Shown in pieces: positions 1-64,000 of a stretch of 64,000 bases of DNA (within the stretch, counting starts at the first letter, position 1; each line of letters begins with the position of its first letter). The position numbers and the translations under genes are program-made. Below the pieces are notes generated by a model. The model did not search any database. It saw nothing but the letters and a program-made list of their open reading frames with translations, and was not told the origin of the DNA. The stretch lies in NCBI GenBank assembly GCA_040954595.2, contig CM082576.2:17779028-17843027 (forward strand), in the 5' to 3' direction. Origin of the DNA: Balanoglossus misakiensis (lineage: Eukaryota > Animalia > Hemichordata).

Positions 1-1
1 C

Positions 2-58
2 TTCAAAAACGATGTTGCATTTGACATTGCAAATGCTAAGGGTTTTGGATATGCCTGA
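2..58 (+). CDS. 3' end of a probable HECT-domain (G2E3-like) gene, partner gene of the left IS3EU-like element; truncated by window start
   Basis: Frame 2 reads FKNDVAFDIANAKGFGYA*, resembling the F-x-x-x-hydrophobic...I-x-N-x-x-GFG-x-x-stop tail of HECT domains. It is convergent with the transposase at 1486-2611. Only 18 codons are visible. Confidence 0.5.
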   Translation, partial: FKNDVAFDIANAKGFGYA

Positions 59-1485
59 ACATTAAAGTGTAAAATGAGACATAACTACAGTTTTTCATCT
101 ATTTTCACACGGTGTCCAGACTCGGCCATTCACTGATGACCAAGCTTAAGTTCACACACTATTTTTAAACCTCAGAAGCAAGTTAAGCAAATTCTATGTA
201 ATAAGATGTGCTGCTGTTTATGCATTCAACTGCCAAACAGTACACCTGGTATGCAAGAGATTTGATTTTGCCTTTTGGCAAGTGGTTTCACTGTTCAGGT
301 GTGATAAATTTAGACAAAATTGTTCCAGATTTGTGCCAGAGAAAAAACATTGTTCCCAATGTCATCACTACAAATGTGCATGTGTTAATGTTGCCCATTT
401 ATGAATGTCTATCAATGGACAAAACATTTTATTGGGAAATCAGTAAGAAAAGAGTAGTTTTTACCTTTTTTACTTCGTTCTCCTTTAAAAAGTGTTCAAA
501 ATTCTGGTGAGCATCAGTTGTTTAAACCGATTCGTGTAGTAGTCACAAGTTTTAGAATAGAACTGTACTCTGTAGTATATTATATTGTGCTTGATCGACC
601 AGTTTAGGGTTTAACCTTCTGTTAGATGTTTACTATAACACTTGGAAATAAAAAATGATACTCTGTTCATAAATTAGTTGTGTATGTTCATTAAAGTGTG
701 TGTGAACACCATTATGTCATGAAACGAGGTAATGCTGTACTAATGTCAGTGTGTGTGTGTGTGTGTGAATATGACATAGTGTGTGACATTTGGGAATTAT
801 GACTTGCTAATTGACAGCTAATTTGCATATTTAATGATTCTATGCAATTAGCAATACAACTCTTGAAATACTGTTCTGATATTCATGAAATTTGCCAGCT
901 TATACTGTTTTTTACACAGATCAAACAAAACCTCACTGCTGCCATTTTGGCAATAATTTCAGATTTTCAACATTAATTTGGTGTATTTGCAATATATCAT
1001 AAAACTACAGTAAGAATCCCAAACTGATCTTAGGGGAGAACCATTTGATTTTTTTGGGTGGGGGGGGGGGGTTATTGCAGAAGGAAACAAATTCATTTGC
1101 AATGCCATGTTTGAAATGGAGTAAAGAATGTCACACAAGTTAGAAAATCTCATTCTTTCATTTTTAGGCACTTGTCAGTTTATGAGCAGTTTATTCTTGT
1201 CCACCGTTCATTTGAATAATTTGGCAATCAAAATGATAGGTAAAATGAACAAATCTACGCTATTTTGATTTTTATGAATATATTTTATTAGATTCAAAGA
1301 CAATCTTACTACCATGTTTGCTTGGATTACTACCAATTTAAAAATGCGGTAGTCACAACTGATTGCTGCGAAAAATGTTTATTTCGAGCCATGTTTTGCA
1401 GCAAGTATATCACAGACTGGACTGGAAAATGTCGCTCTCCCGTTGGTGAAGGAAGCGCCCTCAATCGACGGGTTTACATGTCTAA

Positions 1486-2611
1486 TTATACACCATCATT
1501 TGCGCACATAAGTAAATGCTCATACAGCTCTTTTGCCTCGCGCCAATTTGCTGGTTCGGACAGGTTTAAATATCGAAACACATATTGGAAATACTCCTGG
1601 TTTTCATTATTATAATCTACTTCAATGATTAGGGTTTCTGCATAATTTATTTCATGTTCTGGTACAGGCAACATCAAATTGTCAGTGCCACCATGGTGCT
1701 CTGGGAGGAAATACAATGAATCAGGTCTCCCACTGACGGTTTCATGTCAAGATTTTCTTATGTAGTGTGTGTTCCAATTTTCCTTCACATGATTTAAATC
1801 TTCTTGGAGGAGACGGGCAAAACAAAACCACAAACACTCCTTATGTAGTGTGTTACTACTGTCAAAGGTACCCTGTGCTTCAAAATCTTCTTACGATTGA
1901 TCCACCATGTCGAATGATTTCTGCGCAGAAACGACCACCATGCCTCAATTCTTTGATTACGTTGTGATGCAACATATCTATGTGCATCTGAGTTATCGCG
2001 AAAGAAACACTGAACCGCTGCAACTGTGCTATTTTCAGTACCCAAATCAGTATCTAGTTCTATAGGACACCCTCCAAACTCACGCACAGCTTGTAAGTAG
2101 TATGCAGCCACATTGTCAGGCAAGTTATTTGAACGTGTAACATACAACCATAAAATCTTTCTGTTGTATCCGTCAATACATCCGTGTATTGGGAAGCCAA
2201 AGGGCTTTAGTTTGTCGTACCCATCCATATGCCACACACAGTTTGGTCCTGGGCACAAATACTCCCTTCTTTTAAGACATCCAATAGCTGAATGACAGAG
2301 TCTCTGACGACACTAACATCGTAATCGGGAGATCTTCGCCTTAAATTCAACCGTTGCAATCGTCGTAACAGCGTTCTGCGACTCATATAAACGTCGTAGT
2401 ATTTTGACAGATATAATAGAATTTCATTGTATGTATACCCCCTATAAAAGAAATAGGTGATGAGGCCTTCTTCATCGTAGTTGGCGACCGAGTGGCTGCT
2501 CATTTCTGTGCACATCGGCGACACTCGATAAGGCAAGGTTGGTGTGAAGACGTCGTCCATTTTAAATCGAACTGTATTGCGGGATATATAGTGAATTTCC
2601 GCCTTGAGCAA
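1486..2611 (-). pseudogene. IS3EU-type DDE transposase (Clr5-like HTH plus integrase core), frameshifted
   Basis: ORFs 2207-2611, 1794-2258 and 1486-1716 give ITYFFYRGYTYNEILLYL...MSRRTLLRRL, GPNCVWHMDGYDKLK, LDTDLGTEN and RNQRIEAWW, which supply the D-D-E triad. Confidence 0.85.
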
Positions 2612-2619
2612 AAGAAAGT

Positions 2620-2990
2620 TTTGTCCACGCGAATAAGAGTTGTGTCCGACAAAATTAGAAAGTTGCGCCCATCAAAATTAGAGTTGTGTCCAACAAATAA
2701 AGGGCTGTGTCAGGCGAAATTAGAGTTGTGTCCATCAATTTGAGAGTTGTGTCCTACAATTTATAGAGTTTTGTCCGACAAAGTTAGAGTTGTGTCCACC
2801 AATTAGAGAGTTTTGTGTCCACCAATTAGAGAGTTTTGTCCGACAAAGTTAGAGTTGTGTCCACCAATAAGAGAGTTTTGTCCAACAAAGTTAGAGTTGT
2901 GTCCACCAATTAGAGAGTTTTGTCCGACAAAGTTAGAGTTGTGTCCACCAATTAGAGAGTTTTGTCGGGACAAAATTAAAGTTGTGTACA
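2620..2990. repeat. 21-bp (42-bp higher-order) tandem array in the IS3EU subterminal region
   Basis: Alternating units TTAGAGTTGTGTCCACCAA and GAGAGTTTTGTCCGACAAA. Confidence 0.9.
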
Positions 2991-3028
2991 CTTAATTAGT
3001 GAATTGGTCTGTCACATACGGGCTACCG

Positions 3029-3235
3029 TACCTTATAACGAAGGCGCATCACCTTATAACGTAGGCCCATAACCTTAAAACGTAGGCCCATCACCTTATA
3101 ACAGATGCGCATAACCTTATAGCGTAGGCCCATCACCTTATAACAGATGCGCATCACCTTATAACGTAGGCCCATCACCTTATAACGTATGCGCATCAAC
3201 TTATAACCTATGCCCATCACCTTATAATGTATGCA
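3029..3235. repeat. 21-bp tandem array adjacent to the IS3EU terminus
   Basis: About 10 copies of ACCTTATAACGTAGGCCCATC-like units. Confidence 0.9.
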
Positions 3236-3304
3236 CATCATAATATAAAGAATCCCCATGGCAACATAATTTTACGTCACTTAAGACAGTCATGGCTTTC
3301 CATA

Positions 3305-3999
3305 GGCTACCATCCTTTTTCTTTACAACCACTATAGGGGATGCATAAGGAGATTTACTTGGCCTTATCACACCAGAGTTCTCCATATCATTCAGATGCT
3401 TGAGTACATCCTGATACTGGGCAGGCGGTATCCTTCGATGTGGCACCCGGAATGGCTTTTCATCTATAAGGGGTATCTCATGTTCCACTGTTGATGTACA
3501 CCCGTAGTCTAGAGGATGTTGAGAGAAGACATCCGAGTTCTGATCCAGTAGGTCTTGTAAGTGTTTTAATTCTTTCCGAGTTTTAAAGACAGAGTTGCTG
3601 AAATCTATGTCTTCAGATACTGGTGTCACTCTTCCTTGAGCTGAGACCGGACGATGTGGAGCTGGTGACCTATACCGTCGTCTACACTCGTTTCCATTGG
3701 CGCGTTTACTTTCACTAGTGGATTGAACTCGTGTTTTTGGTCTCCCTCTGTCTGTACATACCATGTCAGTCAACACAGTCTTAACTTTGGCATCGATGTG
3801 TAGATCGGCAAGTGCTGTATTGCGGTATATCCTCACGGGTTTCGCAGACAGATTACAAACTCTAACAATGACTCGATCATTCTCCACTGTGCTCAAACTT
3901 CTAGCCGTCACAATATTATTCAAGTCTCCACTGCAGCTTGGACCTTCCACCAGGACAGTATAGGGCTTCTCCGCTGAAGTTCTTGGGGCAAGGCAATTT
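3305..3999 (-). pseudogene. Gypsy pol fragment (linker plus RT N-terminus)
   Basis: ORF 3222-3950. It joins EVCINCLA (ending ~9255) in frame as PRTSAEKPYTVLVEGP once the LINE and one TSD copy are removed. Confidence 0.85.
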
Positions 4000-4056
4000 T
4001 TATTTTTATTTTTATAAAATCTTTAATTCAGCAATTGCAGAGTATACAGGATTATG

Positions 4057-7000
4057 TTACACATATTTCATGAAATTTACAATAGTTCTATCGTTTTTTA
4101 CATAGTTTATATAATATAGCTCTTCAGTAAGGAATTTTCTCACATTTTGCTGTTTTAGTATCCTTGCTTTGTATACCGCAAAGGTGCTTAACATTATGAT
4201 TAGGTTCAAAGGTTCGAACTTGTGTAGCTCTAGATAGTAACCATAGATTACATGCTTCCAAGATAAGCTGAACTGAGTGTTGTATGATCTATTAAGGGCT
4301 CGAGTAACAGTGGCCCAGAAATGTGTTACATTTTTACAATCAAAAAGAAAATGCTTACAATCTTCAATTACATTACAAACTTCACACAATGGAGAGGCTT
4401 CTCTCTTCCATTTAAATAAATTCACTTTGTGTGGAAGTTTATCATACAATAAAAATAAATTGAATTGAGCAATCTTTTTAATCTGTATTTTTTTCACTTT
4501 GATTGCCCATATCATACTCCAGTTCGGATAAACACCGATTTTGTTTTCCCACACCTTTGTCACATATGATTTTTCTACATACTTATTTACCAGATTCCAA
4601 TAGAAATCTTTACAGCAAAAAGTAAAAACGTCTGTATACTTTCCCTGATGATTTTTTTTCATTATAGCTTTTCTTTGATGAGTAACTATTAACTCATTTC
4701 TTACATTTCTCATACACTGCTTCCATTGATCTGGAATAGCTTTTTTTAAAATCATGTACTGAGTAATCCAGTTTCTTCTTTTCTGTAGCTTGTTTAAAAG
4801 ACAGTGCTGATCAATGAAATTACCATTAACAAATAAGTCGGCTATATGAATAAATCCAGCCTCGATCCACTCAGTGAAAAATAAAGGATGGTTATTTACC
4901 GTTATATTACAATTCCCCCAAATTATTTGTTCTCCCACCTTATTGGGATTTAAATCTATCCGTTGCCCGCTTTGCACAACCTCGTTCCAAATCTTTAAAA
5001 TAGACGAATAAAAACGTGGCAGACCTTTCGTGACATAACATATGCCTGTGTTATTTAGGTTGTACGTAAATATACGCTTGGTCCCCCCAAACTTTTCCAG
5101 GTGGTAATCGATGACTATCTTCCATGTCTGGTTATCGCTGTTTACAAGTCTTGATACCCATCCACACATCAGAGCTTTTACAGTCGAACTTACATCAAGC
5201 ATCTCTATACCTCCATTTTCAATCTTATTAATGATAATACTCTTTCGAATTTTTCCCTTTTTCCCACTCCATAAAAAGTTGTAGAAAAGCTTGTTTAGTC
5301 GCACTATCACATCTTTTGGTGTAACAATCATAGAGGCTAGGTATACAATTTTAAAAAACGCAAGACTCTTCAGAATGGTTAGTTTACCAAAGACGCTCAA
5401 ATATCTTTTCTTCCAACTATCTAATAATTTCTCAATTTTTTCTAATTTTTTGTCCCAATTTAAAATTTTCAACTCTTTCTTGTTGTGGCCAAAGTAAACC
5501 CCCAAAGCCTTAATGGCTTTATTGGACCATGGAATAAGGCCGATATTACCCTTCCTTTTCCAGGACCCTAGCTTCAACCCTTCAGTTTTTTCTCTATTCA
5601 ATTTTAAGCCAGAGTACTTTCCATATTGGTCAATAATATTCACTACTCGGGCCAAAGATTTTTCATTCTCGATGTACACTTGGGTATCATCTGCCAATTG
5701 AGTGATTTTTATGATCTTATTCCCCACTTTAAAACCAATATTATTCTCATTGCGGATAACCTGGGCAAGTAACTCTGCAAATATGATGAAAAGTAGAGCT
5801 GACAATGGACAACCCTGCCGTATACCTCTTTGTAATGCAAATGAAGAGGTTATCCAACCGTTGTTGGTAACTGCACTCTTACATTCTGTGTAGATCCAGG
5901 TGATAAATGAATTACCAAATCCGAACTTTTCCAGCGCTACAAACATAAATTTGTGTTCTACCATATCAAAAGCTTTACAAAAGTCTAAGAATATGATGGC
6001 CCCTCCTTTATTTCTTTTCTCAGCAAAATCAATCAAGTCTTCAATCAGACGGACATTTTGACCACTAAACCTACCTTTGATATATCCCACTTGATCTGTG
6101 TTAATAATTGTGGGAATAACCTTCTTTAGTCTATTTGCAAGTACGCATGACAGAATTTTGTAGTCGTGATTTAACAATGAGATGGGTCTCCAATTCTTCA
6201 AATCGAGCCTTGTGTCTTTTTTGTGTATAAGCGTGATGACACTTTCACGCTGCGTAATAGCAAGCTTCCCTTCGTCAAAACCCTCATTAAAAGAGTCAAT
6301 GACAAGATTCTTCAAGCTGTCCCAGAACATGCGATAACATTCTATGGGAATACCATCCAACCCAGGTGTTTTATTACTTTTCATATGCCAAATAGCTTTT
6401 GTGCATTCCTCTACCGTTATACTACCTTCCATCTTTTCTGCAAGATTACCTGTTAATTTAGAGTTTGTGCTAATGTTATTAATATAATGTCTTATATCAT
6501 TTTCGTTTACCCCTGTTGTCATATACAGATCACTATAAAAATCTCTCTGTGCATTAAGGATATCTTCTGTTTTTGTTAAAATTCTACCATTTACACAACG
6601 TTTTGTAATCTGCTTGTCCCTGTATCTCTTCCTCTTCAACCCCAGGAAGTATCTGCTGTTTCTTTCACCTTCTTCATACCATTTTATTCTTGATCTTATC
6701 TGCACCCCCCGTAACCTGTGTATATAAATTTGGTTAAGCTGGTTCTTTTTGCTTTCGTATTCTTTAATCATGTCATTGTCCCTGTTGGAGGAGTTTAATA
6801 ACTTACTTTCTAATTTCATGATCTCATTTTCTAAAATCTTCAGCCTAGATTTTCTTTTCCTTTCCTTATCTTTTGCATATTTCATGCTAACTTCTTTAAC
6901 TTTTATTTTTAGAATATCCCATAGATTTCTTTTGTGGCCATTACTATTACAATACTTCAATGTGTCAGTAATCACTGCCTTAATTAAGCATTTATACTCT

Positions 7001-7770
7001 TCGTCCTTAGCCAAACTGGTATTTAACTTCCAATAGCCGGGACCCGTTTCAGAATCTGTGAAACCTATTTTTAGCGAAACAGCATTGTGATCTGTTCTAA
7101 CAGTAGGCCTTATGTCAGCGGAATGAACGCTGGCAAGAAGCTGCTTTGAAATCAGCCAAAAATCTATTCTACTTGCTAGACCCAATGTAACCTGTCGCCA
7201 GGTGTATTGTAGCGTATCAGGATGCAGTGTTCTCCATACATCACACAGCGTAAAAGACTTAGTGAGGTTACGAAGTTTTTTAGACCGCACATAATAGCTC
7301 TTAACCCCACGTCTATCAATATTGACGTCGAAAACAGTATTGAAGTCCCCACCAATAAGGATATAACCTTCGGGTGAAGCGTTTTTGTGTACGAAGCTTT
7401 TCAGAGAAGTCAGGAACGCTTCTCTTTCGCTATGGACATTCGGTGCGTACACATTTACAATTGTGAACACTTCATCATCAATCTCGACAACGACGAGCAA
7501 TTTTCTGCCATCATATGAACACTTAGTATGCCTTATTGTACAGTTTAGACGCTTGTCAAACAGAATTGCGACTCCTTTACTGTGGTTGGTACCAAAGGAG
7601 TTGGTAATGTGCCATTTCCATTCAAAACTGATTTGAGTGGAGAGTTTTTCGTCCCAGTATGTCTCTTGCAACAGCACAATGTCTGCTTTTTGTTCTCTTG
7701 TCCATTTGAAAACCTGTTTCCGTTTTTGTGACTCTCTCAGTCCTCTGCAGTTCAGAGACAGAAAATGCAT
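4057..7770 (-). CDS. LINE ORF2: APE endonuclease, reverse transcriptase and C-terminal CCHC zinc finger (1237 aa)
   Basis: SLNCRGL, LLQET, GGDFN, SRIDF, TDHNAV; WRPISLLN, LDFCKAFD, GIRQGCPLS, QLADDT; CEVC...HFLFDC. Confidence 0.97.
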   Translation of the reverse strand: MHFLSLNCRGLRESQKRKQVFKWTREQKADIVLLQETYWDEKLSTQISFEWKWHITNSFGTNHSKGVAILFDKRLNCTIRHTKCSYDGRKLLVVVEIDDEVFTIVNVYAPNVHSEREAFLTSLKSFVHKNASPEGYILIGGDFNTVFDVNIDRRGVKSYYVRSKKLRNLTKSFTLCDVWRTLHPDTLQYTWRQVTLGLASRIDFWLISKQLLASVHSADIRPTVRTDHNAVSLKIGFTDSETGPGYWKLNTSLAKDEEYKCLIKAVITDTLKYCNSNGHKRNLWDILKIKVKEVSMKYAKDKERKRKSRLKILENEIMKLESKLLNSSNRDNDMIKEYESKKNQLNQIYIHRLRGVQIRSRIKWYEEGERNSRYFLGLKRKRYRDKQITKRCVNGRILTKTEDILNAQRDFYSDLYMTTGVNENDIRHYINNISTNSKLTGNLAEKMEGSITVEECTKAIWHMKSNKTPGLDGIPIECYRMFWDSLKNLVIDSFNEGFDEGKLAITQRESVITLIHKKDTRLDLKNWRPISLLNHDYKILSCVLANRLKKVIPTIINTDQVGYIKGRFSGQNVRLIEDLIDFAEKRNKGGAIIFLDFCKAFDMVEHKFMFVALEKFGFGNSFITWIYTECKSAVTNNGWITSSFALQRGIRQGCPLSALLFIIFAELLAQVIRNENNIGFKVGNKIIKITQLADDTQVYIENEKSLARVVNIIDQYGKYSGLKLNREKTEGLKLGSWKRKGNIGLIPWSNKAIKALGVYFGHNKKELKILNWDKKLEKIEKLLDSWKKRYLSVFGKLTILKSLAFFKIVYLASMIVTPKDVIVRLNKLFYNFLWSGKKGKIRKSIIINKIENGGIEMLDVSSTVKALMCGWVSRLVNSDNQTWKIVIDYHLEKFGGTKRIFTYNLNNTGICYVTKGLPRFYSSILKIWNEVVQSGQRIDLNPNKVGEQIIWGNCNITVNNHPLFFTEWIEAGFIHIADLFVNGNFIDQHCLLNKLQKRRNWITQYMILKKAIPDQWKQCMRNVRNELIVTHQRKAIMKKNHQGKYTDVFTFCCKDFYWNLVNKYVEKSYVTKVWENKIGVYPNWSMIWAIKVKKIQIKKIAQFNLFLLYDKLPHKVNLFKWKREASPLCEVCNVIEDCKHFLFDCKNVTHFWATVTRALNRSYNTQFSLSWKHVIYGYYLELHKFEPLNLIIMLSTFAVYKARILKQQNVRKFLTEELYYINYVKNDRTIVNFMKYV

Positions 7771-7848
7771 AAAGTGGTAGATCTAAATCTGAACGCAAGT
7801 AAGAAAACTATAGTTTAAAGAGCTTACAGGAAGAAACAGTCTGCTTTC

Positions 7849-9021
7849 TCATCTTCTTCTTTGCCCTTGGACTTTCTTTCTTTTCTTCGCTGCTTTCTTC
7901 GCTTTGGTCTTCGCTACCATCGCTTTCCTAAACGCGTCTGACGCCGCCGAATCTTCTTCCAAATCTTCCGTCTCTTCGTCCGACAGCAACGTTGAAGACA
8001 TGTCTGTTGAAGTACTGACGTGTTTGCGCTTTGTGTCACTGGGCGTGGCAGTAACCGTTAACGGTACAGATGTCCGGGACTCGGCTACGTAATCGGTGAT
8101 CTTTTGCTGCTTGGCCTGGTGTGGTACCTCGGATGCCTTCGACGGAATACTTTGCCTCGATTTCACACTTTCTGTTGCAACTGTCGCAGCAGCTGGATTC
8201 TCTGTGTGTGCAGCACTGTCGGCCTGTACGTCACTGTCTTGACTGATTGTCACCTCTTTCGTATGTAAATAGCTCCAATTATGCATACTTGTGCAATTGG
8301 CGCGAATGTGTCCACTCTTCTTACAAAGCCTGCATACCACCTGATTGCTGCAATCTGACTTCAGGTGGCCTTGCTGGAGACAGTTGAAGCAAAATGACTT
8401 GCCATAACTATCCTGCATCTGGGTGTTAGCTTCTTCCTTCCTTTCGCTATACAAGAGGTTGCAAATAAAGCCATCTATTTTTATTTGCCAGTCCGGCGGG
8501 GTTGGTTGACTAAGTTTGTTGACAAAGACAAAGCGGTCTCCATTATCAATATTCGTCAATTTCCCGTCGATTCGCCATTTCGCTTTCACTATTGATCTCA
8601 CCTGTATACCAATTTCCTTGAGTTTCTGTCTTATGACTTCATCACTCACAGACAATGGCAAGTTTCTGACTGTGATTCTGTCAGATGGATCTCTTTTTGA
8701 TGAAGTGTAAGGGTTTTCATCGTATAAAGTCATTCTTTTGCCTCTCAGGTTTATTCCTCCCGATAGCAAAATGATACGATCAGCAGTATCGTTAACATAC
8801 AGGCGCCACAAACCTCGTATTCTTTGTATCCCTGTTATTCCTGTCGGGTCAATCGATTCCGCCATAGCTTTGATGATCTCCGGCCCAGATAGCATCGGCA
8901 CATCTTCTCTTGAAATCACATCATAGTGTTTCAAGAAGACCGGTTTGACAACTTCACTTTCCTTCACATTACTTGCCGTTTCTGTGGACTTGCTGGTTAC
9001 GTCATTCATGCATACCGCCAT
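7849..9021 (-). CDS. LINE ORF1, gag-like protein with two CCHC zinc knuckles (390 aa)
   Basis: GIQRIRGLWRLY, RITVRNLPLSV, CFNCLQQGHLKSDC, CRLCKKSGHIRANC and a basic C-terminus; lies directly upstream of ORF2. Confidence 0.93.
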   Translation of the reverse strand: MAVCMNDVTSKSTETASNVKESEVVKPVFLKHYDVISREDVPMLSGPEIIKAMAESIDPTGITGIQRIRGLWRLYVNDTADRIILLSGGINLRGKRMTLYDENPYTSSKRDPSDRITVRNLPLSVSDEVIRQKLKEIGIQVRSIVKAKWRIDGKLTNIDNGDRFVFVNKLSQPTPPDWQIKIDGFICNLLYSERKEEANTQMQDSYGKSFCFNCLQQGHLKSDCSNQVVCRLCKKSGHIRANCTSMHNWSYLHTKEVTISQDSDVQADSAAHTENPAAATVATESVKSRQSIPSKASEVPHQAKQQKITDYVAESRTSVPLTVTATPSDTKRKHVSTSTDMSSTLLSDEETEDLEEDSAASDAFRKAMVAKTKAKKAAKKRKKVQGQRRR

Positions 9022-9254
9022 ATTGGTTCTCCAAGATTGTCAATGCGGCTTCGTTGCAAGTTTTCCACTTTAGATTTCAGGAAACATCAAAGTCGTCTGC
9101 ACGAAAACCTCCACTCTGTGTGAAGACTGCTTGTAGTTGCAGCCTTTGCACGTCACAAAAACGACGATACAAGCTCTGACAAGGATATAAACTCAATAGA
9201 TATCAGATCGAAGCGACTGGGTCTGTGCCTTGGTACAGCCTCGTTTTCGCCTCC

Positions 9255-9989
9255 GGCAAGGCAATTTATGCATACCTCACTTCTGGGGGGAATAATGTAT
9301 GGCCGACTTCCTGTATATTTGGCAGCACCAATTCGTCCATCATGTCCACCAATTTCAGTTCGCCCAGTGTCTCTATATACTCGATGCCAGACTGCCGATG
9401 TTTTCTTCACTTTGGTAAGATAACATGCCCCATGAGTATTTCTCATATGTATGCGACTTGCCCGAATCACATTTGTTCCAATCAGAACAGGCACTTCCCT
9501 CCTGTAATCAGTATCCGGCATGACAAAGGCTGGAACATCACTATAACGTTGACCAAGAAACTGAAATAGATGTAATCTGCGACCCAGTGTCAACTAGAGC
9601 CCTACAGGGTACACCATCTACAATCACGTCATCTTCGTTTGCTGGGCCAATCAGCTGTTGGTGGCTGGCATCTGACATATTAACTGCACGTAATGGCTGT
9701 TCTTGACTACACCGATACCGTGACTTTAAAGAGTCATTCTTAGAGTTTTTCTCAATAGGGCTGAACATTTCTTCAGTGCCTGTCGCCTGCCCTTCAGCAA
9801 CAGGCCCTATTCGTTTAATGGACACCGTCTACTGATATGGCCTTCTTTTCCACACTTGAAACAAGTAATAGGGCCTGCTTTGAAACGAGAACGATTGGTA
9901 TACGGTACCTGAGCAATCCCTCCTTGACTTGGACTATTATTCTGCTTTGCTTTCACTCGCCAACCGGCGTAGACGAGTGCGCAAATCAC
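9255..9989 (-). pseudogene. Gypsy gag C-terminus and aspartic protease fragment
   Basis: ORFs 9807-9989, 9541-9825 and 9153-9593 give the knuckle, DTG motif and VPVLIGTNV; frames are broken. Confidence 0.85.
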
Positions 9990-10355
9990 TAAAAGTTAGG
10001 TTCCATGGCTGCATAGGATAAATACGATTATACACCACATCATCTCGTAGTCCCCTCATAAACTGATGAGTAAGACGATAATCGCGACCAGGAAACGTAT
10101 ATCCCCCTATTCTGCCTTTCTTCTTTTGTACGTAACACAGCTTCTAGTGAGATGGCATATGAACAGGGTGATTCGACTATGCAACTATGGACATTTTGGA
10201 ACAAACAGTCGATGTACAGAGTCTACCGGAAAACCTTCTTTATGTGCTCGGGCCTGTTTGTTCTACGCATCACAACAGAATATGCGAATAACGAGACAGT
10301 GTTTGGAAGCAACCATGGATATTTAGAACAAACCGTTGTTCCACAGAGTCTACCG

Positions 10356-12040
10356 GGCCGAGTTCGATTGTGACCCGAGTAGCGACCCGAGTAGCTGCCG
10401 GTGACGTCATCACATTCTAGTTAGCATGCGCATAAGCGTAACCCGGGAGATTTCAAACGAACGATACAACATGTACAAGGTAGCAACCCATGTAAACAAA
10501 TATGGCGACTGAGTTCGAAGATTTCTTGGTTTTGCGTAATTTTTTTGAGGATTTTGATGAATCTTTAGATTCTGCGGCAGTTTTGCAACTTCGGATAAAT
10601 ACTGCCATCATTGCCTCTCTGAGCTGTTTTTTTTTGCGCCGAAAATACGTTCCGGGAATAAAATGTTTTGCCTAAGTTAATATCAAGGAATTTCACAAAA
10701 CCGTACATACTCCTATCGAGCATAGACCCTAGAGAAAGAAGGACGCGTAACTCCAGGTTTTTCTTGAAACGATGTTCTTTTGCATACATTATTTCCGGAT
10801 AATCCCCAATAATCCAATTTGCAAATAAACTATGTATAAACTTACGAAAAGTCTCGCGTTTTGCGAGAAAAGACGAGAAAACTGCAACGTGGTTGAACTG
10901 CAGCGATCATTTATAGAACACATCTGGACAAGTTAAACACGAATTTGGCACTTCTGAGTCTGACAGCGTCCAAAACAAGCATCTTTTGTCTAACAGTCCC
11001 GGTATTTGACAAGGTTGTGAGCTAACCGTACCTAGGGCTTCCTGTCGTCGTCAACCATGAGAAACCAAGATGGCGGCCATAGCGCACACGTGAAAATCCA
11101 CAAAGTTTGTTTACAAATTGTTTTCGTGAAATCTGTTTCATTGTTCACGCACTGCAAAATAAAATGCCCCTAAACCACAATTTTTGTTTCAATGCTTCAC
11201 GCAAACATAAAATTATTACGAAAAGTGTCAGCATTACCAAGAAGTATGAGTGCCCAGTCGGACATGCAAAGACATGGATGATTTGTTTACAATTTTTAAA
11301 TGAAGCTTGTGGCACTAGAAATGACCGTTCAATCGACAGACGAACACCAAACCATAATAAATAGCACAGAAAACGTAATACTTTTTGAATTTTAGAAAAA
11401 AACGCAGTGGCTGCTGAAATATAGGAGTGCCAGTTTTTATTTACTGTCGCGCATCACAGAGTTGCGTTTATTTTGTTGGTGATATGTTAATGATATTCTA
11501 ATGACATCTCAGCATGCCAAAGTGGAGATTCACGCCTGCCACCGTCCTAGGTGTTAATTATATGCAAAAGAACATCTTCATACTGATAATCCCCAAACCC
11601 TTTGATCTTTGCCGCAGTTGCGCGTCCTTCTTTCCCTAGGGTCTATGTATAGAGTAAAACAAAATCTGATCCAGCGATCGTCGCCTGATTTTGTCGTCGT
11701 CACACGTAAACAATACGACTTTTATTCAAAAATATCCGAAATACGTACACCCTGTACTGTAAAAATTATGAAAATTGCTTTAAAATTAGTGCAATGACAT
11801 CGTTTACCGCGTTTTCCCTGAAAATAGCAAAAAACACCTAATATTTATTTTTACGTACGGTTGCCCTGTCGCCATTTTGTCGAGTTCCAACCCCAGCAAC
11901 CCTGCTCCTGACGCGAACAGGCCCAGGTTAAGTTCAAAGGTCATATGACGTAATTTGCGTCATCAGCGTAGCAACTCGGAGTCGTTCGATTGCAACGCGC
12001 GCGACTCGGGTAGCTCTTCGGGTCGCAATCGAACTCGGCC
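10356..12040 (+). mobile_element. Non-autonomous PIF/Harbinger element A (internal deletion derivative)
   Basis: TIRs GGCCGAGTTCGATTG...CAATCGAACTCGGCC. It retains MATEFEDFLVLRNF at ~10502, similar to MADDFADFLFLHKF at the start of the transposase at 39516. No clean TSD. Confidence 0.8.
10721..11647. mobile_element. MITE with CATAGAC termini (P-element-like)
   Basis: ~30-bp TIR CATAGACCCTAGAGAAAGAAGGACGCG / CGCGTCCTTCTTTCCCTAGGGTCTATG. Flanks are TATCGAG and TATAGAG (7 bp, 1 mismatch). The superfamily call is tentative. Confidence 0.7.
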
Positions 12041-12375
12041 ATGGAAAACCTTGGCTGAGTTCGATTGTGACCCGAGTAGCAACCCGAGTCGCGCGCGTTG
12101 CAATCGAACGACCCCGAGTTGCTACTCTGATGACGCAAATTACGTCATATGTATGGAACGCCGTAACTGTCTTATATGATTACAGGAAATATTGTCTTCC
12201 GCATTTTTAGTACATGCTAGGCATTGCAGTTAAATTATGAGCATTTGTTAATATTGCCAACTATTTTGTCACTTTATTCAAGCCATTTAGTTTACCATCC
12301 TAGCCATTTGTCATACTATTATAGCCAAACATTGTGATTTCTAATCCTCTTCTCCGTTTATACTAGTTATTTACC

Positions 12376-14494
12376 TTATTACATTCATAGACCCGGTTAT
12401 TACCACAATGTGACGTCATACTAAAGTAATAAGAAATCGACAGATTGCATATTACCGTAGTATGATGTCACTGCCAATAATTCTGCCGGAACTACTTTCA
12501 GTTTGTAAACAAATAAAAAAACTATCCTACGATGTTATATTGCATAATACTATAGTGGATGGGCTTTGAAGTTTGGGAAATATGGGGTTACAAATAATAA
12601 AGCACATGTGAAATATCGTTTAATGATGTTTTATTAGTTTGCTCGATGTATTGAAACTGTGGCGGGAAATTTTTGGTGACTGTCGTCTGCGCTTCAAAAA
12701 TTTTGTTCGATCGAAGATGTCAGCGACAGAGCGGTACATAGCTATGTCGTCGAACGACATTGACGATTTTATAACGAGCCAAAGAAAGCAGAACACTGTA
12801 AAATCGACCACAAACGCAGTGAAACAACCTAGGAAATTTATAGAGGAGACAGAAGATGGTTTAGCGACAGATATACATGAAATTCCGCCTGAAATTCTGG
12901 ACGTCTGCCTGTCGAAATTTTTCGTCGGGTCGAGGCAGAGCGACGGGTCTGACTACGAGCCGGACACTCTCACAACATACCAGCGTGGGATCGACAGGTA
13001 TTTAGCGGAGAATGGATATAGATATTCCATTTGCTGGGATAAAAAATTCACTAAATCGCAAGAAGCCCTGCGAGCCAAAAGATGCGAATTAAAGGGCAAG
13101 GGGAAAGGAAATAAATCCCGTGCGGCGGAACCACTGACCGACGATGAAATCAACATCATGCGTGAGAAGGGTATCCTTGGAAATCATAGTCCCGAGTCAC
13201 TTCTGTATACGGTTTGGTGGAACAACACCATATTGTTAGGATTCCGGGCCTCCGATGAGAACAAGAAACTGCTCTGGGGAGACATCCAGCTAAAAGAAAC
13301 GGCAGCGGGTCGGGAATATCTTGAATTTAACGAGCGCGACAACAAAACACGCTCCGGTCAACACGCAAGTTTCGTTCGCCCGTATTGTCCAAAGATGTTT
13401 GCCGTAACCGATAAAGCTATCTGTCCGATCGAGTCATACAAGGCATACCGCTCTCATCGACCACCAGAGCTATGTATGCCCGAATCCCGTTTTTACCTTG
13501 CCATTAATTATAACCCGACAACCAACATGTGGTACAAGCGACAACCCATGGGAAAGAATAAACTAGAAAGCATAGTGCAGACCATGGCGACAAAAGCAGG
13601 CATTCCAGGCCGTAAAACAAACCACAGCGCCAGGAAAACAGCCATCCAAAAGTTGCACGATAGTGGTGTTGCCCCCACACAAATAATGCAGCTTTCAGGG
13701 CACAGAAATGTCCAGTCGATCAACTCGTATGCTGTAAACTCACTCTCCCAACAAGAGCGAATGTCTGACATCCTCGTCAAGGACAAACCGCAAACCGAGC
13801 TGGTACCTGTCACACGGCCCGCCCTTCCAACTGAAGATGTCACTCACACCTCACGCTCTTTTGCCCTACCAAGCTCTGTAAACAGCCATCCCCACCAACT
13901 CACGTCTGTCGCAGCGTCTCCCTTCCAGTCTACATCATCGGACGGAGGTATCGTAGCGGCTGCAGCTGCGGGAATGTTTTCTGGGGCCACCATGACCGGG
14001 TGTACGATCATCGTAGCCATCAATGTTGCTGGGACCGCGAGTCAGTCAGCGCCGCGACCGTGTAAACGTCGAGCCGTAATCTACGATACCAGCGATAGTT
14101 CACAGGATTGAGATGACTGTTTGATTTCGTGACTGTTGTATTTGTTGTGAAACATTGCATTTCAAAACTAGTTGACAATTTATTAGTGTTCTGTTCTGTT
14201 CTGTTCGACTTGCATGAATGTTCCGTTGTCTCACACAAAATTTATGAATGAGCTGAAACAGCTGAGCTGAGCCTCTTCACTATTTTTTCTCTATATTTGA
14301 GCAGCTTGAAATAATTAAAACCCTTCCGAAACCATTAAAATAAATTTTATTGCAAAATATTAAGACTGTCCCGGGTCTATGAATATAATAAATACATAAT
14401 CTCCCAGTATTTCTCACCCGTATTACGTCAGCGAGGAGTCACTCGTCCCTTGCTGACGTAATACTCGTTCGAAATACTGGGAGATTATATATAA
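12376..14494 (+). mobile_element. Crypton-type tyrosine-recombinase DNA transposon, apparently complete
   Basis: Boundaries are fixed by the uninterrupted right TIR (TTTACC|ATATTACG). No TSD; ends are TTA...TAA; one long ORF. Confidence 0.9.
12717..14111 (+). CDS. Crypton tyrosine recombinase (DUF3504 / KCTD1-ZMYM-QRICH1-related), 464 aa from first ATG
   Basis: DGSDYEPDTL, GFRASDE (R), KTRSG (K), CPIESYKAY, QPMGKNKL, TNHSAR (HxxR), SGHRN (H) and SINSY (Y). The catalytic set is intact. Confidence 0.92.
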   Translation: MSATERYIAMSSNDIDDFITSQRKQNTVKSTTNAVKQPRKFIEETEDGLATDIHEIPPEILDVCLSKFFVGSRQSDGSDYEPDTLTTYQRGIDRYLAENGYRYSICWDKKFTKSQEALRAKRCELKGKGKGNKSRAAEPLTDDEINIMREKGILGNHSPESLLYTVWWNNTILLGFRASDENKKLLWGDIQLKETAAGREYLEFNERDNKTRSGQHASFVRPYCPKMFAVTDKAICPIESYKAYRSHRPPELCMPESRFYLAINYNPTTNMWYKRQPMGKNKLESIVQTMATKAGIPGRKTNHSARKTAIQKLHDSGVAPTQIMQLSGHRNVQSINSYAVNSLSQQERMSDILVKDKPQTELVPVTRPALPTEDVTHTSRSFALPSSVNSHPHQLTSVAASPFQSTSSDGGIVAAAAAGMFSGATMTGCTIIVAINVAGTASQSAPRPCKRRAVIYDTSDSSQD

Positions 14495-15149
14495 ATATTA
14501 CGTTAGGCATTTGTCATATTACGGGAGACATTTTGTGTATTGTATTATGCATTTGGTATGCAATTATTGGCATTTTACATAAATCGTAGTCTTTTATTAC
14601 TTTATGTTAGTTATTTGTAGTTATTTGGAATATCATGCTAGGCATTTCAGTTAAATTATGCGCATTTATTAATATTGTCAACTATTTTGTCATTTTATTT
14701 AAGCCATTTAATTTACCATCCTAGCCATTTGTCCAACCATTTTAGCCAAACATTATAATTTTTAATCCTTTTCTCAGTTTATACCAGTTATTTACCATAT
14801 CACGTTAGGCATTTGTCATATTATGTTATTCATTTTGTGTATTGTATTACGCATTTGGTATGCAATTAATGGCATTTTTTCATAATGCGTAGTCTTTTAT
14901 TACTTTATGTTAGTTATTTGGTATATCCTGTTTGGCATTGCAGTTGAATTATGTGCATTTAGCATACCATCCAAGCTATTTGCTATAATGTTAAACTCTT
15001 GATAGGTTGTTAGGTTAATACTGGTAATTTAATAAATTATTTAAGACATTTGTTACATTATTTTGGGCATATATTATAATCTTTCACTCTTTTCTTAGTT
15101 TTTGCAAGTTATCTTGTTAACTTGGTTAGGCATTTGTCTTATTATTTAA

Positions 15150-15654
15150 AGGCACGTAAGCTGCACCTGGATAAAAAATTTAAGTTTTAAATAATCTCAT
15201 ATATGCTTTTAATTATGTCTATTAAATGCTGTTTCATGATAATATATCAAGCTCAACACTTATTTATGACAAAATGGCCAAAAATTAAAGAAAAACAGAA
15301 ATTCCTGCATTTTTTAATAAAAGTGCAATATTGCAATGAAAAATGAAAATCTGATGTCTCAGTGGTGTACATTTACTTCCATGAGCTCAAGTGGATGAGA
15401 TCATGTTTTGTTTATGAAGTTTCACAACCGGAAATGCGACATTTTCATTGTTTCTTGCATTTTCCCACGGTGGCGGCCATAATCGCTTGCGGCAAAGCTT
15501 TATTATTTATCTGGTTAAAACTTGCATATGCACTCATATTTAGGGTTTATAATGTCTGTGTATAGTTCACTGCCTTCAACTGCATGGACTAATGGTAGTG
15601 CAGTTTGAAACAAAAATTATGAAAATTATCCCAAAAGTTACAGCTTACGTGCCT
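15150..15654. mobile_element. Kolobok-like non-autonomous element, 505 bp
   Basis: TTAA TSD confirmed against the right TIR. TIR is AGGCACGTAAGCTG / CAGCTTACGTGCCT; purine-purine termini favour Kolobok over piggyBac. Confidence 0.8.
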
Positions 15655-16124
15655 TTAAGGCATCTATGATTAATTTTAATTCCTTTGCCAGTTTGTGCTA
15701 GTTATTTTGTAGATCTATCTAGACAAATGTCAGATTATCTTACGCATTTTTAAGGCCGAGTTACACGAGGCAACTCGGTAGGCAACTCGGTGGGCAACTC
15801 AACACGCAACGCCAGTCGCAACGCTACATCGAACAGTTACACGGGGCGACTCGACTGGCAACTAGCTGCGCGTAAACAGTGGCTGCGCATGTGCAGCCGC
15901 CTCAGTAGCCGATCGACAATTCAATCTTTATTCGATATTATGCATAAATATTTGGTAGTTATTCTGGCAACAGCATGCATATATTATTCTTGTCATTTAG
16001 CTGATCAACCTGGTCATCTGACCGAGTATTTTTTCTTGAAAAAACAACAAAAAAAGTTTGCGAATTTCAACTGCATACAATACGTATACTTTCTCCACTA
16101 TGTATTGCTATTGACATAATAAAC

Positions 16125-16441
16125 TTAAGCAATAAAACACCCCCAGCCATGGTATACCACGAGATTTTGACCAGTTCACGACATATACGCACGAGCGATA
16201 GCGAGTGCGTATATGGAGTTGAACTGGTCAAAATCGAGTGGTATACCATGGCTGGGGGTGTTTTATTGCTATTATATTATACCAGTATATTGAAACTTTG
16301 CATAAAACATTTTAAAAAGGCATTTTCTTTGACTATGATATATGACTGTGGTATATGGCTAATATATCACGGTCACGTGTCGTGTCTCGACCAATCAAAT
16401 AGTGTGATTTACACCATCAATATACTGGTATAATATAATAA
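16125..16441 (-). mobile_element. Non-autonomous Crypton-like element (terminal hairpin plus subterminal inverted repeat)
   Basis: Hairpin ~16128-16272, followed at once by TTATACCAGTATATTG, whose complement CAATATACTGGTATAA forms the far end. Confidence 0.6.
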
Positions 16442-16958
16442 CTAGTATCGCACTTCAACAGTATCCTCATCAATAAAAACTTTTTTTTCTCAGTTAGCAG
16501 GTGATATGCAAGTCTATATCAGTATTAAAAGAAAAAAATACTAGCTTGGGTGCTTAATTTAATTGATGAATACGGAATTTTTAATCGTGATACCAAATTG
16601 GACAAAATTTAAACGTTACTTAATATTTTTTAATAGAACAGGAGTAACTTAAGTTTAATTTAATTTTATATAAAATGTACTTGAAACCAGGTATTATTTT
16701 TTATAGCAGATCAACCGGCGAGTTTAAATCCTTGTAAGACAGGGGAGTAGATTATGGGGAAATTGAAGAAAGTTGCGCAATTTAACATTAAGATTACTGA
16801 ATTATCAAACTGCACATCATATATATGTGTGAAAAATGCGGAGCCAAAAGTCGTGCCAATCTGTAAAGTTGATATGACCGGGCGAAATAGACACGTACCG
16901 TGTTTTGCCCAAAAAGATATATGATGTACACTGGCTGTGTAAAAACTCTTGAACTGTG

Positions 16959-17998
16959 TAGTGGGGCAGTTAACCAAAAAATCGTGCACTTTGGGTTAAA
17001 AGCATGAAACTTGATACACTTATGCAATAACCCATGGCGGCCATTTTCTGATATGGATCCCAAAATACAGCGCCCTCTAGTGGCCAGAAACTGACATCCA
17101 CACTTTTCACCCCATTAATGGCACTTTTTGGTCTATTGTAACACTCAGAAACAGGAATGTGGGTTGTAAAACATGCTTGCTACCATACATTCCTCTGTAT
17201 ATTATCCTAATCCTGATGTACATATATCAGATCAATTTTGATGACATCTAACTTCACAGTAACAAAGAGCACTGCTGTCAGACTAGACCTAAAGCACCTA
17301 CAGAAACATGTGCATGACTTTTTGCAACTGATTTCCTGAGGTTGACTCTTTTCTTGGGCTTTACTAAGAGTTGTCAAACTTGATTTCCACTGGGATTCTG
17401 TTGGTTTGATATAGCTTTTCTAGGTTTCTCATGTTCTATAAGAGCTACATGTGAAGAAGGAATATTCTCAAGAACCCTTGACTCTCTGGAGAAGAGGTGT
17501 TGTCTTGCCCCATTGCCTGACTTTGTGTATGCAACTGGTTCTGTTATACCAAAGAACAAATTGTTCAATTAGTAACATACAAGATTGATCTGATACATGT
17601 ACATCAGGATGAGGATAATATTCAAAGGAATGTATGGCAGCAAGCATGTTTTACAACCCACATTCCTGTTTCTGAGTGTTACAATTGACCAAAAAGTGCC
17701 ATTAATGGGGGAAAAAGTATAAATGTCAGTTTCTGACCACTAGAGGGCGCTGTATTTGGGATCCATATTGGAAAATGTCCGCCATGGGTCAATGAATAAT
17801 TGTAGCAAATTTCATGCTTTTAACCGGAAGTGCACAATTTTAAAGTAGGAATGTCTGTGTATGGCCACTAGAGGGCGCTGTCATTTTGGATCCATATCAG
17901 AAAATGGCCGCCATGGGTCAATGCATAAGTGTACCAAGTTTCATGCTTTTAACCCAAAGTGCACAATTATGCCAAAATTTGGGGTTTAGCTCCTGCTA
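16959..17998 (-). mobile_element. Academ-like non-autonomous element with long TIRs
   Basis: TAG...CTA ends, GTG flanks on both sides, inverted arms of several hundred bp. The central ARQHLFSRESRVLENIPSSHVALIEH resembles the C-terminal part of Academ-type transposases. Confidence 0.65.
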
Positions 17999-18060
17999 GT
18001 GGGCGATAATCATAAGCTGGCGTTTTATTATTCTGAAATTCGGTTACGATATCTGGTTAA

Positions 18061-18856
18061 GATGGGTCCCTCGGATCTTTTTGCCCGTTGCTATGGGCCT
18101 TTGCAGGACATTACACCCCGATTTGGACTAAGCCGTTTTCAGAGTCTAACAAGGGGCTGGTAACTAGTTGAAAATCTGCACTATTGTGAGCGCGCGCCCC
18201 CTGACGCCATTGATATGCAAATTAGCTAGGTCAAATTTCAAAAGCCTAAGGCTTTTTATTCCGTGACCTCAAAAACGAACTTGATACGTATTCATTAGTT
18301 GCTTGAACCAGGGAAGATCGTGACGGATTTTGTTTTCGAATATTATCGTTGTATCCTACGATTTCAGCATACCCGTACCACACCTGAAAAAGTCATCGAT
18401 TTTGGGTGTTTTTGGACGCGTTTTCCCACCGGTATCGCTTCTTAGCACGACGAAAACCGAAAAAACGATCCGTCACACTGTGCGGAAGTGCGTTCTCAAC
18501 AAGCAGGTCAAATTTGGCTGGCCTACGTCACCTGTGAAAAAAGCCTTAGGGATTTTCGTGAACGGTACAAAATCTCTGTGTACAAAACATTGGATTTTTA
18601 GCGTTCGATCCAGTTACTGTGGTTACAGGACGCACACGCTATCGCTGACCGCTGCTTTGCCGTATTAGCGTGGCGGCCTATGGCCGGGCGGTAGCTGCCG
18701 TAAACATACTCGGACAGGGGGTGTGCACACCATCGTGTGTATTTTTTAACTAGTTACAAGCCCCTTGTCGGACGTTCATAACGGTTTCGATCAAAATTGA
18801 GTGTAGTGTCCTATAAAGGCCCATAGCAACGAGCAAAAAGATCCGAGGGACCCATC
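18061..18856. mobile_element. TTAA-flanked MITE (Kolobok-like)
   Basis: TTAA on both sides; TIR GATGGGTCCCTCGGATCTTTTTG extends imperfectly for about 100 bp. Confidence 0.8.
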
Positions 18857-19938
18857 TTAAGGTACCCCAAAAATCGGAAATGCAATCAATGTCGAGTCAA
18901 TCATCATAACCATTTTCGCGAAACTGAATAGTAGTTTATTTTCATATCATCACTGGCAAGATAATTAGTTGAAAGTTTCTTTAACAAAACTTGAGTTTAT
19001 ATGGAAATATTGAACTATAAGTACATACAAATATCCGATTTCATAGCAAATACTTATTCCCCAATATTTTCGGAAGTCAACAGGTCTACAGTCTGTAGTT
19101 CCTGGTTCGGAAAATAACAAATAAACACCATTTTTGCATGTGCAGATGTCAAAATTTATTCGAGGCAAAGTGGTAACGCGGGGCAACCGCTTGCGCGTCA
19201 GGCAACTCATCGCCCGAAAATCCGACATGACGGATTTTGAGGCGACGTCGCCAGACGCGTTCCAGCGACGCGACTATATCATACACACGAGGCAACTCAC
19301 CGAGCAACTCGGGTTGCGCGTCGAGTTGCCTACCGAGTTGCCTCGTGTAACTCGGCCTTTACAATGTTTTGCTTCCGCCGTTTTGTCATAGCCATTCACT
19401 TCGTTGTGGTAGGCATTGTTGGGCCTGTTAGTGAGGGCGCTGCTCCAGTGGTAGTCTTCTGGCGTATCGTCATAGGCAATTTGTACAACACAATGTACAT
19501 CATGCAAGGCATTTTCGTTATTGTAGGCATTTGTGTGGGCGCTGTGTGATTAGCGTCGCGTCCACAGGACGTTCTGTACGTAACGGACGCGGACGCGCAT
19601 TTCATTTTCAGTATCACACAGTCTTGGAGCAAGACTAGAGGTAAAAGTATATCCCAACAGTTACTGAGGGTTTCGCCGGGGGGGGGGGGGGGGGGGGTTC
19701 GCCAGGAATATTGTATTTGAAAAACTGTTGACAACTTAGCTGCCACTGTTAGTGTGTTAGTTCTTTGGTGTGACCTGAACTAAGTTTTTGAAGGTCTCGT
19801 TGCATACTTTTCATCCATACACGGAATCACTACTTCCAGCAGCGGATACTTTGTATGTTTACAATGAATCGTGGGAAATAAAAGCTGGGGTCACCGGGTC
19901 ATTCGTAAGACATTGCATTCTGACCATTCATGTTTCAA

Positions 19939-21304
19939 ATGGCGTCGAACATGGCAAGTATTCTGGCATCTTTTAACCTTGCGTATCTCACTGGTGTATT
20001 TGAGAGAGAGGATATCACCCCAGACCTTGTGTGCCTTTTGTCTGTGAGCGACTTTGAAAAGTTAGGGCTACGTAGTCGAGCACACATGATGTCTCTGCGA
20101 ACTGCATGTTGCACGTTTGGAAGAAAAGCACCAATCAACGTTCGAGAGGGTTGTGGTGCCCCGCAATTTATCATTCCCAAACCAGTGCTGGAGAACCTTT
20201 TGGAAGAGGGTTTTTTGATAAAAGAAATAGCTTCGATGTTAGCCATTTCTGAAAGTACAATTTATCGCAGGATGAGACGATATGGATTAAGTAAGATGAA
20301 CTTCACAGAAATTTCAGATTATGACTTAGATGCAGTTCTTAAGGAGTTATCAAGAGAGTTTCCCAGCTGTGGAGAAAACATGATGAAGCTGATTTTACTT
20401 GATAGGAGTGGCATTAAAGTACAGCGAATGAGGCTAGAGACAGCGTCCATCGAGTTGACCAGATTGGAGTTGAACTAAGACGTCAAGGTAGATTGCAGAG
20501 AAGGGTGTACTATGTGAAAGGCCCCAATCACCTCTGGCATATTGACACAAATCATAAACTAATACGGTGACACTTTATTATAATTGGTGGGATCGATGGG
20601 TTAGCCGCCTTCCTGTCATGCTGCAGTGCACAGATAACAACAAGTCAGCCACACTTTTAGACTGTTTTAAAGGTTCTGTAGAAGTATATGGTCTGCCAAG
20701 CAGAGTTAGATCCGACATGGGTTTAGAAAATGTGGACATTGCTGATTTCATGATATTGAAAAGAGGACCTAATCGAGGCAGTATGATTACTGGTAAAAGT
20801 GTACATAATCAAAGGATAGAACGATTATGGCGTGATGTGTATGAAGGTGTCCTCAGTTTGTACTACCAGCTTTTTTACTTCATGGAAGACCGTGGTATTT
20901 TAGACCCGCTGAATGACCTTCATCTTGCAGTTCTTCACTTTGTATTCCTAAGCAAGATAAATGACAAGTTGCAAACATGGACGAATGCATGGTCACGACA
21001 TCGACTTAGAACAGCAAGATCGACACCTCTTCGTTTGTGGGTTGCTGGACAGTTTCAAAATCCTGTGGGTGTTGAACTGACAAGCAGTGACATGGACGGT
21101 TATGGAGTAGAGGGTATTGTGGATGATGCTGACCAAGTGAATGATACCAGGCCAATGCTGGATCAACTATCATGGCAATTTACTGAACCTTGTTTGCGCG
21201 AACTTACTGCAAGGATATCTCAGACATGGACTTCTGATAACTATGGCATTGACATTTATATGCTAGCATCGGAAATAGTTAATAATCATATGCAAGGGAT
21301 ATAA
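19939..21304 (+). pseudogene. IS3EU transposase with N-terminal SAM-like domain, HTH and integrase-core DDE; disrupted
   Basis: ILASFNLAYLTGVFEREDITPDLVCLLSVSDFEKLGL (SAM-like), IKEIASMLAISESTIYRRM (HTH), [23 protein letters not shown] and HNQRIERLW. Frameshifts near 20440 and 20600; in-frame TGA near 20568. Confidence 0.9.
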
Positions 21305-24041
21305 AGATATACTCCAGATTGCAATGAAATAGCTTGAAAGAAAATTAGGGCCTGGACAGAATTAACAGGGGGGGGGGGGGCGCTGGTGCAAATGGGGGGG
21401 GGGGGAGGGTCACTATTTTTTGTGCAATGACATTTTGATAAAATATGACCAAAATGTTTTAACCCATACAAACTTTCAACTTTAAGGATTAAACATAACC
21501 ATAAATCGACAAAATTATATCTTTCAGCCACACAAAATACGTTTCCTAATTTGGGGAAACCATCAGTGGGCAAATCTACAATTTTTTGAGAATGTTTACT
21601 TATTTTCATTTTTCCAATGAAATGGCAATGTCAGAGAATACCAATTTTACACTGGGCTCTTTGTCTAATGGTAGGAACATATAAATATTATCATTTGAAA
21701 TGGTGTTCATGGTAACATAAGCAATCAGTAAGCTATATTTTGCTGCCACCATAACACTCTATTTATTTGGTAACAGATGGTTGGGCCAATTCTGTTTTGC
21801 ATCCACTCAAAATTCTGAAAGGTAGGCAGATATGATGTTAAGCATAACACATTTCAAGACACTTGATTTTTTGCTGTCAGAAACACGTACAAATACAAAG
21901 TAGTTAGCTTACAAGAATTGATGTATGCACCTGCGAAATAAACATACTATACTAATACAAAGTAGTCGACACTAAATAAATATATTTGGGTGAGGGCCGA
22001 CTTACATCAGGCTGGTAACTGTGACTGACTGTGACTGAGTGAAGTGACCCCGTCCCTCGGGAAAGGATGAGTGAAATGGGGGCAGGACTGTAGTCCTATG
22101 CCCATGCAAAGCCAGACTGAATGTAAGCCAAGGTGGAATGCCTGGTGGTGGTGGTGGTGGGTAGTGTCGACAGAACGATGAATGAATGAATGAATGAATA
22201 AATGAATGAAAGTGAAGTCTAACAGTCTTACAGATAACGAGAGAGACAGCTGTGAAAACATGATGACACATGATTGCGTTACAAATAAAAACTGCATAAA
22301 TGTGTACTTGAATACACACATTTATATGTATTTTTGTACCCACATGGTTTTGTTTGTATTGCCATCGCATGACATAATCACGTCAGATCTGCAGAATTGT
22401 ATTTCAGGTTTCAGCTATTAATAGACGATATACATGCATAATAAATACACATTTAGCCATTAAACTGTTTTCTATGTTTACTGTTTATTGTGAAAAAACT
22501 CTGCATCAAAAACAAGTAGCAGGCTTATACAGTCAAGAGAATCTGGCTTGGAGTATCCTTTGATAATCTTTCATATTATCAACTGAAGCCCTAAATAATA
22601 AAAAAATTCTACCAATTATCATCGAATTTGGTTAAAAGCCCAAGAGTTGCAACTTTTTGCACTTTGTCAACCCCAAAATATCTTCCAATTCTCACAGGTA
22701 TTCTTTGAATTCCATCCATTAAGCAATAAAGCCTTTATCTGTCTTCACTACAACTTTCATTAGCGATGTTTGCGTACTCTTGCATGTTAGATAATAAACG
22801 GGTGCAGCACCTGTTTATTATCTAACATGTTCAAATTTACACATACACTCCCAGTCAGTGGTGATAACACTTCTATGCACACCCATCAGTAAGGTCATCT
22901 ATATATGGACTAATCTTAGTCTGAAAGTAAAGTTATGAAAATAATGCAAAAAGTTGCAGCTACTGGGCCTTAAGTTATTCTTGAAATATTGCCTGATTCA
23001 TGGAAACATTAATTATGTCAGTTTTGTTATTAAACAAACTCAACACAATAATAAAAAGGTCCAAAAATGGGTAAGTTTGGCCCGTTGAACAGATCTTCAT
23101 ATAGTCTGAACAATATGTCAAACCACAGGAACTGATAGAGTTACTGATAGTTCTGTGGAAGGCCCTCGGCCAACATTGTTGTGCTACGCTCATGGCTTGG
23201 CAATGGGATTTGAGTTGGACATTAAAGGTTTGACGGAATTTACGATTGTTTCACTTTCTTTGTTCAGAAACAGGCACTGAATTTTGTTTGAGAGTTTCAA
23301 TCATATGTTTGTTTCTCAGTCCTTGGTCCTTTCTTTAACCTCTTTGCAATACAACAATACAACAGTTTAACAATGTTAATAACAATTAATTTAACTTGGG
23401 TAACACTAGATATCACAAAAATCCGGTAGGTACTTTTTGAAGAAATTGCAGACTGAAGTAAATAATAGAAAACTACAATACTATCACAGCATTTTAGATT
23501 ACCCATAAATCCCTCTGATTTGTATCCTTGGATATCCTTGTCGTTTTCTGTTCCTCACATTTGTAAATACAATGTATGTTCAATAAAAAGTAAACAAAAA
23601 AAAATAAAGTGGATTTAAAATCACGTTTCTCTGGTGCTATGAATACTGTACCTTTCAACGTCAGGAAATGACCAACTGAGGTTGTCAAAATTTTGTGGAG
23701 TATGTTTCCAAAATGTATGAAATCACTCCATGAGATTCTGTATGCTTAAGAAATTTGCCAAAGATTACCGGTAGAGAGTGATCCATGTATTGTGGATGCA
23801 CATCAGAACAAATTGTGGGATATCCCACTCACTGTGAACCCATTGATAGTTAAGTCTTATAGCTACAGTCTGGAAAATACTACCCCAGAAAACTGCATGC
23901 TACAGTACATCAATGTGAACGGAATATAACAACAGTACAATGACACTACATGGTTGTGGTAAAACGAAAAACAACAGCAATGAACATTTTAACCAAACAC
24001 CCTTATATTCTTAGTTCTTGTGAATTTGTCACTCTCTCTTA

Positions 24042-24285
24042 GGCCAAACGAAAAAAGGGATTTGTTTCTGGTCATCACGCACATCACTTAAAGCCCTGTG
24101 CATCATGTCTTTTTTTATTGAAAAAAATCTCTGCATGGTGGTATGCTCCAAATGCTCAAAGTTCACAAAAGTTCAGCCATTCCATTTTTCAATGGTCTCA
24201 AACAAAAGTGCTACAAAAAAATTCACATCATCGCATCATTTTTGCTGAATCTCAAAGACCAGAAACAAATTCTCTAATTTTGGCC
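24042..24285. mobile_element. Small Harbinger-like MITE
   Basis: TTA-GGCCAAA...TTTGGCC-TTA, with an inner inverted match ATTTGTTTCTGGTC / GACCAGAAACAAAT. Confidence 0.7.
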
Positions 24286-26630
24286 TTATATACCTTGTGT
24301 TATGTCAATATTCATCTACACATTTCCAAAGAATCTGTTTGAAAATGCCAAATCATACAAATTAAACATTTGTTCTGTTGGCAGTAACTGGTGAACAATA
24401 GTTGGTCTTGGTAACTGTAACTGGTTAATACATGTGTTTGAGGTTGGGAGATATGACAGGGTCATTTCAACAAATTCCAAGGAAGGTGTTATCCTGAAAC
24501 CAAGGACTGGTTCTTCTTCTGCACCCGTTATGAACTGAAGTATATCATTCAGAGTAATATTTCCTCTCCTGCCACCTGTTGGTAACATACAAATGGAAAA
24601 GTTAATACAGTTTACAAACCAAATAGCCTCAAATGATTTATACAGCTCCACTTTTATATTTGATATAATAAATGCAATAGAAAAGTAACTTGGTAAAATG
24701 GACATAAATATTCTCACAAATACAAAAATCACCGATTAGATGAAATTCAAGCAAGATATTTACTCAAAAAGCCTAAAATAATCAGAAAATATAGCTGCAG
24801 AGCAGTAACAACTGGGTTTCGAAACATCATGCGAGCCTCTAGTCTTATTGATTAGCCTAGAACTAGATATGTGCATAATTAATGAGTCAAATTGCTTGTT
24901 TAAGTGAAAGCCTCATTGAGGTGCCTTAAACCACCAAATACCAGACCTGTACCTGTTGTAGTTGCTGAGATACTTTAAAGTAGGTCAAAAGTCATCTAAA
25001 AATTTGGGAAATAAAAAAAGAGAATCCAACAAAAACCAAACCTCTAACCCTATTGGTTATCCTAGAATTAGGTATGCAAATAATCAGATGCATGGGTCAG
25101 GGGTCATCTGATATTTGGCACCATAGGTCATCCGTAAGGACCTGCACACCAAATATCGAAGTGATTGCACTTCCTGTTTTCAAGAGGTTTTAACTGTGAA
25201 AAGTTGATGGACGGTGGACAACGACAGACGCCAAAAGTCCACTACCCATTTCATCAGCTCCGAGTCTATAGCAGAGCTAAACAAACCATTTTGCCTAACA
25301 CATTGGATTTATGTTGGCACAGTGCTCTGTCATTGACAAGTGTGAAAATTATAAAACAAATTGACATTCACATCTTGTTCTTGTACCCTTGCTATAATTT
25401 GAAGAATTGAGTTCAAGCCTAGCTAAGTAATGGGTCTAGACATGTTCGAATTAATATAACAAAATATGTGACTAGTGGTCATACTGCATTAAATCACAAA
25501 CAAATAATGATGTATGTACATCTGGAGGTATTATCCTTCTGCCAAGTTTCAAATCAATAAGTTCAGACACATAAATTTGTGTCTGACTGAGATACTTACT
25601 GGAAACTTCACGCAAGTACTTCAGAAATAGTGCATAAACCTCTCCTTCAAATCGTCTACTGTTTGTACCAGTTTCACTGAAAACAGTGACCAAAAAGGCT
25701 TTCAACTTATTGATCACTTGATGTGTTGGGCTGAAACAAGTACTGCAATGTAGGTAATTCCACACATAACTGTAATTTAAACAGATAAGTATGCAGGTTA
25801 ACCTACAGTATTAAACTGATTGAATATTGTCATTTATCTCCATATCAAAGTAGACAACTGTTTTGATGGATCATGAAACATTGAAATGTAGTCACCTATA
25901 ACCCTTTCATCCACTTTTCCTGTATAGCGGTCCAAATTTGCCATAGAAAAGTTGTACCAAACCATTGTGGTAAAAGGGTTAAACATAACAGCAAGAGGTA
26001 TACACTTTCGCAATGAAAAAATAATTCAAGGTCTTTTTTATCATGCTACCTTAATCCTCCACATGACAATTCAACTCGGAGCCTATCTAATCAGAAATAA
26101 CAGATGTGTGTGACAGCATGCATGTGCTCACACTCAAATACACAAATACAATTTGACCTATCTTGAAAATATTGACATGCATCTGTATGGCATGAGGCAT
26201 TGTCTGTGTGCCAATATTATTAGTTTGATTGACATCTGCCCAGCCATGTCTAAGATGCCAGGATGGATGGACACACCAAGCCAGACCCATAAGTTTCCCA
26301 GGACTTACATGCAGATAATGGGGACTACTAAACAACTGAAGGCAATATTTACAGTTTCTCATGTCACTTACCTGATGAATTCCTAATGTACTCAAACCAT
26401 CTTTCAGCTTAGCAATACACGGTGTCAATACCTCATGTATGTTAAATAGGCTTGTCCGTACATCATCTTCAAAAAACTGTGCCAACTTTCCATTTTGAAG
26501 CATACTGAGTGCTGCAATATGAAAACACAGATAACTTGTATTATATTATAAAAATTTATAGTGTCATAATTTACTCAAAGAAAGTTTTATTACAAAAGAT
26601 ATACGTGTGATTTAAACATACGAATAATAT

Positions 26631-27533
26631 TTACATATAATCCCATGATATCTTTCTTTGTTTGACGTCATCGTATACGAGTGGTTTTCACGAGCAGTGC
26701 AACTTCGAGCCACAGGCGAGAAGTTGTACGCTTCCGCGAAAACCTCGAGTATACGATGACGTTAAACAAAGAAAGATATCATGGGATTATATATTTATCA
26801 CATGAACAGTCTTCTTATTTTTCGTTAGAAGAGGCAGGACTAAAAAAATTCAGTATATTGCAACAATTTTGGAGCGGTGTCGTAATTTACTGAGCGGGAT
26901 TATTTCCCCCAGGAGATATATGTTGGGAGATTTTATGAATGATCAGCGATAGTTCATCATTTGCATATACGCAAATGATGAACTATCGCTGATCATTCAT
27001 AAAATCTCCCAACAAGTCGTCCCGTTGAGTTCCGTTCGCTCGAAGTTCGGCCTTACACAAATGTAATCGATTCTCTAACAATTTTACTGCAACCTGTTGC
27101 CACGTCTTATACATTTCGTTGACCGGTGGAATATAGAGGTTCAGTCGTCACGCTGAACTGGCTCGAAACAATTGCCCACACTGATTCGATTCGGAACGTA
27201 CAGGACTTGCGCCTAGCCTAGGCTGTGTACGCCTGACCCAAAACTTTGACAGCCACGATCGTCTATGATCGTTGCATCGACTGTCTTCTTTCCAAATTCC
27301 ACCTTTCTGTTTTGAGCTTACAAAGCGATATTGTCATGGAACCGTCATTTTTTTAATTTCATTTCTGTAATGTAAATGCCGCTGCACGTACTGTTTCTGT
27401 TTGACAACAAAGCTACGGCGAATCGGTGGAAATAGTCCCGGTTGATGACGTAACACAGGGGTGATCTGGATTTTTTATCTGTCCTGGTCTACGTCACACA
27501 GGTGGTGATCAGGGGCCGGTTCATGTGATAAAA
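26631..27533 (-). mobile_element. Non-autonomous Crypton-like element in HECT intron 3
   Basis: Terminal hairpin ~26635-26792, followed by TTATCACATGAAC, whose complement GTTCATGTGATAA ends the element. Confidence 0.6.
26921..27014. repeat. Perfect hairpin, 44-bp arms and 6-nt loop
   Basis: TGTTGGGAGATTTTATGAATGATCAGCGATAGTTCATCATTTGC, then ATATAC, then the exact reverse complement. Confidence 0.9.
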
Positions 27534-27829
27534 CTTCGTTAAAAGAAAGAATCACTATTAATCTCTCTTAAAACATATCCTTTGTTATCTAATACATCTG
27601 CTTCACCATTGTTATGCACATGGTCATGGTTGCTAGGGAAATGTGTGTGATTTTAAAAAGAGTTATTGACTTATAAGAACCTATCTTCATCATCAGTTGC
27701 CAAAAACATTTTAGTTTTATTATTGGTACAGGGTGTGGTCATGCTTGCCAGGGCCAATTGCATCAGATCACCTTGATGTATCACTTGACTTTACATGTAA
27801 TACTAAACTACATGCTAAGTAAGTGCCAA

Positions 27830-28432
27830 TGCCACTTATGACCAGATGTGAACTGAATATGCTCACATTGTTTGTTAAAGACTGAAAATTTGCAACTTAG
27901 CAATGAAACCCGTCACTGTCTTTCAGTGCAACTAGTCTCTATTATACAGTCCTATTTTTATGAAATCAGTATCTCTAGCAAGTTTCATAAAATTTGGTGC
28001 AGTAACTCTGGATTTATAGTAATAATTGCAAAAATTCGTCAAATATGCAAACTAGCAGTTAATTAACGTGACAGTGCTGAATGTCTCGCAGTACAGTCAG
28101 ATCGCTGTCAGATCAATATCTGTAGCAAGTTTCATCAAATTACGTGAAGTAATATATGACTAATTAGAAGTTTGTTAAATATGCAAATAAGCAGATAGTG
28201 GACATGATACACAAAGTACCATCACAGCCTTGTGAATTAGGTATCTGTAGATGGTTTCATCAAATTTTGTGCAGTAATTATGTGAATATGACAATGCTGT
28301 CATTGTGCTCTCCACAGACAACCATTAGCAGCAAAAGTTTGATCTTTAACCGTTCTTGAAATATCGCGCCAACAGACAGACAGACAGACAGCGGTATGAC
28401 AATAGCTCACGTGGTGACCATGTGAGCTAAAA
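27830..28432 (+). mobile_element. Helentron-associated (HINE/DINE-1-like) non-autonomous repeat; 5' boundary approximate
   Basis: Degenerate tandem core (AAGTTTCATCAAAT), a (CAGA)n microsatellite, then a terminal stem-loop TAGCTCAC...GTGAGCTA followed by an A-run. Confidence 0.5.
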
Positions 28433-28913
28433 ATGAGTCTTGTACAAGTTAGGTAAACAAAACCTAATATGGCCACCAAGGTGCATTTAAGGCAGTCCTG
28501 GTGGTTTTGACAGATGGAATTCTTGGTTTGAAAGGGCTAATTGTTTCTTAGGTCACATCCTATAATTGATAAATAGAATCAACAACTCGTTACCTATGAT
28601 GACTCCAACAGTATAATAGTCTTCACTCATATGTTCTTTCAACTTGTTCGAGAAATACTTTTCGTTAATCTCTCTCAAGATTAATGAAAAAAACTCTTTT
28701 CTTGGTCCACCATAATCTTTTGCTTTCTACGGAAAAACATAAAGGAAACCATTAATTTAAAAACACAGATCGAAGTCTCCTACAAAAGTTCTGACTCAAA
28801 CAGCATAACAATAATTAAAGATTGAATAAACCTTAAATATAAAAAAATAAAGATTGAAAAAACCTTAAATATCACATCATGGATATTTTTATTCAATTTT
28901 CAGCAAACAGCAT

Positions 28914-29324
28914 TTCATATTGAACACCTATTGCCTGGCCACGAGGGCCATAGCGGCTGTTTATTACACCCGAGGGGCTGTGATATTTCCCGAGGCCGCA
29001 GGCCGAGGGAAATAGCATATGATTCTGGTAACTCACAGTCACGAGGGGGTAAAAACGGCTGCTATGGCCCGAATATAGGCCAGGCTATAGGTGTTTTATA
29101 ATAAACCTCATGCTAACAGCTGGGAAAATCTTGCAATTTTCTCTTGAGGTTGGCAGACGACACCTTCAGCGGTGGCCATTGTGTCAGACGACGCGACGTT
29201 GGTCATGTGACCGGTTTATATTTTTTCTGCTATTTCCCTAGCGGTTCATAGTCGATTCTATTTTCCTATCACGTGACAGATTCTGGCGAATCACGGCACA
29301 GTATTAGCACGAGGTATATTATAA
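28914..29324 (-). mobile_element. Non-autonomous Crypton-like element, copy 1 (HECT intron 2)
   Basis: Near-identical to 36929-37389 apart from two internal deletions; ends in TTAGCACGAGGTATATTATAA. Confidence 0.65.
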
Positions 29325-32270
29325 TTAGGGTTATTACAAGAAGTCTAGTTGATATTGTGCAGCAGCAAATAAGTGACATGACTATGTTTGATGACTGTGC
29401 TAGGTCAGATCATGAGAATATGTTGAGATACCAAACAAACTTTATGCAATCTGATATCATGGTTTTAGTTATGGCACTCAGTGAAAATATTCTGTATAGT
29501 GTTTGTGAATACAGGCTCATATTTACTGTCTTTGAATAATAGCACAGAAGCGATATAGATTTCCTGGTATGATAAATGTATATTGTTCAAATGTTTAACA
29601 ATTGTTGTAATACTGGAACATAGAGACTCATACAAACATTGGACTATCAAATAAAGATTTTCAACTTAATACATTGAAGCATGAAACAGTTTGCATGTAA
29701 ATTGCACCAACTCACTGATAACTAACATGCACTAAATCAGCAGTGGACACAAGGGACAGACAACTGATTTCAACACTTTGATTACATGTAACACTAACAC
29801 AACAAAGATGTACAGTAATTCAAATTAATTGTCTACTGATGATATCATTGTTGTCCTTAGTATTGTGGTACTACTAGTATTTGGATGCACACAGTATTGA
29901 TTGAAAAAGAAATTTACCTCTCCATAAAAATCCACTTCTAAAGTAGTACACAACTGTTTAACAGACAGAGTAGAAATTTCATCAAAACCTGTTTGAAGAG
30001 CCATCAGTCTGTCTATGCTGATAATTGTTGTGTCACCTTCTTCACAATGACTACTATCTGCAGAATCCAATGCTCTACCAATAATCAGCTTTGATTGGAA
30101 ATATCTAAGTATTTCAACTGGATTTGATATTGTATTTTCTTTGCAATATTCTACTGTCTGCCGAACTGCACGTCTCACAAGTACTTCTCCATCTTCCACT
30201 GTACTGGTATGATCTTCCAGAATTAAAGTATCTTCTTCACTATCACCTATTGGTACTACACCACCTGATAATTCATGACTCATACTGTTGGATGGAAGCT
30301 GCAAGTATTAAAAAAAACATTGTTGATGACACTGATTGCTCCATACACCAGTAATATCCATGAAGTACAATGTAATTTGTCAGAACTCCAACTAAGAAAA
30401 TTGAAGTCAATGCATCACCCTTAGACATAAAGTCCCAGTAACTGTAAATTTTGATGAATTTTTCCGCATTTTGTTCCATATTCCAACTACAGTCAGTGCC
30501 TTGCTCTCCTCCATACAGAATGTTGATATACCTGATATTAAATTTCTCAACACCGCCAGTATGTGTGTGATGTGCACTGTCTAGACAGGGCTGTGGGCAA
30601 ATCCACATCCTATTTCTGAGTTTCTAGGCTTAAAGACAGACAAACTGACTGGTCATACACACTGATATAGTGATAATATGGGTCCTCCTCTGTTGTGCCT
30701 CTGGCACATGGGCTAAAAGGTAAAACATGTAAATAGTAGATTCTTTGGGAGCCTTCAGTAATTATGAGCAGGGGGATAAGCTCTTTTCCAGTTGCCTTTA
30801 CCATTTTGAATTAATTACTTCCCTGCTGTAATTTGCAGGGTCAATGGCGTCAACAGGTAAATCTGGTATTTAAATTTATCTTTTGAACCCTTGATCTCAA
30901 TGAAAGACAAATTAAACAGAGGCCATACATGGGTTTTTGGAGACTCAAACTGCACATAGAGTTCCAACAAAAATAAAAAAACAGGGTAAGATTTTTAGCC
31001 ATTGCTACAAACAGGACTAATACTAGACTCAGTCATGCGATCAGCATCATATCATGTTCCAACAATCAATGAATTTGTCATCTTCAGTTGAAGGGGGGGG
31101 GGGGTCTCACATTTTAGAAAATGAGGTTTGGGAGGGCAACAGTTTACAGTTTGGACATACCCCAAATTCTCCCGGCCCACCCCTAAGTATGACTTAAGGT
31201 TCCCTTACCTCAGTTACGTCTTCCGTTGTCAAATCAACCATCCCTTGTTCTTGTGGAGAGCCTGTATCAAAGACAGGTGGCGGGTCGTCGTCATCGTCGC
31301 TTGAGGCTGAGTCAAAAGACGCACATATATCTAGGTGATCACGTAAGGCCTGAACAGGGAATTCCTGTTTACATCCATAGCATATCTCCTTCAGATCTGA
31401 AGTTTCAACACTTAAAACATGTCTTAAACTTAGATTCTTCTGAATGGGTCTCAAATAGACCTTCGATTGGGAACTCAATCTTCCTTTCAACTCCTTTATA
31501 GACCATTTGCAGTTAATCACTCTCAAAGTGCGTCGATTGCCTGTGCAGTGTAAAATTTCAAAACCCCCGCAATTTTTCAACTGGGGGAACCCATCTCCGT
31601 CGGCTGTTAGTTTTCGGACAACTTCCTGTTCATTATCGTCGTTACTAAACTGGATTTTTTTTACATCCAAGTCCAGCTTGGTATAAGACCTGTTTTTCTG
31701 CAGGAGTTGGTACCTTCTCAGCATTTCGATCCGCAAGACAAATGCAATTTATAGTATAGGAACCAATTTTCCTTCGTCTAGAAGATGAACTACCAAAGGG
31801 ATCGTTTGATCCTCGTTTCCGATTTCCTCGTCTGGATGTGTTAAACAAGAACGCACGTTCACGGTGTATTCGGTTTACACTGGCCCCACTGGAGAAATCA
31901 AATGCGGATGTCGACGCTTCGGCGTTCTCACCTTCAATAGTAGTAAATTCTTGACACAATCGTTTTAGACGGAGGCGGAGACCCATGGTGACAACTCCAA
32001 GTCGCATGAGTTGACCGTCACTCATAGAGGGTACGAGGGTAGGGTCTATTCTCTCCTCCTCGAATTTCGCTGCCAAGGTGCCTAGTGACAGTTGTTCCAA
32101 TATAGTATTCATGGCGCAAATACCAGCAATCGGACCAGCGAGGAAGACCCGCCACTAGTGGTTAGATAAAATACTAGAAAACTTAGAATGAATCTTTCTG
32201 GAATGTGTTTTTCGAGCGGGAACTGCGAACACGTTTGAGTCAATGTATTGCGCAGACTCCGGATTGCCGA

Positions 32271-34069
32271 ACAGCGCCCGCACAAATGCCTACAATAATG
32301 AAAATGCCTTGCATGATGTACAAATTGCCTATGACGATACGCCAGAAGACTACCACTGGAGCAGCGCCCTCACTAATGGGCCAAACATTGTCTACCACAA
32401 CGAAGTGAATGGCTATGACAAAACGGCGAAAGCATAAACATTGTAAAAATGCGTAAGATAATCTGACATTTGTCTAGATAGATCTACAAAACAACTAGCA
32501 CAAACTGGCAAAGGAATTAAAATTAATCATAGATGCCTTAAATAATAAGACAAATGCCTAACCAAGTTAACAAGATAACTTGCAAAAACTAAGAAAAGAG
32601 TGAAAGATTATAATATATGCCCAAAATAATGTAACAAATGTCTTAAATAATTTACTAAATTACCAGTGTCAACCTAACAAGAGTTTAACATTATGGCAAA
32701 TAGCTAGGATGGTACGCTAAATGCACATAATTCAACTGCAATGCCAAACAGGATATACCAAATAACTAACATAAAGTAATAAAAGACTACGCATTATGAA
32801 AAAATGCCAATAATTGCATACCAAATGCGTAATACAATACACAAAATGAATAACGTAATATGACAAATGCCTAACGTAATATGGTAAATAACTGGTATAA
32901 ACTAAGAAAAGGATTAAAAATAATAATGTTTGGCTAAAATGGTTAGACAAATGGCTAGGATGGTAAATTAAATGGCTTAAATAAAGTGACAAAATAGTTG
33001 ACAATATTACTATGAAATTCGAAATACCAGCAACAAACGGTAAACTAGCAACATCGTATTTCTTTGATTCCGCCGACACATTATCTCTAAAATTGTAACA
33101 ACGTCACAATTTAGTAGACAAAGAGGCGCCCCCCCCACCCCATCCCAATTGCGCAGTTGAAGTACGTGCGTGTTGAGAGAGACTAGTCTGGTTCCCTGCC
33201 CCAATCCCACCGATGGCTGCGCTACGCTAAAGGGAAAGGGGTCAGGTACGGCCCGATTGCATACCCAGAAACCTGGGAAGACCACGTGATCATAAACAAG
33301 ATGGATGCCTCCAATATCCGTACGCCAGTCAAGATTCATCCAGGCAGTTTATTTTGTTTCGTTTGTTGTAAAGTTGGAAATCGAATGATAAACATTCATG
33401 GAGGTGAAGGAGAGAACGGGAAATGAGTATCTTACAACAACTTAATGTTCGTATGTATTGACCAATGAGAGCCATGTTTACAATAGGCCGTGCCTGACCC
33501 TTTCCCTTTAGCGTAGCGCAGCCAGCAGTGTACTTCAACTGCGCAATTGGGATGGGGGGCGCCTCTTTGTCTACTAAATTGTGACGTTGTTACAATTTTA
33601 GAGATAACGTCTCGGCGGAATCAAAGAAATACGATGTTGCTAGTTTACCGTTTGTTGCTGGTATTTCGAATTTCATAGTAATAAATGCGCATAATTTAAC
33701 TGCAATGCCTAGCATGATATTCCAAATAACTAACATAAAGTAATAAAAGACTACGATTTATGTAAAATGCCAATAATTGCATACCAAATGCGTAATACAA
33801 TACACAAAATGTCTCCCGTAATATGACAAATGCCTAACGTAATATGGTAAATAACTAGTATAAACGGAGAAGAGGATTAGAAATCACAATGTTTGGCTAT
33901 AATAGTATGACAAATGGCTAGGATGGTAAACTAAATGGCTTGAATAAAGTGACAAAATAGTTGGCAATATTAACAAATGCACATAATTTAACTGCAATGC
34001 CTAGCATGTACTAAAAATGCTGAAGACAATATTTCCTGTAATCATATAAGACAGTTACGGCGTTCCATA
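32271..34069 (-). repeat. Right TIR of IS3EU no. 2 (~1.13 kb net)
   Basis: Reverse complement of the reconstructed left TIR, with one MITE insertion. Confidence 0.92.
33010..33678. mobile_element. TA-flanked MITE (Tc1/mariner-like) with ~155-bp TIRs
   Basis: TA-CTATGAAATTCG...CGAATTTCATAG-TA; the empty site is visible in the left TIR. Confidence 0.85.
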
Positions 34070-35569
34070 CATATGACCTTTCAACCTAGCCCGGGCCTCT
34101 CTAGCGCCAGGATGAGGGTTAGTCGAGTTGGAACTCGCCAAAATGGCTGCCAGGCAACCGTGAGTAGCATCATTTTTTTCAGGATTTTCTTATTATTTTC
34201 ATGAAAAAAAGTGGTAAACCGGAGAAGTCTATCGTATCGACATAAGTTTTCATAATTACCAGTGTTTCAGGCGTTTTCCGCGTAAATTTGAGTTAAAATT
34301 AAATGATTATGCTATTTGTTTATATAGCAGACGACAAAATATTGTAAACAATAGAAACGCCGGTAATGTTAGCCTACTGTAAACCGGGAAATTTTCACGA
34401 CTGATATTTTTCGCGATATCAAAAGAGGTAACTGTTACGCGAGTATTAATTTTCACGTTCTCTTATTTCATTGCATCGTTATCTCCAAAAAATACGCGTC
34501 TTTTTATTTTCAGTTATTTTGTTTTTTTGTGGGGGAAGCTCTTGCGTAGTTCGCGAACATTTATCGTTCGCGAAAATTTTACGTTTAGTAAATTATATTT
34601 TTTGAATTTTGTTTTGCAAAGTTAAAACATACTAGTTAGTATTTTTTTCCAATACTAATTTTAATGTTTTACGCCAGTTTTCAGCTGGAAATCGTGGACG
34701 CTGCAAACAATAGTAAGCGAACTGTAATTGAAGTGGAGAAAGAAATTGCAGATTTGTTGAAATCGCCAAATCTTGGTGAGTATTGCCTTGTAGACTTGTC
34801 TCTATGCATAATTGTATTGCGCGTTTTTGCCCTGTAATAATAATATGCAGCAAGTGTTAGTCGGTCGATAGCCGGGATTGAGATGTCAAGCATTGAACTA
34901 AGTTTTGTTTATGTTTACCATTTTCGTCAACAAATAACACTATTCATTGAAGAACAATATTTATAGGATAGAATGGTAAAATGGAGAGAAAGTAACTTGC
35001 CGACCAAGTCCTGTATTTGTTTACATTGAGTCAGCTGGTAGTAGCGACCCTGGCCCAGTAGCAACAGGAAGCTTTGTAATTTGCACTGATACAATGTAAC
35101 CTACCATTGATGTCACAGTGACCCTGGAGCTCCAGGGTGTGTATATGAAGTGCAGCCCCCCCCCTCTCTATCTATAACTATAGTGTTGTAAGGTACCATG
35201 ATGATTATTATGTGAAGCATATTGATGATGTATTTTTTTCTAATATTGTTGTTGATTTAATTTTTATAAATGTTCGCCAACAATTTCTGATTCCAAAGTC
35301 AAATTAATTGTTTAAAAATAATACAGTCAAGGTTATACAAGAACATGTATGTACATGTCTTTACAAAAATAATTGATAAATGTATATGGCCACTGTGATC
35401 TGCAAGCATACATTTGAAACCATAGAAATTCCATACATTTTAGAAAAAAAACCTTGAAATTCTTAAAGCAGTTTAGATATTTGAAGGGTACTATTACAAG
35501 ATGCTGGGGTTGTCCTTTCATAACATCCTTGAAATTGATTATAACAGCATTAATCATTGTATGTTTCAG

Positions 35570-36418
35570 ATGCTAAAATCAAACAGGCAGTTTTGAACCA
35601 GGCCATAGCTGCACACAATGGAGAACAAAAAAGTCAACAAGATCACAACAATGAAAAAAATACCAACAATAGTACCAGTGATGAAACAAGAATAACACAG
35701 CAACATCAACCAAACCAAAAAGATCGACCAGAACCTAAGGTTGTACAGAACACTGAACATTTGAGTACAAGTAATATTGATAAAGTCCATATTTGGACAG
35801 AGAGGGAAGAAAGTTTGTTAGTAGTATTGCGTACAGATATGGAAGATGTCTTCAAACAAAATGTAAGACATGAGAAGTTGTGACAAAAAAATTGTTACAG
35901 AAATGAAAAAATCTGATGTGCTTGTGTATGTTGTACAGGCAAGAGATAAATGGAAAAATCTAAAAAAATCATATATGGAAGTTGTCGACAATAAACGGAA
36001 AACTGGTGCCAAAAGAAAAACTTGTCGACACTATGCTGAATTTAACAATCTATATGGAACAAAAGAATCCACACATCCTACATGCACAATTGATTCTCTC
36101 GACATCAACGACAAGACTGACAAGACTAAGGACATCGACAAAACGACAGCGACAGACATGACAATAGACATGAGTACTACATCAACCACAGAAAGACAAG
36201 AAAGTACAGATGTCATTCATGTGACACCAAGTGCCTCGAGAAAAAGAAAGAAAACATCAGACAGGGTTTCTCCCCAAGACAAATTATTATCTACCATATC
36301 AAAGATGGAAAAGAAAAATGATGATTTGTTTAAAATAATGGAAAAACAACACACAGAAAAAATGAAAAGAATGGACAGAATGTTGGATCTGTACGAACGC
36401 TCTTTAAAAAAGAACTAA
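35570..36418 (+). pseudogene. Harbinger Myb/SANT-like (trihelix) DNA-binding protein, main exon; disrupted
   Basis: WTEREESLLV...HEKL*...KIVTEMKK...QARDKWKNLKKSY plus a C-terminal coiled coil. A TGA and a frameshift fall near 35881-35892. Confidence 0.85.
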
Positions 36419-36928
36419 ATATAATTAATACATTTGTACATGTATTAACCCGGTATGTGTTTCCTAGCTTTTGCCTGTTAGTATACAATAACTTGTGTAT
36501 AGTTGAATGTTTAGAAACATGTAATTTTAAGGAAATGAAATTTTCCATGTGATAACAAAAATGAATTTCACAGATTTTAAATGAAAATTATATACATGAT
36601 TAATAATCTGCAAAAAAAGAAGAAATCAAAATTGTTTATAAATACCTAGTGTACTTTTTAAAAACATTTAAGCTTTTACCAGTTTACAGTTTTACAGTTT
36701 TTACAGTTTAGTGTGTACTAGTTGATTTCAACATATTTTAAGGTGATAAACAGAATTATTTCATGTTAACTTACATCACTGAGATTGACAAATGTAAATA
36801 GATAAATATATTACTAAAATCGATCTTAAACCAAAGTTTGGGTACCACATCTGTTATTGATCTTTAAATATTAATATTGAATTGATATTTTATTGTATTA
36901 TATTAATAATATATACATGCAATGATAT

Positions 36929-37389
36929 TTATAATGAACACCTATTGCCTGGCCATGAGGGCCATAGCGGCCGTTTATTACACCCGAGGGGCTGTGAGTT
37001 ACCAGAATCATATGCTATTTCCCGAGGCCGCAGGCCGAGGGAAATAGCATATGATTCTGGTAACTCACAGTCACGAGGGGGTAAAAACGGCTGCTATGGC
37101 CCGAACATAGGCCAGGCTATAGGTGTTTTATAATAAACCTCATGCTAACAGCTGGGAAAATCTTGCAATTTTCTCTTGAGGTTGGCAGACGACATCTTCC
37201 GCGGTGGCCATTGTGTCAGACGACGCGACGCTGATTGACGTGACCGAGTCTGCGCACTCACGCTGGTCACGTGACCGGTTTATATTTTTTCTGCTATTGC
37301 CCTGTAGGGTTCATAGTCGATTCTATTTTCCTATCACGTGACGGATTCTGGCGAATCACGGCACAGTATTAGCATGAGGTATATTATAA
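36929..37389 (-). mobile_element. Non-autonomous Crypton-like element, copy 2
   Basis: TTATAA at both ends and at the internal junction (~37128-37133); ~200-bp terminal hairpin; subterminal inverted repeat CCTCATGCTAA / TTAGCATGAGG. Confidence 0.7.
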
Positions 37390-37912
37390 TTGTATTTATT
37401 GAATGTACAATATTTATATTATTTATAAACATGAGTTCATTAATGAATTTCACAATTGTTACAAACTATCTTGACAATAAATGGATATTATGTACTAATG
37501 TGAAAAGTGTGCTGTATTTTCCTCCAAGACAGTCTTCGGACATTTTGTTCAAGTTCTGATACTTAAAACAAACAAAAAAGCACATAACATCCATATGAAT
37601 TATTTGAATAATATTTTAATATAAATAACAAATGAGTACAATGAAACACTTTAATATAAATAACAAATGAGTACAATGAAACACTGTCATCAAAAAATTT
37701 CACTAATGCTTTTTCTATGGACAAAATCTTTCAATACTGTTCATTTCAAAATTACACAGAGTGGCCTTTCAATTTTATTTCATCACTGTTAGTGTTATAA
37801 ATTTATTTATTTATTTTGACTGAGCTTTGTGCAAATATTAATGAAAATGAAAAAAGTAATGTAATCCTATGGGAAGGGGAAATTTCCATTTGTGCATAAC
37901 ACTTGTACATCC

Positions 37913-39516
37913 TTAAGGCAACATATTCATCAACATTTGCCGCCTGGCAATACCACCTACTGCGTTCTCATGAATATTTTCATACTGGTTTGGATTAATT
38001 AACAATTCTGGATCCAAGTCAATATATGCTTCAATGTCATCCTCATGAATTATGCACAAATTATGCAGGATACAAGCTGCATATATCATGTGACCTACGT
38101 CTTCTGCATTGTGCATTGGCAGTTCTCTTAGTCTACGCATACGTCCCTTTAAATGTCCAATGGCTCTTTCTACATTCTGTCTACAAGAAGACAGATGTCT
38201 GTTAAAACGTCGTTGTTGAGCGTTCAAATGACCATTATCTCGGAATGGTGTTATAAGCCAGTCTCTGAGAGGATAAGCAGAGTCACCAATTACAAAACCT
38301 TCAGGCATTATGATTCCATGGTGCTCAGCTTTAGCGTACAGTGTCGAGTTTCGTAAGACACGTGCATCATGGGCACATCCTGGCCATCCAGTATATGCAT
38401 TTGTAATCAGCAGTCTATCATCAATTACAATCTGGAAATAAACATAAATTAAGAAGTGTCTTTATTTTACTATCTAAAATTGTATATTGTATTATTGAAA
38501 AAATCTACAAAAAAGGAATTTACTGTGCAACTATATAAAGTATACATCAAAACAGGTCCAATATCATTCTAGATAAACATTTTAATAACCATGAGTGACT
38601 GAATGTCCAGTATTATGCTTCTCACATGGCAATGTTGTTGTTGTTGAAAATGAATTAATCATCAACATTTAGTTATGAGATTAAAAAAACTTGAAAATAA
38701 CTTTTAAAATCACTGTTGATAATAATGTGTTTACCTGAAGCTGCATTGATGGATATCCCTTCCTGTTGACAAAGTCTTGATCTCCACCAATACACGAACC
38801 AAGTCTTACATGTGTGCCATCCATAAGTCCAACAACTCCCTGGAAACCATAGTTTAACTGAAACTCCTGGGAGATTTGATGTTGCCTTTCATGGTCTGGC
38901 CAACTGATAACCTTTATATAAAAATATCAATCAGAAGCATTAATATCTGTAACTATTGTCGATAAGTTTTGTTACAGACGAATGTAGACAAATTTAAACA
39001 TACATGTAATGTTCACTGAACACACAGATACAGAAAAGGAATAAAAAGGTGATTTCTTACATTTCTGAGTCTTGCGATAATAACCCTGGTAACTCTCCTT
39101 ATTACACCATGCACAGTAGACTTTGAGACATTGAAAATCTGACTGACTTCTCGCATTGACTCTTGATTTACAATGTACTAGATAAACATAAGCAGCTGTT
39201 TCTCATGAGTTACATCGGACCTTCCTCCAGCATGTTCTGTTACCAGTGCACCGTCGATTTGGTTAAGCATAAAATCAAATATGCCACGACATATGCGGAA
39301 ATTTACGCAGAAGTCTTGCAGAGTGTACATGGGCACAACTTCTTCAGCAAAATTCCTAATCCGAGGAACAAATTTTCGTCTAAAAAACAGAGCTGTCAAT
39401 ATCGGAAAGATGGTCGAGTTTGTTGTAAGTTGAGTAGCAACTTCTAGAGTTGGATCGTGATCGGCGAAGTCTAAAAATTTATGCAAAAACAGAAAATCGG
39501 CGAAATCGTCCGCCAT
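37913..39516 (-). pseudogene. Harbinger (HARBI1-like) DDE transposase, three exons, premature stop
   Basis: Exons 39516-39061, 38911-38735 and 38431-37913. Motifs GLMDGTH, NRKGYPS, GWPGCAHDARV, GDSAYPL and VERAIGHLKGR. In-frame TAG at ~39178. Confidence 0.92.
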
Positions 39517-39656
39517 ATTTGTTTACATCAGGTTGTCACTCGACACAGTTCATTTGAAATCTCCCGGCGGGTTACACATTTGCGCATGCTTATTAGAGTC
39601 AGATGACGTAGGCATATCTTACTCGGGTTGCTACTCGGGTCACAATCGAACTCAGC

Positions 39657-40170
39657 GCGTCTGGCGACGTCGCCTCGAAATCCGTCATGTCGGATTTTCG
39701 GGCAACGAGTAACGTGACGCGCAAGCGATTGCCCCATGTTACCAGATATACCTCAATACATGTTGACATATGCACATGCGAAAATGGTATTAATTTGTTA
39801 TTTTGCGAACCAGAAACTAGCTGTAGACTCCGGAAAATATTGGGTATAATAAGTATTTGCTATGAAATAGGACAATGGTATATAATAGTTAAATTTTCCA
39901 ATATAAACTCAAGTTTTGTGAAATAACATTTCAATTAAAAAATTTTTCTTTCCTGTGACGGTACGGAAATAAACTACTGTTAATTTCCGTGAAAATTGGC
40001 ACTTCAATTGGAATGTACTTGGTCCAGCTTGCCATTTCAACAATATCAGATTTTAACTTTTTTCGTCAGGTTCATTGTGTTTTTTTTTTTTTTTTTTTTT
40101 TTTTTTGGGGGGGGGGGGTGCGTAACCAAATATCATAACCAAATTTCAGAGTAAGAAAACGTCAGATTAT
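39657..40170. repeat. Truncated relative of the 15753-19358 Harbinger-type element (inverted orientation)
   Basis: GCGTCTGGCGACGTCGCCTC...CCGTCATGTCGGATTTTCGGGC onward matches the reverse complement of ~18900-19259. Confidence 0.75.
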
Positions 40171-43100
40171 AATTATTGTCCACAGTTCACTTTCTTTCTT
40201 CCGTATGGTATCAATAAAACATGAAAGACAAAAGAAACTTTCACGAGTGAATAGATTTTGTATTTGCAATGACGGCAGTCACCGAAAACGAGAACCATTT
40301 CCTTTTGCAATGTAAATTTAATAACGTTTTAAATTATCTTCCACCCCGGTACTCCACAAACCCGAATCTAGATAAATTTGGAATTGTGCCGTATTTATTT
40401 CCTCATCACAGACTCCCTCGCCAAGCGTACATCATGAACAATTTAGGCAGAAATAATTGGGCCACATCAATTACTAGTACATTTTGTTTTCATATAGGTT
40501 GGGCTATGTCTGGGTGGTGCAAGAAGCTGGAAATAAAAATTCGAGTTGATTTTTTTTTTTGGTTCTGTTAACTTCTTTCTCTGTAATATCTGAGTAATCG
40601 ATTGACAGAGAATGTTACTGTAAGTCTATTTTCTGAATATGAAGCGGTGGCCTTGAAAAATAGGCCTAATAAAGCATTGTTGTTATATGCGGCAAGTCTG
40701 GCCGTTGGAAATCAGGCTTGCTCAGCGTGGCTGATGTAACCTTCCCACAAGTTACAAAAAGTAGAAAGTGTTATAATGTCATACACGAGTACGAGCGCTT
40801 TTTCTTCCTCTCTGGGGCTTGGGCCTGGAAGTAAAATCTGAACACTCCATTAGCCCTACGGAACGTTTCAAACAATTTGCTCGTTCCAATCAGTTTATGT
40901 CGAAATGGAAATACTATTCTTCAAATACATTTTCCTATAACGTGTTTCACCAAAGGGCGAAACACTTAAAACGTTTATCTATCAACGGGAACGATGGCGA
41001 ATTTTGTTTCTTCATAACGAGAGTGATGGAACTCTTCGATGATTTGTTTCTATCGGTCCGATGGGCCGATTCCCGGAAGACACGTCACCACAAGAGGGCG
41101 CACTATGCAGGCTACTCGGGAAAGCTCTGAAAGAATGCATGAAAACCAAAAGAATTTGTCCGCTCAATTCAATACAACGCAGTAAATACGTGACCCATCA
41201 CCTCTTTGTTTTAAAGCAGATGTGTGTTTACGCATGTAAGTACATTCAATGACAATGGTGTTTGCAAGGAAAACTTGACAAAATAAGTCAATTGTATTCA
41301 TTTCTATATTTCTAGAAAATCATGAAAACATTTTGGTAACATGTACATAATATATCATCTTACTCGAAGGCACACAAGCAATGAACAACACGTTGTCCCC
41401 TCGTTTATATAGGTCAAACTTTTAATTTTTAGTAATTTTGCTTTGTGTATCTGCTGTTTCTAATTCCAGAAAGTGTGTGGTGACGCAATTTTATTTATTT
41501 TTTTCCCCTTCAAGTCAGTTTTATAGTTTTATCAATATAGTCACATGTATACTGTTCATGCAGTCACTGATCACGCGCCCCTAAGTGTCCAGTGTTTTAT
41601 AGATATAGCTGAAACAGTTCGAGTATGCCGTTGCCGTCACCAAAAACCAGAAAAAAGGGGCGACGCGCTGTTATTCAAGTGACGCGGGCGCTGACCAGAG
41701 GCATTTCATTTTTTTTGCCTTATCAGATGATTTTGTCTCTTATTTGTTTTTTGGATAATATTGTCTAAGTTGTCTAAGGCAGAGCGTGTCAGGAGCATGC
41801 GCAACATGTGTAGTTTGACAATGTGTGGCGCTTTGAAAGGCATATCATTGATGTCAGTGCAGCCATGCAAATTTGATTGTTTATATGCATGGTTGTATAA
41901 CAGTGGTGACATGGTAAAGAATTTGACCAATCAAAAATAACTTTACGAGAGAGTGCTGCATAACTACGCAATCTTGGAAGGCTGTTCCTGATTGGTGAGG
42001 GTTTTTTGACAGCTCAATCTGCATGCTACCAACAACTGTATTCTGTTTGCTTCACCTGTAGTTATTTCCTTTACACCTCCTTGCAATGTCATTTTCACTT
42101 CTGTCTATTTAGCGTATCGCTCAGGGTATTTGCATAACAATAAAACCTTGTCGTTGATGTTCAGTTCGTTTATCGTTCTCCCTTCTGTCCACACGCCTTC
42201 ATATTCCTTCCACAAACATTCCCTAGCTTTATATTTTTTCTCGATTTATTAGTTCTTAGTTTAGTTTTATTGCATTTCCCAGTTCATTTTCATTATCATA
42301 TTTCATAGTTTAGATCAGTATTAGTTAGATATAGAATTTGTTTTCATTCAGTTATCGTTTACAGTCGCATTTCTTTCAAATTTCTTAGTCATTTAGTTAG
42401 ATAGATTAGTTTATTATATTAGTTCCGTTTATTATTAGATTTTTAGTTAGTATATTTTCTTATTTCAGATTAGTTATAGTATAGTATTTTTAGATGGTTA
42501 GAAAGTTAGTTAGATAGTTAGTTGCTCAGTAGTTAGTTTCTTAGTTATAGTTTCAATATTAGTTTTTCTTCATTATTTTTGCTGTCCCTGGGCCAAAAGA
42601 TTGAGATAAGTATAATATATATTGTTAATGATTTTTCCTTGTGTTTGCGCGCAACTTCCCTTATGTAGCTGCCAGGGCCCTGTATTATATGTTCTGGTTC
42701 GCGTTGTGCATGACATATCCGTCTTGTACCAAGAGAATCCATAAGCAAGTAGGTTGTAAAGAAAGAACGGCAGGGTTTTTGTTGCGACAATTTGCTATGT
42801 TTTCTGCTTGAGTCAGGCCTACGTGTTGGAATAATGGCAGCCGGACGTATTCGACATTGAGTGCAGTAATGCCAAAACAATACATTGTTCAAAGCAGCAA
42901 GTCGGACCAATTGATATTATAAGAATGTCAAGATTTACATGAACCCTAAAGGCAGACCAGGGCCTCAATAATTGACTATCTCCATACAGTAGAACTAATA
43001 ACATGGTCTAAACATTAGCGTCGAATGAAATAGTAAGTATTGTGGCACACCGTACACCATGAATAGAACCACGTGGAAGACAGCAGCTGAGTATAAATTA

Positions 43101-45391
43101 CAATCTGTACAAGCGCTTTCAATTTGTCTTTTCCCATAGGATTGCTGGAAAACCCGCGTCTGCTATTGTCATTTTCATGAACGTTTAGGTCTAAACATAG
43201 CTCAGCCAAATGAATAAAAATTGAATGGTTGAAAACAATTGAATGGCAAACGCGCTCAATTTCGAGATAAACTCCGTTGAATATATTCACCCATGGGAAA
43301 AACGGAAAAAAATGTTGCCTCGGTAGTTTTTATTATTTTTATGATCGACTAAATTCACCACCTTGATGTCGGAGCTCAGTGAGTGCCCTCGAGCGATAGG
43401 TTTTCCAGTCTTAGAATATCTAAACGTTAACACACCAAGTTTTCTGCCAGCTGTTTGATTTGTAATTTTCTAGGGTTGAACACCGGTCGTGCAACATATA
43501 GCTGCAATGACTTTGTGGTGCAGTTCGTTTGACTTGTAGATAGCCTTTCTCGGTCAGTATTTTGCGAGACAAACATGTTAAACTCGGTTGTCTGCATTGA
43601 CAATCCCATAAATAATATGGCATCGGCCAGTGCAGACTCATGTTCCCGTCCGCAGTTCATTTTCAATATTACATTTTGTATTTATTTATAGTACAGTCTT
43701 ATTATAGCCAGAGCACGCCCTTAACGGCGTTGACCTTTGACCTGTCAAAAAAGCACTCTTGAGCGCATCGCGCAAATCGGGGTCATGCATGATAGAGGTC
43801 ACAATGTGTCGTCGGTGCATCGACAGAAGTAATATTTATATTGATTTATTGACTTGTCAACTTGAGTTATACCGAGATGAATCAAGGAGTCATGGTCCAA
43901 GCAATGATGAGACAGGTACAAAACAGTTTTCAGCCACGATATGATGTGACCCACGACTAACCCAAACCAAGCCCAAACGTTGCTCTGCGTACAGCCTGCG
44001 TACAGCCCCCCCCCCTGCAGCCTTCCAATTTTTGAGAACCCCCCCCCCTTGATTCCTCCGACCCCCCCCCCCCCCAGGCCATAAATAATGACGGTTCCCT
44101 TAGACAGCTTCAAGTTGTGATTATAATGGTGGGCCTGTAATTCCTCATTATAACCAGTAAACTAGCACAATTTACTGTCTCAGACTTGGACAATTTACAC
44201 CGCTATCAATATTCAACTTGCATGTTAGCTTATGTTAAAACAAGGAAACAGACCAGTTTGGTACCAGTTTATTTGAACTAGTGAAATTTGTTGTATTGTC
44301 ATCTTTTAAAGTTGGCATATGAATATCGGCTCTTTATCTCTACTTGGAGCTTGGTGGATACCAGTAGACTGAGTGTCTGTCCTCCTGCATGTTAATACAA
44401 GTTCAATCACATGATACAGAGGTTCCATTTGAATATTCTCCTGTGCGTACTTCAATATGCATACAGAGTTTACTAAATGCATAAATGTAACAAAGTTGGG
44501 TAGGCAATTGAAAGCCTGAATAGAACAGAACACCACTGTACAGGTACATTATAACAAAGTTTTATCTAAATATCAATGTCATGTTGCCTGAGTGAAAATT
44601 GTAACATTTCTGTGCATATCTGCATTATTTTCATTTGTAAGCCTCGCTGAATACAATTTGCAAATTTGCACTGGTGTTGAATGCATCCTTCATTATCTTT
44701 GTGTAATTATGGCCAGACATTGTGAAATGCGCAGGATTTTGCATTAACAGAACCACTTATGGATAGGACTTAAAATCTTTATGGCAATGTAACTGTAGCC
44801 ATATTGTACATGACTTTATGTAACAAATAATTTGTTGTCATACTGATATATGTTTTCTGTTCAAGTTTGAGTGCATGAGAAGGCTATCTGTGTCATGGGT
44901 GTACTGCACGATCGAGTTGCATATATTCATCTTCATGGGCATTCAAATACACAACAGCGCCCTCTAGAGGTTGGCTATGTAGATGTCAAACTCACGAGCA
45001 TAAACAGTTAAGCAACATAAAGGAAAAATTGGTATTTTTGTTGGAAAATTTGCATATTTATAATTTTCAAGTAAACTACACATTTATCCCCTGAAACTAA
45101 TCACACAAGTATTATGGTACGAGTTATTGGACTTCATTTAGCGTACATCTGACTTTGATCAACAATTTTTTCAAGTAATAATTTGAAGTTCATTTGTAAC
45201 TTGGATCAACTATTTGTCGTCCTTTAAAACTGTGCTTATCTTGGGTTTTATAAAGTACCTTGATCCATCGTTCTATACTAGTATGCAGTAAATGTGTCCT
45301 TGAACAAAATGGCATGACATTGACACTGACAGTTTTCAACATTTCAGTTTCAAGGATTTGCTAATACTATTTTTTGTATAATTTGAACTAG

Positions 45392-48300
45392 GCCAGAGAT
45401 CCTCCAGAAGATCCCCCAGAAAAGCCCAATGTAAGTAGCTTTGGTTGTTCTGACCTCTTAGTCATGCGTGCCTTTATACAATGTTTAAAGGGAAGGGGTC
45501 TTAGCGCTGTGTGGGTGACCCCCTGATGAGAATACATCCTCCCATACCAGCACAAACCTCACTGCAGTCATCACAGCCGGGATCTTCAGTTGCTGTCATG
45601 CCCAGTCTTTGGTACGGTTGGCTGCTTCGTTCATTTGTCGGTGAATTCTAATATCTTTAGATATATCAACAAACAAACGCAGCACGACGACCCCTTCACT
45701 TTAAAGTGCTACAATATTATGCAAAATTTGGGTTTCTTTTTGAACGCATATTTAATACATTTGGACATTTTTATTTATATTCATGAACTTGAACCAGTAT
45801 GTTATGTAGCAGAACATGATATGTCAAAACACTGGCAATAAAGACAAATATTCTGGAAGGAACCTACAGAGTAAACAGCCAATTTAAATACATGTACACC
45901 CAGGCACAGCACTGGTATTTGTGCCTGTGTGTGCAGGCTTTATATGCAATCTCACACTCCTGGCAGCTGGGAGTGTGGGATTAATAGAATCTCACACTCC
46001 CAAAGACTTTGGTTCATAATTCTCACACAAGTTGGAGATTTTTTGTCCCACATGAGCTGCAGCTCGTAGAGCTTTCGATTCTGTGAGAGTGTGGGATCGA
46101 TTTATCCCACACTCACGATAAAGGTGCATTTTCACTTATCAGGTGTATTTTTACTTTACAGCTCTATGAGGTTAACTGGCAATGGCTGCTGATCGCACTT
46201 GTTTTAACAGTGGTGTGTTGTGTTTTCGTAAGTATAGGCACATTGAACTGTTATGGCAATTAATGTATGTATGTGCGTATTTGTGTGTGAGTATGTATGT
46301 GTGTGTATGTATGTATGTATGTATGTATGTATGTATGTATGTATGTATGTATGTATGTATGTATGCATGCATGCATGCATGCATGTACATGGATGGATGG
46401 ATGGATGGATGGATGGTTGGCTGATCAGAAATTTGTGCAAGACGGCGGCCAGTACCTGACCCTTGACTTTTAGCTGGCACAGCCAGCAGTGGGAATGGGG
46501 TAGGGGAGCAGGCCAGGATGGATGGATGTATGGATGGATGGATGGATGGATGGATCTTGTGTGGTGCTCCTGACTTTGACAGTACCTGTGTGCGAACGTT
46601 AGAAGCAGCCATCCTGGGCATGGCTGATCAGAAATTTGTGCAAGACGGCGGCCAGTACCTGACCCTTGCCTTGTAGCTGGCACAGCCAGCAGTGGGAATG
46701 GGGCAGGGGAGCAGGCCAGGATGGATGGATGTATGGATGGATGGATGGATGGATCTTGTGTGGTGCACCTGACTTTGACAGTACCTGTGTGCGAACGTTA
46801 GAAGCAGTCATCTTGGGCATGGCTGGACAGAAATTTGTGCAAGACGGCGGCCAGTACCTGACCCTTGCCTTTTAGCTGGCACAGCCAGCAGTGGGAATGG
46901 GGCAGGGGAGCAGGCCAGGATGGATGGATGTATGGATGGATGGATGGATGGATCTTGTGTGGTGCACCTGACTTTGACAGTACCTGTGTGCGAACGTTAG
47001 AAGCAGCCATCCTGGGCATGGCTGATCAGAAATTTGTGCAAGACGGCGGCCAGTATGTGACCTTTGACTTTTAGCTGGCACAGCCAGCAGTGGGAATGGG
47101 GTAGGGAAGCAGGCCAGGAACTAGACACTGGAAACATTTCTTCTACAGGCAATGTTTTAAGCTTGTTTTGTTTTTTCCTCAGGTTCTGCACAATTGTCAC
47201 CACATTAAAGAGAAAAAGTTGACCATGGAAGAAGTTATAGACACATTGCACAGCCAGAAAATGATGCTTCTGAGGCAACAGGAAAAGTTACAAATCCAAT
47301 TAGATTGGATTATACATAATGAGGCAATGTTAAAGGATTTTACGAAACTTGCCGATACTTTCAAGACATTGGAGCAGGAGACAAGGTAGGTGTGGCGTAC
47401 ACTTGTAAGTGTAAAGTTGAATATACCGCAGTACATGATACTTCAGTGGCACCTTTGTGAGAACAAACATTAAGCAGTCTAATTATGTTGTCAGAACTAT
47501 AATATTTACATTTTATATTTTGCAGGACACAATTTTCATTTCAATCAGAGCACACTCATAAGATTTGCACATTGTACATGTGGTATCTTATGACAGTAGT
47601 GTAGTTCAAAAATAATGTACACTCAAAAGGAACATGGTCTTAGAGTTTTTGTGCCAACCAAAATGAAACGGTCTAATCATGTGGAAGTCATTTGTCAACA
47701 GTCACTCATTGTAAAAAGGGGAATTAAAGCAGTGAAAATGCTCTGAGTGTGTCGACAGAGTTGCATCACCCAGGAAAAACGAAGTCGTCAAAATGCGCCC
47801 AAATGACAAAAAAGTGGTCTGGCTGCAAATCGTCTCAGCCAAATTTGTATAAATTGGGTCCATACAAATGAAAATTGGGTCCACCAAAATTATATAATAT
47901 TTAAAGCCTAATCACTCCGCTCAAGAATATTGCCTATTGTTAAGGATTGGGAAGCTCGCATTGTTGAAGGCATATCCTGAGTGAAGTGCAGGCCAACAAA
48001 CCAACGGAAAAAAAAGGGGGGGGGGGCGGGCGGGTGGGGAAATTGCCCCTTACAACTAGTGCCTATCCGTCTAACATTCCCTTTGGCCCATTTCTTACCC
48101 CCTATCCTTCGTTATATTCCTTGTAGCTTCTGCCCTTCCCTGTGCGAGGAAATGACACAGAGTCTTCTGCCCTGTTCTTCTTTTATACCTTTGTCATTCT
48201 TATGAATATTAATGAGATAACACCTGGCGGAATATTATCGCTACGTGATTAGGTTTTGAATAGAAAAGGTTTCTGCAAATATTATAGTAGTTCTGACCCA

Positions 48301-51300
48301 GAATTTGAATTGTTTTTGGCGTGTAGGGGCCAATACGGTCCAGTGCATTTTCTCCTCAGGGGCCACCCCTGTTTGTATGTATATTGGCCAGACTTTTGAA
48401 AACAACACATTTGGATCAAACCACCAACATGGTGAAAGAAGTAAATTTATTCAAAAACTGAATGAACAGCATTGAAGAATTATGTGTCCTTTAAATTGCG
48501 TATTTTTTCAATAATGTCTGAGAGCTTTCATTTTTGTTTGTATATAATAAGAATGTGGCAGTTTCTTGAAGGGGATGCACATAATGTGTCTAACAATAAT
48601 TCTGGAAATCACTGAAAATAACCTGTAAATTGCTGAAATATGAATAAGTTTGAGCTCATGAGTCTTGTGCGTACTATCAACTGTAGAAAGGTTATTTTCG
48701 GAGCAATAAATTTATACGTAATACGCGAGAGCCCAAAAAAAACAAGGGAAAATAAAGACTCGCGTAAATATAGTTGTGAAAGAACAATGTGGTAAATACT
48801 AGTAATAGAACGATAATCAAACACATACACAACAAAATGTTTTCAGTTTGAATTTGAAAGTGCAGGTAATTTATTAAAATGGTTGAGGTTTCATGTTTTT
48901 CTACACGTCGTGCAATTTGTTTGAACATTGTGGTTTGTGGGCAAGAATCTTGCTACAAATGCGACAAGTAAGAGTACAGTAGTGGGTTTTCGAAGATAAC
49001 GTTGCAGTACAAGAACGCAAAAATTAATACTCGCGTAACAGTGGCCTCTCACGATATCTCGAAAATTGCAACTGTCTTGGGTTTCTTTCAGCTGGGATAA
49101 TCTGCAGCATGAAAAAGCCAAGGACCAATACCACCAGCATTTCGAACAAATGGATGAGGCACTGACCGCTTTCAGCCAAAAAGCCAGAGTGTTGAAAACG
49201 TGGTGGAAAGATGCTGCTGAAAGGTATGGTGAATCTTGACCCCTGTGTGACCTTTACATCCTGGCATTTTTTGGGTATAATTTTGAGTTCAAACTGAGTT
49301 CAAACTCTGGATCAGTCAACCTTACACACTGAATCTGTGCACTGTAAATAATCCCAAAACAAAAATTTTGTCTGTTACACAAAAAGGAACATGTTGTGTG
49401 TAATGTTGACTCACGGGTGTTTCTAAAACTTGTAATGAGCAGAACCTACAGTAATGACCAATAATGACCTTGAAATAGATCGAATGATTAATAAGGAGCA
49501 ACAACGACCAAAAATTTGGTCAAAACTCAATAACTGAACAACTACTAGTCAGATTAATTTGCAAATTTGTGTGTATTTACCGGTACTCTATTGCTCAGGA
49601 AGAAAAGATAAATTGTTCATCGGAATCACTGCTTATTCTACTTTGGCTGTTTTGGAATTTTTTTTTTGAATTGTGGCAAATTCTTACTTCTGTATTTCAA
49701 ATATTCTTAGTACTGCCATTGGTGGCGCCCTACACTTTCTCAGGTTTTCACGGGCAAAGCATTTTGAATTAGTCTTCCAACCTGTTTTGAGTGAGCTGAG
49801 CACCAACACGTTGTTGTAATGTAAATATTTGGCAAATGTCAATGCAAAGTGGGTAGATTTGGGCAAAAATTTCCTCGTTCTATTAGTAAAGGTTGGTTCA
49901 TGACACATCATGAGCATTAAAGGGACAATGTCTCTCTCTCGCTGCCCTTTTTCCATTAATTATGATTGATACAAGACACCATTTATTTTATTCTACATGT
50001 GGATATATAATGAATGCCCGTTCGACCACACACAATTTTCATCCCATTTGTATGATATGAGAGTAAAAACGCACCCGAAATGAATAAACATGGTAAAAAC
50101 CGATTATTCATTTTGGCGAGTTTTTTCACTCTCGTGTGTACAAGCGGGATGGAAGGTGTGTGTAGTTGAAAGCCTGCCACTTTCTGCATTATTTTCATGA
50201 TTTTATTTTCCAACTTACTTTGGTCCATCTAAATAAGCATACCGATAGGTAAAAACACCTTATGGATGCACGATTGTGACAGCATGTTGCAATTTGAACA
50301 CACTATGCATTAAACAGGTGCTGCATTAATCAGCCTCCATACAAACAGTACAGCTATCGTGGTATGCGTCGCCAAGAGATGACAAACTGATGGAAATGCA
50401 AGTAATATGGCTTAATGGTGGGGCAGCTATAGGGGCTTGAATGTTCATTCACTACATACTACCGTTTTCAAAATACCTTGGAAATTCTTTGTGTTCGAGT
50501 GTTACAATAAACGTCTCCCATGATAAGAAAAAACGTCTAAGTTCATGAAACTGAATACCGCACTTTGTTTATTTTGCAACAAATTAACCGTTTCAAATGT
50601 TCGTAATCCCACTGTGAGATTGTCTGTAGTCTACTCTGAACCTTGTATGAGGATGTTTTGCACTGACAACCAAGGATACTTCGAAATGATGAAGAGCAAT
50701 ATATCGAGTATTTAAAACGACAAACTCCTTCGATTTCATACGAAGAAATTCAACAAAAATTGGCGGAATTTTCGCAAGCACACTTGTCTATACCCACCGT
50801 CTGTCGAACCGTCAGAAATCGTTTGTCCGACCAAACGTGGACTTGGGAAAAAATGGCGTGTTGCAAACGACGAGAGTTGTTTAGCGTGTCGAATGCTGCT
50901 CTACGAAGCTCGTAGTTACCTTCTGACCGGGACATTTGGGCTTAAACGGACTGGGTTCCCCCCACTTCAGGTTGGTATATTCGTTTGAAGCAGAGACGTG
51001 AATTGCTAGTTCCGCGGGTTGCAGTGTATCCCGTCTGTCGAACATTAGAGAATCGACGTATTGCTAAGAGAGACGATTGAGATGAGAATTAGCGGTGTAG
51101 GATATAGAGACGACGTACCAAACTGCCGTGTTGTATTCTGAATTTGTGTTGTTGAAATAAAATACAATGGAAGAGTTTGAACCGCATCGCTGTATGGACT
51201 GATAGTTTTGTGGAAAATTCGGGCGTGCGAGGCCGCCGCTAACCTTGCAGCGATCACCCGGCCGCTTGAGAACGCATGAACTTGTTTGTGGCAGCAAAAT

Positions 51301-53173
51301 ATATGAACTCAGCGTGACAGGCTACATTGTTTGAAAAATAACATTGGCGCGTCATCGCGCCCAGCGGATTTTTTTTTCAGATCTGGCTTTTTCAACGTGT
51401 GTTTGGCGTTCATGATTAGTATAAATCCATGTTCTTGTTCCGCTATTTCCATTCCGAAAACCCCAAAGTTTAAACGTGTAAACTTTGACTAGAAAATGCC
51501 TGAGACACCTTCATATGCTGTCCGGCCGCGGTGCAGCTCAAAGTGGCGTGGAGCTGGTCATGTTGGGAGCGGTGCTGCCGGCCGGTGGATCGACCATGAC
51601 CAGAAAAAAAGAATCTCACACACCCAAGGACCTGGGATCATACATGTAGTTCTCACATGAGTTGCGGATTTTCCCTGACAAGTATGAGAAATATGATTCA
51701 AGGTCCTTGGCGTGTGAGATTATATTTCTAACACGGTCACAAATTAGCCAAATTCGTTAAAAACATTATGACTCTGGAACTGTTGTCTAGGCACGTTGTA
51801 GTCTCTGTCCCTTTCATACACATCGCGCCATTGGATAACATTTAGAGCGCATTTGCAAAAGAACGCTTTGTCAACCAATCAGCGCTAGCGTCAGATACAG
51901 CTTTCGATTCAGTGAAAGTGTGGGATCAATTTGTTCTCACACTCCCAGTGTGCCAGTGTGAGAACAGTGTGTATAGTGAGAGATAGTCTGTACAGTGTTG
52001 TTAGACCATCGTGTAGAATGTGTAGAGACAGTAAAGAGGCCAAGACATGGGGCAAAAGTAAAATGAAAAAACTCTGATGCTAGGTCCCGCCAGGACAATA
52101 TTAAAGGATAATACTTAATTGTTGGATTTCAGTGATTTATTTTATTCTGAGAGCCTGTTAAAATACTCAGAATATATTGTGCAAACACCAACTGTATATA
52201 TAATGGCCTGTTTTATTGGTGGGGAAATATAGTATTGAATTCAGTTACAAGTACAGTACATGTATCAGAGATATTTCTGGTAAAAAGCAAAACAATTATC
52301 TCGCATTGTCTGCATCTGTGCAAATATGCCAGAGAACTGGTTTTACCTTCGGCCTAAAAATATTTAAAAAAAATTGTTCGCTCACCGCTTCCCGAACAAG
52401 CTCCAAAACAGAAATCCAATGAACAAGATTTGTTTTTTCTCTGGCCTAACATCAATATAACTGTTGGCCTCTCCATTTTATATAGATGGGAATTCATATG
52501 GGGTTTGTAAAGTTCCTTCAAACATTCAGAGTATGTCGATGAAAACATCAAAACGACGCACAACATTTACAGTTATGGGAAAACTAACCAACACTCGAGC
52601 ACAACTACCCAGAACATCAAACCTGCTTGAACGACGTCATCAACTATGACAAGTTTTTCTAGTGATGATATGAAATTAAACAACTGTTCTGTGAAAATGG
52701 TCATGATAATTGACACTGATTGCATTACTTCAGATGACTAGTATGAAATTGGAAAAGATAGCCATTTCCACAGTATCTGGGATTACTCATTCTGTCTATT
52801 TCTGGGATGTTATTGGTCATTACTGCAAATTTCTGCTCATTACTGCTCGTCACAAGTTTTACAAGCACCCAACAAAACACCCAGAAGTCATTTAGAATGG
52901 CACAAAATAACAAGTCGATAAAAACTGGGCATGAATCATTGTCGATGTAGACTGCATATAGTACTACGTGATGGATTCTTTGCATTACCTGGCATGTGTT
53001 CTGCAAAGACAATGCCTGGAGTTATAAAGGGCGTTTTATCACAGATGCTGTCTTTTGTGTCACATGCAGTCAAATTACTCCCCATTTTACACCACCACCC
53101 CCAGCTCATCATTTATATTTTCCTGTACGGCATCTGTTTGCTTTTTTTCAGATACGAGACACTGGATGCCTAG
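45392..53173 (+). CDS. Candidate spliced gene for a small coiled-coil protein of unknown function
   Basis: Exons 45392-45430, 47183-47385, 49092-49223 and 53152-53173 have AG/GT sites and phases 0,2,2 that join without stops. A possible first exon is 43877-43915. Confidence 0.55.
46262..46415. repeat. Compound microsatellite (TATG)n/(CATG)n/(GATG)n
   Basis: Direct reading. Confidence 0.95.
46419..47119. repeat. ~199-bp tandem repeat, 3.5 copies, each full unit with a (GGAT)n tract
   Basis: GGCTGATCAGAAATTTGTGCAAGACGGCGGCC (or a close variant) recurs at 46419, 46622, 46821 and 47020. Confidence 0.95.
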
Positions 53174-55457
53174 ATGCTGGGTTGCAGGATGGCAGAGAAT
53201 GATTGATCTCTATGCCAACTGGCAGATTGATTCAGAAAGATGATTTGGACCAGAAGTCCAACTACCATGCAGAAACTAGATGCTGTGTTGCAGGATGGCG
53301 AATATTGATCTCCATGCCAACTGGCAAAGATGATTTGGACCAGAAGTCAGACTACCATGCAGTCTCCACGATGTGTCATCCGCCAATAGAGGTCCGCAGA
53401 GGCATGGACTCCCAGCTTGCAGTGCTTATGGTAGTTTTGGGGGCATCCCCGGCATACATTTTTATATATTTTTGTAAATTTAGTTAATTTTGGTGTACAG
53501 ATCTGTACTTGAACAGTTTATTTATTTATATATGTATATTAAGTTATTTTGTTAGTTGTAGTTATTTTTAGTTATAGTATAGTATATATAGGGTATTTAT
53601 GTTTGTTTGTTTGTTTGTTTGTTTGTTTGTGTGGTGTAAGTGTGTGTGTCATTCAAAGTGTAGGGTACCTGTTTATAATACCACGGTCACACTGATAAAA
53701 ATTTCAAACGTTTCAGAGACACTATTTGCCTTTTGTAAACACAGAGAATTAATCCTTTGAGTCGCTTGTGTCCACACACGCAGTTTATGTATAGACACTG
53801 GGTTGTTAATCCTTACATCAGGTCTGGCCGGCAAAGCCCTCTCAAAATTGATAACCAGTGATTCAAATTGCCCCTTTGACATCAAACCATCAATATTCAG
53901 ATAAGATGTGAATTTTCTGTGAGTTACAAATATTGTTCTCATAATGTACAGAAATGTTTACACTGGATCACTTAGTCATTCCGCCATTCATTTTCTTTGA
54001 TTTTGAATATATCTAGTTTTGTTTACACTTCCATGACTGTGTGCTTTACGATAAAATAGTACACTTGACGTCAGGGGTACCATGTGCAAATGTCCACTAC
54101 TGAGCTTGGACTAGGAATTCTTGAGCATTCAAGAAAAAAAATTCTCTACATTCAAAAAAAAATTCTCTGTCATGCAATTTTGATTTTGACTATATCTAAT
54201 TTGTTTACACATGGTTCCATGACTGTGTTTTACGATACACATTTTCATTGATTTGTTTCACAGTATAATCTAATGTGGCTGTTGGTCCATGTTGGATGGT
54301 ATTGTGACGTGTTGTTTGCAGTGAGGTTTGATACAGCTCCCAGCAGACGCCACTTTGTGTGAATTTCTTCACGTCATCGCCAATTTGTCACTTTTGTGGG
54401 TTATTTGTTTGGTGTTATGATTTCGCCCCTTTAACTGTCGATCCAGTAGAGACAGTGTCATTGGCAATGGATTGCCATGCATAACTTGACGAGGACAGTC
54501 CATGGAAAATCAGTTTCATTCAAGAACTGGATTAGGTGGGGCCTTGGAAGACTAAATCGTAGAATTTGTGATAATAATAGTTGACCCTTTGATACAGGGT
54601 GTCAGTAAAGAATTTGGAGTTGCTTACAGATTTGAATTCAGAAAATGTGGATCATGAAATTGAGAGTTCGTCCCTACAATGATTGGAAGTCTTCTTTCAT
54701 GTTCTAAAAAATGCGCAAATTATAGAACATACGTAACACAGTATGTTGACTGACATCTTTGGAGAACATATAAACAGAGTATACTGCTTTGTATTGCCTT
54801 GTTAGCCTTTGTGTAAATAACCCTGGCTCTTGCTTCTAATACTTGTGTCAAACATTTTGCTTCACCCATACCCATAGTGGGTGTGTGGTTTGGGTGCCAC
54901 TTCTACTTTCATACTCCTACATGTATGTCCTGACTTCAGCATTGCAGAATCTTGTCTTATTTGGGTTTATGAGTGGAGCCACCAGCGCAGCTGTAATATG
55001 CACCCTTGCAGTTCACTTAGCATTGGTATGTATTTACAGATTATAACTGCTGTCTTGAAATCTAGTAATATCACTTGAGTGAGGTTAGCAGCATTGTGCC
55101 GAGAGCACTTGTTCAGTAACTCTTTGAGTCTAAGTAGTGAATTATTTTGCTCCTGTAGTGGAATATTTCAGCAGATTACCCACTCCAACAGCCATAAACT
55201 GATTTTTACCGACTGAAGAAGTGAATAGCTGAATCTGTAACAGACATGCTCTATCACTCTGCTGACTTCTGCATCAGGGCTTCTGGGATACAGTTATGTC
55301 ACATGTACCCCTATTCATCGGAGTCAAGTTTCTACTATGTCGTTTGGGGATGATGTAATCATGGATCACCACAGGGTCCCACCTGGAGGACAGTTAATCT
55401 TGGCATTCGGCTCACAAGGCAGAAATGTGTACTACAAATGGGCTTCCCATTGGCTGC

Positions 55458-58368
55458 TGTATCACCCCAATATGTAATAATTAACCCAATATGTAATACT
55501 AACCCAATATGTAATAACACCTTAACCCAATATGTAATACTAACCCAATATGTAATAACACTTAACCCAATATGTAATACTAACCCAATATGTAATAACA
55601 CTTAACCCAATATGTAATAAACTTTAATTCTACATGTAATAAACGTTATCAGCTAGCTGCATATGTAATAAACGTTAACCCTATATGTTATAAACTTGAA
55701 TTTTACATGAACTAAACGTTTTCAGTTAACCCTATATGTAATAAACCTTAACCCTATATGTAATAAACTTTAGTTCTACATGAAATAACGTTAATTCTAC
55801 ATGAAAAAATACGTTATTAGTTAACCCTATATGTAATAAACGTTAACCCTATAGGTAATAAACTTTAATTCTACATGAAATAACGTTAATTCTACATGAA
55901 AAATACGTTATTAGTTAACCCTATATGTAATAAACGTTAACCTTATATGTAATAAACTTTAGTTCTACATGAAATAACGTTAATTCTACATGAAAAAATA
56001 CGTTATTAGTTAACCCTATATGTAATAAACGTTAACCCTATATGTAATAAACTTTAATTCTACATGAAATAACGTTAATTCTACATGAAAAAATACGTTA
56101 TTAGTTAACCCTATATGTAATAAACGTTAACCCTATATGTAATAAACTTTAACCCAATATGAAACACTAACCCAATTTGTAATAACACCTTAACCCAATA
56201 TGTAATACTAACCCAATATGTAATAACACCTTAACCCAATATGTAATACTAACCCAATATGTAATAACACCTTAACCCAATATGTAATACTAACCCAATA
56301 TGTAATAACACCTTAACCCAATATGTAATACTAACCCAATATGTAATAACACCTTAACCCAATATGTAATACTAACCCAATATGTAATAACACCTTAACC
56401 CAATATGTAATACTAACCCAATATGTAATAACACCTTAACCCAATATGTAATACTAACCCAATATGTAATAACACCTTAACCCAATATGTAATACTAACC
56501 CAATATGTAATAACACCTTAACCCAATATGCAATACTAACCCAATATGTAATAACACTTTAACCCAATATGTAATAACACTGCCCTAATGTATTTGAATG
56601 TGTAATATTAACCCAATAGAGTTGAAGTAAAACTCAAATCTTTATAAAAGTAGTGAAATCAAGTTGTGTAGGCATGCGTGACATCAACATATTGTCTTAG
56701 ATGGAAGCTTCCAGACATATACAGAGAATACCCAGGACACATAATTGACATGGAAAATTTCCAAATTTTAGACAGAGAATCTGATGTATTAATGAAGCCA
56801 AATACATCAGGACACTTCAACCCTCACTTGTAGAGATGGGGGCAGGGGGGGGGGGTTACACTTTACCATCAGTGCACACTACTTGCCCGTCAAAAGTGAA
56901 ACAGATACTGATATTGAACGCCTTACGCGTCAAGTATACCTTTCTTAATTTTGAAGTCCAAAAGCAGGGGGTCATACGGGATAAATGTGGGGAATTAGCC
57001 CGGTGGTTGCAGTCCCCGGGTGGGTGGATCCGTATACTAACAGCCGATAGTAATAGTTTTGCGAAATATAGCAATAAGCTAGAGGTTCAAACAATAAAAT
57101 TTACCTTGATTTCATGTGGATGTAAAGGTTAGGTAAATCTATCACTATGTTAACTTTACCAGGACTATCAAATGCTACCGGAACTTGCAAGTAATTCGTT
57201 GGGTTAAGCGGGAAGTATGTTAAACAATAGGGTTTCCCCCTCTATCACCACCTCTATTGAAAATAGATGAAATAATATTATGGTCTTTTCCCAGAAAGAC
57301 AAATGTACCCCCCCCCCCTAAAAAAAATACAAGCCACCTTTACCATTACATATTGGGTTAAGTGTTATTACATATTGGGTTAATGAAAAACATTGAGTTT
57401 AGTTTTAAAACATGTTTAGTAAGGATTTTAATTCATATTCAGATATAATTTCATATTGATTTGGTGTATTTCATTTAGCTTAGCATTAAAATACATTAGG
57501 GCAGTGTTATTACATATTGGGTTAAGGTGTTATTACATATTGGGTTAGTATTACATATTGGGTTAAGGTGTTATTACATATTGGGTTAGTGTTACATATT
57601 GGGTTAAGTGTTATTACATATTGGGTTAGTGTTACATATTGGGTTAAAGTTTATTACATATAGGGTTAACGTTTATTACACAGAGGGGTTAACTAATAAC
57701 GTACTTTTTCATGTAGATATAACGTTATTTCATGTAGAATTCAAGTTTATTACATATAGGGTTAACGTTTATTACATATAGGGTTAACTAATAACGTTTT
57801 TTTCATGTAGAATTAACGTTATTTCATGTAGAATTCAAGTTTATTACATATAGGGTTAACTAATAACGTTTTTTTTCATGTAGTATTAACGTTATTTCAT
57901 GTGGAATTAACGTTTATTACATATAGGGTTAACTAATAACGTTTTTTTCATGTAGAATTAACGTTATTTCATGTAGAACTAAAGTTTATTACATATAGGG
58001 TTAAGGTTTATTACATATAGGGTTAACTGAAAACGTTTAGTTCATGTAAAATTCAAGTTTATAACATATAGGGTTAACGTTTATTACATATTGGGTTAAG
58101 GTGTTATTACATATTGGGTTAGTATTACATATTGGGTTAAGGTGTTATTACATATTGGGTTAGTATTACATATTGGGTTAAGGTGTTATTACATATTGGG
58201 TTAGTATTACATATTGGGTTAAAGTGTTATTACATATTGGGTTAGTATTACATATTGGGTTAAGGTGTTATTACATATTGGGTTAATATTACATATTGGG
58301 TTAAAGTGTTATTACATATTGGGTTAGTATTACATATTGGGTTAATTATTACATATTGGGGTGATACA
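55458..58368. mobile_element. Foldback-type non-autonomous DNA element with satellite-built TIRs
   Basis: TGTATCACCCC...GGGGTGATACA ends with a 6-bp TSD GGCTGC (55452-55457, 58369-58374). The arms are ~1 kb of AACCC(A/T)ATATGTAAT-based repeats. Confidence 0.9.
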
Positions 58369-59829
58369 GGCTGCTCATATACGATGTCCCTTTAATTTTT
58401 AGCAGCGTCGGAATTCTTGCTTCCCTACCGTCAGTGGCATACTATTCTTTCCACATTAGGAAATTATCATTTTATAGGTTATATACTGGTACATGTGCCT
58501 GCATGTACATATGATATTATGGAGGTGTAGACGTCAACACCTGTGGGGTGTACATCCACCTGTGTTCACTAAGATACATCTCTCAGCTGAGCCTCTGATC
58601 ATAGTGATCATCTTCTATGTGTTATTACTAATAGGACACACCATTTACTGGTATTGTCATTGATATGTCTGATATTGTCAGCTCTGTCAAGTTGTGGACA
58701 GCTTCATCTTTCTGAGACTTCTGGTCATCTGAACTTGATGACAACCGTTTATCTAAATCCGTAAGTTTTAATGGGATCTTATAGTCATTCAGCATATCTC
58801 CAGAGCCAGTACCACGCAGCCCCCATACCTAGGATTATCATAGTACATGTTGACACTTTCAATTGTCTATACTAAGGATATCCTACATGGTGACTTAACT
58901 CTTTCTCTGGCAGTTCGTCTGGTGGCCTTGAATCAAAGCCAGTCATTGGGTTAGATGATTGAGCTAACACCATAACAGATCACCAGCGTCATTGCTATTC
59001 TGGACATTGCTCAGGCCAAATCTCTCAAGTGTAAAAAAAAATTCCATCAAAGACGGTGCAGATTGGGAACTGGCCTCAAAATGCAGTCCTGTCAACCTTT
59101 ATGCTTCACTACAAGTCTTGATTTGGATCAGAACATTTTTCTCTGCATGCCTTGCAGTCCAGTTCAGTGTCGTAGGAACCCCACATAAATCTGAGGTGCA
59201 TGCAGTTCTGTCTTTCACTTTTCACCAGAAAGCACATAGCCTATTGGTAGACAAGAAGAGCCAATACCACATCAACTGACCTCTGTTTAATTATTCTCTC
59301 AAATCCTTTTATTGCTCATGTACTCACTGGATCCTGTTCCCTCAGCCAATCCAGTCGCAGTTTGTAATCTACATATTGAATATGCATTATAGCAGTTTTC
59401 TTTTCTCTTTACTAAATATATGTCTATGGTTCTTGGTATGTGTTTGAGATGGTTTTAACAGCTGTGACTTATCTCTATTGGCGGAGGCCTGTCTGGCTTT
59501 TTATGATATACGCAATTTGAAATAATGTCAAGGGAACCAAGAAAAAATACTTGCCAAGAGAAATGGGTCAGGTCAGATCACTCTATTCCTGAAAACTACT
59601 TTGAGCTAGACCATCAACTCATGCTTTCAACCCTAAGCTATCTTATAGCAGGCTCCTGGATCCACATGTTTCTCGCTGTGTGATGAATCCTTGTCCAACC
59701 ATGGAGTATTGCTCTTCATGAATTATGAATAGTCAGGCTATTATAGCAAGTCTCGAGTGCAGTGGAGATTGCATTGTACAACACCATTGTATAACACCAA
59801 TGTCCACATTTACAGTGCTGGTGTTGTGA

Positions 59830-60450
59830 GGACCTTAATTTGTACAGTACAGCAGTGAATCCACCTGGGAGGAACAAAAGCTCAATGCCCTTTCACATGC
59901 GCTGCCTGTGACGTTTCCTGGATGTGAAATATCAAGACAAAGTTACCCACACCACTGTCCTGAAGACAATTTCCAGCACGTACAGTCTGCTGAAGCAGAG
60001 ACACATACACTGGTTTGGCCATGTTGTACTCATTGATGATGGGCGGATCCTAAAAGACCTGTACGGCGCAAACTGACACTTAGGGGAAACACTGACACTT
60101 AGGGGAAACAGACCAAGCAGACCTGACAGTTACACCACAAGGATGTTTGCAAAAGAGACACGAAGGCCCGGGACATTGACGCAAACTCTTGGGAGTCTGA
60201 AGCCTCAGACTGAATGACCTGGATACAAGTGGTTGGCAAAGGCCTCTCCAACATTGAAGAGACTAACGTCCGAAGTCAAGAGACACAGAAGGAAGGCATC
60301 AAGCCAGGCAAACAGACCCTCCTTAGCCTTCATCTGTTTGAAGTGTCATTCTCGCATTGGATTGACTAGTCACACCTGACGCTATCCAAGATCTATACCA
60401 GCATCCCAGCATGCGGATCCAATAAAGCTCTCGAGCCTGAAGGATGCCAA
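59830..60450 (+). pseudogene. RTE-clade LINE 3' remnant
   Basis: LLKQRHIHWFGHV..IDDGRILKDL, KDVCKRD..A.DID..SWE and FIC..CHSRIGL.SH, with stops and frameshifts. Confidence 0.75.
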
Positions 60451-60881
60451 TGCACCTCATCCCTAACTGCCTCCACATCTTTGGGACAGCTTAATCTTGT
60501 GGAACACACTGTGTATTGAGCACTTCACCAGCTATCTCATACATCTGCATCATGGAGATGATTTCATTAGTTCTGTCTCACTTCATAGAGGGGAAATTTC
60601 ACAAAGGCTATAATCAGGGACAACAAATGTATACTGTATTTAAGGAAAAAATCTTCCATCAATGTGAGTGATAGTTTCCAAAAGTCACACAACCCATGAA
60701 TCAAGGTGTTATAACTCGCCTCATCTGACCTTGAAACAGACACAAGAGAAATTTTTATATTACAACAACATCAATAATAATGTTTATTTAAAACAGTATT
60801 TAAAATACACCCCATAGAACAGCTAAACATGTAGATAGCACAATGGAATAGACAGAAAAACAGCAACAAAAGACAATATAA

Positions 60882-61560
60882 AGGTGGCATTGCATGAAAC
60901 CGTCACGACTTTTTTCTCATCAAAGACAATGTTAACACCCCTATAAACGATACATAATCTGGAAGCTGAGTTTTTGAACTTTTGTTTGAGTTGCACTTTT
61001 TATTTACCCTCAGAAATGATGGTGTTTTTGGGTTATAAAACCCATTTTTTTTATATTAGTCAGTCAATTGTAATTCGGTAAAAAATTTGACCATGCATCC
61101 TGCATCTTAATATGTCATTCGAAACTAGAGTACACGTGCAAAAAAAACGAACATTTTGTTTGGCGTTATATGCTTCCATTGAGGAGTAACAGCATTTGCA
61201 AGTTAGATTTTTAGAAAAGTTGATCAAATTCACGATGAGTTGTATTGAATCAAAGTTCATTCCCGACAGGGACATTTTATGAACTAAAATTTTACGTATT
61301 GTTGGATGGGTTATACACAATCTCCTGTTAAAATTTGAGCAAATTCAGCCAACACAAGCGAAGCTAAATTCTTCTGAAGTTGTCAATAGCAGCAAAATGC
61401 AATATTGACAACTATTTCTTTAGCTGTGTGCTAATTTTGGGTGATTGTGCACCATTTCTGTCAAGACGCATTTGTCAGAATGTGGGTCAGTATTAGACCG
61501 ACTGATTTATGTAAAAAGTAAAATTTGGCAAAAATCACAACTTTTCATGCAGTGCCACCT
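60882..61560. mobile_element. Old MITE, Kolobok-like ends
   Basis: AGGTGGCATTGCATGAAA / TTTCATGCAGTGCCACCT; the TSD is degenerate. Confidence 0.55.
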
Positions 61561-61689
61561 AAGTTAAAAACAACACAAGACAACAAGATAAACAAACAAA
61601 AAATCAGTAATAAAAAAATGAAAAAACAGTGATGAAAAAGTCAATCAAAAAACAGTAAAAAGACATTCTGTTGGTACAATGCACTAAAA

Positions 61690-62130
61690 CATTATAAAAT
61701 ATACATCTTCTTTCTGTAGGACTGTTGAAATTTTGAAAGGACAAAGACGTCAGAGTTCACTATTTTGTTCAAAATGCTTTTGCCACTGTTGTAAATTCTG
61801 AGATAAAATTTGTAAAGTAATTTACGCCTCAGAATCAAAAGATGGAACATTGTTAGATACACACATCCCACTAGCACTGCAAACCAGTGGTAGGCACATA
61901 ATAATGATATATATGAATATTTATTAAGGCTTCCCCAAGCCAATGAATGAGACCGGGTATACTTGAGAAATGAAAAACAACAGCATCTGGCAGTCACACA
62001 TGTTCACTTTTGTCATATGGTGTAAAGCCAAAAATAATGTCACAAACAAATTTGCATTAGAGATAGTAGCTTCCTGCAATGTGTTGCAAGTAAATTCGTT
62101 GCTAATATAATGTGATAGCCAGACACTCAA
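61690..62130 (-). pseudogene. Highly decayed LINE ORF2 C-terminal remnant
   Basis: Cys/His-spaced fragments (MCDCQML, HIFW) followed on the minus strand by a T-rich region and an AATAAA near 60783-60788. Confidence 0.35.
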
Positions 62131-63271
62131 AAAATGAAATCATGCACTTTGTATGGAATGTTACGTTTGTCACAGACTACATGCATCGTCATGTTGACTG
62201 GAATTCAACAGCCCATGCATCCATTTTCCTGTTTGGTTAACAATTTGTTGCATTTATTATCAAAAACACAAAAACCATACTAGTGGTGTTTCATATATCT
62301 TCAACATCCATTGAAAATATTTGTTAAAGTACAAAGGCAAACATTTATGGAGCATAATGATATTCACCAAAATTTTGCTAGACAGATAAGAAAACAAATG
62401 GTTATTTCACCAGGTAAATTTCCTCAAATTTACAAGCAACAGTGTTCAGCCAGCTATTAAAAATATGGGGGCATTGTGAATTTTGTGACGTGATAGCTGT
62501 ACATGTACATTATTATTGATAATGTATCGTGTTATTAGGTGGACACGCAACGCACTCAAGAACCAGCCAGACGTGGACAATTTCTGACTGAATAACATAG
62601 GTTTTCAAACAATGCAAACATGTTAAGGTCTAAAAAAGAAATGCAAATATACACAGAAGAAATACTGTGATATTTATTAATTTCGAATCTGACCTCAACT
62701 GGTGATTTATTTAATTTCTTCTTCCTACGGTGGCAGTACATGTCGTCTGCTCATGAATCACACGCAGTTTTGAACATGGCTCGCTCACGCATGTAAAGTA
62801 AACCCAGATGCTTGATTTGACATTCATTCAACATAATACTGTGTACCATGTACCAAGCAGTCATGTCAACAAAGCTATACATGAAAATAGTAATGCTGCA
62901 AGTGTCACTGTCACGTTGTCTACAAGTTGTTAGGAGGCGAGTTTGTTTATGTATTGCAACATTCTGAGCGCCCGCATACGTGAACTTTACTGAGAATGCA
63001 AATGAATGCAAACGCAAGGTTTCACAAAAATCAAAATGTTTTTCAGATATATTTCAGCAAAACCCTTAAATGAATTGTCACTTGCGTTCATAAACCTTCA
63101 TTATTTATTTCCTGATGTTTGAATATGATACTAGAAATGCACAGTTCACCTATTGACCGCAATCAGCTGTTCTTTTGTTTACGCAATTGCTCTGTTTTTG
63201 ATATCTGTGACCGAGTCTGAGTTTTTAGGTGAATTTTTTGGGGAAAAGATCAACATCAAGCATCAGATTAA

Positions 63272-63568
63272 AGGCACGTTTTAAATAATCCCATGTATCC
63301 TTTGAATTATGTCTATTAAATGATATTTCCTAATAGTATATCAAGATCACTTATTTATGACAAAATGGCCAAAAGTTAAAGAAAATCGAAAATTCCTGCA
63401 ATATTCAGATCAAAAATGAAAATGTAATGTCTCAGCGGAGTACATTTACTTCCATAATTGTAGTGGATGAGATCGTGCCTTGTTTATGAAATTTTATATT
63501 CGGAAATGCAACGTTCCTTGTTTCTTGCATTTTTCCACGGTGGCGGCCATATTTCTTTGTGGCAAAGT
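63272..63568. repeat. Diverged partial copy of the 15150-15654 Kolobok-like element
   Basis: TTAA-AGGCACG start and colinear matches (CACTTATTTATGACAAAATGGCCAAAA, CCACGGTGGCGGCCATA); no right TIR seen. Confidence 0.75.
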
Positions 63569-64000
63569 GACTAAGAAATTTACCTGCCCTGTGCAAATAT
63601 TACCGCTGTTAATTTTATAAGCCTGTAGAGACACACAGACACATGGCATGACCTCCAACAAAAGTTGCTTCATCTTTTGTCAAGTTTAGCTAAGTTGTTG
63701 CAATGCGCGTACGCTCAGTGTGTTGCTTGTGTTACAAGGCTATTGATGCAATTTATAGAACGCGTGTCTAAAGATAACTTGTGCACTGAATGAAATGGCA
63801 GCACATTGCTCTTGACAGCGTGCAGAGCTGCGTTGCTTCTAGGGTGATTCAAGCCGTGGAAGGTGTGAAATCACTCAGTTGTGTTCACTATTCATCAAGA
63901 ATTGAAAGGAAGTAGCAAGTTACCGTGAAATCAAAGCTGGACGCATAGCAAAAGTACGGGAGGTGACAATCAGTCATATTGTTGTTCACTCAGGAAGAAT

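Follow-up and report, generated by a model that had tools for sequence, protein, structure and literature searches.

Harbinger is a two-gene DNA transposon in which a Myb/SANT protein accompanies the transposase, and Zisupton DNA transposons carry F-box and SUMO-protease domains; these are other superfamilies with other partner proteins, and we know of no HECT or SAM pair in either. The closest described systems are the IS3EU/GingerRoot elements. In the accessible parts of the published accounts these have TA..TA termini (PMC10045372), given as TAYGG..CCRTA for fungal families (PMC12730594), a 6-bp duplication and an integrase-type DDE core whose first D lies about 200 residues in (PMC10045372, PMC6839031), and the ancestral IS3EU is drawn with two proteins (PMC10853768). 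Fungal IS3EU families, as far as the accessible part of that description goes, encode an alpha-kinase opposite the transposase, and TET/JBP genes too (PMC12730594), so that in fungi as well the second slot is occupied by a protein-modifying enzyme.

The word HECT is absent from the main texts of three IS3EU/GingerRoot papers (PMC10045372, PMC6839031, PMC10853768) and from the two supplements searched, and the parts of this literature that were examined make no mention of SAM on the transposase. More broadly, the portion of the literature covered by our search, which took in papers rather than the Repbase entries that may name the second protein, describes neither a HECT gene nor paired SAMs for IS3EU.

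Here we analyse a 64,000-nucleotide stretch of the Balanoglossus misakiensis genome (the window; GCA_040954595.2, CM082576.2, positions 17,779,028 to 17,843,027), which holds an IS3EU/GingerRoot-type element with a HECT-like second gene.

Results

A decayed two-gene IS3EU/GingerRoot-type element

The segment from 12152 to 34069 is a real, decayed two-gene cut-and-paste element of the IS3EU/GingerRoot type. Its first bases are TATGG and its final bases CCATA, with CATATG on both sides, bearing out the exact ends and 6-bp duplication of the preliminary description. CATATG is palindromic and the outermost 8 bases of the element mirror each other too, so the boundary cannot be placed from the duplication by itself; the TAYGG end motif of the family sets it. 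The element and its repeats are laid out as follows, with the evidence in brackets.

12152–34069, no strand: whole element, IS3EU/GingerRoot-type DNA transposon, decayed, about 22 kb (ends, flanking duplication, self-alignment)
12146–12151, no strand: left 6-bp target-site duplication, palindromic CATATG (sequence at ends)
34070–34075, no strand: right 6-bp target-site duplication, CATATG (sequence at ends)
12152–19545, + strand: left terminal inverted repeat, about 1.15 kb, split into four segments, 12152–12385, 14504–15154, 15663–15752 and 19367–19545 (self-alignment)
12386–14503, + strand: Crypton-like insertion nested within the left repeat, edges approximate (DUF3504 and Phage_integrase matches; junctions)
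15155–15662, no strand: non-coding nested insertion bounded by short inverted ends of its own, edges approximate (repeat alignment)
15753–19366, no strand: nested insertion with its own inverted ends, containing further high-copy repeats, edges approximate (alignments)
32271–34069, − strand: right terminal inverted repeat, about 1.15 kb, split into two segments, 32271–33004 and 33675–34069 (self-alignment)
33005–33674, no strand: insertion nested within the right repeat, edges approximate (alignments)

Once the nested insertions (three on the left, one on the right) are excised, the two repeats align over about 1.15 kb with 1119 of 1159 aligned bases identical, which bears out the earlier figure of about 1.1 kb; plant GingerRoot repeats, in the accessible part of their description, measure 100–150 bp. 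The Crypton-like insertion carries an open reading frame of the tyrosine-recombinase type (12627–14111; Pfam DUF3504, E 1.2e-20; Phage_integrase, E 2e-8). Inside the repeats lie two convergent genes, both beginning just within them: an intronless transposase gene and, on the opposite strand, a ligase gene of six exons and five introns that encodes, in order, a SAM domain, a ubiquitin-like fold, a zinc finger and a HECT-like domain.

19939–21304, + strand: transposase gene without introns, about 455 codons, encoding SAM, a helix-turn-helix and an integrase-type DDE core
19951–20118, + strand: transposase SAM domain, acidic mid-loop residue retained, end-helix glycine missing
31209–32112, − strand: ligase exon 1, with SAM, helix, basic linker, ubiquitin-like fold, C2HC zinc finger and acidic linker
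31945–32112, − strand: ligase SAM domain, end-helix glycine motif retained
29918–30298, − strand: ligase exon 2, with which the HECT N-lobe begins
28594–28726, − strand: ligase exon 3, N-lobe motif DxGGPRKEFF of HECT
26372–26511, − strand: ligase exon 4, covering the site of the apparently missing E2-binding subdomain
25600–25769, − strand: ligase exon 5, hinge and start of the C-lobe
24316–24575, − strand: ligase exon 6, encoding the HECT C-lobe with its catalytic cysteine (motif PTSNTC) and an aromatic tail at the C-terminus (Pfam HECT)

The transposase core matches Pfam rva_4 (E 1.1e-56), and its DDE motifs agree by eye with the IS3EU-1_CVi core from a published supplement. Thus the earlier assignment to a two-gene IS3EU-type element holds, through the ends, the duplication, the DDE core and the convergent genes: like described IS3EU/GingerRoot elements, the window element has TA..TA termini, a 6-bp duplication, a first D 100–300 residues in (the motif is at residue 200) and two proteins. 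The likeness to fungal IS3EU, in the accessible part of its description, extends to TAYGG..CCRTA ends, a 6-bp duplication and a protein-modifying enzyme opposite the transposase; there, however, this enzyme is a kinase (and dioxygenase) with no paired SAM described, whereas here it is a ubiquitin-ligase-like protein (PMC12730594).

Both genes of the window copy are broken, the transposase by two frameshifts and one stop, the ligase by two frameshifts, one in an A run near 31655 (exon 1) and one near 25715 (exon 5). Assembly error was considered for the first ligase frameshift and found no support: a contig over 29538–32035 shows no difference, though it may come from the source sample itself. 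The N-terminal peptides of both proteins and the LPTSNTC motif, as quoted previously, are all present in the sequence. Searches of viral contigs gave one weak match for the transposase and none for the ligase.

The ligase gene belongs to the element family

For 33 informative loci, defined as a transposase core with at least 1 kb downstream, we recorded the position of HECT sequence. It lies downstream on the opposite strand in 25 of them (14 of which come from one assembly), and in none of the 33 is it upstream or on the same strand as the transposase. The remaining eight lack HECT, including a closed 3.0-kb transposase-only copy (L028). The convergent pairing anticipated in the preliminary description is therefore found in most loci but not in all. 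One family is represented by five complete copies, each with TATGG ends and internal HECT sequence and each flanked by a perfect 6-bp duplication that differs from the other four. Tree distances of transposase and HECT agree (Mantel rho 0.86, 17 loci), also within the SAM clade (13 loci, rho 0.61, p 0.003). By locus counts, complete copies and congruent trees alike, the earlier claim that the ligase is the element's own gene stands, and it is almost certainly an integral gene of the family. Relatives occur in several copies per genome in many animals, and in two loci (L002, L003) the HECT exons are intronless, transcript-like.

The distribution of SAM is narrower. Both N-termini could be read in four cases, with SAM on both (the window and L072) or on neither (two families from one assembly). 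The proposed coupling of SAM on the two partners thus holds in these four; SAM is not universal, being absent from 42 of 64 ligases of at least 600 residues, a count that covers the ligases alone. Most of these SAM-less long ligases begin with a plain helix and nest within the short-HECT group, and the more distant elements have the ligase with SAM on neither gene. As all SAM-bearing loci form one clade (support 85 and 79), representing a single event, joint gain cannot be treated statistically. Note that the nearest-neighbour inference of SAM state per locus used 122 reference ligases, 93 of them unlabelled, nearly all helix-start ones included.

A shortened HECT-like domain

Pfam HECT matches the last exon of the window ligase (E 2.8e-8). 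With canonical HECT E3s (HUWE1, SMURF1, UBR5, AREL1, E6AP) the ligase shares the two-lobed fold, the N-lobe motif, the catalytic cysteine motif and the aromatic tail; unlike them, it is transposon-borne, has an N-terminal SAM, ubiquitin-like fold and zinc finger, and is about 90 residues shorter where the small subdomain sits, between the N-lobe motif and the cysteine. In 113 of 120 relatives the median distance between these two points is 199 residues, compared with about 288 in AREL1, and in one relative (P0195) some 75–80 Pfam HECT positions are spanned by about 8 residues. Judging by these lengths and profile positions, the missing stretch is apparently the N-lobe's small E2-binding subdomain, where, according to the accessible part of PMC3077247, the E2 site of HECT resides. 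The structural model of another relative's HECT (P0227, pTM 0.89) has a two-lobed fold with a large N-lobe subdomain and aligns with HUWE1 over 271 of 384 HUWE1 residues (Z 21.6, rmsd 3.3).

The cysteine motif is present in 117 of 120 relatives and the aromatic residue at −4 in 117 of 120, a retention that spans cnidarians, molluscs, hemichordates and an echinoderm. The preliminary description of a HECT ligase with a C-terminal catalytic Cys is thus right about the cysteine; the domain around it is some 90 residues short, and ordinary HECT chemistry cannot be assumed. We would class the ligase as HECT-like and not as a canonical HECT E3, given its apparent lack of the E2-binding subdomain, and predict that it is probably catalytically active, although the lack of that subdomain makes activity less certain.

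SAM domains at both N-termini

Both N-terminal domains are very probably SAM, as proposed earlier. This holds at the level of family profiles; taken by themselves, the window proteins match weakly or not at all. The window ligase hits Pfam SAM_1 with E 0.0021 and 18.8 bits, below the 23-bit cut-off, and for the window transposase N-terminus SAM is absent among the best 25 of 26 Pfam families. Among relatives, Pfam SAM is found at E ≤0.01 in 33 of 42 chosen ligases, and SAM_1 in 8 of 25 transposase rows (best E 1.9e-5). A ligase-SAM profile matches the SAMs of BICC1, ANKS6 and tankyrase (E 2e-10 to 1e-8; best BICC1, 2.4e-10), a transposase-SAM profile matches that of tankyrase (E 2.3e-4), and the two profiles match each other with probability 97.

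Predicted structures cover ligase domains of relatives; the transposase SAM rests on profiles. The N-terminus of a relative's ligase aligns to SAM (Z 9.3, rmsd 2.2, 59 aligned) and to a ubiquitin-like fold (Z 7.5, rmsd 2.2, 77 aligned). Foldseek with the ligase N-terminal model returned no match at E ≤0.001, while a wider structural aligner did. An atlas search with the window ligase N-terminus gave leads all under 0.9, mostly SAM, and the first homologue search with this region found 2 proteins only. We considered whether the zinc finger might bind ubiquitin in the UBZ4 manner and dropped the idea, as the aspartate that follows the histidine in the UBZ4 motif is not conserved.

The SAMs of ligases and transposases form separate clades (support 100), with 28% identity between the sets and 47% and 42% within them. 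These clades, and the 31% identity between the two SAMs of the window, led us to reject a recent transfer of SAM from one end of the element to the other.

Complementary SAM faces

The ANKS3-ANKS6 and CNK-Hyphen SAM pairs bind through an end-helix/mid-loop mode. Together with tankyrase these are the closest solved SAMs, and their end-helix glycine motif and acidic mid-loop residue can be traced to the two proteins of the element. We mapped SAM positions on tankyrase by ungapped structural alignments, with interface residues as given in the accessible part of PMC4980433. The end-helix glycine is present in 43 of 43 ligases and 1 of 38 transposases, the acidic mid-loop residue (tankyrase D1055/D902) in 36 of 38 transposases and 17 of 43 ligases; the sequences counted are mutually related rather than independent. 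Ligase SAMs retain part of the mid-loop face: of the 43, 35 are acidic at one of its positions and 28 at another. Complementary faces, end-helix on the ligase and mid-loop on the transposase, are as expected for a heterodimer, and comparison of sequences inclines us slightly towards a putative pairing in which the two SAMs bind each other; the SAM-SAM tether suggested in the preliminary description thereby gains indirect support. In contrast to tankyrase, ANKS3-ANKS6 and CNK-Hyphen, the faces here, known from sequence, are divided between a transposase and its partner enzyme.

Discussion

We propose that the two-gene element encodes a shortened HECT-like ligase that would use a SAM-SAM heterodimer to dock on the element's transposase and would ubiquitylate it or its neighbours, a reading that we hold to be about as probable as its negation. 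Transcription of each gene would start close to the terminal repeat on its side and run inwards. The end-helix face of the ligase SAM would dock on the mid-loop face of the transposase SAM, which would cap rather than extend a SAM chain, and the docked ligase could then tag the transposase, or proteins beside it, with ubiquitin. Because the missing stretch appears to be the E2-binding subdomain, the ligase would have to be charged in a non-standard way, perhaps aided by the ubiquitin-like fold or the zinc finger. The substrate is the least supported step: our first choice would be the bound transposase, which would be turned over or its spent complex dismantled, but silencing or chromatin proteins present at the element ends are about equally probable.

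If true, a transposon with a transposase-wired ubiquitin enzyme would offer a small, direct system in which to study how spent transposition complexes are removed or how elements disarm silencing, and charging of a HECT cysteine without the canonical E2-binding subdomain would be a new mode. A natural HECT family with the cysteine and apparently without this subdomain could test the requirements of E2-to-E3 transfer. Multi-copy 'HECT' and 'SAM-HECT' annotations in molluscs, corals and hemichordates are probably transposon genes that would inflate counts of host ligase expansion. The full generalisation, a SAM plug-and-socket transposase-ligase pair throughout a widespread animal IS3EU branch, with an active minimal HECT lacking the canonical E2-binding subdomain and mistaken for host ligases in public annotations, is tentative, and we lean against it as a whole.

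Several other explanations bear on the same observations. The ligase might be an anti-silencing factor acting apart from the transposase, its SAM self-polymerising or binding and tagging host SAM proteins (Polycomb-type or Bicc1/ANKS-type), while the transposase SAM would serve another partner. A full end-helix and partial mid-loop face could allow the ligase SAM to bind itself or host SAMs, its nearest solved relatives form polymers, and many ligases without SAM retain the remaining architecture; yet this leaves unexplained why the transposase keeps the exact complementary face (36 of 38) and why SAM is on both or neither gene in the four readable cases, and we consider it unlikely. Rather doubtful, too, is a protein that docks on the transposase as a scaffold, ubiquitin trap or decoy and is no working E3. 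The short motif-to-cysteine distance (median 199 in 113 of 120, against about 288 in AREL1), the 271 of 384 alignable HUWE1 residues and the apparent loss of what, in the accessible part of PMC3077247, is the E2 site would suit it, but the cysteine motif and the C-terminal aromatic, each kept in 117 of 120, are features that one would expect to decay in an inactive enzyme.

Compared with these, docking of a working ligase through paired SAMs remains our preferred reading. That the window copy picked up the ligase from the host in a single capture, Pack-MULE fashion, has next to no probability: although it has five introns, and captured gene fragments were searched for in GingerRoot elements (PMC6839031, accessible part), 25 of 33 loci, distant relatives included, have it at the same position and in the same orientation, the trees of the two genes are congruent, and many animals hold several copies per genome. 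It is improbable that the paired SAMs are a functionally unlinked by-product of a terminal repeat growing over one first exon and so copying SAM to the other end. Both genes do start just inside the repeats, the repeat has grown over the transposase 5' end in six loci (L063, L065, L070, L076, L078, L079), and with the transposase profile the top ligase SAM reaches 34 bits, the top solved SAM 23. On the other hand, the separate clades (support 100), the identities (28% against 47% and 42%) and the different faces kept speak for long divergent selection, and with the ligase profile BICC1 does as well (42.9 bits) as the top-scoring transposase (40.4), so that a common origin of the two SAMs is not established. 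An origin of the paired SAMs by repeat growth would be compatible with docking as well.

Results

The element is real and a variant of IS3EU/GingerRoot; all features of that group that we tested, taken from the available text of PMC10045372 and PMC6839031, are present in it. It carries two convergent genes:

12152 (TATGG) to 34069 (CCATA): element, flanked on each side by CATATG
19939-21304, + strand: transposase gene without introns, encoding a helix-turn-helix and an integrase-type core (rva_4, E 1.1e-56)
32112-24316, - strand: ligase gene, six exons, five GT-AG introns, ~660 codons, two frameshifts

Because the flanking duplication is itself a palindrome and lies at one end of an older repeat, also palindromic (11942-12151), the element boundary rests on the family end motif. 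The left inverted repeat is interrupted by three insertions, one of them Crypton-like (DUF3504, E 1.2e-20), and the right one by a single insertion; once these are taken out, the repeats align over ~1.15 kb with 1119 of 1159 aligned bases identical, in good agreement with the ~1.1 kb of the preliminary description. The window copy of the transposase has two frameshifts and one stop. At each of the three lesions, contigs from run X1 read differently from the window, and applying their differences yields a single 455-residue frame; there is therefore probably an intact copy or allele nearly identical to this one, although contigs of this type can be mosaics. The closest relatives of the ligase are hemichordate (74% and 63% identity across the middle domain).

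We scanned metagenomes with the transposase alignment and recovered 80 loci, 33 of which were informative (transposase core present, at least 1 kb downstream). HECT sequence lay downstream on the opposite strand in 25 of the 33 (14 of these from one assembly), and in none of the 33 was it upstream or on the transposase strand. Of the eight loci lacking HECT, three are truncated derivatives of a family that has it (96-97% identical), one has a ligase-type SAM exon and four have broken transposases; one of these four, L028, is a closed 3.0-kb copy with the transposase only. One family has five complete copies with TATGG ends, HECT sequence inside and five different perfect 6-bp duplications. In gene trees built from 17 loci, chosen so that each family or contig type is represented once (331 transposase and 84 HECT columns), well-supported clades are common to both genes, and tree distances correlate (rho 0.86; rho 0.61, p 0.003 for the 13 loci of the SAM clade). 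The agreement shows joint inheritance of the two genes and not molecular co-evolution. The ligase gene is part of the element.

In two of the loci (L002 and L003) the HECT exons are joined directly without introns, transcript-like. A reverse scan with the ligase returned five loci, all in prokaryote bins: one convergent pair, one divergent pair (L085), one with transposase scraps only and two with no transposase sequence. These contigs (L082-L086) carry intron-split ligase genes and are likely animal host contamination. Six loci (L063, L070, L078, L079, L065 and L076) are non-autonomous derivatives in which the left end, together with the first part of the transposase gene, recurs as an inverted copy at the right end. 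In three public hemichordate gene models (P0024, P0025 and P0199) the SAM exon of this ligase is fused with receptor-like domains, or its HECT with a death-effector domain; these fusions are either prediction artefacts or recruited exons.

The preliminary description placed SAM domains at both N-termini. The window's own sequences score weakly, while the family profiles are clear: that of the ligase matches the BICC1 SAM (E 2.4e-10), that of the transposase the tankyrase SAM (E 2.3e-4), and the two match each other (probability 97; SAM background in the available text of PMC6328559). We aligned 43 ligase and 38 transposase SAM domains, selected by a pattern that leaves the scored face positions free, and mapped these positions on tankyrase using ungapped structural alignments and the interface described in the available text of PMC4980433.

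Residues at the two SAM binding faces (ligase; transposase)
End-helix glycine: 43/43; 1/38
Hydrophobic residue preceding the glycine: 43/43; 0/38
Basic residue two past the glycine: 41/43; 0/38
Mid-loop acidic, D902 position: 17/43; 36/38
Mid-loop acidic, E911 position: 28/43; 36/38
Mid-loop hydrophobic, V903 position: 19/43; 28/38

The end-helix face is conserved in the ligase alone and the mid-loop face more strongly in the transposase, and the window's own pair splits in the same way. Such complementary faces would be expected if the two formed a heterodimer in which the transposase caps the chain. The two SAM sets form separate clades, 28% identical. Repeats extended over the transposase SAM exon occur among relatives, and this growth is a plausible route by which SAM may anciently have been copied from end to end.

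Where both N-termini are readable, the window and L072 have SAM on both genes, and the families of L039 and L066 have it on neither gene. All SAM loci form one clade, so that this both-or-neither pattern amounts to one event. SAM is absent from 42 of 64 ligases of at least 600 residues, most of which begin with a helix and nest within the short-HECT group; these may count against joint presence. The SAM-less transposases of the L039 and L066 families start with another predicted helical stretch, and the L066 ligase with a short helix. SAM-less ligases open with one amphipathic-looking helix, and the helical stretch of SAM-less transposases is longer (P0212-P0289 group; L066 15400-15520, - strand; L039 9677-10438, + strand). 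The two may form an alternative docking pair in SAM-less elements.

The intact ligase N-terminus of relative L017 was modelled at pLDDT 90. Its first domain is a SAM (tankyrase, Z 9.3, rmsd 2.2, 59 aligned) and its second a ubiquitin-like fold with a middling score (TBK1, Z 7.5, rmsd 2.2, 77 aligned); in weak Pfam matches the latter is followed by a C2HC finger. For P0227, another relative, the modelled C-terminal domain (pTM 0.89) is a HECT (HUWE1, Z 21.6, rmsd 3.3, 271/384 aligned). Both the cysteine motif and an aromatic residue four from the C-terminal end are present in 117 of 120 relatives. The N-lobe motif and the cysteine are a median of 199 residues apart (113/120 having both motifs), whereas the same span in AREL1, read off the alignment, is ~288. 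The missing stretch maps to about Pfam positions 80-155, which we take to be the small subdomain. The E2 site resides in this subdomain, according to the available text of PMC3077247. The distant SAM-less L039 ligase keeps up to ~98 residues here, whereas the short form has 26 as its median (108/120 measured); the HECT of the SAM clade is therefore a shortened one.

Discussion

Most striking are the complementary SAM faces and a HECT predicted to lack its E2-binding subdomain. In the most likely reading, the transposase provides a docking site for the ligase, which would ubiquitylate the transposase or its neighbours; we infer all three parts, with docking better supported than activity and activity better than substrate. 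An accidental SAM pair is a rival, against which the divided faces speak. The ligase could also be a non-catalytic scaffold, a reading to be set beside both the predicted subdomain loss and the retained cysteine, or an independent anti-silencing ligase.

The ligase-bearing design is without description in the literature we searched (Repbase and one review lay outside its scope). The word 'HECT' does not occur in the main text of PMC10045372, PMC6839031, PMC12730594, PMC10853768 or the DDE survey 10.1101/2021.09.26.461848. In the available text of the respective reports, fungal IS3EU members encode an alpha-kinase opposite the transposase (PMC12730594), unclassified repeats in one fish include G2E3-like matches (PMC5638112), and HECT is named solely among expressed domains (PMC13726273).

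The site of the element is one of repeated insertion at one place: the CATATG ends a 210-bp palindromic repeat, nested in an older inverted repeat (11802-12151 and 34070-34219). The surroundings also hold:

~1640-2670, - strand: broken transposase that belongs to another, more distant IS3EU-type clade and is 34% identical to the L002 transposase core
4057-9039, - strand: apparently intact LINE, by eye, with motifs of endonuclease and reverse transcriptase in a frame of 1241 residues and zinc-knuckle motifs in one of 396, inserted into LTR-type remnants (3222-4022 and 9153-9593)
35867-36418, + strand, and 37913-38461, - strand: convergent pair resembling Harbinger by eye (Myb/SANT-like protein, DDE nuclease)
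55460-58370: large inverted pair of tandem arrays, period 41 bp

Follow-up and report, generated by a model that had tools for sequence, protein, structure and literature searches.

A CryptonA transposon of Balanoglossus misakiensis, located at positions 12376–14494 (+) of the 64 000-nucleotide stretch analysed here (the window), carries an internal region complementary to both of its ends. The layout can be written A...A'-N5-B...B'-N7, where N5 and N7 are spacers of five and seven nucleotides. This end structure of CryptonA transposons is real, conserved and apparently undescribed. Judging by sequence, the CryptonA recombinase probably acts on a folded hairpin site, in the manner of integron attC and CTX phage sites, exchanging a single strand and leaving the product to be resolved by replication. 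No description of the layout in Cryptons was found in the literature searched; Repbase and Dfam entries, Goodwin 2003, subscription papers and supplements lay outside that search, and single hairpin-bearing families may be noted there. Nor did the portions of the literature covered demonstrate how Cryptons move.

The exact ends of the element are given by an empty site. The host repeat that carries the Crypton has several empty paralogues inside the window, and the closest of them (33740–34077, minus strand) is 98–99% identical to both flanks. At its junction (33846|33845, minus strand), the flank match runs up to 12375 and resumes from 14495. The same two positions are joined, with zero ambiguous bases, in the contigs of all three runs of one sample. 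The element is therefore 2119 bp long and has no target-site duplication, as the first-pass annotation had stated. The hexamer TATTAC is present twice, one base in from the left end of the element and one base past its right end, in the flank; the right copy is target sequence because the empty site assigns it there. A target-site duplication or a shared 6-bp crossover sequence was rejected, because of a difference in the first base and because the hexamer falls to the target in the empty site. From this comparison, the apparent 6-bp direct repeat of the Crypton is read as a half-site resemblance between A and the target, with no shared crossover sequence. The two flanks contain a target-derived 7-nt spacer on the left (12369–12375, +; 1/7 identity to N7) and a target-derived half-site on the right (14495–14501, +; 6/7 like the start of A).

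The element has one gene, a single-exon tyrosine recombinase ORF of 464 amino acids (12717–14111, +), open from the ATG at 12717 and matching the DUF3504 (E 1.2e-20), Phage_integrase and QRICH1 domains. The catalytic residues R177, K210, H303, R306, H329 and Y338 (codons at 13245, 13344, 13623, 13632, 13701 and 13728, +) are all present, and each is conserved in 27–30 of 30 aligned proteins. Among named proteins, the closest relatives are KIAA1958-like and come from hemichordates (68% and 55%), and the closest solved relative by sequence is QRICH1. The predicted fold (mean pLDDT 89) is nearest, among solved folds, to Cre (Z 17.3, rmsd 3.5, 278 aligned); the values are Z 13.8, rmsd 5.2 and 249 aligned for integron integrase, and Z 5.6 and rmsd 7.7 for the protelomerase TelA. 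An ORF and domain scan found no reverse transcriptase or second long ORF inside the element, and gag, RT/RNase H genes and long inverted terminal repeats of the DIRS-1 type are likewise absent from it. No relative was found in the viral contigs searched, and Rfam gave chance hairpin matches only, far below gathering scores. A subterminal 5' hairpin with 29-nt arms (12410–12471, folding z −5.3) contains the octamer TGACGTCA and is possibly the promoter. A 5' hairpin also occupies a similar position in related families, where it bears paired CACATGTG motifs as well as CCAAT boxes.

On its protein, the element is assigned to CryptonA, despite having split inverted repeats. It shares with this group a single DUF3504 tyrosine recombinase gene, the lack of a reverse transcriptase and of a TIR-TSD structure, and gene-less derivatives that far outnumber the coding copies. 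It differs by its defined A...A'-N5-B...B'-N7 ends and its target consensus. Kojima and Jurka in 2011 found no terminal repeats in animal Cryptons and cited the circle model (PMC3212892), and the 2026 paper on Glomhopper found no repeats at its ends (PMC13465315). Kojima in 2018 linked Eulor5/6 to Cryptons by terminal similarity, with no mention of the structure in the text covered (PMC5753468). The trait 'without terminal repeats' of animal Cryptons fails here, split inverted repeats being present in the element and its relatives; it is a description and not a defining trait of CryptonA.

The left end, A (12376–12396, +), begins with the common half-site motif TTATTA and pairs at 20 of 21 positions with A' (14371–14391, +), exactly as first noticed; the best match in 200 mononucleotide shuffles of the element was 15/21. 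A' is followed by N5 (14392–14396, +), the left hairpin arm B (14397–14436, +), a loop (14437–14447), the right arm B' (14448–14487, +) and the terminal N7 (14488–14494, +), the first five bases of which pair 4/5 with N5 while the last two have no partner. The pairing announced between 14392–14413 and the right end exists (21/22 with 14471–14492), but it is part of a longer hairpin with 45-nt arms (14392–14492, folding z −8.1) and not a 22-nt pair alone. In the same way, A'B is close to the reverse complement of the circle junction B'A, as had been proposed, but the last 2 nt of the element lie beyond B', and the predicted junction therefore has two bases more than A'B. The description of the copy as an intact Crypton holds for the open ORF and the complete R-K-HxxR-H-Y set, but its hairpin apex is about 69 bases shorter than in the main family contigs.

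A long terminal palindrome beside a gene of the tyrosine recombinase family might recall a substrate for a telomere resolvase or for rolling-hairpin replication, giving a linear hairpin-ended intermediate. We hold this to be exceedingly improbable: the modelled protein matches TelA poorly compared with Cre (see above), the crossover maps to the base of the hairpin rather than to its apex, and the apex is variable in length. Rolling-hairpin priming in particular was rejected, since a 3' end with two unpaired bases could not act as a primer.

The layout A...A'B...B' proved to extend beyond the window copy. Copies of the Crypton were drawn from the window, from the contigs of one sample and from metagenome loci, and a general end rule was derived from 42 curated records. 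Elements start with TTATTA or a close variant; A' has TAA as its 3' terminus in 30/30 records, after which five bases follow; B opens with a TTAT-like motif, B' closes with an ATAA-like motif, and seven bases finish the element. The motifs at A', B, B' and target positions +2 to +4 are part of the detection score, which makes their counts partly circular, and the records are partly dependent; the ends were fixed independently of this score by the empty site, by a pair of paralogous gene-less elements (below) and by multi-copy alignments. Seven nucleotides at the end lie opposite five internal ones in 28/28 records, a register that was seen first in the multi-copy alignments and then built into detection. 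N5 pairs with the first five bases of N7, imperfectly in 25/28 records, and two N7 bases are left over. The 5-versus-7 offset recurs in 13 groups. Counts on spacers, on pairing and on target position −8 omit the duplicates L080, L009 and L067 and the nested element of L058; L005, a fold-back contig, was excluded. The explanation that A...A' is a TIR element next to which an independent hairpin has inserted was rejected, because the same junction recurs across families and hosts.

An adjacent inverted-repeat scan and folding of the window revealed four gene-less elements with the Crypton layout, all on the minus strand: H16 (16125–16438, A/A' 22/22), H26 (26631–27531, A/A' 13/13), H29 (28921–29324) and H37 (36935–37389, A/A' 20/21). 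H29 and H37 are paralogues with different flanks, so that both of their ends are fixed, and they end two bases beyond the paired part, like the Crypton. The hairpin base of H26 resembles that of the Crypton; the stems of the four elements are mostly unrelated to its stem. A perfect hairpin with 44-bp arms (26921–27014) is nested within H26. The Crypton family is multi-copy. In the contigs, summed depth is about 5000 and about 32 000 for the last 30 bases and 300–700 at A'B, an excess which points to many gene-less relatives sharing the Crypton end.

Related loci were searched in metagenome contigs with an alignment of 13 proteins, and the best 80 of 123 confirmed loci (about 29–56% protein identity, with some duplicates among them) were examined. 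Both A and the A'B module are present on one contig in 14 of these 80; for two of the 14, the contig stops short of hairpin closure, for one, another insertion truncates the end, and for two, A/A' are decayed. The A'-N5-B module occurs without a detected A in 18 further loci, and 18 have a single end only. Nothing was seen in 30, of which 27 have less than 400 nt upstream or less than 800 nt downstream of the match. The other three, L029, L056 and L074, lack a convincing layout in spite of ample flanks and are genuine misses, and L031 has the module with no A within 1175 nt. An unguided scan found the layout in 3/80 loci and the window with strict thresholds, and gave 11 forward and 8 mirror matches, many of them noise, with looser ones; the final location of the layout relied on multi-copy alignments and on motif- or family-guided search. 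Three copies, L036, L061 and one host contig, keep the right end without A'B. The host contig joins 12675 to 14472 through 17 filler bases, skipping the gene and A'B, at approximately single-copy depth. Each of the three copies is apparently single, and they are likely to be later deletions; alternatively, loss of A'B may be tolerated. Some relatives are nested or adjoined. A gene-less relative in L018 (4943–5270) lies head to head with an autonomous copy, directly at its A end, and gene-less elements with 5/7 ends interrupt the A' region of a different Crypton family in L057 (3005–3121), L058 (2513–2631) and L026.

Compensatory changes accompany the pairing, both within one family and across families. 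In six copies of one group, they affect 16 of 62 hairpin pairs, compared with 7.3 in shuffles (0/500 reach 16) and 2–6 in slid controls; relatedness of the copies inflates such counts, and conversion within the hairpin could give the same changes. A matches its own A' over 13–22 nt in 14/16 records, the two exceptions being decayed copies, and its match to the A' of other families is limited to a few bases. The own A' is the best match of A in 7/9 families and the own B' the best match of B in 10/13, the remaining B arms tying with, or falling slightly below, another group (a sister group for two of them). Stems B:B' comprise 30–77 pairs. The two arms of one site, A and B, have only 4–9 of 14 bases in common. 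A' directly adjoins the hairpin, every other offset having scored worse in 13/16 records. A and A' also change together across 1.8–3.2 kb in L037, L050 and L077, which local conversion explains less easily.

These data bear on a simpler scheme with an ordinary double-stranded circle, in which B'-N7-A would be the crossover site and A'-N5-B a non-cleavable accessory binding site, the stems being kept alike by gene conversion or template switching. The junction and the target both resemble standard sites with a 7-nt spacer, the enzyme is Cre-like according to its model, and the three copies without A'B agree with such a scheme. A circular intermediate is the published proposal for Cryptons (PMC3212892), and single exchange on such a circle exists in the phage VGJ (PMC4246890). 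Recognition by a protein, however, predicts a sequence common to arms and families, and only about 6 nt are common; the long A:A' and B:B' matches are instead made by each element with its own sequence. The joint change of A and A' in the three loci just named, at distances of up to 3.2 kb, and the recurrence of the 5-versus-7 offset in 13 groups also speak against it, and we consider the double-stranded scheme improbable.

The mechanism that we favour instead would use a folded site. The element would leave as a circle, in which A'-N5-B...B'-N7-A would become one local imperfect hairpin of 145–240 nt (here about 145). Recombination would take place at the base of this hairpin, where 7 nt face 5 nt and two bases stay unpaired at the crossover; the hairpin could form on a single-stranded circle or be extruded from a supercoiled double-stranded one. 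The crossover seen in the genome lies between the spacer and A; if cleavage follows the usual rule of tyrosine recombinases, the cut must then fall on the complement of the A...B' strand: the enzyme on the A arm would cut this strand just after its half-site. A single exchange with a double-stranded target would then produce an atypical Holliday junction, resolved by replication. One exchange followed by replication makes no duplication, and the donor copy may remain. The initial release of the circle is the least supported step of the mechanism. No circle junction, single-stranded form or strand-change joint was present in the contigs of one sample, contigs being prone to drop rare forms.

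The target sites have been compared with this scheme. If the target is a site with a 7-nt spacer, A is expected at position −8; this base, at a position absent from every search score, is found in 24/31 left flanks (background 0.30), the target of the window copy itself having T. In the right flanks, TAT occupies +2 to +4 in 14/30 cases (background 0.033), a count that is partly circular because the motif is in the score, and in other copies in the host the right flank continues with AT, ATATT or ATATTAC. These flanks describe the target as a degenerate recombinase site whose spacer is 7 nt long; insertion takes place at the edge of that spacer and without homology. The 7-mer at the right end equals the family consensus (6–7/7) in 18/22 records of multi-copy families, whereas the 7-mer left of A resembles it in only 1/19 records. 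Were there a second exchange, at the opposite edge, some insertions would have the element spacer next to A, which is not seen. Without spacer homology, the product of one exchange must be resolved by replication, as for attC × attI and CTX × dif. The spacer and target geometry, as it appears in the alignments, thus fits the exchange of a single strand. One-strand exchange alone is no proof of a folded substrate: the phage VGJ achieves it on a double-stranded attP (PMC4246890).

In silico, each of the two circular strands folds so that A:A' and B:B' form completely, and the whole element does likewise on either strand. The preference for the predicted strand is weak: G.T pairs favour it by 26 to 9 in 28 hairpins (19 to 9 without the common positions, p 0.09), and its hairpin is the more stable in 21/28 records and 10/13 families (p 0.09). 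For the window copy, the hairpin of the predicted strand is slightly less stable (−32.8 versus −33.1). The first-pass annotation had suggested a folded single-stranded intermediate that splints its own ends together. Covariation and geometry support the folding, but a splint over 2 kb is unnecessary, because joining the ends turns A'B...B'A into a local hairpin, about 145 nt long, which a double-stranded circle could also extrude. A long-range splint, in which the donor strand would fold through A:A' across 2 kb and through B:B' and so bring the ends together for excision, is compatible with the folded circle site. It would supply the excision substrate that this mechanism lacks, and the whole-element folds agree with it; the local alternative, pairing of A' with the flank in the inserted state, is weak (mean 3.4/6 versus 2.0) and absent from the predicted fold of the inserted window copy. 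It requires, however, 0.2–3.2 kb of single strand closed by only 13–22 bp, and the local hairpin in the circle explains all the sequence evidence equally. We therefore regard the splint as somewhat unlikely.

The complementarity of an internal region to both extremities, together with a tyrosine recombinase, is also known in DIRS-1, where this internal complementary region (ICR) is essential after first-strand synthesis (PMC7192593). The corresponding article of Malicki in 2020 does not name integrons, CTX or Cryptons in the text available (PMC7192593). One could thus imagine that the Crypton is copied from RNA by a reverse transcriptase acting in trans, A'B serving as a DIRS-type template that rebuilds the ends, and the intronless ORF would suit this route. 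Such a template would, however, copy the internal site into the junction, and the end spacer differs from the internal one in length in 28/28 records and in sequence in 25/28. Long terminal repeats are absent, the protein is a DUF3504 recombinase and not that of DIRS, and the hairpin lies on either side of the gene according to the family, which argues against a role in RNA: most families have it 3' of the gene, and one (nine 5' ends and ten 3' ends aligned) has it 5'. An RNA route is accordingly very unlikely. The comparison with DIRS, made in the earlier annotation alongside integron attC and CTX attP, fits less well than these two, since the end spacer of the Crypton is no copy of the internal one. 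The Crypton further differs from DIRS-1 in lacking gag, RT and long inverted repeats and in having an internal site that is not an exact copy of the junction, and the published DIRS-1 model integrates a double-stranded circle (PMC7192593).

Two inverted sites can also serve for inversion. Flp inverts a segment of the yeast 2-micron plasmid, and the two Crypton sites might similarly invert the gene-bearing segment in a circle, with transposition via the double-stranded junction. L070 (46–2066) has its A–A' gene segment inverted with respect to the hairpin, relative to its sister L037 (89% identical), and one family is fixed in the mirror orientation. The inverted form, however, accounts for one of the seven copies in this group whose hairpin end can be read; L070 has gained three bases at one repeat and lost them at the other, and is a short contig. 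Spacers of 5 and 7 nt are incompatible with productive double-stranded inversion, and a hairpin of 45–75 bp is unnecessary for it. We find inversion highly improbable as the function of these sites.

The closest parallels to the folded circle site are bacterial. An integron cassette and the Crypton both begin with half of an outer box and end with its complement, a spacer and a hairpin (PMC5027507). The attC site has an unpaired central spacer and undergoes one-strand exchange completed by replication; as in the Crypton, its structure is conserved while its sequence varies, and the crossover lies, or would lie, at the spacer edge (PMC5027507). A G.T skew, weak in the Crypton, has the same direction in both, with 1.24 versus 0.39 per site in attC (PMC5027507) and the values given above in the Crypton. 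The element is not an integron: its recombinase (DUF3504, not of the IntI family) is encoded inside the mobile unit, there is no attI platform or array, the targets are dispersed and degenerate and the host is eukaryotic. Conserved extrahelical bases were not identified in the B arm. The CTX attP(+) site, a substrate of XerC/XerD, likewise consists of two inverted sites that pair on one strand and undergo a single exchange completed by replication (PMC4246890, PMC3442271). The central regions of attP1 and attP2 are unequal, with 12 and 5–7 bp compared with 7 and 5 in the Crypton (PMC4246890). CTX relies on enzymes of its host, integrates at a single fixed site, replicates by a rolling circle of its own and shows no excision (PMC4246890), whereas the Crypton encodes its enzyme itself and has to leave its site again. 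A bacterial tyrosine-recombinase element with four core genes resembles the Crypton in its strand-biased recombination and in the spacer found at a fixed end after integration; it differs in being target-selective, and the source, as far as available, describes no internal mirror of the junction.

A broader reading, which we offer as possible though not quite probable, is that CryptonA elements are self-mobilizing eukaryotic counterparts of integron cassettes: a one-gene copy-out class with a structure-defined hairpin site, which would need no homology to insert a single strand in degenerate, AT-rich targets and would let replication finish the process. On this reading, the DIRS ICR would belong to the same type of folded site, with vertebrate Crypton relics as its fossils. 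If this is true, folded-strand recombination in eukaryotes would be a new mode of transposition, as it has so far been described for bacteria and their phages, and could provide a one-protein tool for homology-free integration. For Cryptons, the ends are now exactly known, and a target consensus, a prediction of the strand and small defined substrates are available. The 5/7 rule lets gene-less Cryptons be recognized, as it does for the four in the 64-kb window, and suggests a second reading of the need for the DIRS ICR after reverse transcription.

Several other features were observed in the window. An element with 32-nt terminal inverted repeats (10721–11647) has nine bases in common with A but probably represents an unrelated TIR element. 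A palindrome of 210 bp with 103-nt arms (11942–12151) lies immediately to the left of the host repeat, and pieces of it recur at 10356 and 39621. The region 4057–9039 (minus strand), with an open endonuclease–reverse transcriptase ORF of 1241 amino acids and an upstream zinc-knuckle ORF of 396 amino acids, has the appearance of an L1/Tx1-like LINE. Remnants that we take to resemble a Harbinger-type pair (Myb-like and DDE ORFs) and integrase-core ORFs are located at 35867–38461, 1794–2671 and 19924–21304. Two inverted blocks of a 41-bp satellite, approximately 700 bp apart, occupy 55457–58369.
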